Shown here: positions 1 through 21,267 of the stretch, in pieces
How the letters are laid out: each line of letters opens with the position of its first letter
How positions within the stretch are numbered: the first letter of the stretch is position 1
Origin: a virus
Taxonomy: Duplodnaviria > Heunggongvirae > Uroviricota > Caudoviricetes
DNA length: 21,267 bases
Direction: 5' to 3' (one strand)
IMG/VR virus record: IMGVR_UViG_2645727669_000007
Notes under the pieces: generated by a model
Databases searched by the model: none
What the model saw: the letters and a program-made list of their open reading frames with translations, nothing else
What the model was told of the DNA's origin: nothing
Position numbers and translations under genes: made by a program

Positions 1-95
1 GGGGAGGAAGGAAACTACCGGATGGAAAGAGTCCCCCTAAAGCAGACTGACAGACATCACAAATCCCCGGGTGGGGATTTGTGTATAAGAGACAG
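1..95 (-). mobile_element. Terminus of an IS50-like (IS4-family) insertion sequence; 19-bp terminal inverted repeat at 77..95, element body lies left of the window
   Basis: Minus strand of 77..95 reads CTGTCTCTTATACACAAAT, which matches the IS50 outside end (CTGACTCTTATACACAAGT) at 17 of 19 positions as I recall it. The adjacent integrase reading frame loses homology exactly at this point. Confidence 0.55.
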
Positions 96-1115
96 CCGAG
101 TGGCAGGGAATACAAAACTGATACCCTTAAAGCGTGGTAAAGCTTTTAACAAGGCAACAGCAGCATCAGACAGAGGAACTCGATGCTCCTTCGCTGCTTT
201 CATTCGGCTTGCAGGTATGGTCCACGTTTTACCTTCAAGATCGATCTCTGACCACTCGGCACCACGAATTTCACCTGAGCGTGCTGCGGTCAGTATGGCA
301 AACTCAAGCGCACGAGGAGAAACGCCGCTTCGTTCACGTAGTTCTTTCATAAAAGAGCCGATCTGGTTATAGGGAAGGGCCGCATGGTGTTTGGTGATCT
401 GAACTTTACTTGGCTGAGGCAACAGAGGTTTCAGCATACCTTTCCATGCGGCAGGATTATCACCTTCAAAGTATTCTTTGGCCTTGGCGTAATCGATCAC
501 TGTTTCAATACGTCCACGTAGACGACTGGCAGTTTCATTCTTGGTTAACCAGATAGGTTCCAGTATTGCCAGAAGATCGACTTTGGTGATTTCACTAACG
601 GCCTTTTTGCCAATGAAAGGGTAGGCATAGGTTTCCAGTGTGGAACGCCATTGCGCGAGATGTTTTTTGTTCTTCATCTCACTGTCTTTGACCTCCAGCA
701 CTTCTTCACAACATTCGGCAAAGGTCTTTTTCTTCCGGGCCAGTATTTCCTGCCGGGCTTTTTGTTCGTGTTTTTCTTGAAGGGGATTAATACCATTACG
801 GATTTGTTTACGTAGCTCACGCGCTTTGTCACGCGCTTCGGCTAAGGAGACTTCCGGGTAAGGGCCAAGCCCCATATTCAAACGTCTTGGAACTGTTCTA
901 CCGAGATTGTTGATTCGGGTTCCCATAGCCACGCAAAGAACCCATGCACGGGACTGATTTCGGATGCGAAGGTATAAACCATCCACATTACCAACCGCAT
1001 ACATGCCTTCGGATTTTAATCGTGATACGACGAGTCCTGATAGTTCCTTGGCCCTTTCAATGGCATTCGTCACACTTGATACAGAGTTGGCACATTCCTT
1101 GGTATTCTTTAACAT
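96..1115 (-). pseudogene. P4-like tyrosine integrase, 3'-truncated by IS insertion (catalytic His/Arg/Tyr region missing)
   Basis: ORF 57..1115 has integrase N-terminal and core motifs (GLYLRI, PEVSLAEARDKAREL, ILTAARSGEIRGAEW) and ends after FVFPATR. The last 12 codons (57..95) are encoded by the IS terminus. The intact paralog at 3215..4483 continues about 110 residues past the equivalent point. Confidence 0.7.
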
Positions 1116-1316
1116 TACTTTTTATCAACATCAGAATTTCGCATGTAGAAGGTAATCTAAGGTATTGAAATACTTATTGTTATTGTGATATATATAACAT
1201 ATGCAATGATAAGCGCATTTATAGTTTGCGGGTAATTTTTATCTTTTACTGATGGTGTTTATTATTAATGATCATTAATGTAATATATATTAAAATTATT
1301 TTTATGAGGTTCTATT

Positions 1317-2432
1317 ATGTCTGTTAATGATGCCAAAAAACTTGCGGATAAACTTTTCCCAATATTTGATGATGATGATATTTCTATCGTTGATATTCCC
1401 CCTGAGCAGCGTCGATTGCATACCGAGACTTACGATTTTTCAATATCAACACTCGTCGACTATTTGAAAAATGGTACTGTGTTTATTCCTGATTTTCAAA
1501 GGAAATATGTTTGGAGTAGAGGGCAGGCATCAAGATTAATTGAGTCTTTAATAATCCAGTGTCCTATCCCTGTTATTTATTTAAACCAAGAGAAAGATGA
1601 GAGTTTATCTGTTATTGATGGTAATCAACGGTTGACTTCAATTAAACTATTTATTGAGGATGGTTTTGAATTACAGGGATTGACAGCATATCCAGAATTG
1701 GAGGGGAATTCGTTTTCATCACTGGACGCGAGATTCCGTAGGCATATTTTAAATCGCACATTGAGATGCATAACCATATTAAAAGAAACTCACCCTCAAA
1801 TTAAAATTGATGTTTTTGAAAGAATAAATACAGGTGCAGTACAATTAAATCCTCAGGAGGTACGTCATGGAGTTTATCATGGTCCATTATTTACTATGAT
1901 TGACGAAATAAGTGAGGAGAAAGTATGGAGAGACTTAACAGGAATTAAAAATGACACACGAATGAAGAATAATGAACTCATATTGAGAGCATTCGCACTT
2001 TCATATTCTGTGACACCATATAAAAAACCATTAAAGAAATTCCTTAATGATTTTAGTTCTGAAAAACAAAATATTGAACCTGATGTTGCCTTGGAGTGGC
2101 GTAGTAGATTTCTTGGTGCATTAAACTGTATTAATAAATTGTTTGGTAAAAAAGCATTTAGAATTCTAAATGAAAACTTAGAGCCTCAAGTAAGAAATTT
2201 CAATTCTGCTTTATTTGATGCTCTAATTGTCGGGTTTATGGTATCAAAATTTAATCAGGATATGATAAACGAACTTGATGCAACAAAACTTAAGGATTTC
2301 TTAATAGAGTTTCAAAGAATAACATCAGAGGAGCGTTTTAATGAGTCGATTACTTCTGGCACTTCGGCGACGCAATCGGTTCATTATCGTATTAGCACAA
2401 TGAAAAATTTCATTGAACGGTATTTCAACTGA
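1317..2432 (+). CDS. DUF262 (ParB/Srx-like, GmrSD N-terminal-type) domain protein with no fused DUF1524/HNH nuclease
   Basis: 371-aa ORF. GAGG sits 8 nt upstream of the ATG. N-terminal motifs DFQRKYVWS and IDGNQRLTS (DGQQR-like) are characteristic of DUF262. The C-terminal half looks helical with no His-Me finger visible by eye. The region is AT-rich relative to flanking DNA. Confidence 0.75.
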   Translation: MSVNDAKKLADKLFPIFDDDDISIVDIPPEQRRLHTETYDFSISTLVDYLKNGTVFIPDFQRKYVWSRGQASRLIESLIIQCPIPVIYLNQEKDESLSVIDGNQRLTSIKLFIEDGFELQGLTAYPELEGNSFSSLDARFRRHILNRTLRCITILKETHPQIKIDVFERINTGAVQLNPQEVRHGVYHGPLFTMIDEISEEKVWRDLTGIKNDTRMKNNELILRAFALSYSVTPYKKPLKKFLNDFSSEKQNIEPDVALEWRSRFLGALNCINKLFGKKAFRILNENLEPQVRNFNSALFDALIVGFMVSKFNQDMINELDATKLKDFLIEFQRITSEERFNESITSGTSATQSVHYRISTMKNFIERYFN

Positions 2433-3148
2433 TGGCATATATTAAAAGCGCATCTAGAAAACAATTCGAGCAGATTCATTCCAATTTGCTTGAACAGGTT
2501 CGTTATGTTTCAAAAATAAAAGAATTAAGAACAGATATTATACATAGTGTTTATAATAACGCGATATTTCGAGTTTCTGCTGCATTCGAAGATTATATTA
2601 AAGATGTTTTGGAAGATTGGATTGACATGCTGAACCAAAATAACGGATGCCTTTCGCATCTACCTGATGAAATTATCTTGTTTTCTTTATTCAAAAACCA
2701 AGAGAAAAATTTTATAAATTACGTTTCTCATGGTTCTGAGTCAATAATGATGAGTGACTTAAATAAGTGTAAGGATAAACTTCAGGCGTTATCGTCACCT
2801 AATTCTCCTGTAAAGCCTGTTATTGTCCCAAAACAGCTGATAATGGATAAAAAATATCCTTCCAAAAAAAATATCAAACTTCTTTTTAATAGATTTGGTA
2901 TCAAAGATATATTAAAAGCAATGACTGCGAAAGGTAAAAAAGATTATGAGTTCATGCTCCAGTCTTTCTCTGATAGCCGCACGGAGTTAGCCCATTCATA
3001 TTCTTCAATTAATCTTTCAAAAGATACTGTTATTGATAAGCTAAATAATGTTAAAGAAATTGTTAGGATTATGGATAGGATATTATATTCACATGTCTGT
3101 GATAAAAGTGGTAGTGAATACTGGAAAACAGAACTGTTAGCGATTTAG
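2432..3148 (+). CDS. Partner protein of the DUF262 gene; candidate HEPN-like effector (Rx4HxY motif)
   Basis: 238-aa ORF whose ATG overlaps the upstream stop (TGATG), indicating translational coupling. Contains SRTELAHSY (R-x4-H followed by Y) in the C-terminal third. No other family recognised by eye. Confidence 0.55.
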   Translation: MAYIKSASRKQFEQIHSNLLEQVRYVSKIKELRTDIIHSVYNNAIFRVSAAFEDYIKDVLEDWIDMLNQNNGCLSHLPDEIILFSLFKNQEKNFINYVSHGSESIMMSDLNKCKDKLQALSSPNSPVKPVIVPKQLIMDKKYPSKKNIKLLFNRFGIKDILKAMTAKGKKDYEFMLQSFSDSRTELAHSYSSINLSKDTVIDKLNNVKEIVRIMDRILYSHVCDKSGSEYWKTELLAI

Positions 3149-3155
3149 TATTAAT

Positions 3156-3176
3156 GCGGCTAATATCTTTAGCCGC
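3156..3176. terminator. Hairpin between convergent genes (possible bidirectional terminator)
   Basis: GCGGCTA / TAGCCGC 7-bp stem with a 7-nt loop, lying between the stop of 2432..3148 (+) and the stop of the integrase (-). No strong T-run follows. Confidence 0.3.
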
Positions 3177-3214
3177 ATTGAAGTTGAAGCAACCTTTGAC
3201 CACCATGTTTACTT

Positions 3215-4483
3215 TTATTGAGCAAACTCAAACGGCCTGACCATCCCATCCCGATTTGCATCAAGATAATCTGCCCACCACTGTAACATCAATCTTCTCT
3301 GTTCAAGATGTTTGGCCTTATGGGTATAGGCAGCACGCACACTGTTGCTTTCCTTGTGGCTCATCTGAAGTTCTACCGCATCTTTAGACCATAGCCCTGA
3401 TTCAATCAGAGCACTACATGCCAGTGTTCGGAAACCATGACCGCAGATGTCCTGCGTGGTGTCATAGCCCATCTTACGCAGCGCCTTGTTGATGGTGTTT
3501 TCACTCATGGGTTTGAATGAGTCATAACATCCAGTAAAAATTAATCCGGCGTCATTACCTTCTTCATAGGTAAGCTGACGGATCTCTTTCAGTATCTTAA
3601 GAGCCTGCCTGCAAAGGGGAACAAAGTGCTGGCGTTTCATTTTTGCGCCACGCGTGGAATATTTGACGCGCTCAATCACTTCACGCTTTTCTGGTATCAC
3701 CCATAACTTACTGTTGAAGTCGATTTCTGACCATCGTGCATAGCGGAGTTCACTGGAACGAATGAAAATCAACAGATTGAGTTTAATCGCCAGTGTGGTA
3801 AGTCCACGGCCTTTGTAGGCATCAATACGTTCAAGTAGCAGGGGGATCTCTTCCAGCTCCAGTGCGGGACGGTGCTCAGTCTCTGGTTTCTGCACAGCAC
3901 CTTCCATATCGTAAGCAGGATTATGGCGCATAAGTTTTTGCTGGACGGCGTGACGCAGGATGGCAGTGATGTATTGCTTGATCCGCATGGCAATTTCAAG
4001 ATAGCCAAGCGTTTCTGCTTTTTTTACCGGAACAAGCAGATCACCCGTATCCAGATCTGAAACGTTGCTGTCACCAATATCCGGGAATACATAGGTCTCA
4101 AGGCGCTTCCATACCGTATCGGCGTAATCTTCAGACCATTTTGTTTTGGTGGCAAACCAGCTTCTGGCGACGACACGGAACGAACGGGTTTTATCCCGCT
4201 TTTCCTGCAGAGTTTTTTCATCAGCCTGTTTTTTAGCGTTAGGATCGATTCCCTGAGCAAGCAGCTTTTTTGCTTCATCACGTCGTTGTCTGGCATCAGC
4301 AAGAGAAACCGCAGGGTAAACACCAATGGAAAACACTTTCTGTTTACCATCGAAGCGATAGCCTAACTGCCAGTATTTTGAACCATTGGGATGCAAAAGA
4401 AGGTAGAGACCAAATCCATCAGTGAGCTTGACGGCTTTTTCCGCTGGTCTGGCATTTTTTACTTTAGTATCAGTAAGTGACAT
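3215..4483 (-). CDS. P4-like tyrosine integrase (intact), tRNA-Asn associated
   Basis: Start MSLTDTKVKNARP is preceded by GGAGGG. Motifs GFGLYLLLHPNGSKYW, YPAVSLADARQRRDEAKK, HGFRTLACSALIESG and RAAYTHKAKHLEQRRLMLQWWADYLD are present. The ORF-track start at 4549 adds an unlikely 22-aa extension. The gene lies immediately downstream of the tRNA-Asn 3' end. Confidence 0.85.
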   Translation of the reverse strand: MSLTDTKVKNARPAEKAVKLTDGFGLYLLLHPNGSKYWQLGYRFDGKQKVFSIGVYPAVSLADARQRRDEAKKLLAQGIDPNAKKQADEKTLQEKRDKTRSFRVVARSWFATKTKWSEDYADTVWKRLETYVFPDIGDSNVSDLDTGDLLVPVKKAETLGYLEIAMRIKQYITAILRHAVQQKLMRHNPAYDMEGAVQKPETEHRPALELEEIPLLLERIDAYKGRGLTTLAIKLNLLIFIRSSELRYARWSEIDFNSKLWVIPEKREVIERVKYSTRGAKMKRQHFVPLCRQALKILKEIRQLTYEEGNDAGLIFTGCYDSFKPMSENTINKALRKMGYDTTQDICGHGFRTLACSALIESGLWSKDAVELQMSHKESNSVRAAYTHKAKHLEQRRLMLQWWADYLDANRDGMVRPFEFAQ

Positions 4484-4623
4484 GACGGTTCCCTCCGCGT
4501 GCTGGTAAAACGCAAATCGAACCAGCTTTACCAGCATTTTTACCAGCAAAGTAGTGTGGATTCGAGCGGTTTTTAACGAACGAGGGTGAACCTGAAGAAG
4601 GGGATAACCAGTTGATATAAATG

Positions 4624-4650
4624 CAGAAAACAGACGTCAGTGAACGTCTG
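4624..4650 (-). terminator. Rho-independent terminator downstream of tRNA-Asn
   Basis: Hairpin CAGACGT-cagtga-ACGTCTG (4631..4650) is followed on the minus strand by a TTTTCT run, and sits directly 3' of the tRNA. Confidence 0.6.
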
Positions 4651-4662
4651 CTTTCTTTAAAT

Positions 4663-4738
4663 TGGCTCCTCTGACTGGACTCGAACCAGTGACATACGGA
4701 TTAACAGTCCGCCGTTCTACCGACTGAACTACAGAGGA
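4663..4738 (-). tRNA. asnT: tRNA-Asn (anticodon GTT)
   Basis: Reverse complement reads TCCTCTGTAGTTCAGTCGGTAGAACGGCGGACTGTTAATCCGTATGTCACTGGTTCGAGTCCAGTCAGAGGAGCCA, a 76-nt cloverleaf with a CTGTTAA anticodon loop that matches E. coli tRNA-Asn as I recall it. The asnT assignment rests on the neighbouring mtfA and serU genes. Confidence 0.9.
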
Positions 4739-4838
4739 ATCGTGTGAACGGGGCGCATATTACTTAGCGGTACCTTGTCTGTCAACACTAAATTTCATAA
4801 GCCATTTCAATTGGTTAATTAATCTGCAAAGTTGTTAA

Positions 4839-5636
4839 TTAATGAACATTCGTCGCCGAAAACGAGTCTGTATTATTAGTGCGATGCAGTCTCTGCAAAG
4901 GATCTTGTTGATAAAATTGGCAGAAACGTTGCCACAATGAAGGGAAACGAGGAGCAAAAAGTTCTGGGGCGCTAAAGAAATATTCAGAAAGTACGGCAAA
5001 ACATTCAGCAGGATCACTGGCAGCATAAGCATCAATGCTCGCCGCATTCTCGCCAACCAATTCGATTTCTTCCTGAATGTTGTTCATTGCAGCATGAAGA
5101 TCGTGTTCCCAGCCAGCAACCTCACGCAACGGAATAAAGGGAACTCCGCTGGCGCGATCGCCGTTACGGGTGTCCAGCTTATGAGCGACTTCATGAATAA
5201 TCAGGTTAAAACCAGAAGCATCAAAAGAATCTTGTATATCCAACCAGTTCAAAACGATAGGCCCTTGCTGCCAGCTCTGACCTGACTGAACAATACGTTG
5301 GTTATGCACCAGACCGACATCGTCTTCCCATTCATCATCGACCACAAATGGCGCAGGATAAATTAAGACTTCATGAAAACCATCCAGCCATTCCAGTCCT
5401 AACTCCAGAACGGGCAGGCAAAATAGAAGTGCTATCCGGCAGCTTCTTAATGAATTCAGCTCAAAGCCCTGTAAAGGAACAAGCCGTTTTTGTTGTAAAA
5501 AACGTTCGGCAAGAGCGACTAATTTGCTTTGTTCCTGTTCTGTCAGACACGTTAAAAGGGGGATCGATAGTGCTTCCTGCCAGGGAAGGGCAGTTTGATG
5601 TGCTGATTCTTGTACTTTCCAGGGCCACTTAATCAT
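4839..5636 (-). CDS. mtfA: MtfA (Mlc titration factor A), zinc-dependent peptidase
   Basis: Protein begins [23 protein letters not shown] and carries the HEVAHK zinc motif. It matches E. coli MtfA/YeeI from memory. The ORF-track start at 5675 is an upstream in-frame extension. Confidence 0.9.
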
Positions 5637-5729
5637 CGTTTTGCTCGCAAACTCGTCACTTGAACAAAATTGCACGGACAGGGACTGTTAAAATGCCAAA
5701 TTTCCTGGCATCATGGCAACCATCTGAAC

Positions 5730-5819
5730 GGAGAGATGCCGGAGCGGCTGAACGGACCGGTCTCGAAAACCGGAGTGGGGGCAACTCCACCGGGGGTTCA
5801 AATCCCCCTCTCTCCGCCA
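5730..5819 (+). tRNA. serU: tRNA-Ser (anticodon CGA)
   Basis: 90-nt sequence GGAGAGATGCCGGAGCGGCTGAACGGACCGGTCTCGAAAACCGG...GGGGGTTCAAATCCCCCTCTCTCCGCCA with a long variable arm and terminal CCA. Anticodon loop is CTCGAAA. Confidence 0.9.
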
Positions 5820-5871
5820 AAATTCAATCACTTACACATCATTAAGTCAGTGACAAAAATCACACTTGGAA

Positions 5872-6897
5872 TTACTTGGAATATTTTCTTGGAATATTTT
5901 CAGGTAACGGGACATCAAGTGTTGGTGAAACTTTAACCTTCCTGTCATAGATTAGCACTTGCCCTTCGGTTTTGTGACCAGAGAAAAGTTGCTTATCCCG
6001 GCTGCTTCCTTCATAGTCTGAAATTCCTTTCGCCTTCAGATCATGAAAGGTGAAGTCGGTTAAAATACCTGAAATTTTTCCAGCACGATTTCTTGCTTCT
6101 ACCCACATTTCGTTAAAGCCTTTGTACATATATCGGTTGCCGTATTGATTGCTGATCACATAGGCAGATTTTGGTAACTGTTTTGCTTTTTCGATCGCTG
6201 CCTGTAATCGTGGACTCCATGCTTTTATCTGTTTTTTTCCGGTTTTCCCTTGCTGGATGAATATCCCGTCGTTTCCAATCTGTTCCCATTTCAGCGATAA
6301 CACATCGGAAACCCTCGCTGCACACAGATAGGCAATTTCCATTGCGATAAAAACAGGAAGAGGTGCAACGCTTAATACTGCCTGGTATTCTTTGTCGGTT
6401 ACATATCGTTCGCGGTTTTTGGCCTTGAATTTACTTACACCTGCACATGGGTTAGCCTTGACGTACCCTCGCTCATACCCCCAACTGTAAACACGGGACA
6501 TACTGCTTTTTTCATGGTTGGCTTGCGTTTTACTCTGCTCCCCTCTTTTGTCCATGTATCGACGGATGTGTTCTGGTTTTATGGAATCCGCTGGTACCTT
6601 ACCGAATACGGCAAGCAACTTTTTTTGATGTTGCAGATAATCTTTTTGTGTTCTTGGACTAAGGTCACTGTAATAGGCGCTGGCGAGGAATTTTTCCCAC
6701 AAGCGACCGAATGTCATTGCACGATCGCGATTATTTACAGTTTCCTCATACTTTTTCCATAAAGCAGCTAAACCATCCTTGATGGCGGTTAGTGTGACAG
6801 ATTCTCTGGATGTTGGTTTCCATACATAACTATATTTATTTGGGTATACATTTGGAGGTAATTTTTCGTGTTCAGGATTTTTCCTTCGTCTTCCCAT
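5872..6897 (-). CDS. int: Prophage tyrosine integrase (lambdoid), tRNA-Ser site
   Basis: 341-aa ORF directly downstream of the serU 3' end. Overlaps an excisionase-like ORF by 1 nt. A catalytic-domain-like region (AYLCAARVSDVLSLKWEQI ... HDLKAKG) is present. Confidence 0.8.
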   Translation of the reverse strand: MGRRRKNPEHEKLPPNVYPNKYSYVWKPTSRESVTLTAIKDGLAALWKKYEETVNNRDRAMTFGRLWEKFLASAYYSDLSPRTQKDYLQHQKKLLAVFGKVPADSIKPEHIRRYMDKRGEQSKTQANHEKSSMSRVYSWGYERGYVKANPCAGVSKFKAKNRERYVTDKEYQAVLSVAPLPVFIAMEIAYLCAARVSDVLSLKWEQIGNDGIFIQQGKTGKKQIKAWSPRLQAAIEKAKQLPKSAYVISNQYGNRYMYKGFNEMWVEARNRAGKISGILTDFTFHDLKAKGISDYEGSSRDKQLFSGHKTEGQVLIYDRKVKVSPTLDVPLPENIPRKYSK

Positions 6898-7100
6898 CAG
6901 ATCGCACCAAAATTCGGCTCTACCTCGCGTGGTGGTAAAGTTTTATTGCAGGTAAATAGATCCCGGCTGACAATCGGTTTGCCACTACGATTGGTATAGA
7001 ACGGAAGCCCGTTTTCCATTAACCATTTTCGCTGGTGGCTTGCATATTTGCAGCCCGTTAATATTAGCAATTCATCTTCGGTTAAAAATAAGCTGCTCAT
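6897..7100 (-). CDS. xis: Excisionase-like small DNA-binding protein
   Basis: 67-aa ORF immediately upstream of int with a 1-nt overlap. Position and size are typical of xis. Family assignment is by position and weak resemblance only. Confidence 0.5.
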   Translation of the reverse strand: MSSLFLTEDELLILTGCKYASHQRKWLMENGLPFYTNRSGKPIVSRDLFTCNKTLPPREVEPNFGAI

Positions 7101-7117
7101 AGCTATATCTCATAACC

Positions 7118-7143
7118 GCCGCTAACTATATACGGTTAGCGGC
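7118..7143. other. Strong hairpin between the recE-like gene and xis
   Basis: GCCGCTAAC / GTTAGCGGC 9-bp perfect stem with an 8-nt loop in the 58-bp intergenic gap. Confidence 0.3.
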
Positions 7144-7158
7144 AATTAGGGTTGAACA

Positions 7159-9600
7159 TTAAAAATCAGCCTGACTCGGGATCAGTTTTTGCCAGATAGC
7201 TGAAACGTATTTTGCCTGGTAACGAGCGTCATCAAGTGCATTATGGCGCTCACCTTCGAATGGGATAGCAGTTCTGGCATCGAAGTCTATGGCTTTCCCC
7301 AGCTCAACGATTGTGCGTACATCGCGATCGTTGCAGTAGCGCCATGGGCAGGGGATACCCTGTCGTTCGTATGAACGGCGTAAAATCACGTTGTCGAAGT
7401 TGGCCCCATTACCCCAGACCTGAACAAAAAATTCACCGGAGTTTTCGTCGATAAATTCCCGCAATTGCAGTAGTGCATCATCTAACGGGATTTCATCGGT
7501 CATAATGGCAGACTGCGCTTCACGTGATTGCTTCAGCCACCATTTAATGACGTCACGATCAATGACTCCGCCAGCAGTATCCAGATCGATGGTCTTGCTA
7601 AATTCCGGTCCCATATCTCCGGTTTGTGGATCGAAAAATATTGCGCCTATTGAGATAATCGGGGCATCGGGATTTTTTCCCATGGTTTCAAGGTCGATCA
7701 TCAGATGAATCCCCGCTCTGCTGGTGGATGTGAGCTTATGATGACCATTCACCTTAATTAAGGGATCTGTCGCCTCGCCAGTTTTATTATCGCTGGCGTG
7801 ATGCTGATTGCCGCCAGGGTTCTCCTTGTGTGGATGTTCAGCGCCTTCCATTTCCTCCGGATCATTTTCCTGAACTTCAACCTGATTCTCTTCATCGAAT
7901 GTTTCCTGGTATGTTGCGTCGCCCATCACCGCGCCACAATCAGGGCAGTTGCCGCCACCGCTCTGACCGCAGGCGGTGCAGACTTTTTCCGGTTCCTGTT
8001 GCGCTACTGGTTCGGATTGTTTCGTTTCTGGCTCGTTTTGTAACGCATTTGGGCTGTTTTGTTCCGCTTTTTGGTCGTTCCGTTCCGATTCATGCTGGTT
8101 CTGGTTCACAGAATCGCGAGTCTGGATCCCCTTGACCCATTTCGGATCATTAGGGTCGCTAATCCCCTCAACAAATTCACCACGCGATACAGCAAGTAAC
8201 TTATCGGCGTCAGGCTGGCTGATATTGGCTGCCTGCATAATTTTGTTTACTTCGTCAGCGGTGACTTTTACTTGGTTAGCGGAACTCACCTGCGACTGAG
8301 CATCCAGCGACTGCGCGTTCTGGCCATGTTCAGTTGTATCCGGTTCCATTGTTTCAGTTGTTGCCTGTTCACCTGCCATTGCGTCAGATGGTTGTGGTTT
8401 TTCTTCTTCTGTTTCACGCTCAGTAACCACCTCGCGGTTAATTTTTTCCAGGATATCTTTTTCCGGCGTATGCCGGGCAGCTGTGAGAGTTTCCTTGCTG
8501 GGGTTCTCGTGATCAGTTTCCGTCAAATAGGCGTTGATATACCCCTGAAGGCGTCCCGGGTAGTGATAAAATTCAGGGTGTGCGCTTCGGATAAGTGCAA
8601 AAATAGCGGCGCGGGAATAGTCCAGAATACCCGGGGTTGCACGAAGTGCTGCGGACCATTCTTTGAACGGACTTTCTTTGTTCAGGACTACTTCTTTTGC
8701 GCGACGATAAACGCTGCCCGGAATTTCATAAATATTAAAATCCATCGGAAGTGTGGCTGCTGCAATCTCCACATCCAGTGTGTCGAGGGTGTGTACTAAA
8801 TTCGGATTGCGATCGGTTTTGTTCCCACCGCCAGCATTAGCACCGGAAGCCGTGCGGGTGATGCGTGAAACACGATTTCCTTTCATCCACTCTTTTGTCA
8901 GCAGACCCCGATCAGTGTAGTCAGCGTCCAGGTATGCTTCGAAAAAAGCAGTTATTAGTCCCAGGTCTGAATTACCAGGATTAGGGAAAACTTTGTCAGT
9001 GTCACGAACCAGTTTGTGGAGGTCGCGAATCTCCAGCGAGTCGAGCAGACTGGTTTTATGCGAAATAGCCAGGGCAGTAACAGCCGGTAGTTCTTCAGCC
9101 CGTGCAATGTGTAATGCCTGGAGTTCGTCGCGTGAAACGTGCGTTACTGGTTTTTCGCTGCCGTGTTGAGCAAGCCAACGAATGGGCAGTTCCTGACCGG
9201 AGACAGGCAGAAGCATGCTCTCCTCAATCTCAGTCATGTCTTCGCCGTTGATGTTGGTATTGTCAGTGCTGGCTGGTTTGTCCTGAACAGAGGGGGAAGG
9301 GCCGATAAATGTCATTGTGATGCCATCTTTCCCGCCTTTTTCATAGCGGTTGCAGAATTCAGTATCAAACACGCCTTCTGGCGGAAGGTCGTCAACAACG
9401 GGCAAATTGACGCGGACGGGTTTTTTAAAGTCGTCTTCATCATAATCGTTGTCATCCATTGCGGTAATGCAGCGGGAGATTGCAACAGATAATTTTTTTG
9501 CTGTAGTCCAGTAAAAACCACCTTTAATTCCTAGGCGTTTTCTTACTTTGTCATTTTTTGCTTCGCAATATAGTGCAAATTCTTCTTTATCAGTGCTCAT
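7159..9600 (-). CDS. RecE-family (exodeoxyribonuclease VIII-like) prophage protein with C-terminal DEDDh 3'-5' exonuclease domain
   Basis: 813-aa ORF. The C-terminus has DEDDh motifs: LMIDLETMG (exo I), WGNGANFDNVIL (exo II), HNALDDARY (exo III). The central region is acidic and low-complexity with a CTACGQSGGGNCPDCG zinc-ribbon-like motif. The N-terminal region resembles RecE from memory. Confidence 0.65.
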   Translation of the reverse strand: MSTDKEEFALYCEAKNDKVRKRLGIKGGFYWTTAKKLSVAISRCITAMDDNDYDEDDFKKPVRVNLPVVDDLPPEGVFDTEFCNRYEKGGKDGITMTFIGPSPSVQDKPASTDNTNINGEDMTEIEESMLLPVSGQELPIRWLAQHGSEKPVTHVSRDELQALHIARAEELPAVTALAISHKTSLLDSLEIRDLHKLVRDTDKVFPNPGNSDLGLITAFFEAYLDADYTDRGLLTKEWMKGNRVSRITRTASGANAGGGNKTDRNPNLVHTLDTLDVEIAAATLPMDFNIYEIPGSVYRRAKEVVLNKESPFKEWSAALRATPGILDYSRAAIFALIRSAHPEFYHYPGRLQGYINAYLTETDHENPSKETLTAARHTPEKDILEKINREVVTERETEEEKPQPSDAMAGEQATTETMEPDTTEHGQNAQSLDAQSQVSSANQVKVTADEVNKIMQAANISQPDADKLLAVSRGEFVEGISDPNDPKWVKGIQTRDSVNQNQHESERNDQKAEQNSPNALQNEPETKQSEPVAQQEPEKVCTACGQSGGGNCPDCGAVMGDATYQETFDEENQVEVQENDPEEMEGAEHPHKENPGGNQHHASDNKTGEATDPLIKVNGHHKLTSTSRAGIHLMIDLETMGKNPDAPIISIGAIFFDPQTGDMGPEFSKTIDLDTAGGVIDRDVIKWWLKQSREAQSAIMTDEIPLDDALLQLREFIDENSGEFFVQVWGNGANFDNVILRRSYERQGIPCPWRYCNDRDVRTIVELGKAIDFDARTAIPFEGERHNALDDARYQAKYVSAIWQKLIPSQADF

Positions 9601-9693
9601 TATTGGTAAACCTCATCACAGATTTAAGTGTGAACAAATCTCTGCCATTGCTGACATATAAGAATGAAACTGGATATTTATTACGGTGCTGTT

Positions 9694-9885
9694 TTAAAAT
9701 CCTGCCGGGATTTCGTTATTATCCTGGTGAATAACTTTATCGACCGGATAACAGTTGCCTGGAATTTTCTGTTCGGTTGCTGCTGCCATACATTCCTGCA
9801 TTGTTCTGTGAACACTGACTGCAATATCAACTGGCTCTCCGGAAACAAGAAAAACCGTCAGAATAAGTGCAAATACTGGATTCAT
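9694..9885 (-). CDS. ydfD: YdfD-like small membrane (lysis-associated) protein
   Basis: 63-aa product MNPVFALILTVFLVSGEPVDIAVSV... whose ATG overlaps the dicB stop (ATGA). Matches Qin-prophage YdfD from memory. Confidence 0.5.
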   Translation of the reverse strand: MNPVFALILTVFLVSGEPVDIAVSVHRTMQECMAAATEQKIPGNCYPVDKVIHQDNNEIPAGF

Positions 9886-10070
9886 TGTGCACATCCTTTT
9901 GGCATCAGACGTAAACGGGCCAGCATTGAAACAATGCATACTTTATTTAATAACTCCCGTTCGTGTTTTCTTTTGTTAATGGCATCTTCAGTAAATACAG
10001 GATTACTGATAGTGACACCAATTTCAAAACAACCTTCAGACGTATTAACGTTTGGTAATAACGTTTTCAT
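9882..10070 (-). CDS. dicB: DicB cell-division inhibitor (MinC-activating)
   Basis: 62-aa product MKTLLPNVNTSEGCFEIGVTISNPVFTEDAINKRK...MPKGCAQ lies directly downstream of the DicF sequence. Length and sequence match DicB from memory. Confidence 0.65.
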   Translation of the reverse strand: MKTLLPNVNTSEGCFEIGVTISNPVFTEDAINKRKHERELLNKVCIVSMLARLRLMPKGCAQ

Positions 10071-10239
10071 TTTCGCGCCCTCAACAATGAGTTTTGTGAT
10101 GCGGTGCCTGGTGCCTCCAGGTGACGTTAACCAGTTAACAATTAACGCCGGATACAGAGAATCCACCCATAACACTGTTTTTGGTTTTAACTGTTCCGCG
10201 TGCGCTTAGCCGCATTCACCGCATCACAAAATTCACTTT

Positions 10240-10297
10240 AAAAAGGGCGGCAGAGCAGTCACGGAGTAAAACTGATACCGCCAAACGTCACCAGAAA
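10240..10297 (-). ncRNA. dicF: DicF small RNA (ftsZ-targeting sRNA) with intrinsic terminator
   Basis: Minus strand reads TTTCTGGTGACGTTTGGCGGTATCAGTTTTACTCCGTGACTGCTCTGCCGCCCTTTTT. This matches the DicF sequence as I recall it and includes a GGCGG...CCGCC stem plus U-run. It lies between the ydfC-like and dicB genes, as in the Qin dicB operon. Confidence 0.7.
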
Positions 10298-10637
10298 ATT
10301 GATAACAGAGGGCGTTGCAGCGGAGTTGTCACTTAAGCGTATGGTCAACCTGACAACCCGGTGTCCTCAACGGGGAAGGAATAACCCCGCCATACTTACC
10401 GCCGCGCCATTTCGCGGAGTGCCACAACCGGAAGCGCACGGTCGACGAAAATTTAACGACAGGCTATCTATGAACCAGCTACCTCGCCGTGCGCTTTCGC
10501 GTTATGGTCTGACTTTTCATGGAAATATCCTTTCAGTAAACTGTCAGTGCCGGATGCTCACCCGTGTCCGGCGCACGCACTCCACCTCACCCGTGGAGAA
10601 CTCCTTAATTACCAACCTTAGCTTCGTTGGTTAGCTA

Positions 10638-10856
10638 TTAACGCGGGTATGTAATCATTCTGGCAATGCTTAATGCCGCTGCTTTTTCCAGATTGGTGAT
10701 ATCCTGCTCCAGAGCGGACAGATTTTCAGCCTGCTTAGCCCTGGCTTCATTGGCCCATTTCAGATCCTGCGCTGCATTAATTTTCTGGCGCATCCACTCA
10801 TAAAGTTCATCATCGGTATAGTCTGGCGCGATGATGACGGGTTCTCGTTTCTGCAT
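10638..10856 (-). CDS. ydfC: YdfC-like prophage protein (coiled-coil)
   Basis: 72-aa ORF with GAGGAA upstream, in the dicB operon position between the ydfB-like gene and dicF. Confidence 0.5.
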   Translation of the reverse strand: MQKREPVIIAPDYTDDELYEWMRQKINAAQDLKWANEARAKQAENLSALEQDITNLEKAAALSIARMITYPR

Positions 10857-10885
10857 ACTGATTCCTCGCGGTGCTGCTTCGCTTA

Positions 10886-11014
10886 TCAGCCGTTAGATTT
10901 TGCCGAGCTGGAAAGCGCCTGTTTAAACTCACTGAAGCTGAGAGCTTCTTCGCCTTCGGCAAGGCCTTCGAAGTATTCTTCGTAAGTCTTTTCCATGATT
11001 GTGTCGAAATCCAT
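10886..11014 (-). CDS. ydfB: YdfB/YdaG-like small acidic protein
   Basis: 42-aa ORF MDFDTIMEKTYEEYFEGLAEGEEALSFSEFKQALSSSAKSNG, absent from the ORF track because it is under 60 aa. Has an AGGTGAGTG ribosome-binding site and fits the operon context. Confidence 0.45.
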   Translation of the reverse strand: MDFDTIMEKTYEEYFEGLAEGEEALSFSEFKQALSSSAKSNG

Positions 11015-11015
11015 A

Positions 11016-11171
11016 TCACTCACCTGAGTTTCTTTCCAGCCAGCGACGGGCACCATTTTCGGTTTTAAACGTTTTGCTTTTGGTATACGTCATCGCGGTG
11101 AATGTGCCGTCCTGGTTGGGAAACACGCCGTACACCAGAGATTCGTTGTTGCCAAGATCGATAGTATCCAT
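11016..11171 (-). CDS. ydfA: YdfA/YdaF-like (DUF1391-type) small prophage protein
   Basis: 51-aa product MDTIDLGNNESLVYGVFPNQDGTFTAMTYTKSKTFKTENGARRWLERNSGE with GAGG upstream. It is the first gene of the leftward early operon. The ORF-track start at 11252 is an unlikely extension. Confidence 0.5.
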   Translation of the reverse strand: MDTIDLGNNESLVYGVFPNQDGTFTAMTYTKSKTFKTENGARRWLERNSGE

Positions 11172-11326
11172 GTTGACCTCATTTCCCCTTAACGCCGGGG
11201 TAGCGGAACAAAAACCTGCTGCATAGTTATTAAAGTTGAACCCTGCCGTCATGTTCTTACGCCTCGGGCTGGCTACTTAACCCCTGACCACTGCCTGGTA
11301 ACTCGAAGTATTGCCCTGCATTCTGT

Positions 11327-11351
11327 GGGGTGGGGTGGGGTGGGGTGAGGG
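11327..11351 (+). repeat. (GGGGT)4 G-tract repeat, canonical G-quadruplex motif
   Basis: GGGGTGGGGTGGGGTGGGGTGAGGG read directly in the intergenic region between the cI-like gene and the early-left operon. Confidence 0.8.
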
Positions 11352-11474
11352 AATGAATGAAGTTTAGAAAAATGAACTTTTTAGGTCAATGTTTTTTTTA
11401 TCAAAACATTTTAAGCAGGCAGCTGTTAAGCCATCGCCACGATGGCATACAGTTAATCAAATAGATGAGGTTGG

Positions 11475-12113
11475 TTAAATATCTTGTTGAATTTTAAAGC
11501 ATACGCCCAATATGCAAGATAGATCATCCAGCATAATTGAAGGGTAGCGAGGATTCGTGGGGACTAAAAGAATATCCGGCCCTTCTATCTCCAGTTTACG
11601 AATGACAGGTGTTGTGGTCCCTTTGGGTAAGGCAAGGACAATATTTCCTGGTTGTACGGTTCGATCGGGATCAACAAAAACTGTTGAACCATTTGGGATG
11701 GAAACTCCCCCACCAGATGTTGACATACTGTCACTCTCTAGAACAACTGCAAAGGTATTGGCCGGGATTTCTCCGACAAGCTGCACACAAGAGGTTATTG
11801 AGGAATTTTTCATATAATCACTCCAGCTTGCTGCCTGCTGAAGTGATAGTAGCGGAACCGTTTTTATCGGCGGTAAAGATAGATCAAGCGAATCACCTGT
11901 ATTTAACTCTCCTCCATTAAGAAGCCAATTTTCGTTTACTTTCAATATCTTTGCCAGTGAACTTATGTAACGCGAGGACGGCGCTCCTCCACCGTTCATC
12001 CATTGACTTACGGAGCCTTTTGATGCGCCAGTGGCATTGACAAGGTCTTTGCCTTTCAGGTTTAGCGCATGCATACGTTGGGTTATGCGTTCAGATATTG
12101 TTTGCTTGCTCAT
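11475..12113 (-). CDS. CI-like prophage repressor (N-terminal HTH, C-terminal S24/LexA-like peptidase domain)
   Basis: 212-aa ORF. HTH region is LKGKDLVNATGASKGSVSQWMNG. The S24 region has a Ser motif (LESDSMS) and Lys motif (PVIRKLEIEG). It is transcribed divergently from a cro-like gene. Confidence 0.85.
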   Translation of the reverse strand: MSKQTISERITQRMHALNLKGKDLVNATGASKGSVSQWMNGGGAPSSRYISSLAKILKVNENWLLNGGELNTGDSLDLSLPPIKTVPLLSLQQAASWSDYMKNSSITSCVQLVGEIPANTFAVVLESDSMSTSGGGVSIPNGSTVFVDPDRTVQPGNIVLALPKGTTTPVIRKLEIEGPDILLVPTNPRYPSIMLDDLSCILGVCFKIQQDI

Positions 12114-12204
12114 GTTTTGATTTTAAAACACAGATGGTTTTGTTTCTTGACTTTCTTTGGTTTTGATTATTAAACTTTTGGCGTTCAGTTTTATGGAGCG
12201 ACTC
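12114..12204. promoter_or_regulatory. Divergent cI/cro promoter-operator region with three repeated GTTTTG(A/T)TT motifs
   Basis: 91-bp gap containing ATGTTTTGATTTT, TGGTTTTGTTTC and TGGTTTTGATTA, spaced roughly 21 to 24 bp apart, plus a TTGACT hexamer. Confidence 0.4.
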
Positions 12205-12435
12205 ATGAAAAAATCAGAAGTATTAGGCTATTTTGGCGGAGTTGTTAAAACAGCCGCAGCTCTAGGAACGTCAAAAACCACAGTCAGCATGTGGGGGGAA
12301 GAGGTTCCGTGGAAATGGGCGTTGCTAATTCAGGCAGTCACTGCCGGGGCGCTCAAATATGAGTTACACATACCGACGGTTGTCATTCCCGGTTCTGATC
12401 ATAATCCGCCTTCTAACCAAGGGGAGGATTCATGA
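12205..12435 (+). CDS. Cro-like (DicC/YdaS-family) small DNA-binding regulator
   Basis: 76-aa product MKKSEVLGYFGGVVKTAAALGTSKTTVSMWGEEVP... with GGAG upstream, divergent from the repressor. The ORF-track start at 12157 is an extension. Confidence 0.6.
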   Translation: MKKSEVLGYFGGVVKTAAALGTSKTTVSMWGEEVPWKWALLIQAVTAGALKYELHIPTVVIPGSDHNPPSNQGEDS

Positions 12436-12857
12436 AAATCAAGCATGAACACATCCGCATGGCGATGAATGCCTGGGCGCGTCCTGATGGCGAAAAAGTT
12501 CCAGCAGCTGGAATAACCCAGGCTTATTTTGAGTTGGGTATGACGTTTCCTGAACTGTATGACGACAGCCATCCGGAAGCCTTGGCTCGCAATACCCAGA
12601 AAATTTTCCGCTGGGTAGAGAAAGACACCCCTGATGCAGTTGAAAAAATTCAGGCGTTGTTACCAGCGATCGAAAAGGCAATGCCACCTTTGCTGGTGGC
12701 CAGAATGCGCAGCCACAGTTCAGCTTATTTTCGGGAGCTGGTGGAGACGCGGGAGCGATTGGTGAGAGACGCTGATGATTTTGTCGCAGTGGCAATCGCC
12801 GGTTTCAATCAGATGAACCGTGGTGGCCCGGCAGGAAATGCTGTGGCAGTACATTGA
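12432..12857 (+). CDS. YdaT-like prophage protein (CII position)
   Basis: 141-aa ORF whose ATG overlaps the cro stop (ATGA) and is preceded by GGAGGA. Family assignment is by position and from memory of YdaT only. Confidence 0.4.
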   Translation: MKIKHEHIRMAMNAWARPDGEKVPAAGITQAYFELGMTFPELYDDSHPEALARNTQKIFRWVEKDTPDAVEKIQALLPAIEKAMPPLLVARMRSHSSAYFRELVETRERLVRDADDFVAVAIAGFNQMNRGGPAGNAVAVH

Positions 12858-12928
12858 CTGACAATAGCCATATCGAATCGCTTCCGGCAACTCGTGAGTA
12901 AAAAGATTCGGTATCAGAAGAGGTGAGT

Positions 12929-13999
12929 ATGGCTAACGCCTGGCTCAGATTATGGCATGACATGCCAAATGACCCTAAGTGGCGAACAATTGCCAGGGTG
13001 TCAGGGCAGCCAATTGCAACAGTGATGGCAGTGTATATCCACCTCCTGGTGAGCGCGTCACGAAATGTCACGCGAGGTCACATTGATGTCACGACAGAAG
13101 ATTTGGCAAGTGCGCTCGACGTAACAGAAGAGGTAATTGATTCAATTTTGCAGACGATGCAGGGGCGGGTACTTGATGGTGATTTAATCACTGGATGGGA
13201 AAAACGCCAAGTGCTTAAAGAGGACAACGGCAATATATCGCAAACCGCAAAATCTCCTGCAGAGCGCAAGAGGGCGCAGCGAGAGAGGGAAAGAAAGCGG
13301 GAACAAAATGGCGATTGTCACGGCGCGTCACGAAATGTCACGCACATGTCACGACGAGTCACGACAGATAAAGATACAGATAAAGATACAGATCAAGAAG
13401 ATCAAAATACTATGGTCCATGGCGTAAAAAACGCCACGAACCAGGCAGGGGATGTTCAGGCCGTCAATCCTGGTCAGCCAGCAGGCACGACACCGGAAGC
13501 CGATTCAGCGTATGCGCTGAAAGCCGATTCGGGCGCTGTGCAGCAGGTGATGACCGCAAGGCCGGAGCAATCACACCAACTGCAGCAGCCTGAAGCCGAT
13601 TCCGCCATTCAGCGGGAAGCCGATCGGGTAGTTCCGGAAAACACCGGGCAGTCTGTGGGACGAGTGGATTATCCGGATGTGTTCGAACAGGTCTGGCGGG
13701 AGTACCCGTTGCGTGCTGGGGCAAACCCGAAGAAATCCGCTTTCAGTGCCTGGAAGGCCAGATTACGCGAGGGGGTGCCACCAGAGGCCATGCTGGATGG
13801 CGTGAGGCGTTACGCAAGATATCTGGCGGCTACCGGGAAAGCGGGAACGGAATTTGTTCAGCGAGCGACGACGTTTTTTGGACCGGACCGGAATTTTGAA
13901 AACCCCTGGTTGCTCCCGGTAAGCGGTACGAATAACCAGCGTTGCGTGAATCACATTTCTGAACCAGATACCGAAATTCCACCGGGCTTCAGGGGGTAA
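12929..13999 (+). CDS. Phage replication initiation / replisome-organizer-like protein containing the origin iterons
   Basis: ATG at 12929 with GAGGTGA upstream (the ORF track starts at a GTG at 12923). N-terminus is WLRLWHDMPNDPKWRTIARV. There is an acidic KDTDKDTDQEDQ linker. Two iteron arrays lie inside the coding sequence. Confidence 0.55.
   Translation: MANAWLRLWHDMPNDPKWRTIARVSGQPIATVMAVYIHLLVSASRNVTRGHIDVTTEDLASALDVTEEVIDSILQTMQGRVLDGDLITGWEKRQVLKEDNGNISQTAKSPAERKRAQRERERKREQNGDCHGASRNVTHMSRRVTTDKDTDKDTDQEDQNTMVHGVKNATNQAGDVQAVNPGQPAGTTPEADSAYALKADSGAVQQVMTARPEQSHQLQQPEADSAIQREADRVVPENTGQSVGRVDYPDVFEQVWREYPLRAGANPKKSAFSAWKARLREGVPPEAMLDGVRRYARYLAATGKAGTEFVQRATTFFGPDRNFENPWLLPVSGTNNQRCVNHISEPDTEIPPGFRG
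13057..13093. repeat. Iteron array 1: four GTCAC(G/A) repeats at 10-11 bp spacing
   Basis: GTCACG at 13057, 13067 and 13088, with GTCACA at 13077, read directly from the sequence. Confidence 0.7.
13317..13363. repeat. Iteron array 2: five GTCACG repeats at 10-11 bp spacing, followed by an A-rich GATAAAGATACAGATAAAGATACAGATCAAGAAGATCAAAAT tract
   Basis: GTCACG at 13317, 13327, 13337, 13348 and 13358. The first 21 bp (GCGCGTCACGAAATGTCACGC) are identical to array 1. Confidence 0.7.
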
Positions 14000-14039
14000 G
14001 TGTTGATTTCTGGTCATGAGGTAATTTTCAGGAGGACTT

Positions 14040-14462
14040 GTGGCAAAAGTTTTTACACAAGAAGAGCGAGAAAAAATTAAAGGGCAGGTTGTTGAACTCG
14101 TACGCCAGAGTGGGCGTGAGACGTTACGGCAACTGGAAGTCAAGACAGGTGCGACAAGATATCTGATGAGCGTTCTCGCAAGAGAGCTGGTTGCCAGCGG
14201 CGATGTATACAACTCTGGTTACGGGTTATTCCCGTCTGAACAGGCGCGTAAGGACTGGCAAAATGCCCGTAAAAAGCTCTCAAGGGCAAAGCTGAAGAAA
14301 CCATCTGCGGTTGATCCGGACCTTATCTGGTCATTACCTGATGGAGAAATACGTCGTTACGACAGGCGTCATAATATAATTTGTACTGAGTGTCGTAAAA
14401 GCGAAGTTATGCAGCGGATATTGTCGTTTTATCAGGGGGATGTTCGGTATTTTTTGAAGTGA
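14040..14462 (+). CDS. Hypothetical prophage protein
   Basis: 140-aa ORF with a GTG start 4 nt after AGGAGG. Basic residues and a CTECRK motif. No family recognised. Confidence 0.4.
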   Translation: MAKVFTQEEREKIKGQVVELVRQSGRETLRQLEVKTGATRYLMSVLARELVASGDVYNSGYGLFPSEQARKDWQNARKKLSRAKLKKPSAVDPDLIWSLPDGEIRRYDRRHNIICTECRKSEVMQRILSFYQGDVRYFLK

Positions 14463-14700
14463 CGAGATTAAAGTGCATTAGTTCAGATGTAAATTGACAT
14501 TTTGTGGCACAGGGTAGAGCTAGCGTGGTTGTCCGCTTTGTGCCAAAAGCAGACATTGATAACATTGAGATATGTTAATTTATAGGGAGCAGCTCAAGGC
14601 CCACTGGAACTTCCAGTTTTTGCCCCTGAAACCGTTCCCAATGAGCACTTCCATCTGAAGACTGCGCAGTCTTAGTTTTCGTTGCCTTTAGTTTATCCCT

Positions 14701-16035
14701 TTATGATACCGATAAAAACTTTTTTTTAATTTCTGCTGCCGTTTTCTCCATGCTGGGATATACAGTGCTTTCGGATATATTAAGCTGCGCCAGCTCTTCC
14801 AGAATTTTATTTTTGTTCGCTATCTCCACTCTGTTAAGAGGAAACTCAGCATCTGTTTCCGGTAAAATGGGATCAAGTCCGAACAGAAGAAAAGCTCCTG
14901 CCTGAGATTGTATGCGTTCATTATTTATTTTAGCCTTAAGGAAAACAACTTTCCTTAAGTCATCAGGAATTATTCTGTTTCTAAAATATGATTTTTCATT
15001 CTGTATAAGGTCTGCAAGTTTATCAGTGAGTTCAGATAACTCCATATTACCTTTTCTGGAATCAGAGGAGGACAATTTTTCCAACTCTTCGTAAGATAAA
15101 AGTGATAAGTTTGCTATACAGCTCACTGTATCTGAGTCGAAATATTTAATTTTCTTTCTATTTGTTGAAAACGAAATCACCTGTCCGTTTTCATTGGGGT
15201 TCGAACAGCAAGCAAAATATAATGCTATCAGTGGGTTAGATGTAATGTCTAAGAGTCTTGTAGGCAAGCCATAATGCTGCATGCGGACAAGTTTATCAAT
15301 CGTAAATTTATCCTCCTTAAATTCATTTGGTCTTGCGCTGAGTATTTCACGTACTAAATCAGATTCTGAAGCAAGATGCCTGTACGTCCCGTTTTGATTT
15401 TTTCTGTAAAGAGAGGGGACAAGCTCATATGAGCTTTTAGAGTGTCCACGATAAAAGGTAATGAGACCATCACGAAAGTTTTTCTTTATGAAATTAAGAT
15501 AATCTATAATATTCTCGACTACTGGGTATGTTTGTTTTTTTAATTTGATTGTACCTTTGGGGTGACTATTTTGTTTGTTTAAACCAAGTGATTCCAGAAC
15601 AATATTTAAATCCTTATTTTTTACTGCCCAATGTGTACGGCTTAACCCGAAAGATCCTAGCCCTAGGGTTTCTTTATATAATGTCGTTTGGGGATTCGTT
15701 ATTTCTCCAAAATTATGATTAATCTTGAAAGAAAATAAAATATCGCCACCATCTTTACGTAAATTTCTTATTTCCCCAAGTCTGATCCTGATGTACTTGT
15801 TTGTATCATATTCATCATCTTTTGTATAAGTTTCGGTCATGAACAATACTGGTAGCTTGGCGAGTTCTCTTAAGGTATCGGGTCTTATTGGTGTTAATTT
15901 ACTGTAAATATCGCTTGGGGTGCCTTCCAGCATGCGGGACATCGAGAATCTTTCCTCGCCTTCTGTAAGCCCTGGGTCCATACACGGCCAGCGGTCAAAA
16001 ACGTCCGGTTCTCCGGCCATGATTAAGCTAAACAT
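14701..16035 (-). CDS. FRG-domain protein (defense-associated moron)
   Basis: 444-aa ORF with AGGAG 6 nt upstream of the ATG. FRG-domain signature: ITFYRGHSKSSYELVPSLYR and MQHYGLPTRLLDITSNPLIALYFA. Markedly AT-rich and in opposite orientation to the flanking prophage genes. Confidence 0.65.
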   Translation of the reverse strand: MFSLIMAGEPDVFDRWPCMDPGLTEGEERFSMSRMLEGTPSDIYSKLTPIRPDTLRELAKLPVLFMTETYTKDDEYDTNKYIRIRLGEIRNLRKDGGDILFSFKINHNFGEITNPQTTLYKETLGLGSFGLSRTHWAVKNKDLNIVLESLGLNKQNSHPKGTIKLKKQTYPVVENIIDYLNFIKKNFRDGLITFYRGHSKSSYELVPSLYRKNQNGTYRHLASESDLVREILSARPNEFKEDKFTIDKLVRMQHYGLPTRLLDITSNPLIALYFACCSNPNENGQVISFSTNRKKIKYFDSDTVSCIANLSLLSYEELEKLSSSDSRKGNMELSELTDKLADLIQNEKSYFRNRIIPDDLRKVVFLKAKINNERIQSQAGAFLLFGLDPILPETDAEFPLNRVEIANKNKILEELAQLNISESTVYPSMEKTAAEIKKKFLSVS

Positions 16036-16528
16036 CGCAATCTCCTAAATTTACTTGCTAAAGTCAGTGTACTTTTATCATGTTGCTTCATTGTGTATGA
16101 AAGTAACATTGGTTGTCCATGCTCGTTTGTCTCTCATAATTCACAAATTTGCGAATATTTTTTATAAAAAATTCAAAACAGATAGGTTGACACAATCAAA
16201 ATTCACAAAGGGCACCTGCTTCTAATGTGGTTACGGCCCGATCATACGGGCAATGTCTTTCCATTATTGAAAACTCCGGGATCAACCATGATATATGAAG
16301 TCTCTTGCTATCCAGTTAAGTAAATGTCTGCTTCTCGCTCAAAGTGGGCTAGAAGGTTAGCTTGCGTCGGACTTGGCGTATTTAAAGAAGTGCTGGTGGT
16401 GACTGGTTATTGTGTTCCATTTCTACAGAACAAAATCACAGAAACTATACCCAATAGTTGTATTGAATCACTGACGAGACAGCCTCATATTTATCAGGAC
16501 TGATGTACGTCCAATACAGGAGGTTGTG

Positions 16529-16618
16529 GTGCTGGTTCTCAAATGTGCGCTGGCTATTGCTGCCTTAATGGCAATTTATTGCCTTGCTGTTGTTCTTATG
16601 GATCGCCTTTCTGACTGA
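16529..16618 (+). CDS. Candidate 29-aa hydrophobic peptide (type I toxin-like)
   Basis: AGGAGG at 16518..16523, then a 5-nt spacer and a GTG start. Product MLVLKCALAIAALMAIYCLAVVLMDRLSD has a single predicted transmembrane helix. Not in the ORF track because it is under 60 aa. Confidence 0.25.
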   Translation: MLVLKCALAIAALMAIYCLAVVLMDRLSD

Positions 16619-16829
16619 TTTCATATTGGCGAGGTAACGGGAGTTAAGTAGAATGGCTGCGGGTGCTTGAGGCTATCTGTCTCAGGCATGAACACCAAAG
16701 GCAGATAGAGAAAAGCCCCAGTTAACATTACGCGTCCTGCAAGACGCTTAACATTAATCTGAGGCTCAATCTATGAACGGCAAATCTAGGTTAGCCTCTT
16801 ACGTGCCGAAAGGCAAGGAGAAGCAGGCT

Positions 16830-16985
16830 ATGAAGCAGCAAAAGGCGATGTTAATCGCCCTGATCGTCATCTGTTTAACCGTCATAGTGACGGCACTGGT
16901 AACGAGGAAAGACCTCTGCGAGGTACGAATCCGAACCGGCCAGACGGAGGTCGCTGTCTTCACAGCTTACGAACCTGAGGAGTAA
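16830..16985 (+). CDS. hok: Hok/Gef-family type I toxin (HokD/RelF-like)
   Basis: 51-aa product MKQQKAMLIALIVICLTVIVTALVTRKDLCEVRIRTGQTEVAVFTAYEPEE with AAGGAG upstream. The ORF-track entry at 16773 is an in-frame upstream extension. Confidence 0.8.
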   Translation: MKQQKAMLIALIVICLTVIVTALVTRKDLCEVRIRTGQTEVAVFTAYEPEE

Positions 16986-17128
16986 GAGACCTGGCGGGGG
17001 AGAAATCCCTCGCCACCTCTGATGTGTCAGGCATCCTCAACGCACCCGCACTTAACCCGCTTCGGCGTTTTTTCCGTTGATTAACTCTAGTTATTAGAGA
17101 ACCGAACTTTTATTGATGGGGCAGGGAG

Positions 17129-17521
17129 ATGAAGAAACTTGTTTTAGTCGCAGGTGTAATGATTGCAACAGTAATGTTGGGAGGGTGTGCAGCAAAGGTC
17201 GATCCAGCGTTGAAAGCAGAAGCAATGAAGCCACTAACATGTAATGATGAAAAGCAATGTGACTTTTATTGGAAACGAGCGCAATTCTGGTTGGCTAATA
17301 ATTCCTCATGGAAAATTCAAACGGCGACAGACACGCTAATTTCCACTTATAATCCCTCTCCAAATAGTCCATTCCTCGCTTATCAAGTGAGTAAAATGCC
17401 AAATGAAGATGGATCCTCAAGAATTTTCATCAAGCCTTTTTGCGATAATATGTTTGGCTGTCAACCAAACCCCTATCAGGCAGTTGTTTCCTTTAAAAAC
17501 TTCGTTAAAACAGGGCAGTAG
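17129..17521 (+). CDS. Prophage lipoprotein (signal peptide with LGGC lipobox)
   Basis: MKKLVLVAGVMIATVMLGGCAAK N-terminus with GGGAG upstream, followed by a clean intrinsic terminator. Confidence 0.7.
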   Translation: MKKLVLVAGVMIATVMLGGCAAKVDPALKAEAMKPLTCNDEKQCDFYWKRAQFWLANNSSWKIQTATDTLISTYNPSPNSPFLAYQVSKMPNEDGSSRIFIKPFCDNMFGCQPNPYQAVVSFKNFVKTGQ

Positions 17522-17720
17522 TGTATAGCTTGGACGATAAATTATTAGTGAAAACGCCGTAAACCCTCACCCAATGTGGACTAAGCCTATCAAACATGAC
17601 TGTGATGATTAGTCCGTAGTTGTTGCCTATGAAATCTGGATTGAGTCAGGGTTTAATCCAATAATTCTTCTATCGTTCCTTTACAAGTCCGGTATATTAC
17701 TTTCAGTTTGTTTTAGCATA

Positions 17721-17745
17721 CCCGCTTCGGCGGGTTTTGTTTTTT
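17721..17745 (+). terminator. Rho-independent terminator
   Basis: CCCGC-ttcg-GCGGG stem-loop followed by TTTTGTTTTTT. Confidence 0.7.
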
Positions 17746-17817
17746 CCTGGCATTCTGGTTTACAATTCGCACGCCAGCCTGAACAACTGGCACCTGCTGC
17801 GCCAGCAGAGACAACCG

Positions 17818-18096
17818 ATGGCGCACGATACCAAATTACACAATTCTGATGATTTTGCCGTCTTTGCCAGCAGGCACGGGCGGCGTTCCCGCACTTTCAA
17901 ATCTGACTGGTTCCAGCATGACCCATGCACTGAAGAACAGGCCGAGTGGCTAATTCAGTGCTACCGCAGACACGGATACGAGATTAAGAAAGCCCTCAGC
18001 CTCGATTATCGTCACTGGATAATCTCCGTCAGGCTTCCTTACTCTGAACGCCCACCGCGTCCGTCCCGCACATTCCAGCAACGCATCTGGAGGTAA
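17818..18096 (+). CDS. Hypothetical small prophage protein (Rem-like position)
   Basis: ATG at 17818. The ORF-track start at 17737 is a TTG inside the terminator T-run. The stop is followed 1 nt later by the start of the next gene. The Rem-like label is from Qin gene order only. Confidence 0.35.
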   Translation: MAHDTKLHNSDDFAVFASRHGRRSRTFKSDWFQHDPCTEEQAEWLIQCYRRHGYEIKKALSLDYRHWIISVRLPYSERPPRPSRTFQQRIWR

Positions 18097-18097
18097 C

Positions 18098-19147
18098 GTG
18101 CGGGTATTACTTCGACCTGTTCTGGTACCGGAACTCGGGCTGGTGATCGTTAAGCCGGGCCGTGAATCCATGCCGGTATTCCACAATACCCGGGTATTGG
18201 TGGAGCCGGAACCGAAAAGCATGCGTAATCTGCCGTCCGGGGTCGTTCCTGCCGTTCGCCAGCCGCTGGTGGAAGACAAAACATTGCTGCCGTTTTTCAG
18301 TAACGCACGGGTGATTCGTGCTGCTGGTGGTGCTGGTGCATTGTCTGACTGGCTGTTGCGCCATATTAAATCCTGCCAGTGGCCACACGGCGATTATCAT
18401 CACAGCGAAACCGTCATTCACCGTTATGGTACCGGCGCAATGGTGTTGTGCTGGCACTGCGACAACCAGCTGCGTGACCAGACATCCGAATCACTCGAGC
18501 AACTTGCTCATCAAAACCTGTCAGCATGGATGATTGACGTCATCGGTCACGCAATAAGCGGTACGCAGGAGCGTGAATTATCTCTGGCTGAATTATCCTG
18601 GTGGGCGGTCCGCAATCAGGTGGCGGACGCGCTACCGGAAGCGGTATTACGTCGTTCGCTGGGGTTGCGTGCGGAAAAAATCCGCTCAATGTACCGTGAA
18701 AGCGACATCGTACCGGGAGAGCAGACCGCCACCAGCATACTGAAGCAGCGCACAAAAAATCTTGCGCCGCTGCCTCACGCCCACCAGCAACAGAACCCAC
18801 CACAGGAAAAGACGGTGGTCAGCATTGCCGTTGATCCTGAGCCTCCGGAATCTTTCATGAAACGACCTAAACGTCGCCGCTGGGTTAACGAGAAATACAC
18901 ACGCTGGGTGAAGACTCAGCCGTGTGCGTGTTGTGGTAAGCCAGCCGACGATCCCCATCACCTGATTGGTCATGGTCAGGGCGGAATGGGGACAAAATCT
19001 CACGATATTTTCACGCTACCGCTGTGTCGGGAGCATCACAACGAGCTTCATGCGGATCCGCTGGCGTTCGAAGAAAAGCATGGCTCTCAGGTTGATTTAA
19101 TTTTTCGTTTTCTTGATCACGCCTTTGCAACTGGCGTGCTTGGGTAA
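18098..19147 (+). CDS. DUF968-family prophage protein (YdfU-like) with C-terminal Cys/His HNH-like motif
   Basis: 349-aa ORF with a GTG start 4 nt after GGAGG. C-terminal motif is CACCGKPADDPHHLIGHGQGGMGTKSHDIFTLPLCREHHNELH. Confidence 0.55.
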   Translation: MRVLLRPVLVPELGLVIVKPGRESMPVFHNTRVLVEPEPKSMRNLPSGVVPAVRQPLVEDKTLLPFFSNARVIRAAGGAGALSDWLLRHIKSCQWPHGDYHHSETVIHRYGTGAMVLCWHCDNQLRDQTSESLEQLAHQNLSAWMIDVIGHAISGTQERELSLAELSWWAVRNQVADALPEAVLRRSLGLRAEKIRSMYRESDIVPGEQTATSILKQRTKNLAPLPHAHQQQNPPQEKTVVSIAVDPEPPESFMKRPKRRRWVNEKYTRWVKTQPCACCGKPADDPHHLIGHGQGGMGTKSHDIFTLPLCREHHNELHADPLAFEEKHGSQVDLIFRFLDHAFATGVLG

Positions 19148-19159
19148 AAGAGGTGACTG

Positions 19160-19534
19160 ATGCTCATAGATTTGGTTTTACCTTACCCGCCAACGGTGAA
19201 CACCTACTGGCGACGTCGTGGCAGCACATATTTTATCTCGGAGGAGGGAAAGCGTTATCGCCGGGCTGTGGCGCTTATTGTTCGCCAGCAGCGGCTGAAA
19301 TTAATCCTGTCCGGAAGGCTGGCGATAAAGGTGATTGCAGAGCCACCGGATAAGCGTCGTCGCGACCTGGACAATATCCTGAAAGCACCGCTGGATGCGC
19401 TGACGCATGCGGGAGTGTTAATGGACGATGAGCAGTTTGATGAAATCAATATCGTTCGTGGTCAGCCAGTATCTGGTGGACGTCTGGGGGTGAAGATTTA
19501 CCCCATAATGCTTGAAGGGCAGGTCAAAAAATGA
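19160..19534 (+). CDS. rusA: RusA-family Holliday junction resolvase
   Basis: 124-aa ORF with an AAAGAGGTGA ribosome-binding site. Motifs PPTVNTYW and PDKRRRDLDN match the RusA family. Confidence 0.8.
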   Translation: MLIDLVLPYPPTVNTYWRRRGSTYFISEEGKRYRRAVALIVRQQRLKLILSGRLAIKVIAEPPDKRRRDLDNILKAPLDALTHAGVLMDDEQFDEINIVRGQPVSGGRLGVKIYPIMLEGQVKK

Positions 19535-20352
19535 AACTGGAAGATTTACCGAAATACTACTCCCCAAAATCCCTCGGCCTGACTGATGCATCGGCCTCAA
19601 CGTCGAAAGATACGCTGAGTATCACTGATGTGATGGCCGCGCAGGGCATGACACAGAATTGGGCTGAGATGGGGTTTTCTGCGTTCCTTGGGAAAATGGG
19701 CATTAGTATGAATGACAGAGAGCGGGCAACAGAATTGCTGACAGAATATGCACTCAGTCGGTGTGATCGCGTGGCGGCGTTAAGAAAACTCCCGGCAGAA
19801 ATAAAACCGGCAGTGATGCGTATTATGGCTTCGTATGCGTTTGAAGATTATGCCCGTAGCGCGGCGAGCAAAAAACAGTGCCCCTGTTGTCACGGAAAAA
19901 AATTTATTGAAAGCGAGGTTTTTACAAACAAGATCCAGTATCCGGATGGTAAGCCGCCAGTGTGGGCAAAGTGCACAAAAGGCGTGTATCCGTCTTACTG
20001 GGAGGAATGGAAAAAAGTCAGGGAGGTGGTAAAAGTTGCCTGTCCGGAGTGTGGAGGGAAGGGAGAGGTATCCACTGCCTGTAAAGATTGTCGTGGGCGC
20101 GGTGTTGCCATTCATCGTGAAGAGTCGGTAAAACGTGGTATGCCTGTTATCAGAGACTGCCAGCGTTGTGGTGGTCGTGGCTATGAAAGATTACCTTCAA
20201 CGGAGGCATTTAATGCCATATGTAATGTAACCGATGCCATATCTCTTGATACATGGAAAAAAACAGTTAAACGTTTTTACGATACGCTGGTGGTGCAGTT
20301 TGATATTGAAGAAGCATGGGCAGAACAACAACTGAAAAAGGTGACCAGATAG
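19531..20352 (+). CDS. Q-like late antiterminator (QuuQ/YdfT-type) with four DnaJ-like CxxCxGxG zinc-finger repeats
   Basis: ATG overlaps the rusA stop (ATGA). Repeats are CPCCHGKK, CPECGGKGE, CKDCRGRG and CQRCGGRG. Immediately followed by a promoter plus short-transcript terminator (pR'/tR'-like). Confidence 0.5.
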   Translation: MKLEDLPKYYSPKSLGLTDASASTSKDTLSITDVMAAQGMTQNWAEMGFSAFLGKMGISMNDRERATELLTEYALSRCDRVAALRKLPAEIKPAVMRIMASYAFEDYARSAASKKQCPCCHGKKFIESEVFTNKIQYPDGKPPVWAKCTKGVYPSYWEEWKKVREVVKVACPECGGKGEVSTACKDCRGRGVAIHREESVKRGMPVIRDCQRCGGRGYERLPSTEAFNAICNVTDAISLDTWKKTVKRFYDTLVVQFDIEEAWAEQQLKKVTR

Positions 20353-20357
20353 CTTTG

Positions 20358-20385
20358 TTGATTTTTCCCGAATCTGTGGTAAATT
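20358..20385 (+). promoter_or_regulatory. pR'-like late promoter (TTGATT, 16-nt spacer, extended -10 TGgTAAATT)
   Basis: Hexamers read from the sequence directly downstream of the Q-like gene, with an intrinsic terminator about 50 nt further on. Confidence 0.4.
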
Positions 20386-20433
20386 TGCCCTAACGATGGG
20401 CGTTTTATGCCTGACGTTAGAAGATTTTTTACA

Positions 20434-20456
20434 CCCGTCGCCAGGCGGGTTTTTTT
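20434..20456 (+). terminator. tR'-like intrinsic terminator
   Basis: CCCGTC-gcca-GGCGGG hairpin (6-bp stem including one G-T wobble) followed by seven T residues. Confidence 0.6.
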
Positions 20457-20559
20457 ATGACTGAAATCACGCCAGTACAGTAAACGCGCTGGTGGTTGTG
20501 AATACCGGTCTTTCAGCTTGCTGGCTTTTTCGACAAGAGTTATTGGTGTGTCACGTTAA

Positions 20560-20952
20560 CCGGAAAAAGGAAAGTTTGAGAAACGCGATCTGGCACAGGC
20601 GGTTATTAATGCTGCCTACCTGGTGGCCTGTGCAGATGGTGAATGTGAGGCTTCCTAGAAAGCGAAGATCGAACAGGTACTGCGTAATCAGCCTGCGCTG
20701 TCCGCGTTTACGTCAGAAATTAATGCGATTAGCGCAACCATTATCGGTCAGCTGGATACGAACTTTAAAACTGGTCGTCGTGCGGCGTTACGTGAGATCG
20801 AGGATGTGAAACACGATACGCGTGAAGCGGAAGATGTGCTGGATGTGGCGGTGGCCATTGCGGAGGCAGACGGCGAAATTGAGCCGGAAGAGCGCAAGGT
20901 GCTGGAAGAGATTGCCGGTGTTCTGGGTCTTCGTCTGGAGAATCACCTGTGA
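20560..20952 (+). pseudogene. TerB-like (tellurite-resistance TerB family) gene remnant with no start codon and an in-frame amber stop
   Basis: Frame 1 reads ...AAYLVACADGECEAS, then TAG at 20656..20658, then ...REAEDVLDVAVAIAEADGEIEPEERKVLEEIAGVLGLRLENHL. This matches the TerB C-terminal motif ADG-x-EE-x-L-IA-LG. There is no ATG after the upstream TAA at 20557. Confidence 0.5.
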
Positions 20953-21080
20953 CGGTAAAACTGCGCCTGGCTGTGGCTGCACTCCTGCTGTTTCTGGTGG
21001 TGATGGTGGATTTCACCAGCAGAATCATGTCGGTGCTGGCGGATGGGGTGCTGGTCTGCGGCATTGTGGTATTGCTGTAG
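20949..21080 (+). CDS. Candidate 43-aa small membrane protein coupled to the TerB-like frame
   Basis: GTG start overlaps the TerB-like stop (GTGA). The product VTVKLRLAVAALLLFLVVMVDFTSRIMSVLADGVLVCGIVVLL is strongly hydrophobic. Confidence 0.25.
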   Translation: MTVKLRLAVAALLLFLVVMVDFTSRIMSVLADGVLVCGIVVLL

Positions 21081-21172
21081 CCGGTGATAAAAAGAAACAG
21101 CCTGCATAATGCTTGATTTTTTTATTTGCTGTTTATTAAAAATACTACTGCATGGTGAATCCCCCTGTGCGG

Positions 21173-21267
21173 CTGTCTCTTGATCAGATCTCCTGATCAA
21201 GAGACTTCATCACCAGGTAACCCTCAACCATATCCTGAAGTCTGAACCAGCCATCCCACATGACGAC
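21173..21267 (-). mobile_element. IS50-like insertion sequence, inside-end terminus plus the 3' end of its transposase gene; element body lies right of the window
   Basis: 21173..21191 reads CTGTCTCTTGATCAGATCT, identical to the IS50 inside end as I recall it. The minus strand encodes ...VVMWDGWFRLQDMVEGYLVMKSLDQEI with a TGA stop inside the inverted repeat (21184..21186). IS50 Tnp ends similarly (...WEGWEALQSKLDGFLAAKDLMAQGIKI) with its stop in the same place. Confidence 0.65.

Follow-up and report, generated by a model that had tools for sequence, protein, structure and literature searches.

The window, by which we mean the whole stretch of DNA analysed here (21,267 nucleotides), is the complete contig JHSM01000052.1 of the Escherichia coli draft assembly GCA_001265975.1, to which it was assigned by an exact-protein match of the fusion open reading frame (ORF) at positions 57-1115. 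On each side the contig stops 95 bases inside a copy of the insertion sequence (IS) ISEc13. The copy at the left edge is referred to as copy A and that at the right edge as copy B, and the terminal inverted repeats of the element as IRL (inside-end-like side) and IRR (outside-end-like side). The features of the window, in order of position, were as follows.

1..95, minus strand: last 95 nt (nt 1456-1550) of ISEc13 copy A, outside-end-like (IRR) side; 95/95 identical to an intact copy and to many E. coli genomes.
57..1115, minus strand: integrase-IS fusion ORF, the island integrase cut by copy A at 95/96, running from its N-terminus into the IS with a stop at 57.
58..83, minus strand: subterminal 11-bp hairpin overlapping the inner part of IRR (dG -18.6 kcal/mol, z -4.5 against shuffles).
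77..95, minus strand: IRR, 19-bp terminal inverted repeat CTGTCTCTTATACACAAAT, 17/19 to the IS50 outside end.
80-88: DnaA-box-like TTATACACA within IRR, its putative role taken from IS50 biology.
96..103: predicted right-hand target-site duplication of copy A, CCGAGTGG; the left-hand copy lies outside the contig.
96..21172: segment between the ISEc13 copies, 21,077 bp, made up of an island remnant, asnT-mtfA-serU and the left arm of a lambdoid prophage.
1317-2432: GmrSD_N/DUF262 gene.
2432-3148: HEPN_RiboL-PSP gene.
3215-4549, minus strand: P4-like integrase.
4663-4738, minus strand: asnT, tRNA-Asn.
4839-5675, minus strand: mtfA.
5730-5819, plus strand: serU, tRNA-Ser(CGA).
5872-6897: prophage integrase, start of the lambdoid left arm.
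19531-20352: Q antiterminator, with TerB-like and DUF3927 genes after it.
21165..21172: predicted left-hand target-site duplication of copy B, CTGTGCGG.
21173..21191, plus strand: IRL, 19-bp terminal inverted repeat CTGTCTCTTGATCAGATCT, identical to the IS50 inside end.
21173..21267, minus strand: first 95 nt (nt 1-95) of ISEc13 copy B, inside-end-like (IRL) side; 94/95 identical to an intact copy.
21175..21205, minus strand: perfect 13-bp hairpin taking in most of IRL and the transposase stop codon (dG -21.6 kcal/mol, z -4.6).
21182-21185, 21187-21190 (both in IRL) and 21195-21198 (a third): GATC (Dam) sites, with Dam regulation suggested by IS50 biology.
21184..21267, minus strand: 3' end of the ISEc13 transposase gene, last 27 codons and TGA stop, translating to the C-terminus of the 457-aa transposase.

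Positions 96-4762 matched E. coli E2348/69 at 99.8%, and the asnT-mtfA-serU region, which has its native order and usual neighbours, matched the same strain at 98.5%. In many genomes mtfA, serU and the prophage are contiguous without an IS. The prophage arm follows the order integrase, exonuclease VIII, repressor and Cro, replication genes, FRG-domain gene, hok, DUF968, RusA and Q. The island carried in the window sits at asnW, by yeeO, in E2348/69 and is here joined to asnT-mtfA-serU (positions 96-5834 compared with loci L001 and L072); the switch falls in the tRNA-Asn region, at 4654-4762, and would be explained either by island integration at another asn tRNA gene or by an asnT-asnW inversion.

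Two proteins encoded in the segment were matched to PADLOC families. The GmrSD_N/DUF262 protein corresponds to NsnA (E 5.6e-83), and the HEPN_RiboL-PSP gene lies next to its gene and overlaps it; the pair is placed between two integrase genes, beside the tRNA-Asn gene, and is also present in E2348/69. Positions 1317-3148 look like a small candidate anti-phage defence module. The 444-aa FRG-domain protein of the prophage, encoded at 14701-16035 on the minus strand, was matched to the candidate defence family PDC-S15 (E 2.6e-99), and in related prophages its position is variable, with YobI-ATPase, QueH, RelB/ParE or others found there.

The ends of IS50 were searched for in the window. The inside end, which we take from established knowledge to be CTGTCTCTTGATCAGATCT, had a single match, at 21173-21191 on the plus strand with 0 mismatches (19/19). 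A single match was also obtained for the outside end (CTGACTCTTATACACAAGT), at 77-95 on the minus strand with 2 mismatches (17/19), reading CTGTCTCTTATACACAAAT. In shuffled controls with up to 3 mismatches allowed, the chance expectation was 0.01 for the inside end and 0.00 for the outside end. Both termini had been named in the original prediction, the left edge as outside-end-like at 17 of 19 positions and the right edge (21173-21191) as identical to the IS50 inside end, and both were recovered as described. Over its first 16 nt IRR is identical to the Tn5 mosaic end; oligonucleotides printed in PMC3347997 agree with the sequences used for the outside end and the mosaic end. On the minus strand, 21184-21267 encode VVMWDGWFRLQDMVEGYLVMKSLDQEI followed by a stop, the TGA being located at 21184-21186 and so within the 19-bp repeat. 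It had also been proposed that a transposase C-terminus ends inside the right-hand repeat and that its protein tail diverges from that of IS50; this was confirmed, and the tail is the C-terminus of the ISEc13 transposase.

The two edge sequences proved to be the opposite ends of one and the same 1550-bp copy of ISEc13 in strain RM14723 (locus L003, 2501-4050), lying on the same strand: window 21173-21267 aligned to L003 2501-2595 with 94/95 identities and window 1-95 to L003 3956-4050 with 95/95. The near-identity to the reference ISEc13 holds for both edges, and the matched places are annotated as 'IS4-like element ISEc13 family transposase' (NCBI). ISEc13 is listed with 1550 bp in the IS4 family (PMC6650469, Table 2). 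Complete E. coli genomes contain thousands of matches to the 95-nt edge sequences. The single mismatch of copy B is at ISEc13 nt 93 (window 21265) and is synonymous (GTA to GTC, Val). The G at nt 93 had no full 95-nt match among the complete E. coli genomes listed; it may be a lineage-specific IS variant or an error at the contig tip.

Domain and structure matches of the transposase were made on an intact reference copy of ISEc13, not on the window copies. The 457-aa protein matched Tn5 transposase structures (PDB) over its full length (E 4e-82) and was 41% identical to the Tn5 transposase over 436 aligned residues, with the residues of the DTT, DREAD and YxxRxxxExxxK motifs aligned between the two. 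Pfam PF14706 (Tnp_DNA_bind) and PF01609 (DDE_Tnp_1) were found above their cut-offs, and PF02281 (Dimer_Tnp_Tn5) scored 24.4 bits, under its cut-off of 26.7 bits. IS50 proper was rejected, the transposase being only 41% identical. Beyond the 19-bp ends the DNA of ISEc13 is presumably unrelated to that of IS50.

Judged by its sequence, ISEc13 belongs to the IS50 group of the IS4 family, with a Tn5-type DDE transposase and IS50-type 19-bp ends. Its IRL equals the inside end at 19/19 positions, including the two GATC sites of that end, and its IRR equals the outside end at 17/19, including TTATACACA. As in IS50, the transposase gene runs from the outside-end side and has its stop codon within the inside end, the protein has the Tn5-type three-domain DDE architecture and the target duplications are short, at 8-9 bp (7-9 bp across the ISEc13 sites examined). 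ISEc13 differs from IS50/Tn5 in carrying strong subterminal hairpins at both ends; these are predicted structures and may act as a block to read-through or as terminators. It also differs from Tn5 in arrangement, since Tn5 consists of inverted IS50 copies whereas the copies in the window are direct. Compared with the ISEc13 references, the window copies are alike at element level save for the synonymous nt 93, and only the insertion sites are new. The element is the catalogued ISEc13, and nothing in the arrangement is unusual for an E. coli lineage rich in IS.

Among 5426 complete E. coli genomes, ISEc13 ends were present in 1375-2464; the number of places per genome had a median of 1 and a maximum of 32, and was about 30 in E2348/69. 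The IRL end was found in 2464 genomes and the IRR end in 1375, and on plasmids in 1004 and 240 places, respectively. Since IRL-end matches outnumber IRR-end matches, partial ISEc13 copies exist. In the four E2348/69-type genomes NC_011601.1, CP059840.2, LT827011.1 and LT903847.1, window 1-1200 matched 30, 30, 29 and 28 places; their genome sizes, in the same order, are 4.97, 4.94, 4.85 and 4.79 Mb and fall with the number of matches. This joint fall is consistent with IS-mediated deletions in the E2348/69 lineage.

That the window ends inside the element on both sides is probably a trace of short-read assembly. Exactly 95 nt of IS per side is what we would expect a de Bruijn-graph assembler to leave at a collapsed repeat. 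The contig edges being repeat-collapse boundaries, the visible part of each ISEc13 copy is limited to 95 nt and the outer flanks lie outside the contig; and a contig broken at ISEc13 implies two or more copies of it in the genome, with flanks that differ. In a scan of GTDB genomes with the transposase, ISEc13 was found as a separate contig of 1551-1552 bp in two other draft assemblies, and for Escherichia the scan returned only such collapsed ISEc13 contigs of 1.55 kb.

Both insertion sites are found uninterrupted elsewhere. The left site reads ...GTTGTCCCTT/CCGAGTGGCAGGG across 95/96 in E2348/69, where the integrase is already a frameshifted pseudogene. In the window the integrase-IS fusion ORF contains the Pfam domains Arm-DNA-bind_3 and Phage_int_M but only the first half of Phage_integrase, and by exact-protein match the fusion protein occurs only on JHSM01000052.1 and in one similar place. 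The right site reads ...AATCCCCCTGTGCGG/AGGGGCAATC across 21172/21173 in eight genomes and is located in the lambdoid prophage, downstream of the Q antiterminator gene and between the DUF3927 and SASA-esterase genes.

The geometry of ISEc13 targets was surveyed at loci L003 and L020-L071. Five distinct ISEc13 sites in complete genomes had duplications of 7-9 bp, and when relatives at 40-77% transposase identity were included (40-98% over ISEc13 and relatives as a whole), 17 distinct sites with perfect duplications were found, mostly of 8-10 bp. At these 17 sites the eight bases on each side of the duplication were complementary at a mean of 5.8 of 8 positions (chance 2). The pattern consists of a C-rich arm, a duplication of 8-10 bp and a complementary G-rich arm, so that the element lies in the loop of a palindrome rich in GC, in many cases resembling a terminator hairpin. 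A GC-rich target is also used by IS186. Within the IS4 family, targeting of REP sequences by ISRm22 and palindromic targets of Tn5 were reported (PMC1525189); ISEc13 likewise enters short GC-rich palindromes, and the C-rich/8-10 bp/G-rich pattern given here for the ISEc13 type rests on the 17 sites surveyed. Both window junctions (88-110 and 21158-21180) fit it, as tgtCCCTT/CCGAGTGG/CAGGGaat and aatCCCC/CTGTGCGG/AGGGGcaa, which supports them as true transposition junctions. As CCGAGTGG and CTGTGCGG differ, a single event making both inner junctions is not indicated.

The order from left to right is IRL...IRR in both copies and the transposase gene is on the minus strand; with both copies on the same strand, they are direct repeats. 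The original prediction had stated that both edge elements point the same way, and that the segment with both tRNA islands is bracketed by direct repeats of one IS type. The first agrees with the position of both edges on one strand of a single ISEc13 copy, and the second holds over 95 nt on each side. The possibility that the two ends come from unrelated elements was tested and is not the case, both edges being ISEc13, and the left-end match did not lose its support, the left 95 nt being identical to ISEc13. Neither ISEc13 junction of the window was found in any of the 5426 complete E. coli genomes.

From the native asnT-mtfA-serU order and from the sites that are uninterrupted elsewhere, two separate insertions are indicated and not a transposed unit; copies A and B are most likely two independent in-situ ISEc13 insertions. 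Copy A would have entered an already decaying island integrase gene beside the tRNA-Asn gene, and copy B a small GC-rich palindrome that lies between the DUF3927 and SASA-esterase genes of the serU prophage. Separate insertions predict an outer left junction of ...GTTGTCCCTTCCGAGTGG followed by IRL, CTGTCTCTTGATCAG..., and an outer right junction of IRR, ...TGTGTATAAGAGACAG, followed by CTGTGCGGAGGGGCAATC. Two neighbouring copies would share an orientation by chance in 50% of cases. We consider it very probable that the whole account is correct, namely that at least two ISEc13 copies were inserted separately in the same orientation and that the contig ended at the collapsed repeat.

One or both edges could also be remnants of ISEc13 and not complete, active copies. 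The excess of IRL-end over IRR-end matches in genomes and on plasmids speaks for such remnants in general. Against it, the junctions in the window fall exactly at the IS termini, in sites of the element's own target geometry, and the identity to intact copies is 95/95 and 94/95. We regard remnants at these edges as improbable, and infer that copies A and B are full-length.

Composite transposons with direct IS repeats include Tn9 (IS1) and the IS26 pseudo-compound transposons. The window resembles these in that two direct copies of one IS bracket a segment, as seen here over 95 nt of each, and differs from them in that its cargo consists of native chromosomal DNA, the unit occurs in a single context and movement is not indicated. 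ISEc13-21 kb-ISEc13 would in that case be a unit of approximately 24 kb that reached this position, or moves from it, as a whole, by means of the left copy's IRL and the right copy's IRR. Two direct copies do offer, at their outer limits, the IRL and IRR pair on which the transposase acts in a single copy, and IS-bracketed modules including ISEc13 were described as 'pseudo-compound transposons' (PMC13533425). Against this stand the native asnT-mtfA-serU cargo, whose tRNA genes are occupied by an island and a prophage in the manner of other E. coli, and the two inner junctions, which are simple interruptions of sequences continuous in other strains. The junctions are absent from the 5426 complete E. 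coli genomes, in which the unit was not seen in a second context, and the cargo is not foreign to the site. A composite transposon is very unlikely here.

It is equally hard to believe that the contig and one ISEc13 form a circle of approximately 22.6 kb, either an excised translocatable unit or plasmid-like, whose edges are the two ends of one copy. The direct orientation of the edges is as expected for a circle, and the assembly graph would be the same in both cases. The contig carries chromosomal core genes with half an island and half a prophage, and no replication or partition module was found beyond the prophage genes, all of which argues against a circle; moreover, the IS would not have broken the contig unless differently flanked copies were also present, and excised circles, being normally rare, would presumably not dominate an assembly. 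Contamination of the left edge by Nextera (Tn5 mosaic-end) adapter, suggested by the first 16 nt of the repeat (CTGTCTCTTATACACA) near a contig end, was ruled out with near certainty, as the genuine ISEc13 match spans all 95 nt (95/95 to copies in complete genomes), repeat positions 17-18 are AA where the mosaic end has TC, and 76 nt separate the repeat from the contig tip, while at 95/96 it borders on genomic sequence.

Among the relatives surveyed, contigs 020 and 022 of Alishewanella jeotgali (L028 and L040) carry two copies of a related IS whose flanks have been swapped: gcagttgacc occurs in the left flank of L040 as well as in the right flank of L028, and gcaatagc is common to the remaining two. 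On these sequences, the swapped flanks are the footprint of IS-IS recombination. As such recombination can swap flanks, some caution applies to the independent insertion of the two copies at the window sites.

Returning to two separately inserted copies, ISEc13 would work as a cut-and-paste IS with two non-identical 19-bp ends: as in IS50, the transposase would recognise both ends, IRL and IRR, cut the element out and join it to a target opened by a short staggered cut. As IRL keeps two GATC sites and IRR keeps TTATACACA, modulation of ISEc13 by Dam and DnaA would be plausible by analogy with IS50. The two direct repeats of approximately 1.5 kb, 21 kb apart, could be substrates of RecA-dependent deletion, which would remove the segment and one IS copy as a circle and leave one IS behind, with the loss of asnT, mtfA, serU, the candidate defence genes and the prophage integrase, immunity and Q region. 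Deletion of the segment by recombination between the copies is plausible on general grounds; neither its loss nor its movement was seen in the material analysed. The outermost IRL and IRR could in principle serve composite transposition as well; that the ISEc13-bracketed block of approximately 24 kb is an active translocatable unit, which excises as a circle or transposes via the outer IRL and IRR, is a reading to which we give very little credence.

Symmetrical IS ends at the window edges of draft assemblies are usually repeat-collapse boundaries, and the identity of ISEc13 accounts for where this contig ends. It also gives the element its name, ISEc13 and not IS50, and beyond annotation its importance is slight. 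If the bracketed block were active, it would carry candidate anti-phage genes and two tRNA genes from one replicon to another. By repeat recombination, the 21-kb segment with asnT, mtfA, serU, the candidate NsnA-type pair and the prophage integrase, repressor and Q could be lost.

Follow-up and report, generated by a model that had tools for sequence, protein, structure and literature searches.

We describe a two-gene operon, encoding a DUF262 protein followed by a HEPN protein, within a window of 21,267 nucleotides of viral DNA (the whole stretch that was analysed). We consider it, with a probability of roughly 70%, to be a PD-T4-2-class anti-phage cassette borne by an integrase islet at tRNA-Asn. 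The initial annotation had presented the pair as a candidate undescribed defense module that could not be assigned to any named system. A plausible defence module it remains, but it is not undescribed: the association of the two families was recorded in 2013 (Anantharaman et al. 2013, PMC3710099) and was later validated as PD-T4-2, described as 'DUF262, HEPN' (Vassallo et al. 2022). As judged from Pfam and PADLOC models, the pair is a divergent lineage of this known architecture rather than a new system.

Organization of the operon

Gene A (1317..2432, + strand, 371 aa) and gene B (2432..3148, + strand, 238 aa) meet at the junction CAACTGATGGCA, where the single base 2432 is common to the TGA stop of A and the ATG start of B, confirming the overlapping pair of reading frames proposed earlier. 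Both are real genes rather than chance ORFs, as judged from their conservation: A has more than 1000 homologues, B falls into 207 representative clusters at 50% identity in several phyla, and both are annotated in E. coli E2348/69, as 'DUF262 domain-containing protein' and 'HEPN domain-containing protein'. The operon has a GC content of 0.326, compared with 0.467 and 0.474 in the flanking integrase genes and 0.453 in the whole window, and its AT-richness relative to the surroundings is therefore as first noted.

A Shine-Dalgarno sequence, GAGG, is found at 1306-1309, 7 nt 5' of the ATG of gene A, and the AT-rich region upstream of A (1116..1316, + strand) is presumed to hold the native promoter and 5' UTR. 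Sigma-70-like matches at 1087-1115, 1109-1137 and 1290-1318 were not commoner than in shuffled sequence in a promoter scan, so that no promoter was assigned. At the other end, a hairpin (3153..3179) lies 5 nt past the stop of B, in the gap that separates B from the convergent integrase gene. The inverted repeat AATGCGGCTAA / TTAGCCGCATT gives it a perfect stem of 11 bp and a loop of 5 nt; it is probably a terminator, although a simple terminator scan left it uncalled because it has no T-run. No third gene follows B, the hairpin being succeeded directly by the convergent integrase. We also considered an RNA antitoxin or repeat array of the type III toxin-antitoxin (TA) or AbiF-like kind, which was rejected since there are no tandem repeats near the operon and the sole Rfam match is the tRNA.

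Protein A is a predicted DUF262 sensor

The only Pfam match of A at E<=1 is DUF262 (PF03235, 3.9e-27, residues 45-184), and neither DUF1524 nor another nuclease domain was found at that threshold, in keeping with the original reading of a DUF262 protein devoid of nuclease motifs. DFQRKYVWS (residues 59-67, nt 1491-1517) and IDGNQRLTS (residues 100-108, nt 1614-1640) stand where they were first read. The DUF262 motifs are invariant across the A homologues, which share 50-66% identity across phyla, from Enterobacteria to Bacteroidota. The DUF262 domain, of ParB/Srx fold and NTPase-like, spans approximately residues 40-190 and is followed by a helical C-terminal domain (approximately 190-371) homologous to the C-terminal 'ParBDB' DNA-binding domain of NsnA. 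NsnA is also the best PADLOC match of A (5.6e-83, 277 bits, residues 28-369), scoring higher than PD-T4-2_A (9.2e-44, 148 bits, full length). The nearest structures are BrxU and SspE, with solved chains of 560-590 aa against the 371 aa of A, and the PHROGs match is phrog_2598, a family of unknown function; NCBIfam returned nothing informative for A or B. A is the predicted sensor or regulator of the pair.

Protein B is a predicted HEPN ribonuclease

B matches the HEPN family PF18735 (6.5e-12), at 46.2 bits against a curated cut-off of 28.4, with a secondary match to PF18737 and none to DUF1524 at E<=1. The HEPN-like character of the partner had originally been read from the motif SRTELAHSY (residues 182-190, nt 2975-3001), and this reading stands: its R183 and H188 form an R-x4-H of catalytic type that is invariant in 80 of 80 homologues, which argues for an active enzyme. 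B is a RiboL-PSP-family HEPN protein and the predicted RNase effector. M1, Y3 and S6 are conserved at its N-terminus, and an insertion of about 60-70 aa that is specific to the clade contains L77-P78 and the invariant K141-Y-P-S144 (KYPS).

The predicted structure of B has a four-helix up-down HEPN core with the conserved Rx4-6H, despite the Foldseek search against the PDB, suggested in the initial annotation, having returned no significant match. A profile search of PDB sequences, PHROGs and the PADLOC models (at E<=1) yielded no match for B, and three B orthologues gave none to the PADLOC models at E<=0.01. BLASTP and profile-versus-single-sequence hhalign recovered nothing between B and the HEPN partners of two plasmid loci (L008 and L011). 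Homology of B to other partner HEPNs was recovered by profile-profile comparison alone, at 88.6% for group A9 and 15% for group A8.

The pair is cargo of an integrase island at tRNA-Asn

The operon lies between an intact and a truncated integrase at tRNA-Asn, as the initial annotation had placed it. On its right is a tyrosine recombinase/integrase on the - strand (3215..4483), annotated in E2348/69 as WP_001339738.1, 'tyrosine-type recombinase/integrase'; its longest ORF is 3215-4549 from a TTG, and the annotated start is 4483. This gene adjoins the 3' end of a tRNA-Asn (GTT; 4663..4738, - strand; identified with ARAGORN and by Rfam tRNA at 72.6 bits), which is the integration site and the point where the island begins. 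Other E. coli genomes share the window solely from about 4656 rightwards, and the empty integration site has the order yeeJ, tRNA-Asn, mtfA. The 3' end of tRNA-Asn does not recur within the window as an att direct repeat, so the left end of the island has either degraded or lies beyond the window.

On its left the cassette is bounded by a truncated tyrosine recombinase (57..1115, - strand), a 352-aa ORF whose C-terminus is missing. Over its N-terminal and central domains it shares only 28% identity with the intact integrase. A remnant of an older island, it carries a pseudogene annotation in E2348/69 ('phage integrase central domain-containing protein, missing C-terminus'). Positions 1..95 belong to an insertion sequence of the IS4/Tn5 family, of which they are the terminal stretch, ending in TTTGTGTATAAGAGACAG; in 1376 E. 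coli genomes the same 95 bp adjoin IS4/Tn5-family transposase genes. This fragment truncates the left integrase gene in the source strain and belongs to the context, outside the module.

The DNA is 99.9% identical to that of E2348/69, from which it departs left of position 96, and E2348/69 carries the same cassette at another tRNA-Asn copy. Among 5426 complete E. coli genomes, the cassette was found in 42. The AT-rich pair is cargo of the island, in a context that is mobile and typical of defence genes.

The gene pair is conserved across phyla

In 10 of 10 related loci, from four phyla, the pair is kept with DUF262 first and HEPN second. These loci come from Phytobacter, Sodalis, Alteromonas, Hymenobacter, Mesorhizobium, and Delta- and Betaproteobacteria and Bacteroidota MAGs; in each, the B homologue (230-240 aa) starts between -14 and +3 nt from the end of the A homologue. 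Identities range from 44 to 91% for A and from 24 to 89% for B, and B diverges about twice as fast as A across the clade. In Sodalis the pair neighbours a P2-like prophage integrase, in Phytobacter it is followed by the same convergent integrase as here, and in Acinetobacter it is carried by plasmid pB8300, about 2 kb from a RelE/ParE TA.

Operons combining DUF262 and HEPN genes appear to be common: on viral contigs and plasmids, 27 of 31 small ORFs that directly follow an NsnA-like DUF262 gene match RiboL-PSP HEPN (PF18735). Identity between the A protein and the DUF262 proteins of other lineages with a HEPN partner is only about 30%. A neighbour-joining tree of 58 DUF262 proteins, which carries no support values, places the ATPase-partnered (Menshen) proteins in a clade of their own and recovers the type found in the window as monophyletic among the HEPN-partnered groups.

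Relationship to PD-T4-2 and earlier descriptions

Exactly this neighbourhood association was listed by Anantharaman et al. (2013, PMC3710099, Table 1) as 'Ribo L-PSP-HEPN ... operon with ParB', alongside a 'MAE_28990 HEPN in operon with ParB nuclease', and B belongs to PF18735 with PF18737 as its secondary match. That record is a computational table entry, in which the 238-aa clade was not delineated and no function was assigned. PD-T4-2 of E. coli ECOR65 (QOYX01000002:338334-339873, RCO39066.1; Vassallo et al. 2022, Table S2) was validated against T4 both as a plasmid-borne system and by native deletion, and HHpred assigned PD-T4-2A to PF03235 and PD-T4-2B to PF18735 HEPN_RiboL-PSP (Vassallo et al. 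2022). It is the only validated exemplar of the architecture, and its mechanism is still uncharacterised (PMC12065111; 10.64898/2026.02.22.705581). A preprint on DARNA was set aside as a source for the mechanism, as DARNA is PD-T7-3 and unrelated.

The likeness between the module and PD-T4-2, read from Pfam and PADLOC models, extends to two genes in the same order, a DUF262 protein (PF03235) of about 340-370 aa without DUF1524, a PF18735 HEPN partner with Rx4H, and a location in E. coli accessory DNA. In contrast, B has 238 aa where the PD-T4-2_B model (PDLC04028) has 168 positions, has no match to that model at E<=1, and adds the insertion with its KYPS as well as the conserved N-terminus; A, in turn, matches PD-T4-2_A over its full length but scores higher against NsnA. 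A high-confidence match to a named system thus holds for the architecture and does not extend to the sequence models, which places the module in a lineage of its own within a known class. The PD-T4-2_B model recognises only 6 of 31 DUF262-linked HEPN partners (best E 2e-6). Candidate PD-T4-2 orthologues were sought at plasmid locus L008 (365 + 180 aa), at plasmid locus L011 (353 + 211 aa, with a MAE_28990 HEPN) and among 60 viral-contig loci; none was a true one, PD-T4-2_B scores reaching about 21 bits at most.

Alternative explanations

The strong NsnA match raises the question of whether the locus is a Menshen system (NsnABC; Millman 2022; Li et al. 2025, PMC12065111) in degenerate or minimal form, with A an orphan NsnA left behind after the loss of NsnB and NsnC, and B an unrelated neighbour. 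A shares with NsnA the ParB-DUF262 architecture with a C-terminal ParBDB-like domain and the motifs QRxxxW, DGxQR and FxxxN, and its alignment with genuine NsnA proteins, from Menshen loci of Pantoea and Klebsiella, covers the full length. However, neither the NsnB ATPase (DUF3696/AAA) nor the inPIN-nuclease NsnC is found anywhere within the window, and the one gene coupled to A encodes a HEPN protein instead; the Menshen loci L010 and L012 do carry NsnB. The tight coupling of A and B in all ten loci and the position of A outside the ATPase-partnered clade, in a tree lacking support values, both speak against this reading. Moreover, other HEPN-partnered DUF262 proteins likewise score higher against NsnA than against PD-T4-2_A, so this ranking reflects model breadth, not membership. 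A relict Menshen is thus largely refuted, and we regard it as very improbable.

The two further readings concern how the labour is divided between A and B. If the pair were primarily a toxin-antitoxin or addiction module, A would neutralise B, a HEPN toxin, and the two would stabilise the island or plasmid rather than sense phage. The closest solved folds to the B core are indeed HEPN-MNT toxins (HepT, SO_3166; 5yep, 8xdj and 7ae2), which share the Rx4-6H active-site helix; the genes are translationally coupled, and the pair resides on plasmids and islands, including the pB8300 copy near a RelE/ParE TA. Yet B is about 100 aa longer than these toxins with no sequence-level similarity, and its partner is a DUF262 protein, not an MNT nucleotidyltransferase. 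The size of A, its invariant NTP-pocket motifs and its conservation across phyla are those of an enzyme-like protein, unlike typical small antitoxins, and the architecture-matched PD-T4-2 protects its native host against T4. We therefore hold an addiction module to be improbable, bearing in mind that TA-like behaviour and abortive-infection defence are not mutually exclusive. Alternatively, in a type IV-restriction-like arrangement, A would act as a ParB-like nuclease or nickase on (modified) phage DNA, with B accessory or regulatory. Such a role would fit the name ParB nuclease given to the partner in 2013 (PMC3710099), the DNA-modification-dependent enzymes BrxU and SspE as nearest structures of A, and the selection of PD-T4-2 on T4, whose DNA contains glucosyl-hmC. 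GmrSD, BrxU and SspE are, however, single-chain DUF262-DUF1524 enzymes in which the DUF1524 His-Me nuclease does the DNA cutting, and A has none; the predicted effector here is a separate RNase, not a fused DNase, and DGNQR replaces DGQQR in at least 90% of the window clade. The DUF262 motifs have been described as a centre where nucleotides are bound and hydrolysed (PMC12065111), and the invariant R-x4-H of catalytic type in B speaks for an active enzyme. This arrangement, too, seems distinctly unlikely, which leaves the two-gene cassette of the PD-T4-2 class as the favoured reading.

Discussion

The defence function proposed for this clade is extrapolated from PD-T4-2. A would be a ParB/sulfiredoxin-fold DUF262 NTPase with a helical 'ParBDB'-type DNA-binding domain and B a RiboL-PSP-family HEPN ribonuclease, and the stop/start overlap observed between them may, through co-translation from one transcript, supply both in a fixed proportion and favour a complex. 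By homology, A would bind DNA, with the pocket formed by QRxxxW, DGxQR and FxxxN serving as an NTP-dependent switch, and may recognise a feature of invading phage DNA like the DUF262 modules of GmrSD, BrxU and SspE. What is known of HEPN proteins suggests that such sensing would release or activate B, which may dimerise to build a composite Rx4H active site and cleave tRNA, mRNA or rRNA; translation and phage production would then stop, and the infected cell would probably be sacrificed.

In this scheme the module would form a separate, deep-branching clade of the PD-T4-2 class. Whether the clade with the 238-aa HEPN goes beyond this, as a mechanistically distinct immune module and not simply another PD-T4-2, is a more speculative idea that we think rather unlikely; it stems from the unusual constraint on A (50-66%) alongside a B that evolves about twice as fast and bears the LP and KYPS insertion and an invariant N-terminus. 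Were it so, the sensor would respond to something universal and non-evolvable about infection, for example a DNA structure or a nucleotide signal, and not to a phage-specific base modification; the effector would be under phage counter-selection, or else its insertion would turn the RNase towards a different RNA.

Current defence-finder models would miss the module because of the additional insertion in B. As PADLOC PD-T4-2_B misses most of the partners examined, counts of defence systems would probably pass over this clade, even in the reference EPEC strain E2348/69. At 1.8 kb the cassette is compact; it comes from a genetically tractable host and offers clear predicted catalytic residues to mutate, and it may provide a handle on how a ParB-fold NTPase couples DNA sensing to an RNase rather than a DNase. 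Its value is incremental and not that of a new system type: it would allow better annotation models and provides a second, divergent entry into the PD-T4-2 class.

A translationally coupled DUF262-HEPN operon

The two-gene DUF262-HEPN operon is real. As the initial annotation described, two same-strand (+) open reading frames, A (1317..2432, 371 aa) and B (2432..3148, 238 aa), are coupled through the junction CAACTGATGGCA, in which the A stop and the B start have one base in common. A Shine-Dalgarno GAGG is located 7 nt 5′ of the A ATG, and a perfect hairpin with an 11-bp stem lies 3′ of B. Tandem repeats were not found near the operon, and tRNA was the only Rfam family matched. The motifs highlighted earlier map to residues 59-67 and 100-108 of A and 182-190 of B, and the domain calls were right: DUF262/GmrSD_N (PF03235, 3.9e-27, residues 45-184) is the sole Pfam match of A, with no DUF1524 found in that search, and B matches HEPN_RiboL-PSP (PF18735, residues 20-218) at 46.2 bits, above the curated cut-off of 28.4 bits, and HEPN_MAE_28990 more weakly.

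Catalytic-type residues are conserved in both proteins. All three DUF262 motifs given for NsnA of the Menshen system (NsnABC; PMC12065111) are invariant in an alignment of A and 43 relatives: QRxxxW (Q61/R62/W66), DGxQR (D101-G-N-Q-R105) and FxxxN (F167...N171). Since the alignment of A with Menshen NsnA proteins reaches the C-terminus, A has the two-domain layout of NsnA, a ParB-DUF262 domain followed by the helical C-terminal domain named ParBDB by Li et al. (PMC12065111). An exhaustive profile search placed B in a family of 207 representative clusters, nearly all of them 225-240 aa long and aligned over their full length. Across the 80 clusters from which conservation was taken, M1, Y3, E53, P143, N147, R183, H188, D215 and W231 are invariant; because these include R183 and H188, no feature of the family is more conserved than the R-x4-H noticed earlier. 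The AF2 model of B is all-helical and very confident (pLDDT 95.2, pTM 0.91).

Residues 1-12 of B, its extreme N-terminus (nt 2432-2467), were also conspicuous: M1, Y3, S6 and F12 vary little or not at all across phyla, and the modelled pLDDT is ~97. This is unusual at the end of a protein and may point to a functional contact, possibly one with A. Separately, 11 stretches of the 1186-aa protein P0276 match the B-family profile, the best pairing profile positions 4-91 with residues 952-1041, and P0276 may be a repeat protein, with the N-terminal HEPN half of the B family as its unit.

A mobile islet at tRNA-Asn genes

The operon occupies a mobile, AT-rich and sporadically distributed context. 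Its GC content is 32.6%, against 46.7% and 47.4% in the two flanking integrase genes, in agreement with the compositional contrast and island setting proposed from sequence. An intact integrase adjoins the 3′ end of a tRNA-Asn gene (4663-4738, minus strand), and a second integrase to the left of the operon (57-1115) is C-terminally truncated and only 28% identical to the intact one. Positions 1-95 are the terminal inverted-repeat end (...TTTGTGTATAAGAGACAG) of an IS4/Tn5-family insertion sequence, which has removed the C-terminal part of this gene; the E2348/69 sequence differs here.

E. coli O127:H6 E2348/69 carries this DNA at 99.9% identity, and its annotation calls A and B simply 'DUF262 domain-containing' and 'HEPN domain-containing' proteins. 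Among 5426 complete E. coli genomes, 42 have it, in each case on the chromosome. Only the part of the window to the right of position 4656, the tRNA-Asn 3′ end, is shared with other E. coli strains, and the empty site reads yeeJ / tRNA-Asn / mtfA / tRNA-Ser. Comparison of the integrase and tRNA-Asn segments (window 3215-4738, E2348/69 locus 8116-9639) placed the integrase-plus-operon unit at different tRNA-Asn copies, beside mtfA and tRNA-Ser in the window and beside yeeO in E2348/69; hence more than one of the asn tRNA genes has hosted the islet. The same convergent integrase is kept in Phytobacter, and in Sodalis the pair adjoins a P2-like prophage integrase. A search of the window for an att repeat gave none.

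Elsewhere in the window, a lambdoid prophage at tRNA-Ser contains a 444-aa gene (14701-16035, minus strand, low GC of 0.36-0.39) that is called 'FRG domain-containing protein' in other strains and matches phrog_4962, of unknown function; this gene could belong to the accessory or defence cargo of the prophage.

Conservation of the pair

A and B form an obligate, stop/start-coupled pair. In all ten related loci examined, from Phytobacter, Alteromonas, Hymenobacter, Mesorhizobium, Sodalis ligni, four MAGs (deltaproteobacterial, Bacteroidota, betaproteobacterial and Pseudomonadota) and one IMG/VR contig, an A homologue is followed by a 230-240 aa B homologue at a spacing of -14 to +3 nt, the Mesorhizobium gene having been called with a late start. 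Identity to the window proteins is 44-91% for A and 24-89% for B, and B is about twice as diverged as A in 10/10 loci (L002-L007, L013-L015 and L017; for example, 64% vs 36% and 44% vs 24%), so that the predicted effector is evolving faster than the predicted sensor.

Plasmids carry further variants. On Acinetobacter baumannii pB8300 (L009, 3001-3528), a B homologue is cut by ISAba22 next to an intact DUF262 gene, which suggests that the effector can be lost while A remains. Divergent DUF262-HEPN pairs are found on two conjugative enterobacterial plasmids, E. coli IncX1 p94EC-4 (L008, 2896-4536), with a 180-aa HEPN directly 3′ of the replication initiation gene, and an E. coli IncF plasmid (L011, 2468-4168), with a 211-aa MAE_28990-family HEPN.

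A distinct clade within the PD-T4-2 class

The initial annotation had assigned the pairing to no named system, but one is known. PD-T4-2 of E. coli ECOR65, two genes totalling 1540 bp, is listed as 'DUF262, HEPN', with HHpred assignments of PF03235 for its A and PF18735 HEPN_RiboL-PSP (97.8%) for its B, and guards against T4 both cloned and in its native strain (Vassallo et al. 2022). A 2013 HEPN survey table likewise records 'Ribo L-PSP-HEPN ... operon with ParB' (PMC3710099). The pairing is therefore known and named, and our system, which has the same Pfam pair when compared through Pfam and PADLOC models and the published description, belongs to this architectural class: PD-T4-2, or ParB/RiboL-PSP-HEPN operons.

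Within the class it is a distinct clade with a modified effector, missed by the PADLOC PD-T4-2_B model; B matched no PADLOC model at E<=1. A DUF262 alignment scan of viral contigs returned 80 loci. Among the 60 analysed, most NsnA-like DUF262 genes (350-400 aa) have a 154-195 aa ORF directly downstream, a minority are followed by genes of ~360 aa and ~310 aa, the Menshen pattern, and only two have a 238-240 aa partner. PF18735 was found in 27/31 small partners and PF18737 in 6/31, whereas PD-T4-2_B (PDLC04028) recognises only 6/31 (best E-value 2e-6), so that this model probably under-counts DUF262-HEPN systems. Profile-profile comparison aligned the B family with one small-HEPN partner group (88.6% probability, E 2.6e-6, 162 columns) and located the extra length of B in an internal insertion (~residues 70-145) bearing the invariant LP and KYPS motifs; with a second group, the alignment is confined to the region of the Rx4H helix (15%).

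Proposed function and alternatives

If A works like the DUF262 modules in GmrSD, BrxU and SspE (PMC10952713; PMC12065111), it would be an NTP-dependent DNA-binding sensor. A would control B, and B, as a HEPN dimer, would cleave RNA and halt infection, probably abortively. The pair could instead be an addiction-type TA module, or A could be the DNA-targeting component with B as an accessory.

The weakest alternative is a decayed Menshen system. A shares the NsnA-like layout, and the PADLOC NsnA model matches it at full length with 277 bits, against a weaker full-length match of 148 bits to PD-T4-2_A; other HEPN-partnered DUF262 proteins, such as that on p94EC-4, likewise score higher with NsnA, so this ranking reflects model breadth. 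Menshen needs the NsnB ATPase and the NsnC effector. Both are present in the genuine Menshen loci retrieved, but neither was found in the window. A neighbour-joining tree built from 58 DUF262 proteins, without support values, gathers the ATPase-partnered proteins into one clade and places every DUF262 protein with a 238-aa partner in another single clade, which lies among the HEPN-partnered groups.

The clade of this predicted sensor-effector pair is mainly of value for annotation and as a second, tractable way into a class that is still uncharacterised.

Follow-up and report, generated by a model that had tools for sequence, protein, structure and literature searches.

A gene in the early right operon of a lambdoid E. 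coli-type prophage follows cI/cro/cII-like genes, occupies the position of lambda O and carries two clusters of the hexamer GTCACG within its coding sequence. The locus raises the question of whether this repeat DNA is the replication origin of the prophage and is bound by the protein in whose gene it lies. The original prediction described the clusters as iteron arrays and as a probable origin. Comparison of the window (the whole 21,267-nucleotide stretch of DNA that was analysed) with related loci supports that reading through the conservation of the layout, the identity of the initiator (PHROG 3729) and the O position of its gene. The two arrays, the A-rich tract that adjoins the second array and probably a palindrome behind the tract very likely compose a prophage replication origin inside its own initiator gene, for which we infer binding and origin activity from sequence. 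The features of the locus are as follows.

12929–13999, + strand: replication initiator gene, 356 residues; full-length match to PHROG 3729 'replication initiation protein' (E 7.8e-257)
13057–13093, + strand: putative iteron array 1; GTCACG at 13057, 13067 and 13088 and GTCACA at 13078, with spacings of 10, 11 and 10 bp
13120–13126, − strand: degenerate inverted core TGTTACG with one mismatch, at codons D64-V65-T66; weak evidence
13317–13363, + strand: putative iteron array 2; five GTCACG at 13317, 13327, 13337, 13348 and 13358, with spacings of 10, 10, 11 and 10 bp
13364–13411, + strand: A/purine-rich tract; ACAGATAAAGAT twice, then ACAGATCAAGAAGATCAAAATACT; two GATC sites
13413–13443, no strand assigned: imperfect palindrome TGGTCCATGGCGT-AAAAA-ACGCCACGAACCA, directly 3' of the A-rich tract
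13937–13996, + strand: sequence encoding a DnaT-like C-terminal tail (…RCVNHISEPDTEIPPGFRG), identified by phmmer against the DnaT chains of the PDB

Layout of the arrays, tract and palindrome

The bounds and strand of the gene, the 10- to 11-bp spacing of the repeats and the distance of ∼260 bp between the arrays, measured as 260 bp between their first copies, agree with the original prediction. The copy numbers agree in part: array 2 contains the five exact GTCACG copies that were claimed, and array 1 contains three exact copies and one GTCACA rather than four. GTCACG occurs 17 times in the window compared with 6.85 ± 2.75 times in shuffled sequences, and none of 100 shuffles reached 17. Eight of the 17 copies are packed into 307 bp on a single strand. 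When hexamers phased at 9–12 bp were sought de novo across the window, array 2 ranked first, and no GTCAC cluster other than the two arrays is present there. The identical 21-bp stretch noted earlier, GCGCGTCACGAAATGTCACGC, is present exactly twice (13053–13073 and 13323–13343), with a chance expectation of none. Both copies are in the same reading frame, and each encodes ASRNVT. Array 1 encodes residues 43–55 (ASRNVTRGHIDVT), which correspond to the end of helix 29–45 and the loop preceding helix 56–63 in the predicted winged-helix domain. Array 2 encodes residues 130–145, located within a predicted disordered interdomain linker. At the site of the inverted core, most GTCACG-class relatives contain GAC GTG ACA, which reads TGTCAC on the − strand, and the V65 codon is GTG in 94% of the relatives that retain the valine. 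DnaA boxes (TTATNCACA, up to one mismatch) are found at chance level across the window (21 versus 20.9 expected), and none of the matches listed falls within 12929–13999, which is neutral for the origin reading.

The A-rich tract predicted behind the second array is confirmed at 13364–13411. It adjoins array 2 directly, has a GC content of 0.36–0.38 with an AT skew of up to +0.61, and is a candidate DNA-unwinding element. A (GATAAA/GATACA)n tract is located 3' of array 2 in almost all relatives, including those from hosts with 65% GC, and the D[KT]D[KT]-type stretch that it encodes is present in 94 of 136 full-length representatives. The palindrome that follows, which together with array 2 and the tract falls in the predicted disordered linker, has a DNA folding energy of −8.7 kcal/mol (z = −3.15), a stability equalled in none of 200 shuffles, and was also picked up on the − strand by a terminator scan. 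In lambda ori, a palindrome likewise follows the AT-rich tract. The palindrome recurs in phage 75/02 Stx, altered by a single compensatory double change (GCGT..ACGC to GCGA..TCGC). Of 54 relatives, 27 have a perfect hairpin (≥6 bp) within 120 nt 3' of the tract, compared with about one-quarter of other 120-nt windows, a background that is a rough reading of the background lists and not a computed value. Hairpin enrichment after the tract is suggestive but not universal. Because the palindrome is frequent without being universal and varies in sequence among relatives, it is a probable rather than a defining part of the origin.

Conservation of the arrays and selection on their DNA

The original prediction had named a lack of conservation of the repeat in homologous prophages as a point against it. 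The comparison showed the opposite: almost all of ∼60 homologous loci, which extend from Enterobacteria to Acidobacteria and to protein identities as low as 38%, retain the two-array layout, conserved as DNA, and the hexamer co-varies between the arrays. Nearly all of the 59 genome loci, and several isolated phages besides, have arrays at residues ∼43–55 and ∼115–150. At least five hexamer classes are observed (including GTCACG, GTAACG, GAACGC, GCAACG and GTGACG), and both arrays of a gene switch together. In Ralstonia phage Firinga, for instance, which shares 38% identity, the arrays contain five and four copies of GCAACG. When the top phased 5-mer was sought independently in the two regions, the same 5-mer was found in 44 of 56 loci, versus 17.2 ± 3.1 (maximum 29) in 2000 permutations. 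The family core consensus is nGTCACG(C/A), and 60 of 69 intervals are 10 bp. Neither the window nor three complete phage genomes (Evi, pAEv1818 and Firinga) contains any phased hexamer cluster besides the two arrays.

The constraint extends to individual codons. At array 1, the core codons GTC, ACG, GGT and CAC are frozen in 21–22 of 22 non-redundant relatives, with a mean entropy of 0.31 bits versus 1.50 bits elsewhere (p = 8e-6), and the spacer codon R49 is free. Array 2 contains three to seven copies in relatives, at the same place and in three frames (VT / CH / SR), and encodes different peptides among them. Conservation is equally strong at array 1, whose copy number changes by in-frame 21-bp insertions that add 7-residue steps to the protein (loci L085, L110 and L127). 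These sequence comparisons show that selection acts on the array DNA itself, with a dual constraint together with coding at array 1. Exceptions are observed: three loci (L111, L113 and L134) have weak or no arrays and retain the tract, and two (L128 and L139) have different repeats and no array 1. It follows that not every family member depends absolutely on the arrays. From the final copy of array 1 to the first of array 2, most loci measure 227–229 bp (∼21.7 turns); since this is not an integral number of turns, it gives no positive support to face-to-face bridging.

The family is large, with 1990 clusters at 50% identity (E ≤ 1e-3), most of which are labelled 'hypothetical' or 'replisome organizer' in databases; ∼900 members fall at E ≤ 1e-10. 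Of 5426 complete E. coli genomes, 4192 match some part of a 2.4-kb query and 1567 match at least 80% of it. Full-text literature searches found no work on this initiator family or its iterons. The 'iterons' of a Pf-5 paper were rejected as a precedent, as they concern a plasmid-like island.

The initiator and its inheritance with the arrays

The initiator consists of a predicted winged-helix domain (residues 1 to ∼100), a basic helix (residues 110–126), a disordered linker (residues ∼128–200) and a C-terminal domain. An AlphaFold2 model of residues 1–164 has pLDDT values of 85–97 over residues 11–90 and contains three helices (29–45, 56–63 and 67–77) followed by a hairpin (78–87), from which a winged-helix fold is predicted for the N-domain. 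A Foldseek search of the N-domain against the PDB returned the winged helix-turn-helix proteins CAP, DasR, MepR and ArsR, all non-significant at E ≥ 0.24. No Pfam family matched the whole initiator at E ≤ 0.01. Phage_rep_O, the family of lambda O, was not matched, and the N-terminal part matched only PF09681, HTH_Crp_2 and DUF7547 at E ≤ 1. The match to PF09681 (Phage_rep_org_N; 15.6 bits, E 0.017) is below the 23.3-bit gathering cut-off and spans the whole domain, with residues 5–123 of the initiator aligned to positions 1–119 of the 121-position profile. PF09681 is also matched by 4 of 25 relatives at E ≤ 1, with a best E value of 3.3e-4. From these alignments, the initiator is probably a remote PF09681 member. 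It further matches two PHROG 'replisome organizer' families (4880 and 5968; E 5.7e-6 and 2.3e-4, respectively), and in E. coli genomes and phages it is named 'phage replisome organizer' or 'DNA replication protein O'.

The C-terminal domain is labelled a DnaD-like helicase loader or primosomal protein by PHROG profiles, among which phrog_1701 ('DnaD-like helicase loader') matches residues 122–356. Its tail aligns up to the last residue with the DnaT chains 6aep, 2ru8 and 9zbt (phmmer E 0.002–0.006; ∼15 of 21 residues identical). Orthology with DnaT was rejected, since the NCBIfam DnaT model NF002770 scores 18.2 bits versus a cut-off of 201 and covers residues 333–356 only. At the sequence level, the last ∼21 residues are a mimic of the DnaT tail and not evidence of an orthologue. 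The window contains no phage helicase or loader gene between the initiator gene and Q. The near-identical phage Evi, deposited as a complete 40-kb genome, has the same module with no annotated helicase or loader. A single-gene replication module with a tail that copies host DnaT suggests that the host restart primosome may be hijacked in place of a phage helicase loader.

Of the proteins tested, the N-domain alone is inherited together with the arrays; most GTCACG-class loci lack homologues of the CII/YdaT-like protein, Cro, DUF977 and the C-domain. For array 1, co-inheritance with the N-domain is trivial because the array lies inside the N-domain coding sequence. The hexamer class varies within a host group (GTCACG and GAACGC in Pseudomonas; GTCACG and GTAACG in Enterobacterales), an argument against binding by a host factor. 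The tblastn matches to modular relatives break at the cassette edges, with residues 1–138 matched in Pseudomonas phages and residues 158–356 in phage 75/02 Stx. These patterns indicate that the N-domain is passed on together with both arrays and the tract as a single specificity cassette and that relatives freely exchange their C-domains and any helicase or loader genes downstream. No recognition-helix residues obviously track the iteron class beyond the array 1-encoded loop and the stretch that follows residue 95, a comparison that is confounded by phylogeny.

The proposed origin, its rivals and related systems

The locus combines features of origins of this type: at least three direct repeats in the same orientation inside the initiator reading frame (four and five here), an adjoining AT-rich tract and conservation at the DNA level. 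The best reading is an iteron origin that works like lambda ori with an initiator of an unrelated family. Array 2 and the tract would be the origin core, encoded in the disordered linker, and array 1 would most likely be an auxiliary or control site that is dual-coding within the DNA-binding domain.

The two arrays are separate, and only one adjoins an AT-rich tract, an arrangement that would also fit a mainly negative role (titration, handcuffing or a roadblock to transcription of the gene itself) for array 1 or for both arrays when bound by the initiator. The variation of array 1 by in-frame 21-bp insertions would suit a tunable control element, and iteron plasmids offer a precedent: in P1 and F, an origin array and a control array (incA in P1 and incC in F) flank the rep gene. 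Array 1 is nevertheless conserved as strongly as array 2, and a limit on copy number is of little obvious use to a temperate phage in lytic growth. Activation and repression look alike in sequence data. We regard mainly negative control as possible, if unlikely, and it is compatible with array 2 and the tract as the origin core.

Two readings would separate the repeats from initiation altogether. Lambda CII recognizes direct repeats 10 bp apart inside coding regions (the paQ and pI antisense promoters), so that CII/YdaT-like protein, Cro/CI, DUF977 or a host protein might bind the repeats at a promoter, for example an antisense one within the gene. The reverse complement GTGACA resembles a −35 hexamer, and a promoter scan placed a − strand site over array 2 (13341–13314; 9 of 12 matches). 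Such promoter-like sites are not enriched (4 versus 3.5 expected), however, and the GAACGC, GTAACG and GCAACG classes have no −35 resemblance. Most loci with GTCACG arrays lack CII/YdaT, Cro and DUF977 homologues, the variation of class within host groups speaks against a host factor, and each array has four to five copies rather than one pair. Binding by another regulator is therefore most unlikely. The in-frame 21-bp stretch, which gives ASRNVT twice, could instead mean that the repeats simply follow from a repeated peptide or a recent internal duplication and have no function at the DNA level. This reading is barely credible. A period of 10–11 bp is not a multiple of three, and each of the three frames reads through some of the cores. 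Relatives retain the DNA cores even where the array 2 peptide differs, the frozen synonymous codons coincide exactly with the cores, and across deep divergence the two arrays change hexamer class together. The 38–75% protein identity among the loci excludes recent horizontal copies of one sequence.

Under the preferred origin reading, replication could proceed as follows. Transcription from the cro-side early promoter, expected from the gene order, would yield the 356-residue initiator. Its predicted winged-helix domain would bind the 6- to 7-bp cores nGTCACG(C/A), as suggested by their exclusive co-inheritance and co-variation. With cores every 10–11 bp, bound initiators would align on one face of the helix in a short filament-like array. 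The complex at array 2 may then destabilize the adjoining purine-rich (GATAAA)n tract. It may also bridge to array 1, ∼230 bp upstream, with the intervening DNA looped or wrapped in the manner of the lambda O-some. The C-terminal domain, with its DnaT-mimic tail, would engage the melted DNA, host primosome proteins or both and thereby recruit host DnaB–DnaC. Array 1 would serve both as an initiator-binding site and, under the observed constraint, as code for a permissive loop of the DNA-binding domain.

The assignment would provide a concrete origin for a very common E. coli prophage replication module and would extend to its large initiator family. The family also constitutes a natural series of co-varying initiator–iteron specificities with at least five hexamer classes. 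Such a series would help to dissect the reading of a 6-bp core by a winged-helix initiator, to predict which co-resident prophages are incompatible as replicons and to build orthogonal replicons from phages. Array 1 is a clean example of one DNA stretch under protein-coding and protein-binding constraint at once, the latter as proposed here.

Lambda ori contains direct repeats in the middle of the initiator gene that are followed by an AT-rich tract (PMC7466680). In lambda, as in the arrangement proposed here, the origin separates the code for an N-terminal origin-binding domain from that for a C-terminal recruitment domain and follows cro and cII in an early right operon. Additional iterons lengthen the protein in both, by 13 residues in the six-iteron variants of Stx phages (PMC7466680) and in 7-residue steps here. 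The lambda-type layout of the original prediction therefore holds for the logic of an origin inside the initiator gene and not for homology to lambda O; the proteins are not detectably homologous, the present initiator has no Phage_rep_O match, and the likeness is functional. The claim that the motif is unlike the lambda iterons is borne out, with 6- to 7-bp cores every 10–11 bp here and units of ∼19 bp in lambda. A second array in the code of the DNA-binding domain has no lambda counterpart, no P-type loader gene is located 3' of the present initiator gene, and the C-terminus of its product mimics the DnaT tail.

Phage L contains six imprecise 11-bp repeats (TGTCCAACGGA) in the middle of gene 18, followed by an AT-rich stretch and annotated as a putative ori (PMC8022706). 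Gene 18 of phages L and P22 resembles the present gene as a lambdoid initiator gene with its own distinct iterons, and the L array is short and helically phased like the arrays here. Homology with L gp18 was rejected, as the best BLASTP E value was 1.0. In contrast to the present locus, L has a single mid-gene repeat region with no array in the N-domain code, and a DnaB-like helicase gene follows its initiator gene. Its origin is likewise only predicted.

The replisome organizer G38P of SPP1 binds repeats inside its own gene (oriL) and has a modular N-terminal origin-binding domain. The full-length, sub-threshold PF09681 match and the name 'phage replisome organizer', which NCBI gives to close relatives, connect the present initiator to this type. 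SPP1 differs in its hosts (Firmicutes versus Proteobacteria here), in repeat sequence and organization and in having a second distant origin, oriR, compared with no other cluster in Evi, pAEv1818 and Firinga. Iteron plasmids such as P1, F, RK2 and pPS10 combine a winged-helix initiator with direct repeats beside an AT-rich unwinding element, but their iterons are 17–22 bp long and lie outside the rep coding sequence. SaPI origins have short hexamer or octamer repeats; there, the AT-rich region is located between two repeat sets, and the initiator is itself a helicase. A search of PLSDB for small natural plasmid replicons that use the present module found none, which lends no support either way. 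Its matches fell on large plasmids that carry prophage inserts, on mislabelled chromosomes and on two 50-kb phage-like circles of Pseudomonas.

Array 1 could also be more than an auxiliary site. Its iterons, in three overlapping frames, encode the variable loop of residues 45–55. If this loop helps to read the core, site and reader would be the same DNA, and a change of class (GTCACG to GTAACG, GAACGC or GCAACG) would by the very same mutations rewrite the loop (SRNVTRGH to KNETRGN or SNATERGRTQ), which could be a built-in route to new origin specificities and replicon incompatibility groups. This extension, in which the HNH fusions described below could target rival origins of the same class, is rather improbable.

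In several relatives, an N-domain with an intact array 1 is fused to an HNH nuclease that replaces array 2, the tract and the C-domain. ICP1 Odn is a chimeric nuclease with a DNA-binding domain borrowed from a replication initiator, and it cleaves the cognate iteron origin (PMC8263062). The N-domain–HNH fusions, known from sequence, resemble Odn in this architecture and differ from it in the nuclease family and in the initiator family. Alternatively, they could be scars of module replacement.

Two phased arrays inside the initiator gene

The GTCACG arrays lie within the initiator gene of a lambdoid prophage of the E. coli type and very likely constitute a replication origin bound by the initiator itself, a reading strongly supported by comparative evidence. 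The features discussed here are arranged as follows.

Features of the prophage and its putative origin (window coordinates)
5872-6897, minus strand: integrase
7159-9600, minus strand: ExoVIII-like nuclease (813 residues), in the position of prophage recombination genes
11475-12113, minus strand: CI-like repressor
12157-12435, plus strand: Cro
12432-12857, plus strand: CII/YdaT-like gene
12929-13999, plus strand: initiator gene (356 residues), containing both arrays
13057-13093, plus strand: array 1; exact GTCACG at 13057, 13067 and 13088, GTCACA at 13078; spacing 10, 11 and 10 bp
13317-13363, plus strand: array 2; GTCACG at 13317, 13327, 13337, 13348 and 13358; spacing 10, 10, 11 and 10 bp
13364-13411: tract; ACAGATAAAGAT twice, then ACAGATCAAGAAGATCAAAATACT; GC 0.36-0.38, strong A excess
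13413-13443: imperfect palindrome directly after the tract; -8.7 kcal/mol, z = -3.15
14040-14462, plus strand: DUF977/Ren-like gene
16773-16985: Hok/Gef family toxin gene, slightly downstream of an FRG-domain gene

The original prediction of four and five GTCACG copies at 10-11 bp intervals holds for array 2 and for the spacing, but in array 1 only three copies are exact and the other is a variant. The 21-bp stretch GCGCGTCACGAAATGTCACGC, described as common to both arrays, was recovered only at 13053 and 13323, and the A-rich tract is present after array 2 as proposed. GTCACG occurs 17 times in the window, compared with 6.85 expected, a count reached by no shuffle, and forms no further clusters there. 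A search for any hexamer with 9-12 bp phasing, made without specifying a motif, placed the arrays at the top. Two GATC (Dam) sites lie inside the tract (13390-13405), and GATC is also found in the equivalent tracts of five relatives (loci L089, L096, L105, L127 and L149; enterobacterial and Aeromonas versions), a possible sign that methylation or SeqA influences the putative unwinding element.

After the DUF977/Ren-like gene come hok, DUF968, RusA and antiterminator Q. Many complete E. coli genomes carry the 2.4-kb stretch surrounding the arrays at 98% identity; it is partially matched in 4192 of 5426 such genomes, with at least 80% of the stretch matched in 1567. The product of 7159-9600 combines an N-terminal Exonuclease VIII region with a C-terminal Rv2179c-like 3'-5' exoribonuclease domain. 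The replication and nin-like regions are separated by an oppositely oriented, moron-like gene (14701-16035, minus strand) for a 444-residue FRG-domain protein. Genes for a GmrSD_N-domain protein (1317-2432) and a RiboL-PSP HEPN protein (2432-3148) adjoin a second, P4-type integrase (3215-4549, minus strand), and the 1317-4549 region resembles a small defence island bordering the prophage.

Conservation in relatives and constraint on DNA

Loss of the repeats from homologous prophages had been set beforehand as the refuting observation. A scan using one genome per species yielded 59 loci from Gamma-, Beta- and Alphaproteobacteria, Acidobacteria and others, and nearly all of them keep the two-array layout, with phased hexamers at residues ~43-55 and ~115-150. 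A (GATAAA/GATACA)n tract comes next after array 2, in high-GC hosts as well. Pseudomonas phage phita81A carries 4 + 4 copies of GTCACG at the equivalent two places, followed by AGATAAAGATACAGAAGAAG. The arrays consist of GTCACG (4 + 3 copies) in Aeromonas phage pAEv1818, GCAACG (5 + 4) in Ralstonia phage Firinga (38% identity) and CGAACGC (3 + 5) in a spring-water virus. The complete genomes of phages Evi, pAEv1818 and Firinga contain no further such clusters. As exceptions, three low-GC loci retain the tract with iterons almost gone, and one beta-proteobacterial MAG has neither iterons nor tract. Two further, enterobacterial loci (L128, Serratia; L139, Pantoea) lack array 1, encode much longer proteins (396 and 434 residues) and contain partly palindromic CTACG repeats of the CTACGTAG type after the N-domain (residues ~110-125); they may represent a different origin design on a common N-domain scaffold.

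The constraint on the arrays evidently acts on DNA rather than on the peptide. A period of 10-11 bp does not fit a whole number of codons, so the cores are translated in different frames, as V-T, x-H-x and S-R, and among relatives the array 2 peptide varies while the cores stay. In 22 non-redundant genes of the GTCACG class, codon choice beneath the array 1 cores is fixed (V47 GTC, T48 ACG, G50 GGT and V54 GTC, each 22/22; H51 CAC, 21/21; S44 TCA, 21/22), and many codons are used for the spacer residue R49 and for conserved residues elsewhere. Codon entropy averages 0.31 bits beneath these cores versus 1.50 bits elsewhere (Mann-Whitney p = 8e-6).

The hexamer types of relatives (GTCACG, GTAACG, GAACGC/AACGC, GCAACG and GTGACG) are identical across both arrays of a gene. 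When the top phased 5-mer was determined for each array independently, the arrays agreed at 44 of 56 loci, compared with 17.2 +/- 3.1 (maximum 29) upon permutation; this agreement is inflated by relatedness, but the loci still include at least four or five separate changes of class. Several apparent mismatches are one iteron in a shifted register. Two iterons span 21 bp, equal to seven codons and two helical turns, and relatives with a longer loop (L085, L110 and L127) have gained iterons in 21-bp in-frame steps. Similarly, O is lengthened by extra lambda-type iterons in Stx phages (PMC7466680).

Initiator domains and the candidate binder

PHROG 3729 ('replication initiation protein') covers the whole initiator (E 7.8e-257), and the database names of the protein include 'phage replisome organizer', 'DNA replication protein O' and 'primosomal protein I'. 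An AlphaFold2 model of residues 1-164, built with 25 relatives and confident over residues 11-90, predicts that the N-domain is a winged helix-turn-helix (wHTH) with helices 4-11, 16-25, 29-45, 56-63 and 67-77 and a β-hairpin (78-87). A basic helix (110-126) follows, with disorder from residue 128 onward. Structural matches of the N-domain are weak, to wHTH DNA binders, and the Pfam 'N-terminal phage replisome organiser' match is full-length but sub-threshold. Based on the helix positions, array 1 encodes the last part of helix 29-45 plus the next loop (ASRNVTRGHIDVT); the disordered linker is encoded by array 2 and the tract. The N-domain family contains 1990 clusters (50% identity) at E <= 1e-3 and 911 at E <= 1e-10. 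Among 136 full-length representatives, 84 contain the VTRG(H) loop encoded by GTCACG and 94 a D[KT]D[KT]-type stretch.

Judged from tblastn alignments, the initiator is a modular protein. Pseudomonas phages match residues 1-138 at 69.5% identity with a different C-domain, and Shigella phage 75/02 Stx matches residues 158-356 with a different, DUF1376-type N-domain. The arrays and tract go with the N-domain, exactly between these two breakpoints, and 75/02 Stx lacks GTCACG arrays. In its equivalent linker (L003, 2460-2500), a (GAACAG)n repeat, which may be that module's own origin element, precedes the window's palindrome.

Homologues of the CII/YdaT-like protein, Cro, DUF977 and the C-domain are missing from most loci that keep GTCACG arrays. 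Genes downstream of the initiator range from none to DnaC-like or DnaB-like in relatives, and iteron classes vary within host groups. Only the N-domain is consistently co-inherited with the arrays and is thus the best candidate binder, this co-inheritance being trivially true for array 1 because it lies in the N-domain coding sequence.

Proposed mechanism and relation to known origins

An origin inside the initiator gene is of a well-known kind; lambda, P22 and phage L each have their own iterons there. In phage L the putative origin comprises six 11-bp repeats with AT-rich DNA after them (PMC8022706). The present module differs from these systems in its very short cores one helical turn apart, its second, dual-coding array within the DNA-binding domain, its conserved (GATAAA)n tract, its family-wide series of co-varying specificities and its one-gene organization with a DnaT-like tail. 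No relationship of the initiator to phage L gp18 or to the lambda O family was detectable, and the N-domain can at most be remotely related to that of SPP1-type replisome organisers. No paper describing these iterons came up in the literature searched.

The module would operate like lambda ori. Initiator molecules would bind the phased array 2 cores, perhaps bridged to array 1, and destabilise the adjoining purine-rich AT tract, and the C-terminal domain would recruit the host helicase. Array 1 could help to wrap the origin or serve as a control site. A palindrome lies beyond the AT-rich region in lambda, as it does here; in 75/02 Stx the window's palindrome shows one compensatory change, and about half of the relatives have a GC-rich palindrome just 3' of the tract.

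Between the initiator and Q the window has no gene for a helicase or loader, and the annotation of the complete phage Evi genome (L153), which shares this module, lists none either. The initiator ends in ~21 residues (RCVNHISEPDTEIPPGFRG; 13937-13996) that agree with the C-terminal end of host DnaT at ~15 of 21 positions. It is not a DnaT orthologue, and the remainder of the protein is not DnaT-like. The DnaT C-terminal domain contacts PriA/PriB and forms filaments on single-stranded DNA in recent structures (PMC13377028), which, together with the DnaT-like tail, suggests that the phage protein may engage the host restart primosome or bind the melted tract.

In several relatives, the N-domain with an intact GTCACG array 1 is fused to an HNH endonuclease (proteins P0042, P0060, P0061, P0073, P0097, P0098 and P0105), including at these loci:

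L150, 4001-4546: HNH fusion
L151, 2100-2660: HNH fusion
L152, 536-1096: HNH fusion

Right after the basic helix, the nuclease stands in place of array 2, the tract and the C-domain, and in L151 and L152 a complete DUF1376-type initiator gene lies directly downstream. By analogy with ICP1 Odn, an origin-directed nuclease (PMC8263062), the fusion may likewise be directed at origins, or it may be a scar of replication-module replacement.

Follow-up and report, generated by a model that had tools for sequence, protein, structure and literature searches.

Several described systems resemble parts of the protein encoded by the locus studied here. Type IV restriction enzymes, such as the EVE-HNH enzyme VcaM4I, McrB with its YTH-like N-domain and PD-T4-3, are found on mobile elements and join an N-terminal PUA-like fold to a downstream catalytic effector within one polypeptide. 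Single-protein TIR/SIR2 NADases of defence in which sensor domains are fused to the enzyme (PADLOC PDC-S35, ThsA-like logic) also belong to the systems considered here, as do the ART-fold toxins and NADases (RES/ParT, cholera and pertussis-like toxins, DarT, CmdT, Tpt1), with antitoxin-paired representatives in RES-Xre, DarTG and CmdTAC. Iyer et al. 2022 (PMC9503650) assign Frg to the ART superfamily and predict it to be an NADase effector in prokaryotic immunity. PADLOC lists FRG proteins in its family PDC-S15; the PDC families are predictions, described as ‘still uncharacterized’ candidates, and PDC-S15 is a predicted family without a validated member. The assignment of FRG to the ART fold reportedly goes back to Burroughs and Aravind 2020. 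With respect to gene order, the described counterpart is relBE-hokD of the E. coli K-12 prophage Qin.

The gene described here lies in a window of 21,267 nt, the whole stretch of DNA that was analysed. Its product resembles the type IV restriction enzymes in having an N-terminal PUA-like fold ahead of a catalytic effector, in one polypeptide carried by a mobile element, but its effector is not a nuclease and its N-domain shows no sequence membership in the EVE, YTH or ASCH families. PDC-S35-like proteins carry this N-domain fused to CAP12/Pycsar-type TIR domains, which links the FRG protein to the single-protein TIR/SIR2 NADases, although it carries FRG instead of TIR and has no signal-producing partner. 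It differs from the ART-fold toxins and NADases by the lack of detectable sequence similarity to solved ARTs, by an invariant glutamine (Q378) where an invariant catalytic Glu would be expected and by a large helical insert (residues 302-361), and from RES-Xre, DarTG and CmdTAC by the lack of an antitoxin partner. Like the PDC-S15 candidates it is encoded by one gene of a mobile element and matches both the PDC-S15 and the Pfam FRG profiles, whereas the matching PDC-S15 profiles leave an N-terminal domain of about 155 aa uncovered. With Qin relBE it shares the position directly upstream of hokD in a lambdoid prophage, but the FRG protein is unrelated to RelBE and its gene has the opposite orientation.

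A variable cargo slot in a lambdoid prophage

The window represents a lambdoid prophage beside tRNA-Ser and mtfA. Its gene order starts with integrase, exonuclease, DicF/dicB, ydfC and ydfB, followed by cI and cro-like genes, a YdaT-family protein, a replisome organiser and DUF977, and then by the reverse-strand FRG gene, sok/hokD, a small lipoprotein-like ORF, DUF968, RusA and Q (Table 1). Rfam identified sok at 16661-16835 (110 bits). The FRG gene is on the strand opposite to DUF977, hokD, DUF968, RusA and Q, antisense to both the early and the late phage operons, and the GC content of its ORF is 0.369 compared to 0.508 in the left and 0.513 in the right flank. This agrees with the preliminary description of an AT-rich gene in reverse orientation.

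Table 1. Coordinates of the FRG gene, its domains and the bordering prophage features in the window.
Feature	Coordinates	Strand	Basis
DUF977 gene, conserved left border of the slot	14040..14462	+	Pfam DUF977; kept in prophages with other cargo
Variable cargo cassette with the FRG gene, GC 0.373	14560..16322	-	blastn against L006-L009; GC
FRG-domain protein gene, 444 aa	14701..16035	-	ORF; Pfam FRG; PADLOC PDC-S15; full-length PHROG 4962; PGAP name; identical NCBI protein
Whole effector module per PADLOC PDC-S15, residues 167-440 (FRG core, helical insert, C-terminal strands)	14716..15537	-	
FRG domain core, residues 193-282	15190..15459	-	Pfam match; invariant columns
Linker, residues ~156-190, variable in sequence and length	15466..15570	-	Gaps and low conservation in alignment A1, columns 170-215; pLDDT dip
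N-terminal domain, residues 1 to ~155, unnamed, PUA-like beta-barrel by fold resemblance; motifs SRxLExT, PxLFxxE, RTHWAxK	15571..16035	-	
Cassette-private upstream region, GC 0.359, presumed promoter region	16036..16322	-	blastn boundaries; GC values
Shine-Dalgarno sequence AGGAG, 6 nt upstream of the ATG	16042..16046	-	Read from the sequence
sok/hokD type I toxin-antitoxin locus, conserved right border; hokD CDS 16830-16985	16661..16985	+	Rfam sok, 110 bits; annotation in relatives; ORF

Comparison by blastn with four prophage loci carrying other cargo (L006-L009) showed that the conserved flanks end at 14558-14566 and restart at 16323-16335. The FRG gene is the sole gene of the cassette between these borders, and no neighbour is annotated there in SJC33 or in phage Tritos. 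The gene had also been credited with its own AT-rich upstream region of 700 bp. About 290 bp of this (16036-16322, GC 0.359) are indeed private to the cassette, while 16323-16660 is conserved prophage sequence; since the flanks resume in the blastn alignments at 16323-16335, we rejected the view that the whole 700 bp belongs to the FRG gene. A promoter and terminator scan near the FRG gene gave nothing above chance, including the sole sigma-70-like site on the minus strand upstream (16119-16090), which was no better than chance.

In related prophages, the interval between DUF977 and hokD is occupied by a DUF4209 protein or an alpha/beta hydrolase, both in reverse orientation, by a DUF5677 protein, by two hypothetical genes, or by QueH, methyltransferases or IS3. 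The DUF4209 protein from this slot is itself a PADLOC candidate (PDC-S39, E 8e-103). Of 5,426 complete E. coli genomes, only 28 have the FRG arrangement at this position, although 4,999 match parts of the query; the nearest complete genomes are 98.8% identical over the segment, and the prophage of strain LF82, deposited as phage Tritos, has the same DUF977-FRG-hokD order as the window. A conserved housekeeping function of the gene, which would have spoken against moron status, does not fit this rarity and the changing contents of the slot. The K-12 Qin order is relB-relE-hokD-rem-ydfU-Q, so the gene does sit next to hok where Qin has relBE, as stated in the preliminary description. Qin and the window become homologous only from 16816 onwards, within the hok locus, and the nearest relatives of the prophage carry other cargo in the slot, not relBE. 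Altogether, the low GC content, the reversed strand, the Shine-Dalgarno sequence of its own, the restricted occurrence and the alternative cargo in the slot bear out the earlier classification as a moron: the FRG gene is prophage cargo and an independent transcription unit in a variable slot. Between DUF977 and hokD, lambdoid prophages seem to have a cargo slot that can be compared to the hotspots of P2 and P4.

The setting bears on the question whether the gene serves defence at all. It could instead be a phage-benefit or addiction factor, either an ART-like enzyme aiding prophage maintenance, induction or host takeover, or a prophage-stabilising toxin. Phage ARTs serve host takeover, as noted in PMC9503650 with reference to T4 Alt, ModA and ModB, and the FRG gene has the hok/sok addiction module as its neighbour, at the place that relBE occupies in Qin; however, a gene antisense to the early and late phage operons, compositionally foreign and present in very few related prophages speaks against such a role, as do the lack of a conserved antitoxin-like partner ORF in the cassette, the occurrence of homologues outside phages among transposases, and the classic defence effectors that are partners of the N-domain (see below). 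We consider this explanation very unlikely. A toxin-antitoxin reading was rejected because no adjacent co-oriented antitoxin ORF is present in the cassette (14560-16322).

The FRG effector half

According to the ORF list of the window, the ORF at 14701-16035 on the minus strand encodes 444 aa. All four motifs on which the preliminary description had relied are present in the translation, namely FYRGH (residues 194-198), LVPSLYR (205-211), HYGLPTRLLD (254-263) and NPLIALYFA (267-275). Its proposal of an FRG domain was borne out by a Pfam search, in which FRG (PF08867) matched residues 193-282 over profile positions 3-92 of 94 with an E value of 2.8e-22 and 79.9 bits, the curated gathering cutoff being 25 bits. 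The domain opens with the (F/Y)RG motif, F194-Y-R196-G197-H198, of which R196, G197 and H198 are invariant among 43 homologues. Residues 167-440 were matched by PADLOC PDC-S15 (profile PDLC04936, E 2.6e-99, plus 13 more PDC-S15 profiles), and PHROG 4962, a family of unknown function, matched the protein over its full length. PGAP names it ‘FRG domain-containing protein’ and an identical NCBI protein is listed as ‘FRG domain-containing protein [Escherichia coli]’, while NCBIfam has no model for it. Hence the FRG annotation of this gene is pre-existing and its family is already catalogued as a candidate.

Full-length homologues with 42-87% identity occur in Enterobacterales, Aeromonas, Rhizobium and Sphingomonas. 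The many invariant residues across this range indicate that the gene is real and functional and has been kept under selection. P2-like phages carry homologues at 40-60% identity in the interval that gpA and the portal gene enclose, which is known as a phage defence hotspot (Rousset et al. 2022, PMC9122126); these homologues include those of Peduovirus P2_2H1 (43.5% identity) and of E. coli (P0048, 60%; P0092, 45%), and P0092 adjoins a retron-like RT. One homologue, from Klebsiella, has the position of a moron within P2-like tail genes, and the homologue of phage PhiR11_1 adjoins IS2 near the genome end. In the main text of Rousset et al. 2022 (PMC9122126) and of the 2026 P2/P4 hotspot paper, FRG is not mentioned. 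A literature search found neither an experiment on any FRG protein nor a report of phage protection for PDC-S15. The defence association suggested earlier is thus supported by the PDC-S15 match and by the homologues in the gpA-portal interval, of which one adjoins a retron-like RT, and the gene, a member of the PADLOC candidate family PDC-S15, is most likely a putative anti-phage defence gene.

Structural comparison of the effector half yielded matches to ART folds (scores in brackets): heat-labile enterotoxin (5.1), ArtA (4.8), RES toxins (4.6 and 4.0) and Tpt1 (4.1), and additionally TccC3, pertussis toxin, diphtheria toxin, Scabin and CARDS. Sequence searches against solved structures, performed with the protein and with a family profile, gave no meaningful match, including to any solved ART. 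The invariant residues of the FRG core in the homologue alignment include R196-G-H198, P207-S208, R211, Q253-H254, P258-T-R-L-L-D263, T265 and N267-P268, and those of the remaining effector module include S301-D-T-V-S-C306, E347-K348, N372, R374, Q378, G380 and F382; the large helical insert of the module comprises residues ~302-361. R196-G-H198 is located on the first strand. R196/H198 and T265-S266-N267 are candidate catalytic residues for an R-S-E or H-Y-E triad; mapped tentatively from sequence and secondary structure, R196 and the T265-S266-N267 turn after a strand resemble the R and the S-T-S of R-S-E ARTs. The homologue alignment contains no invariant Glu at the position expected for the catalytic ExE motif of ARTs, where Q378 is invariant and E373 varies. 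This suggests that the chemistry of FRG may be atypical and may differ from that of classical ARTs. No nuclease family was detected for the protein in Pfam, NCBIfam or PADLOC, and the cassette holds no partner gene. The FRG module is predicted to act on NAD+.

An N-terminal PUA-like domain with exchangeable effectors

The N-terminal ~190 aa had been regarded as a region without recognisable family. This holds in that no named family was assigned to it, but the region is not featureless: it is composed of a compact domain of ~155 aa, well modelled in the structure prediction, and a linker of ~35 aa. The model of this domain matched the folds of YTH domains (7.0-5.5), ASCH (6.3), the EVE-HNH restriction enzyme VcaM4I (5.8) and Lon-N (5.5) and, at lower scores, McrB N-domains (4.8 and 4.7) and the 5hmC-specific enzyme PD-T4-3 (4.1), while Foldseek with the N-domain gave faint hints only. 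As judged from the model, the domain has a PUA-like beta-barrel fold, which denotes fold resemblance and not membership in the EVE, YTH or ASCH families. None of 35 N-domain sequences matched a PUA-like Pfam family even at E <= 10, nor did a consistent weak family emerge, and two N-domain profiles compared to solved structures in the PDB found no meaningful match. Alignment of an N-domain profile with a P2-encoded ASCH/DUF3850 protein by hhalign reached a probability of 0.2%, which is a weak test since the template was a single sequence.

Conserved motifs of the N-domain are SR34xLE37xT39, P62xLFxxE68, G87 and R133-T-H135-W136-A-x-K139, in which R34, E68, R133, W136 and K139 are invariant and E37, T39 and H135 near-invariant. 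Such a set of polar and aromatic residues is compatible with a putative ligand pocket or active site.

These fold matches raise the possibility of direct, modification-dependent immunity, in which the PUA-like domain would read modified bases of phage DNA or RNA, like EVE, YTH and SRA in type IV restriction, and the FRG/ART module would ADP-ribosylate that nucleic acid in the manner of DarT and CmdT instead of depleting NAD+; the phage would be blocked and the cell would survive. The nearest folds of the N-domain are readers of modified bases, some of them fused to restriction nucleases (VcaM4I, McrB-N, PD-T4-3), and the ART-fold matches include the nucleic acid-modifying Tpt1/KptA and Scabin; moreover, according to PMC11825919 and PMC11618068, DNA- or mRNA-modifying ARTs are established defence effectors. 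On balance we rate this mechanism as unlikely.

An exhaustive profile search yielded 878 cluster representatives with the N-domain, of which 209 reached E <= 1e-10. Among the best 148 of the 878, it is joined to CAP12/Pycsar-type TIR (21), FRG (17), Abi_C (7), TIR_2 (6), TIR (4), protein kinase (4) and SEFIR (2) domains, and in single cases to a KAP NTPase, SLFN/AlbA_2, PNP_UDP_1, AbiJ_NTD3, FGE-sulfatase, EAD2 or a DncV-like nucleotidyltransferase. In every architecture examined in detail the N-domain lies N-terminal to the catalytic domain, at a distance of ~20-40 residues in the TIR, FRG and kinase fusions, ~80 in P0217 and ~200 in P0238. The genes encoding N-domain-TIR and NTase-N-domain-FRG proteins that were examined are solitary and located among TA and transposase genes. 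The combination of one conserved domain with toxic effectors that can be swapped, in genes that stand alone on mobile elements, is the signature of single-protein sensor-effector immunity. Furthermore, the exchange of FRG with TIR NADases on the same N-domain supports an NAD+-directed role of FRG, and the common N-domain of TIR and FRG proteins implies that one sensor is shared while the NAD+-directed effector can be exchanged. An architecture in which the N-domain comes after an EAD2 adaptor would fit an effector part that binds the target just as well as a primary sensor. A link of the N-domain to the validated system PD-T4-6 was rejected, as the PADLOC models PD-T4-6, PDC-S35 and PDC-S15 match only the kinase, TIR and FRG parts of the respective proteins. 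The N-domain, its PUA-like fold and its effector-swapping distribution are absent from the libraries searched.

The protein with the order DncV-like NTase, N-domain, FRG bears on a further explanation, namely that the N-domain, comparable to SAVED, STING or SLOG, receives a nucleotide signal produced by the phage or at another place in the cell, and that the FRG protein is an orphan effector arm of second-messenger signalling. The NTase fusion is the sole such case in the 148 best proteins, and no cyclase or partner gene is present in the cassette, with the P2 hotspot copies or beside the TIR fusion. We rate this explanation as distinctly unlikely.

Proposed function of the FRG gene and its implications

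The reading we put first, which in our estimate falls slightly short of an even chance, is that the FRG gene is lysogenic-conversion cargo, held in a swappable slot that separates the replication module (DUF977) from sok/hokD, and encodes a predicted single-protein anti-phage system of the superinfection-exclusion or abortive-infection type, composed of a sensing N-domain and an NAD+-hydrolysing or ADP-ribosylating FRG module. In such a system the protein would be kept inactive in the lysogen by autoinhibition. The putative sensor, the PUA-like N-domain, would respond to a cue of infection, for which a nucleic acid, a modified base or a nucleotide-derived ligand is the most plausible candidate, and binding of the cue would release or cluster the C-terminal FRG module; an N-domain occupying repeated sites on a polymer could bring effector domains together. 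The FRG module, with its presumed ART fold, would then hydrolyse NAD+ or ADP-ribosylate a target, and this activity would stop replication of the incoming, superinfecting phage. A defence function of the gene, the action of FRG on NAD+, the sensor role of the N-domain and the nature of the sensed cue are predictions.

A more far-reaching and more doubtful proposition, to which we assign a rather low probability, is that the N-domain represents an undescribed, widespread PUA-like sensor of a modified base or nucleotide cue of phages that switches on interchangeable non-nuclease effectors (FRG/ART, TIR, Abi_C, kinases). If this is true, such proteins would be an NAD+-targeting counterpart of type IV restriction, triggered by a modification or a nucleotide, and the prophage gene described here would be a tractable E. 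coli example.

As a prophage moron the locus is ordinary, and it provides a compact, tractable entry to two uncharacterised domains. FRG is a widespread domain enriched on mobile elements whose activity is known by prediction, and here it is encoded in E. coli by a self-contained 1.8-kb cassette in a prophage close to the deposited phage Tritos (strain LF82), which makes it easy to clone and to challenge with phages. The DUF977-hokD slot could be mined for more systems. The unnamed N-domain is common to hundreds of TIR, FRG, Abi_C and kinase proteins, and knowledge of its ligand would explain how a whole group of single-gene candidate systems senses infection.

Cargo and variable DNA around hokD

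In lambdoid prophages the interval between DUF977 and hokD behaves as a cargo hotspot. In E. coli EF5-18-41 it carries a DUF4209 protein matching the PADLOC phage defence candidate PDC-S39 (E 8e-103), and the cargo of other prophages consists of DUF5677, QueH, a methyltransferase together with DUF7167, or an alpha/beta hydrolase (O157-type).

Between the FRG cassette and sok, a stretch of some 340 bp (16323-16660) devoid of annotated genes is kept in prophages with differing cargo. Two short ORFs were located within this block.

Directly downstream of hokD lies a second variable slot (17074-17719, GC 0.395), which is absent in related prophages, where 17073 is joined straight to 17720; the LF82 prophage phage Tritos carries a 204-aa protein and an ImmA/IrrE-HTH protein there instead. 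Searches of Pfam and PADLOC returned no match for the ORF in the slot. The insert is flanked on each side by one copy of a terminator-like hairpin followed by a T-run.

Positions of the features, in the window unless a comparison locus is named
Feature	Position	Strand	Context
DUF4209 protein, 595 aa	L008 1024-2811	reverse-oriented	DUF977-hokD interval, E. coli EF5-18-41
59-aa ORF	16324-16503	+	block 16323-16660
Short hydrophobic GTG-initiated ORF, VVLVLKCALAIAALMAIYCLAVVLMDRLSD	about 16527-16619		block 16323-16660
130-aa ORF, lipoprotein-type signal MKKLVLVAGVMIATVMLGGC	17129-17521		slot 17074-17719
Hairpin CCCGCTTCGGCG, two copies	about 17056-17073 and 17721-17745		borders of the 17074-17719 insert
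Neighbours of FRG homologues	L016 9474-10710; L011 8772-10182		gpA-portal hotspot
NTase/N-domain/FRG fusion, 760 aa	L020 7001-9283		metagenome contig
DicF sRNA	10245-10296	-	dicB-ydfC region
Integrase gene	57-1115	-	one border of low-GC island
GmrSD_N/DUF262 protein	1317-2432		low-GC island
RiboL-PSP HEPN protein	2432-3148		low-GC island
Integrase gene	3215-4549	-	other border of low-GC island
tRNA-Asn	4663-4738		

FRG homologues in other contexts

Within the gpA-portal hotspot of P2-like prophages, one variant combines an FRG homologue with a retron-like RT (316 aa, RVT_1) and a 106-aa protein, and in another the FRG homologue is accompanied by two proteins, 198 and 243 aa long, that carry no annotation. 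On a metagenome contig, a DncV-like nucleotidyltransferase, the PUA-like N-domain and the FRG module are joined in a single chain, which may represent a signalling-plus-effector design; transposases surround this gene and a DruA fragment lies nearby.

DicF and the tRNA-Asn-adjacent island

Rfam detected the DicF sRNA (76.7 bits) inside the dicB-ydfC region, the same placement as in the K-12 prophage Qin and in phage Tritos.

A separate low-GC island (57-4738, GC 0.31-0.35) adjoins tRNA-Asn. Its GmrSD_N/DUF262 protein matched NsnA (E 5.6e-83) and PD-T4-2_A (E 9e-44) in PADLOC, and the stop of this gene overlaps the start of the RiboL-PSP HEPN gene. The two genes together appear to form a PD-T4-2-like defence system, carried by an integrative element of its own.

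Follow-up and report, generated by a model that had tools for sequence, protein, structure and literature searches.

Positions 16529–16618 of the DNA analysed here, a 21,267-nt stretch of a lambdoid (Rac/Qin/mEp460-like) E. coli prophage (in the following, the window), very probably form a gene that is translated and selected as a protein. It would be a gene of the lambdoid (Qin/mEp460-like) prophages of Escherichia, and its 29-residue product, MLVLKCALAIAALMAIYCLAVVLMDRLSD, is predicted to be a single-pass microprotein of the inner membrane. The reading that we favour on balance is that this microprotein is expressed both from a promoter of its own and by read-through of the surrounding operon, and that it acts by helix–helix contact within the membrane.

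The window carries on its minus strand an integrase gene (5872–6897), the gene of a RecE-type exonuclease VIII (7159–9600) and the DicF sRNA gene (10245–10296; 76.7 bits). A DUF977 gene lies between DicF and an FRG-domain gene (14701–16035, minus strand), which matches the candidate defence family PDC-S15 of PADLOC (E 2.6e-99). The small gene is followed by the hok/sok locus on the plus strand (16661–16985), which is recognized by the Rfam model RF01794 (sok/hok-leader; 16661–16835, 110 bits, E 1.3e-24), comprises a mok frame (16773–16985) and hok (16832–16985), and is annotated as hokD in homologous records. Beyond it follow a DUF968/YdfU gene, RusA and the antiterminator Q. The AT-rich character that a preliminary description had ascribed to this region is roughly right, as the GC content is 0.43 at 16300–16599, 0.34–0.40 in the FRG gene and 0.48–0.51 in hok. 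Close to the integrase gene, but outside it, are two tRNA genes (4666–4738, minus strand; 5730–5816, plus strand), the nearer of which is a possible attachment site. Furthermore, a 130-aa ORF at 17129–17521 (plus strand), starting MKKLVLVAGVMIATVMLGGC, has a signal resembling that of lipoproteins, with LGGC as a lipobox-like motif; it had no match in Pfam or PADLOC, and in related prophages its slot holds rem or other small genes.

Gene anatomy and coding signature

Direct reading of the sequence places the Shine-Dalgarno (SD) site AGGAGG at 16518–16523 on the plus strand, followed by the 5-nt spacer TTGTG, a GTG codon at 16529 that opens a frame of 29 sense codons, and the stop codon TGA (16616–16618); the preliminary description had given exactly this layout. 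A mechanically compiled ORF list contained a 30-aa form that begins at an in-frame GTG at 16526. This codon is not conserved, other loci reading TCG, an out-of-frame ATG, TTG or similar, and because the GTG at 16529 is invariant the start was assigned to the latter. Translation would proceed from this codon by means of a strong AGGAGG that appears structurally unmasked. The peptide has a GRAVY value of 1.8 and a 19-residue apolar core (residues 6–24; mean Kyte–Doolittle value 2.68), which bears out the single hydrophobic helix proposed earlier. Its charges are a single lysine before the helix (K5) and those of an acidic tail, DRLSD, after it. With 29 aa and a predicted transmembrane helix, the product falls among the hydrophobic membrane peptides of <60 aa.

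By itself, the combination of SD site and ORF is within chance expectation: AGGAGG with a start codon at 4–9 nt and an ORF of ≥25 aa occurs twice in the window, compared to 0.7 ± 0.9 times in 200 dinucleotide shuffles. What raises the small ORF above chance is its conservation together with the pattern of substitutions over codon positions. Both were studied in a set of 98 loci (numbered L001 onward), consisting of the window and 97 loci that come from genomes of E. coli, of phages and of species representatives as well as from IMG/VR contigs. The GTG start is present in all 98 loci, as is an SD site reading GGAGG or GGAGA, and the frame has 29 codons in 97 of them. The exception (L006), a prophage remnant into which an IS element has inserted, has lost the stop codon through an 11-nt deletion. 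Start, stop and SD are all preserved through a nucleotide divergence of 20–23%.

Among 21 distinct ORF sequences, pN/pS was 0.28 in the proposed frame, the lowest value of all six frames, the other five ranging from 0.46 to 1.05. Counting each derived allele once, 24 synonymous and 20 non-synonymous events were found in the small ORF, where the mix of transitions and transversions observed predicts 30% synonymous (binomial p = 6e-4; the counts are phylogenetically non-independent, being derived from 21 distinct ORF sequences of one genus). The synonymous excess is significant in the proposed frame only and in none of the five others. No substitution makes a stop in the proposed frame, whereas four of the other five frames gain stops. 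All replacements in the peptide are conservative (A/V/T, V/I/L/A, M/V/L, L/F, D/E/N, R/H, S/T, K/T), and the residues C6, I10, I16-Y17-C18-L19 and M24 are strictly conserved.

The most telling of the three coding tests is the diversity by codon position, calculated as mean pairwise diversity over 55 distinct modules with full-length homology. In the small ORF it amounts to 0.006 at positions 1+2 versus 0.081 at position 3, a 13-fold difference; in the flanking DNA of the same modules it is 0.079 in the upstream non-coding part and 0.056 in the promoter and 5′ UTR. Third positions of the small ORF thus vary at the neutral rate, while the sequence of the peptide is held almost constant. The corresponding values for hok (16832–16984, the same 55 modules) are 0.020 at positions 1+2 and 0.019 at position 3, a pattern consistent with constraint on the RNA (through the overlap with mok, the Sok target and the fold-back elements) no less than on the protein, and the coding signature of the small gene is stronger than that of its neighbour. 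The small ORF accordingly shows what marks a small gene, namely a conserved start, stop and ribosome-binding site (RBS) and purifying selection that is confined to the proposed frame. A frame not conserved in homologous regions had been named in the preliminary description as grounds for refuting its proposal, and across the 98 loci the frame clearly withstood this check.

The same data bear on an explanation in which the frame is an untranslated chance ORF within a conserved non-coding segment, which would serve as a recombination anchor or as regulatory DNA beside the cargo hotspot described below. Such an explanation would agree with the frequency of the bare pattern in random sequence of this size, with the fact that the NCBI pipeline leaves the frame uncalled in nearly all genomes, and with the position of the segment at a boundary of mosaic exchange. 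A non-coding element, however, is not expected to vary at every third position at the rate of the flanking non-coding DNA and hardly at all at the two others, and both the restriction of the synonymous excess to a single frame and the retention of start, stop and SD in divergent loci speak against it. We therefore regard a chance ORF as highly improbable.

Distribution and modular inheritance

A query of 151 nt centred on the small ORF matched 2641 of 5426 complete E. coli genomes, with a coverage of ≥80% in 1890 of them and almost always with one copy per genome; about a third of the complete E. coli genomes thus carry the small gene. Carriers include the LF82, REL606 and BL21(DE3) lineages. 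Common as it is (at least 1890 of 5426 genomes), the gene is almost never annotated in RefSeq: of the 60 RefSeq E. coli records listed, 59 have no annotated feature where the query matches, so that the term “unannotated” used in the preliminary description was apt. The sole annotated CDS among those 60 is WP_000960667.1, a 29-aa “hypothetical protein” in NZ_CP020933.1. An exact-sequence look-up revealed sporadic deposits as “hypothetical” or “membrane protein”, such as ACT39199.1 of REL606 and ACT43394.1 of BL21(DE3).

Among 50,697 phage genomes, four contain the small gene (Tritos, Evi, mEp460_ev081 and HannyBb). All are viable lambdoid phages of Escherichia, and none of the four records annotates the gene on the correct strand. 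In HannyBb (L001), two minus-strand “hypothetical protein” genes (2454–2639 and 2636–2743) are annotated that span the small ORF and the hok promoter; these are probably miscalls, as the antisense frames gain stops in other loci and show no synonymous excess. The species representatives that carry the small gene belong to E. coli/Shigella, E. ruysiae and E. albertii, and the gene was found only in lambdoid prophages of Escherichia/Shigella. Three contigs of 2.6–3.3 kb from metagenome-assembled genomes (MAGs) labelled as Collinsella, “Candidatus Scatousia” and Haemophilus (L012, L015 and L016) contain the Escherichia prophage segment with 90–93% peptide identity; most likely, they represent binning contamination and not a real host range.

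Most small-protein discovery has been carried out in E. coli K-12. At the hokD locus of the Qin prophage of K-12 MG1655 (L098; 1643500–1648500), relBE replaced the segment and the small gene is therefore missing: where the window has the small ORF, the hok promoter and the hok leader, this prophage has relB-relE, and hokD matches the hok of the window only from ~16816 onward, at 98.5%.

The peptide has no recognizable relatives in known families. A HMMER search of 1.84 billion representative proteins with the 30-aa form yielded nine clusters, all ≥83% identical, and no distant relatives. When three peptide variants were compared to Pfam and NCBIfam at E values up to 10, two had no hits and the third gave only weak ATP-synthase-c/ODV-E18 noise, and profile searches of PHROG and PADLOC with the small peptide returned nothing. 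Literature searches by peptide string, accession and topic found no publication on the small ORF, and the peptide is absent from the MetaRibo-Seq supplements. The small gene therefore adds to the prophage-encoded small membrane proteins a member that has no homologous family.

In about 95 loci the small ORF is preceded by 32 unrelated upstream contexts, and the small gene is the right edge of a cargo hotspot that corresponds to ~14500–16325 of the window. Besides the FRG gene of this window, the cargo of this site comprises SIR2, DUF4145, DUF262 with an AAA ATPase, a TPR protein and QueH. The small gene can thus serve as a fixed right-hand landmark for mining a lambdoid cargo site with many candidate defence genes. 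Homology to the window starts at 16320–16339 in 75 loci and ends at 17060–17079, past hok, in 70. In the commonest inherited block, which hence extends from ~16325 to ~17075 (~750 bp), ~200 nt of non-coding DNA precede the small gene and hok/sok.

On its left side, this conserved module most often begins at a stem-loop of the plus strand (16326–16349, GTCTGCTTCTCGCTCAAAGTGGGC; consensus GTCCGCTTCTCGCTCAAAGCGGAC in L004, L005, L011 and many IMG/VR loci), which is a boundary mark and not a proven part of the gene. It has a 7-bp stem and adjoins more than 20 unrelated upstream sequences; its left arm varies in a partly G-U-compatible manner, and its right arm is nearly constant. As it has no T-run, it is not an obvious terminator; recombination at the cargo site may have its joint here. 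A 59-aa ORF at 16324–16503 was dismissed as a gene, since its ATG lies in the variable arm of this hairpin and is missing from most loci.

In several divergent prophages (L001/L008, L007, L009/L022-24) homology begins only at the −35 box of the candidate promoter of the small gene, and in L001, L007, L008 and L009 it is confined to promoter and ORF. In L007, L011 and L013 it ends ~15 nt past the stop codon. Among the 90 loci with enough downstream sequence, hok is located downstream of the small ORF in 86 and is absent in four, with an IS element in L006 and a convergent DUF1971 gene replacing hok in L007 and L011, where it is annotated. The small ORF is intact without hok in L007, L011 and L013. 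Conversely, many hok loci are devoid of the small ORF; in 933W and other Stx phages, for example, the match to the window does not begin before ~16641. Promoter and ORF together are therefore a separable module, which is usually but not necessarily linked to hok.

Expression signals and the link to hok

A candidate sigma-70 promoter of the small gene is located at 16463–16491 on the plus strand (−35 TTGAAT, 16463–16468; 17-nt spacer; −10 CATATT, 16486–16491). The predicted transcription start at ~16497–16499 leaves a 5′ UTR of ~30 nt. The site scores 8/12 (4+4), the cut-off of the first promoter scan being 9/12; a looser scan recovered it in 31 of 37 distinct variants, compared to 34 of 37 for the known hok promoter. 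CATATT keeps the same distance from the GTG (−43) in all 98 loci, and the −35 box reads TTGA(A/T)(T/G) in 80 of them, TCTCAT in 17 and ATGCGA in a single E. albertii locus. Since the −35 is lost in 18 of the 98 loci, the dedicated promoter is not universal. In L001/L008, L007, L009/L022-24 and L006 both hexamers are kept even though the spacer and the upstream DNA have diverged, as would be expected of a functional promoter. A promoter belonging to the small gene is thus probable from its conservation, and would make expression from the resident prophage possible. Moreover, the gene has the orientation of the phage early-right operon and would in that case also be transcribed during lytic growth. 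The TCTCAT replacement (L048, L096, L094, L035 and others; corresponding to 16461–16479 of the window) creates a near-perfect palindrome, TCTCATCA-A-TGATGAGA, just 5′ of the conserved −10, which could represent the loss of the promoter or the gain of a protein-binding site.

The hok promoter (TTGGCG-17-TAGAAT, 16626–16654, plus strand) starts 8 nt past the stop codon of the small gene, and a terminator scan of the interval between the small ORF and this promoter found none. The sole terminator-like hairpin on the plus strand (16570–16583) was rejected as an attenuator or terminator, as it has only 5 bp, lies inside the small ORF and varies in a way that is explained by synonymous changes. With no intervening terminator, read-through into hok is likely, and the transcript probably runs on into hok/sok with the small gene as its 5′ cistron. 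The predicted fold of the mRNA from 16497 to 16660 has −43.8 kcal/mol, compared to −43.1 ± 4.0 for shuffled sequences (z = −0.17). The SD site is predicted to be unmasked, and the SD pairing in the minimum free energy (MFE) structure uses the window-specific codons GCC TTA that other variants lack. Masking of the SD by an anti-SD CCTC (16483–16486) in read-through transcripts was discarded as well, since this motif is not conserved in divergent variants.

The proximity to hok invites an explanation in which the small ORF is the first cistron or uORF of an extended hok transcript, and in which the act of transcription or translation matters and the peptide does not; it would interfere with or prime the hok promoter, or alter the fold of the 5′-extended mRNA. 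The short distance to the hok −35 without a terminator, the presence of hok downstream in the large majority of the informative loci and the inclusion of both genes in the commonest inherited block would all be in line with such a role. Selection, however, acts on the amino-acid sequence, with positions 1+2 far less diverse than position 3 and with only conservative replacements. Furthermore, the small ORF stays intact in the three loci without hok, and many hok loci do without it, among them those of 933W, of other Stx phages and of K-12 (hokD). A purely regulatory frame is consequently quite unlikely in our view.

Mode of action and comparison with known systems

The preliminary description had seen in this gene the architecture of a type I toxin. 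According to this explanation, the peptide would damage the inner membrane, and an unrecognised antisense or trans-acting sRNA would silence its mRNA. A length of 29 aa, one hydrophobic helix and a short charged tail are indeed reminiscent of TisB, ZorO, Ibs and Fst-type toxins, and the small gene adjoins another type I system, hok/sok. Size and hydrophobicity are, however, the only features that fit. Profiles of the toxin families Ldr, TisB, Ibs, ShoB, ZorO, DinQ and Fst in Pfam and NCBIfam did not match the small peptide, nor did Hok models. For the antisense small RNA that had been suspected on the opposite strand, a promoter scan of 16000–17200 found no minus-strand candidate in the window. 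A recurrent minus-strand site, TTAACT-18-TAAAAT (corresponding to ~16612–16650), was seen in 15 of 37 distinct variants. Situated at the 3′ end of the ORF, it stands back-to-back with the hok promoter and is directed into the small ORF. Were it active in those variants, an antisense transcript across the small ORF would result, but it is absent from most variants, and in the window its −10 is destroyed and reads TGAAAT.

The longest inverted match within 16300–16660 comprises 12 nt at 83%, short of the ~18 nt or more expected for an antitoxin, and no complementary segment of >12 nt is found in the conserved upstream 200 nt. Weak promoters and trans sRNAs encoded at a distance may nevertheless have escaped these sequence scans. 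This upstream DNA, a possible host of a divergent sRNA, is moreover replaced in divergent loci that keep the small ORF. It was also rejected as a structured RNA or sRNA antitoxin in its own right, given z-scores of +0.33 and +0.40 on the two strands, the lack of an Rfam match and the lack of complementarity to the ORF mRNA. The RNA of the small ORF itself is no better folded than shuffles on either strand (z = −0.17 and −0.61), and with its predicted 5′ UTR of ~30 nt it displays neither the masked RBS nor the high degree of structure of a toxin mRNA. An origin of the segment as a decayed hok duplicate, with leader and truncated toxin, was considered and dropped: BLASTP of the small peptide versus Hok gave no alignment at E values up to 100, 16300–16640 has no nucleotide similarity to 16641–17100, and 16661 is the first position covered by the Rfam sok match.

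In established type I systems (hok, tisB, ldr, ibs, zor), translation of the toxin mRNA is kept repressed. The small gene has an exposed consensus SD and a conserved, constitutive-looking promoter. This is the opposite of such silencing, a cell could hardly afford it in an unguarded toxin, and it thus argues against a killer of this kind. The label of a type I toxin is not supported for the small gene, which is probably not an RNA-silenced killer; as a whole, we consider this explanation unlikely. A purely hydrophobic 29-mer could be toxic to membranes even so.

As for the microprotein reading that we prefer, the distribution of charges, with K5 on one side of the helix and the acidic D-R-L-S-D tail on the other, favours an N-in/C-out topology. 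The strict conservation of C6, I10, the I16-Y17-C18-L19 stretch and M24 suggests helix–helix contact in the membrane, which might take the form of self-association or of binding to a larger membrane protein. Other bacterial small membrane proteins act via helix–helix contact.

A further possibility, to which we give little credence, is that the peptide is a membrane effector independent of any RNA and tied to the hotspot and to hok, either as a killer or exclusion peptide during phage infection or as a membrane partner that tunes Hok. If it were true, the ~750-bp block, instead of being a simple hok/sok locus, would form a module of two peptides. Current concepts stay unchanged unless a phenotype ties the small gene to hok or to phage exclusion.

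The E. coli type I toxins TisB, ZorO, IbsC, ShoB, DinQ and Ldr have 19–35 residues and one dominant hydrophobic helix, and are encoded by stand-alone mini-genes often missed by annotation. The small gene shares their size class, the single helix and the organization as a stand-alone mini-gene, and is located next to another type I system. In contrast to these toxins, it has no match to their families, no antisense or divergent sRNA was found for it, it has no long structured 5′ UTR or sequestered RBS, and its helix is uniformly apolar without interspersed charges. Like Hok/Gef, its product is a prophage-borne small membrane peptide, and it is encoded in the same orientation as hok and usually co-inherited with it. 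However, with its 29 residues it is shorter than Hok, which has 51, it lacks a periplasmic domain and any sequence similarity to Hok/Gef, its gene has neither a mok-like overlapping frame nor fbi, tac or sokT elements, and either gene occurs independently of the other.

A phage moron is a promoter-gene-terminator cassette inserted between lambdoid backbone genes. The small gene is likewise compact, with a promoter-like site of its own, a GC content below that of the backbone and a position between the replication genes and Q, a stretch in which accessory genes collect, but it has no terminator of its own, and it is the conserved right flank of a variable cargo site instead of variable cargo. 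In its mode of working, the closest likeness is probably to KdpF, AcrZ, MgtS, MgrB and CydX, which bind larger membrane proteins. The small peptide differs from these in having no homology to them, in being encoded by prophages of one genus only and in not being encoded beside a partner gene. It resembles them in size class and in its single transmembrane helix flanked by short charged ends, and likewise has an ordinary SD site and start codon, purifying selection on the residues of the helix, and no RNA antitoxin.

Follow-up and report, generated by a model that had tools for sequence, protein, structure and literature searches.

The 21,267-nucleotide stretch of viral DNA analysed here (IMG/VR record IMGVR_UViG_2645727669_000007, Caudoviricetes; the whole stretch is referred to as the window) carries a hok toxin gene nested within a longer reading frame, mok, together with a promoter, a leader, a candidate gene for the antisense RNA Sok on the opposite strand, and a 3' untranslated region with a putative fold-back element. 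The positions of these features and of their neighbors are given in Table 1.

Table 1. The hok locus and neighboring features of the window (columns: feature, position, strand, remarks).
Island beside tRNA-Asn (4663-4738)	57-4549		Two P4-type integrase genes flank GmrSD_N (DUF262) and RiboL-PSP HEPN proteins
DicF sRNA, full length	10245-10296	-	Rfam 76.7 bits; within the dicB-ydfA block
FRG-domain protein, 444 aa	14701-16035	-	PF08867, PHROG 4962; directly upstream of the hok locus, divergent
Unannotated 30-aa hydrophobic ORF, VLVLKCALAIAALMAIYCLAVVLMDRLSD	16526-16618	+	Strong AGGAGG Shine-Dalgarno 5 nt upstream
hok/mok mRNA promoter	16626-16654	+	-35 TTGGCG (16626-16631), 17-nt spacer, -10 TAGAAT (16649-16654)
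Full-length hok mRNA	16661-17073	+	About 413 nt; 5' end placed by homology, 3' end by the U-tract
tac, translational activator element, GGGUGCUUGAGG	16661-16672	+	Predicted to pair with fbi (full-length) or ucb (truncated)
Sok antisense RNA	16711-16781	-	71 nt; 14-nt single-stranded 5' tail GCCGUUCAUAGAUU, then a long hairpin with a terminal UUUU
ucb / anti-SD box, AAGCCCCA	16713-16720	+	Predicted to pair with the SDmok region 16759-16766 (full-length) or tac (truncated)
mok Shine-Dalgarno sequence GAGG	16761-16764	+	8 nt 5' of the mok ATG; read from the sequence
Sok-target hairpin of the processed mRNA	16761-16798	+	3' arm AGCCUC (16793-16798) is dcb; apical 16776-16786 hypervariable
mok ORF	16773-16985	+	ATG, 70 aa; ORF list, homology to mokW/mokC
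sok promoter	16788-16816	-	-35 TTGCCT (16816-16811), 17-nt spacer, -10 TAACCT (16793-16788)
hok Shine-Dalgarno sequence AGGAG	16816-16820	+	Also the start of the K-12 relBE-hokD homology
hok toxin ORF	16830-16985	+	51 aa; Pfam and identity to K-12 HokD
3'-UTR stem-loop, GAAA loop	16992-17015	+	Stem of 10 bp, present in all folds
fbi, fold-back inhibition element, CCUCAAcGCACCC	17035-17047	+	Predicted to pair with tac, 12 bp with a 1-nt bulge
Weak intrinsic terminator	17058-17073	+	CGC-UUCG-GCG hairpin followed by U6; direct folding
Lipoprotein gene, 130 aa	17129-17521		PHROG 16082; downstream of the hok locus

The window is E. coli DNA, and its left end is occupied by an island that is 99.8% identical to EPEC E2348/69 and is likely a defence islet. 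It is followed by mtfA and tRNA-Ser(CGA), beyond which a lambdoid Rac/Qin-like prophage fills the rest of the window. The prophage genes are ordered integrase (5872-6897), RecE-like exonuclease, DicF, CI-like S24 repressor, and replication genes, and then the FRG-domain gene, the hok locus, the lipoprotein gene, a DUF968/YdfU gene, and a Q antiterminator. Synteny with the Qin prophage of K-12 is evident by blastn in the dicB-ydfA block (96%), at hokD (16816-17073, 98%), and in ydfU (85%). Phage Tritos codes for a 444-aa hypothetical protein in matching position and orientation beside its own hok locus. The small reading frame between the FRG-domain gene and the hok promoter is retained in strain UMNF18 and in Tritos, with one L-to-V and one synonymous change; neither it nor a 59-aa reading frame has a match in PHROGs, and from its hydrophobic sequence its product could be a small membrane protein.

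Pfam PF01848 (Hok/Gef) matches the 51-aa hok product with an E value of 1.2e-23 and 82.9 bits against a cut-off of 22, and both the Pfam and the Rfam scores at the locus are far above chance. The original prediction had recognized this product as HokD, correctly, as the coding sequence matches K-12 hokD at all 156 nucleotides and the proteins are identical. It had also proposed the ATG at 16773 as the start of a mok-like leader frame, and this ATG is indeed the mok start, lying at the same position as that of 933W mokW and corresponding to that of K-12 mokC; PHROG 251 ('MokW-like host killing') matches the reading frame with an E value of 7.7e-33. The mok and hok ATGs are 57 nt apart and mok is therefore in frame with hok, such that Mok consists of Hok with 19 additional N-terminal residues. 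The GAGG preceding mok is unchanged throughout the relatives compared, and in the predicted full-length fold it is masked by ucb.

With mok in frame, translation from 16773 must give a protein containing the whole of Hok, and Mok could itself be a second, or even the main, toxic species, and not purely a regulatory leader product. This idea is compatible with the explanation we favor below, and the in-frame offset of 57, unlike the offset of 58 in R1 and hokB, speaks for it, but we consider it distinctly improbable: Mok residues 2-5 are hypervariable (MNGKS, MLNTC, MLYTR, and MSHKC, among others), which suggests an unconstrained peptide, hok retains its own strong AGGAG Shine-Dalgarno sequence, and the 51-aa reading frame alone was toxic in the experiments of Takada et al. 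(PMC8621323). HokD is toxic when overexpressed, and hokD mRNA, like hokB mRNA, is reported to be A-to-I edited with the conversion of Tyr46 to Cys46 (preprint 10.1101/2025.08.07.668861). In the window allele Tyr46 is encoded by TAC followed by G (16965-16968), and the codon is intact.

The promoter assigned to the hok mRNA is the sole sigma-70-like site that a promoter scan finds within 16300-17300, and its TAGAAT hexamer is shared by 933W, Tritos, and the IMG/VR loci. Only 6 nt separate its end from the start of the match to Rfam model RF01794, which covers 16661-16835 at full length (model positions 1-157) on the plus strand with 110 bits (E=1.3e-24; gathering score 59). This family is named 'sok antitoxin', yet it hits the hok-sense strand; its consensus starts at tac and ends at the hok AUG, and it thus describes the hok leader and not the Sok orientation, so that the strand of the match says nothing of the orientation of Sok. 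The leader ahead of hok is 169 nt long, and opens with GG(G/C)(U)GC(U/C)UGAG, as do the R1-type and hokB/hokC leaders.

On the minus strand, as judged only by homology and folding, a cis-encoded Sok gene with its own promoter and a terminator hairpin appears to overlap the mok start. Its coordinates are those of the sokW misc_RNA annotated in 933W, carried over 1:1, and the +1 G at 16781 is in alignment with the annotated 5' end of K-12 sokC. The predicted fold has a free energy of -30 kcal/mol (z=-5.6), with a hairpin about 18 nt longer than the Rfam consensus. The sok promoter lies below the threshold of a generic sigma-70 scan, with consensus matches of 4/6 at -35 and 3/6 at -10, and it was missed because its -10 TAACCT matches only three of the six positions; we assigned it by homology with sokW, sokC, and R1. 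Both hexamers and the spacer are the same as those of 933W sokW, and the R1-type TTGCGC/TATCCT aligns with the -35 and -10 sequences of the window. Takada et al. mutated the sokW -10 sequence (primers YO-421/422) with loss of antitoxin activity, and detected both sokW RNA and hokW mRNA in Northern blots (PMC8621323); their probe YO-597 is identical to the window minus strand at 16816-16787.

Folding in silico predicts a switch between two forms of the mRNA. The full-length RNA (16661-17076) has a minimum free energy (MFE) of -164.3 kcal/mol (z=-6.6), although MFE folding of a 400-nt RNA is indicative only, and the 12-bp tac:fbi pairing is found in both the MFE and the centroid structures. The tac/fbi duplex is predicted at -21.5 kcal/mol against a mean of -14.8 kcal/mol for shuffled sequences, and only 3 of 500 shuffles equal it; a duplex at the same offset past the stop codon is present in 933W, Tritos, PPompW, and hokB, with compensatory changes in hokB (U-A to C-G and G-C to A-U). 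When the 3' end is truncated between 17040 and 17035 the MFE structure flips: ucb becomes the partner of tac, and the Sok-target hairpin appears, which is seen only in folds with a 3' end at or before 17035. Truncation also makes the hok Shine-Dalgarno sequence more open, its mean probability of being unpaired going from 0.32 to about 0.7. This behavior agrees with the R1 refolding switch as summarized in PMC9841398, and the modelled folding supports a mechanism shared with R1, not activity. The stem-loop immediately past the hok stop codon is likely, by analogy, to form the protective 3' end of the processed mRNA, as its R1 counterpart protects the truncated mRNA (PMC9841398). Sequence diversity in ucb is zero among 63 unique relatives.

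The 3' end of the locus departs from its relatives. The terminator hairpin is short of two G-C pairs that are present in K-12, Tritos, and the majority of IMG/VR loci, with a predicted -3.1 kcal/mol compared with -11.8 kcal/mol for the CCCGC/GCGGG form of K-12 and Tritos, and a generic terminator scan called nothing past fbi. This weak variant occurs in 2 of 80 IMG/VR loci and in strain UMNF18. With the terminator weakened, the 3' end of the hok mRNA may lie further downstream, which could change processing kinetics, and transcription might run on into the lipoprotein gene at 17129. The break in the terminator coincides with a mosaic junction to a different downstream gene, that of the 130-aa lipoprotein.

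RelB and RelE of K-12 give only chance matches to the whole window by tblastn (E values of at least 0.27), in agreement with the original prediction that no relBE operon is adjacent. The upstream sequence is a hok leader, and not the relBEF-type arrangement in which relB and relE lie directly upstream of hokD. The prediction's view of this as an anomaly is not borne out. A survey of 5426 complete E. coli genomes finds a leader over at least 80% of its length in 4263 (median two copies) and the relE-hokD junction in 1201, making the leader form 3.5 times commoner. In the genomes without relBE, among the matches listed, only the last 33-35 nt of the K-12 junction query are matched. The locus was found in 102 phage records, and 77 of 80 IMG/VR loci with an identical HokD have the leader, two have relE, and one has another rearrangement at the same breakpoint.

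The homology with K-12 at hok is limited to the 98%-identical segment noted above and begins exactly at the hok Shine-Dalgarno sequence, which identifies relBE as having replaced the leader in K-12; the K-12 sequence upstream of the breakpoint is that of relE and the region 3' of it, and is related to no hok leader. This replacement is already published and the case is thus already known; the ancestral hokD reading frame of about 70 codons is described as truncated through relBE integration in PMC6379469. A hok gene without relBE is the common and ancestral state, and K-12 relBE-hokD is a derived exception. The converse reading, raised by the original prediction as its own refutation, is that the window holds a promoterless hokD left as a remnant after deletion of relBE from a relBEF operon. 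It can draw on the identity of the hok coding sequence to K-12 hokD and on nothing else, and it has next to no chance of being correct, as the 169 nt 5' of hok are homologous to the hokC, hokB, R1 hok, and hokW leaders, bear a promoter, tac, ucb, mok, and sok, and have no deletion scar; the greater frequency of the leader form and the published reading (PMC6379469) of relBE as the inserted element also run against it. Alignment gives the reverse history, with K-12 having lost to relBE everything upstream of 16816, and rules the remnant out.

A third architecture is present in IMGVR_UViG_2548876852_000004 (L087), where unrelated sequence meets hok at the breakpoint ACAGGAGAAGC, 20 nt upstream. 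The K-12 relE junction has the same breakpoint, which points to a junction that recurs or to descent from the relBE form.

Expression and antisense control of the gene had been considered unclear, but the locus has a promoter, a leader, mok, a Sok gene, and fold-back elements, each with homology to characterized loci; the alignment against hok/sok and relBEF loci that had been proposed as a check placed mok, the sok promoter, and the fold-back elements. We therefore regard 16626-17073 as most probably (with a probability of roughly 0.9) an intact, self-contained type I hok/mok/sok module of the hokD/hokW subtype, situated in the early-right (nin-like) region of a lambdoid prophage, the two reading frames being observed directly and the RNA elements assigned from sequence and modelled folds. 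In the mechanism we infer, modelled on plasmid R1 and sokW, a constitutive promoter would give a hok mRNA of about 410 nt that is translationally inert, with the 5' tac paired to the 3' fbi and ucb masking the mok Shine-Dalgarno sequence. Slow 3' trimming would take off fbi and allow tac:ucb pairing and formation of the Sok-target hairpin, and the trimmed mRNA would have mok translatable, with hok translated through translational coupling. The unstable 71-nt Sok would block this by pairing of its single-stranded 5' tail across the mok start region, with degradation of the duplex, and if Sok synthesis stopped, either by loss of the element or by prophage induction, Hok would be made and the inner membrane damaged. 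The transcript ends, 3' processing, Sok abundance, toxicity in the source strain, and biological role are likewise drawn by inference; the role may lie in maintaining the prophage, in aiding lysis upon induction as for HokW, or in phage exclusion.

Native chromosomal hokA, hokB, and hokC are reported to show no post-segregational killing (preprint 10.1101/2025.08.07.668861, citing Pedersen & Gerdes), and an intact anatomy is therefore no proof of activity. The window locus could correspondingly be anatomically intact but silent, in the manner of the chromosomal hok loci of K-12: a selfish or decaying passenger without killing activity or benefit to prophage or host. Its weakened terminator would fit such decay. 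We think this unlikely in view of the heterozygosity of only 0-0.04 in tac, ucb, the sok promoter, and fbi, the integrity of both reading frames, the toxicity of HokD once expressed (preprint 10.1101/2025.08.07.668861), and the activity of the close homologue hokW/sokW of phage Sp5, which affects phage release (PMC8621323).

One short segment of the hok/mok/sok module is hypervariable among relatives. Positions 16766-16787 take in the first 16 nucleotides of Sok and the 6 nt that directly precede its start; on the mRNA they correspond to the apex of the target hairpin and to codons 2-5 of mok. No variation is seen at the mok ATG, at the Sok +1 position, or in the flanking stems. There are 17 Sok-tail alleles among 81 unique modules (loci L011-L210 compared), and the tail is some 12 to 30 times as diverse as the third-codon positions of hok. 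Among loci selected for an identical HokD, the core patch 16776-16786 has a heterozygosity of 0.355, compared with 0.012 at hok third-codon positions; among loci selected instead by the tac motif, the Sok tail without the anti-ATG has 0.446 compared with 0.038, with 17 alleles. Pairs of modules that differ at only 1-2 of 367 positions elsewhere have 7-10 differences in the 22 positions of 16766-16787. Predicted tail-target duplexes are at about -22 kcal/mol for cognate pairs and -4 to -13 kcal/mol for non-cognate pairs. Three pairs of prophages in the same genome were available, and only three, of which two have different Sok alleles and one has identical alleles.

These patterns may reflect diversifying selection for mutually orthogonal Sok specificities, a proposal we put forward tentatively and at somewhat less than even odds. 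If it is true, co-resident or incoming prophages could not neutralize one another's Hok. Changes in antisense-RNA loops create plasmid incompatibility groups, and we offer this as a parallel to orthogonality of the Sok tails. Relaxed constraint together with recombination is the alternative explanation. We found no description of Sok-tail hypervariability or of cross-talk for hok/sok in the literature searched, and a recent Hok survey analysed only the Hok coding sequence. Should selection be confirmed, the hypervariable tail would provide a natural set of orthogonal antisense/target pairs, and would bear on competition between prophages.

The organization of the locus also has consequences for annotation. 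At homologous loci RefSeq/PGAP has only the 51-aa hokD coding sequence and nothing under the 175-nt leader; mok and Sok are omitted, and the antitoxin is therefore invisible in standard annotation. Both are systematically missing from E. coli genome annotation, and hokD loci that bear a leader should not be annotated as orphan toxins, the K-12 relBE-hokD being a rearranged exception.

Among the known systems, the hok/mok/sok (parB) locus of plasmid R1 shares tac, ucb, SDmok, dcb, sokT, SDhok, fbi, and the 3' stem-loop with the window in similar order and spacing, with a leader of 173 nt compared with 169 nt. The block GTAAGAGGC opposite the Sok-target hairpin is invariant in the R1, hokB, hokC, and hokW types. 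Identity of Hok to R1 is about 44%, a figure reported for HokW (PMC8621323). The mok-hok offset is 58 (+1 frame) in R1 and hokB, whereas mok is in frame in the window, mokW, and mokC, and the R1 terminator is far stronger at -25 kcal/mol. The R1 locus is carried on a plasmid and has been shown to act in post-segregational killing, and the window locus is in a prophage. RNAduplex gave an ambiguous split tac/fbi duplex for the R1 type that was equalled by 84 of 500 shuffles and is not significant, so that the comparison with R1 is one of sequence inspection only. A Klebsiella plasmid hok locus (L008) had no recognizable tac within the fetched flank and was left out.

The K-12 hokC/mokC/sokC (gef) locus has the same tac and an in-frame mok (69 aa), and keeps ucb and dcb, but it is chromosomal with an adjoining copy of IS186, whereas the window copy is prophage-borne; its sokC hairpin is shorter, that of the window having about 18 nt more. 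The K-12 Qin hokD (relF of the relBEF operon) lies in a Qin/Rac-like prophage that is syntenic with that of the window and likewise has dicB-dicF and ydfU, and its 3' UTR, including fbi, is 98% identical; it is co-transcribed with relBE, has a strong terminator, and is without the promoter, tac, ucb, mok start, Sok gene, and sok promoter.

The mokW/hokW/sokW locus of 933W/Sp5 (VT2-Sakai) is also located in a lambdoid prophage and has components of equal length (mok 213, hok 156, Sok 71, and leader 169 nt), and the 933W features as annotated by Plunkett (1999) are placed by a constant offset at 16773-16985, 16830-16985, and 16781 to 16711 (minus strand). The sequence past fbi and the downstream gene are unlike those of the window, the Hok C-termini differ (...FTAYEPEE in the window and ...FVDYESEK in HokW), and the two loci have different alleles of the Sok 5' tail and of mok codons 2-5 (GCCGUUCAU... 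in the window and GUUCAGCAU... in 933W/Sp5). Over 16641-17057 the 933W locus is 93% identical to the window, and the sok -35 and -10 sequences, tac, and fbi are identical.
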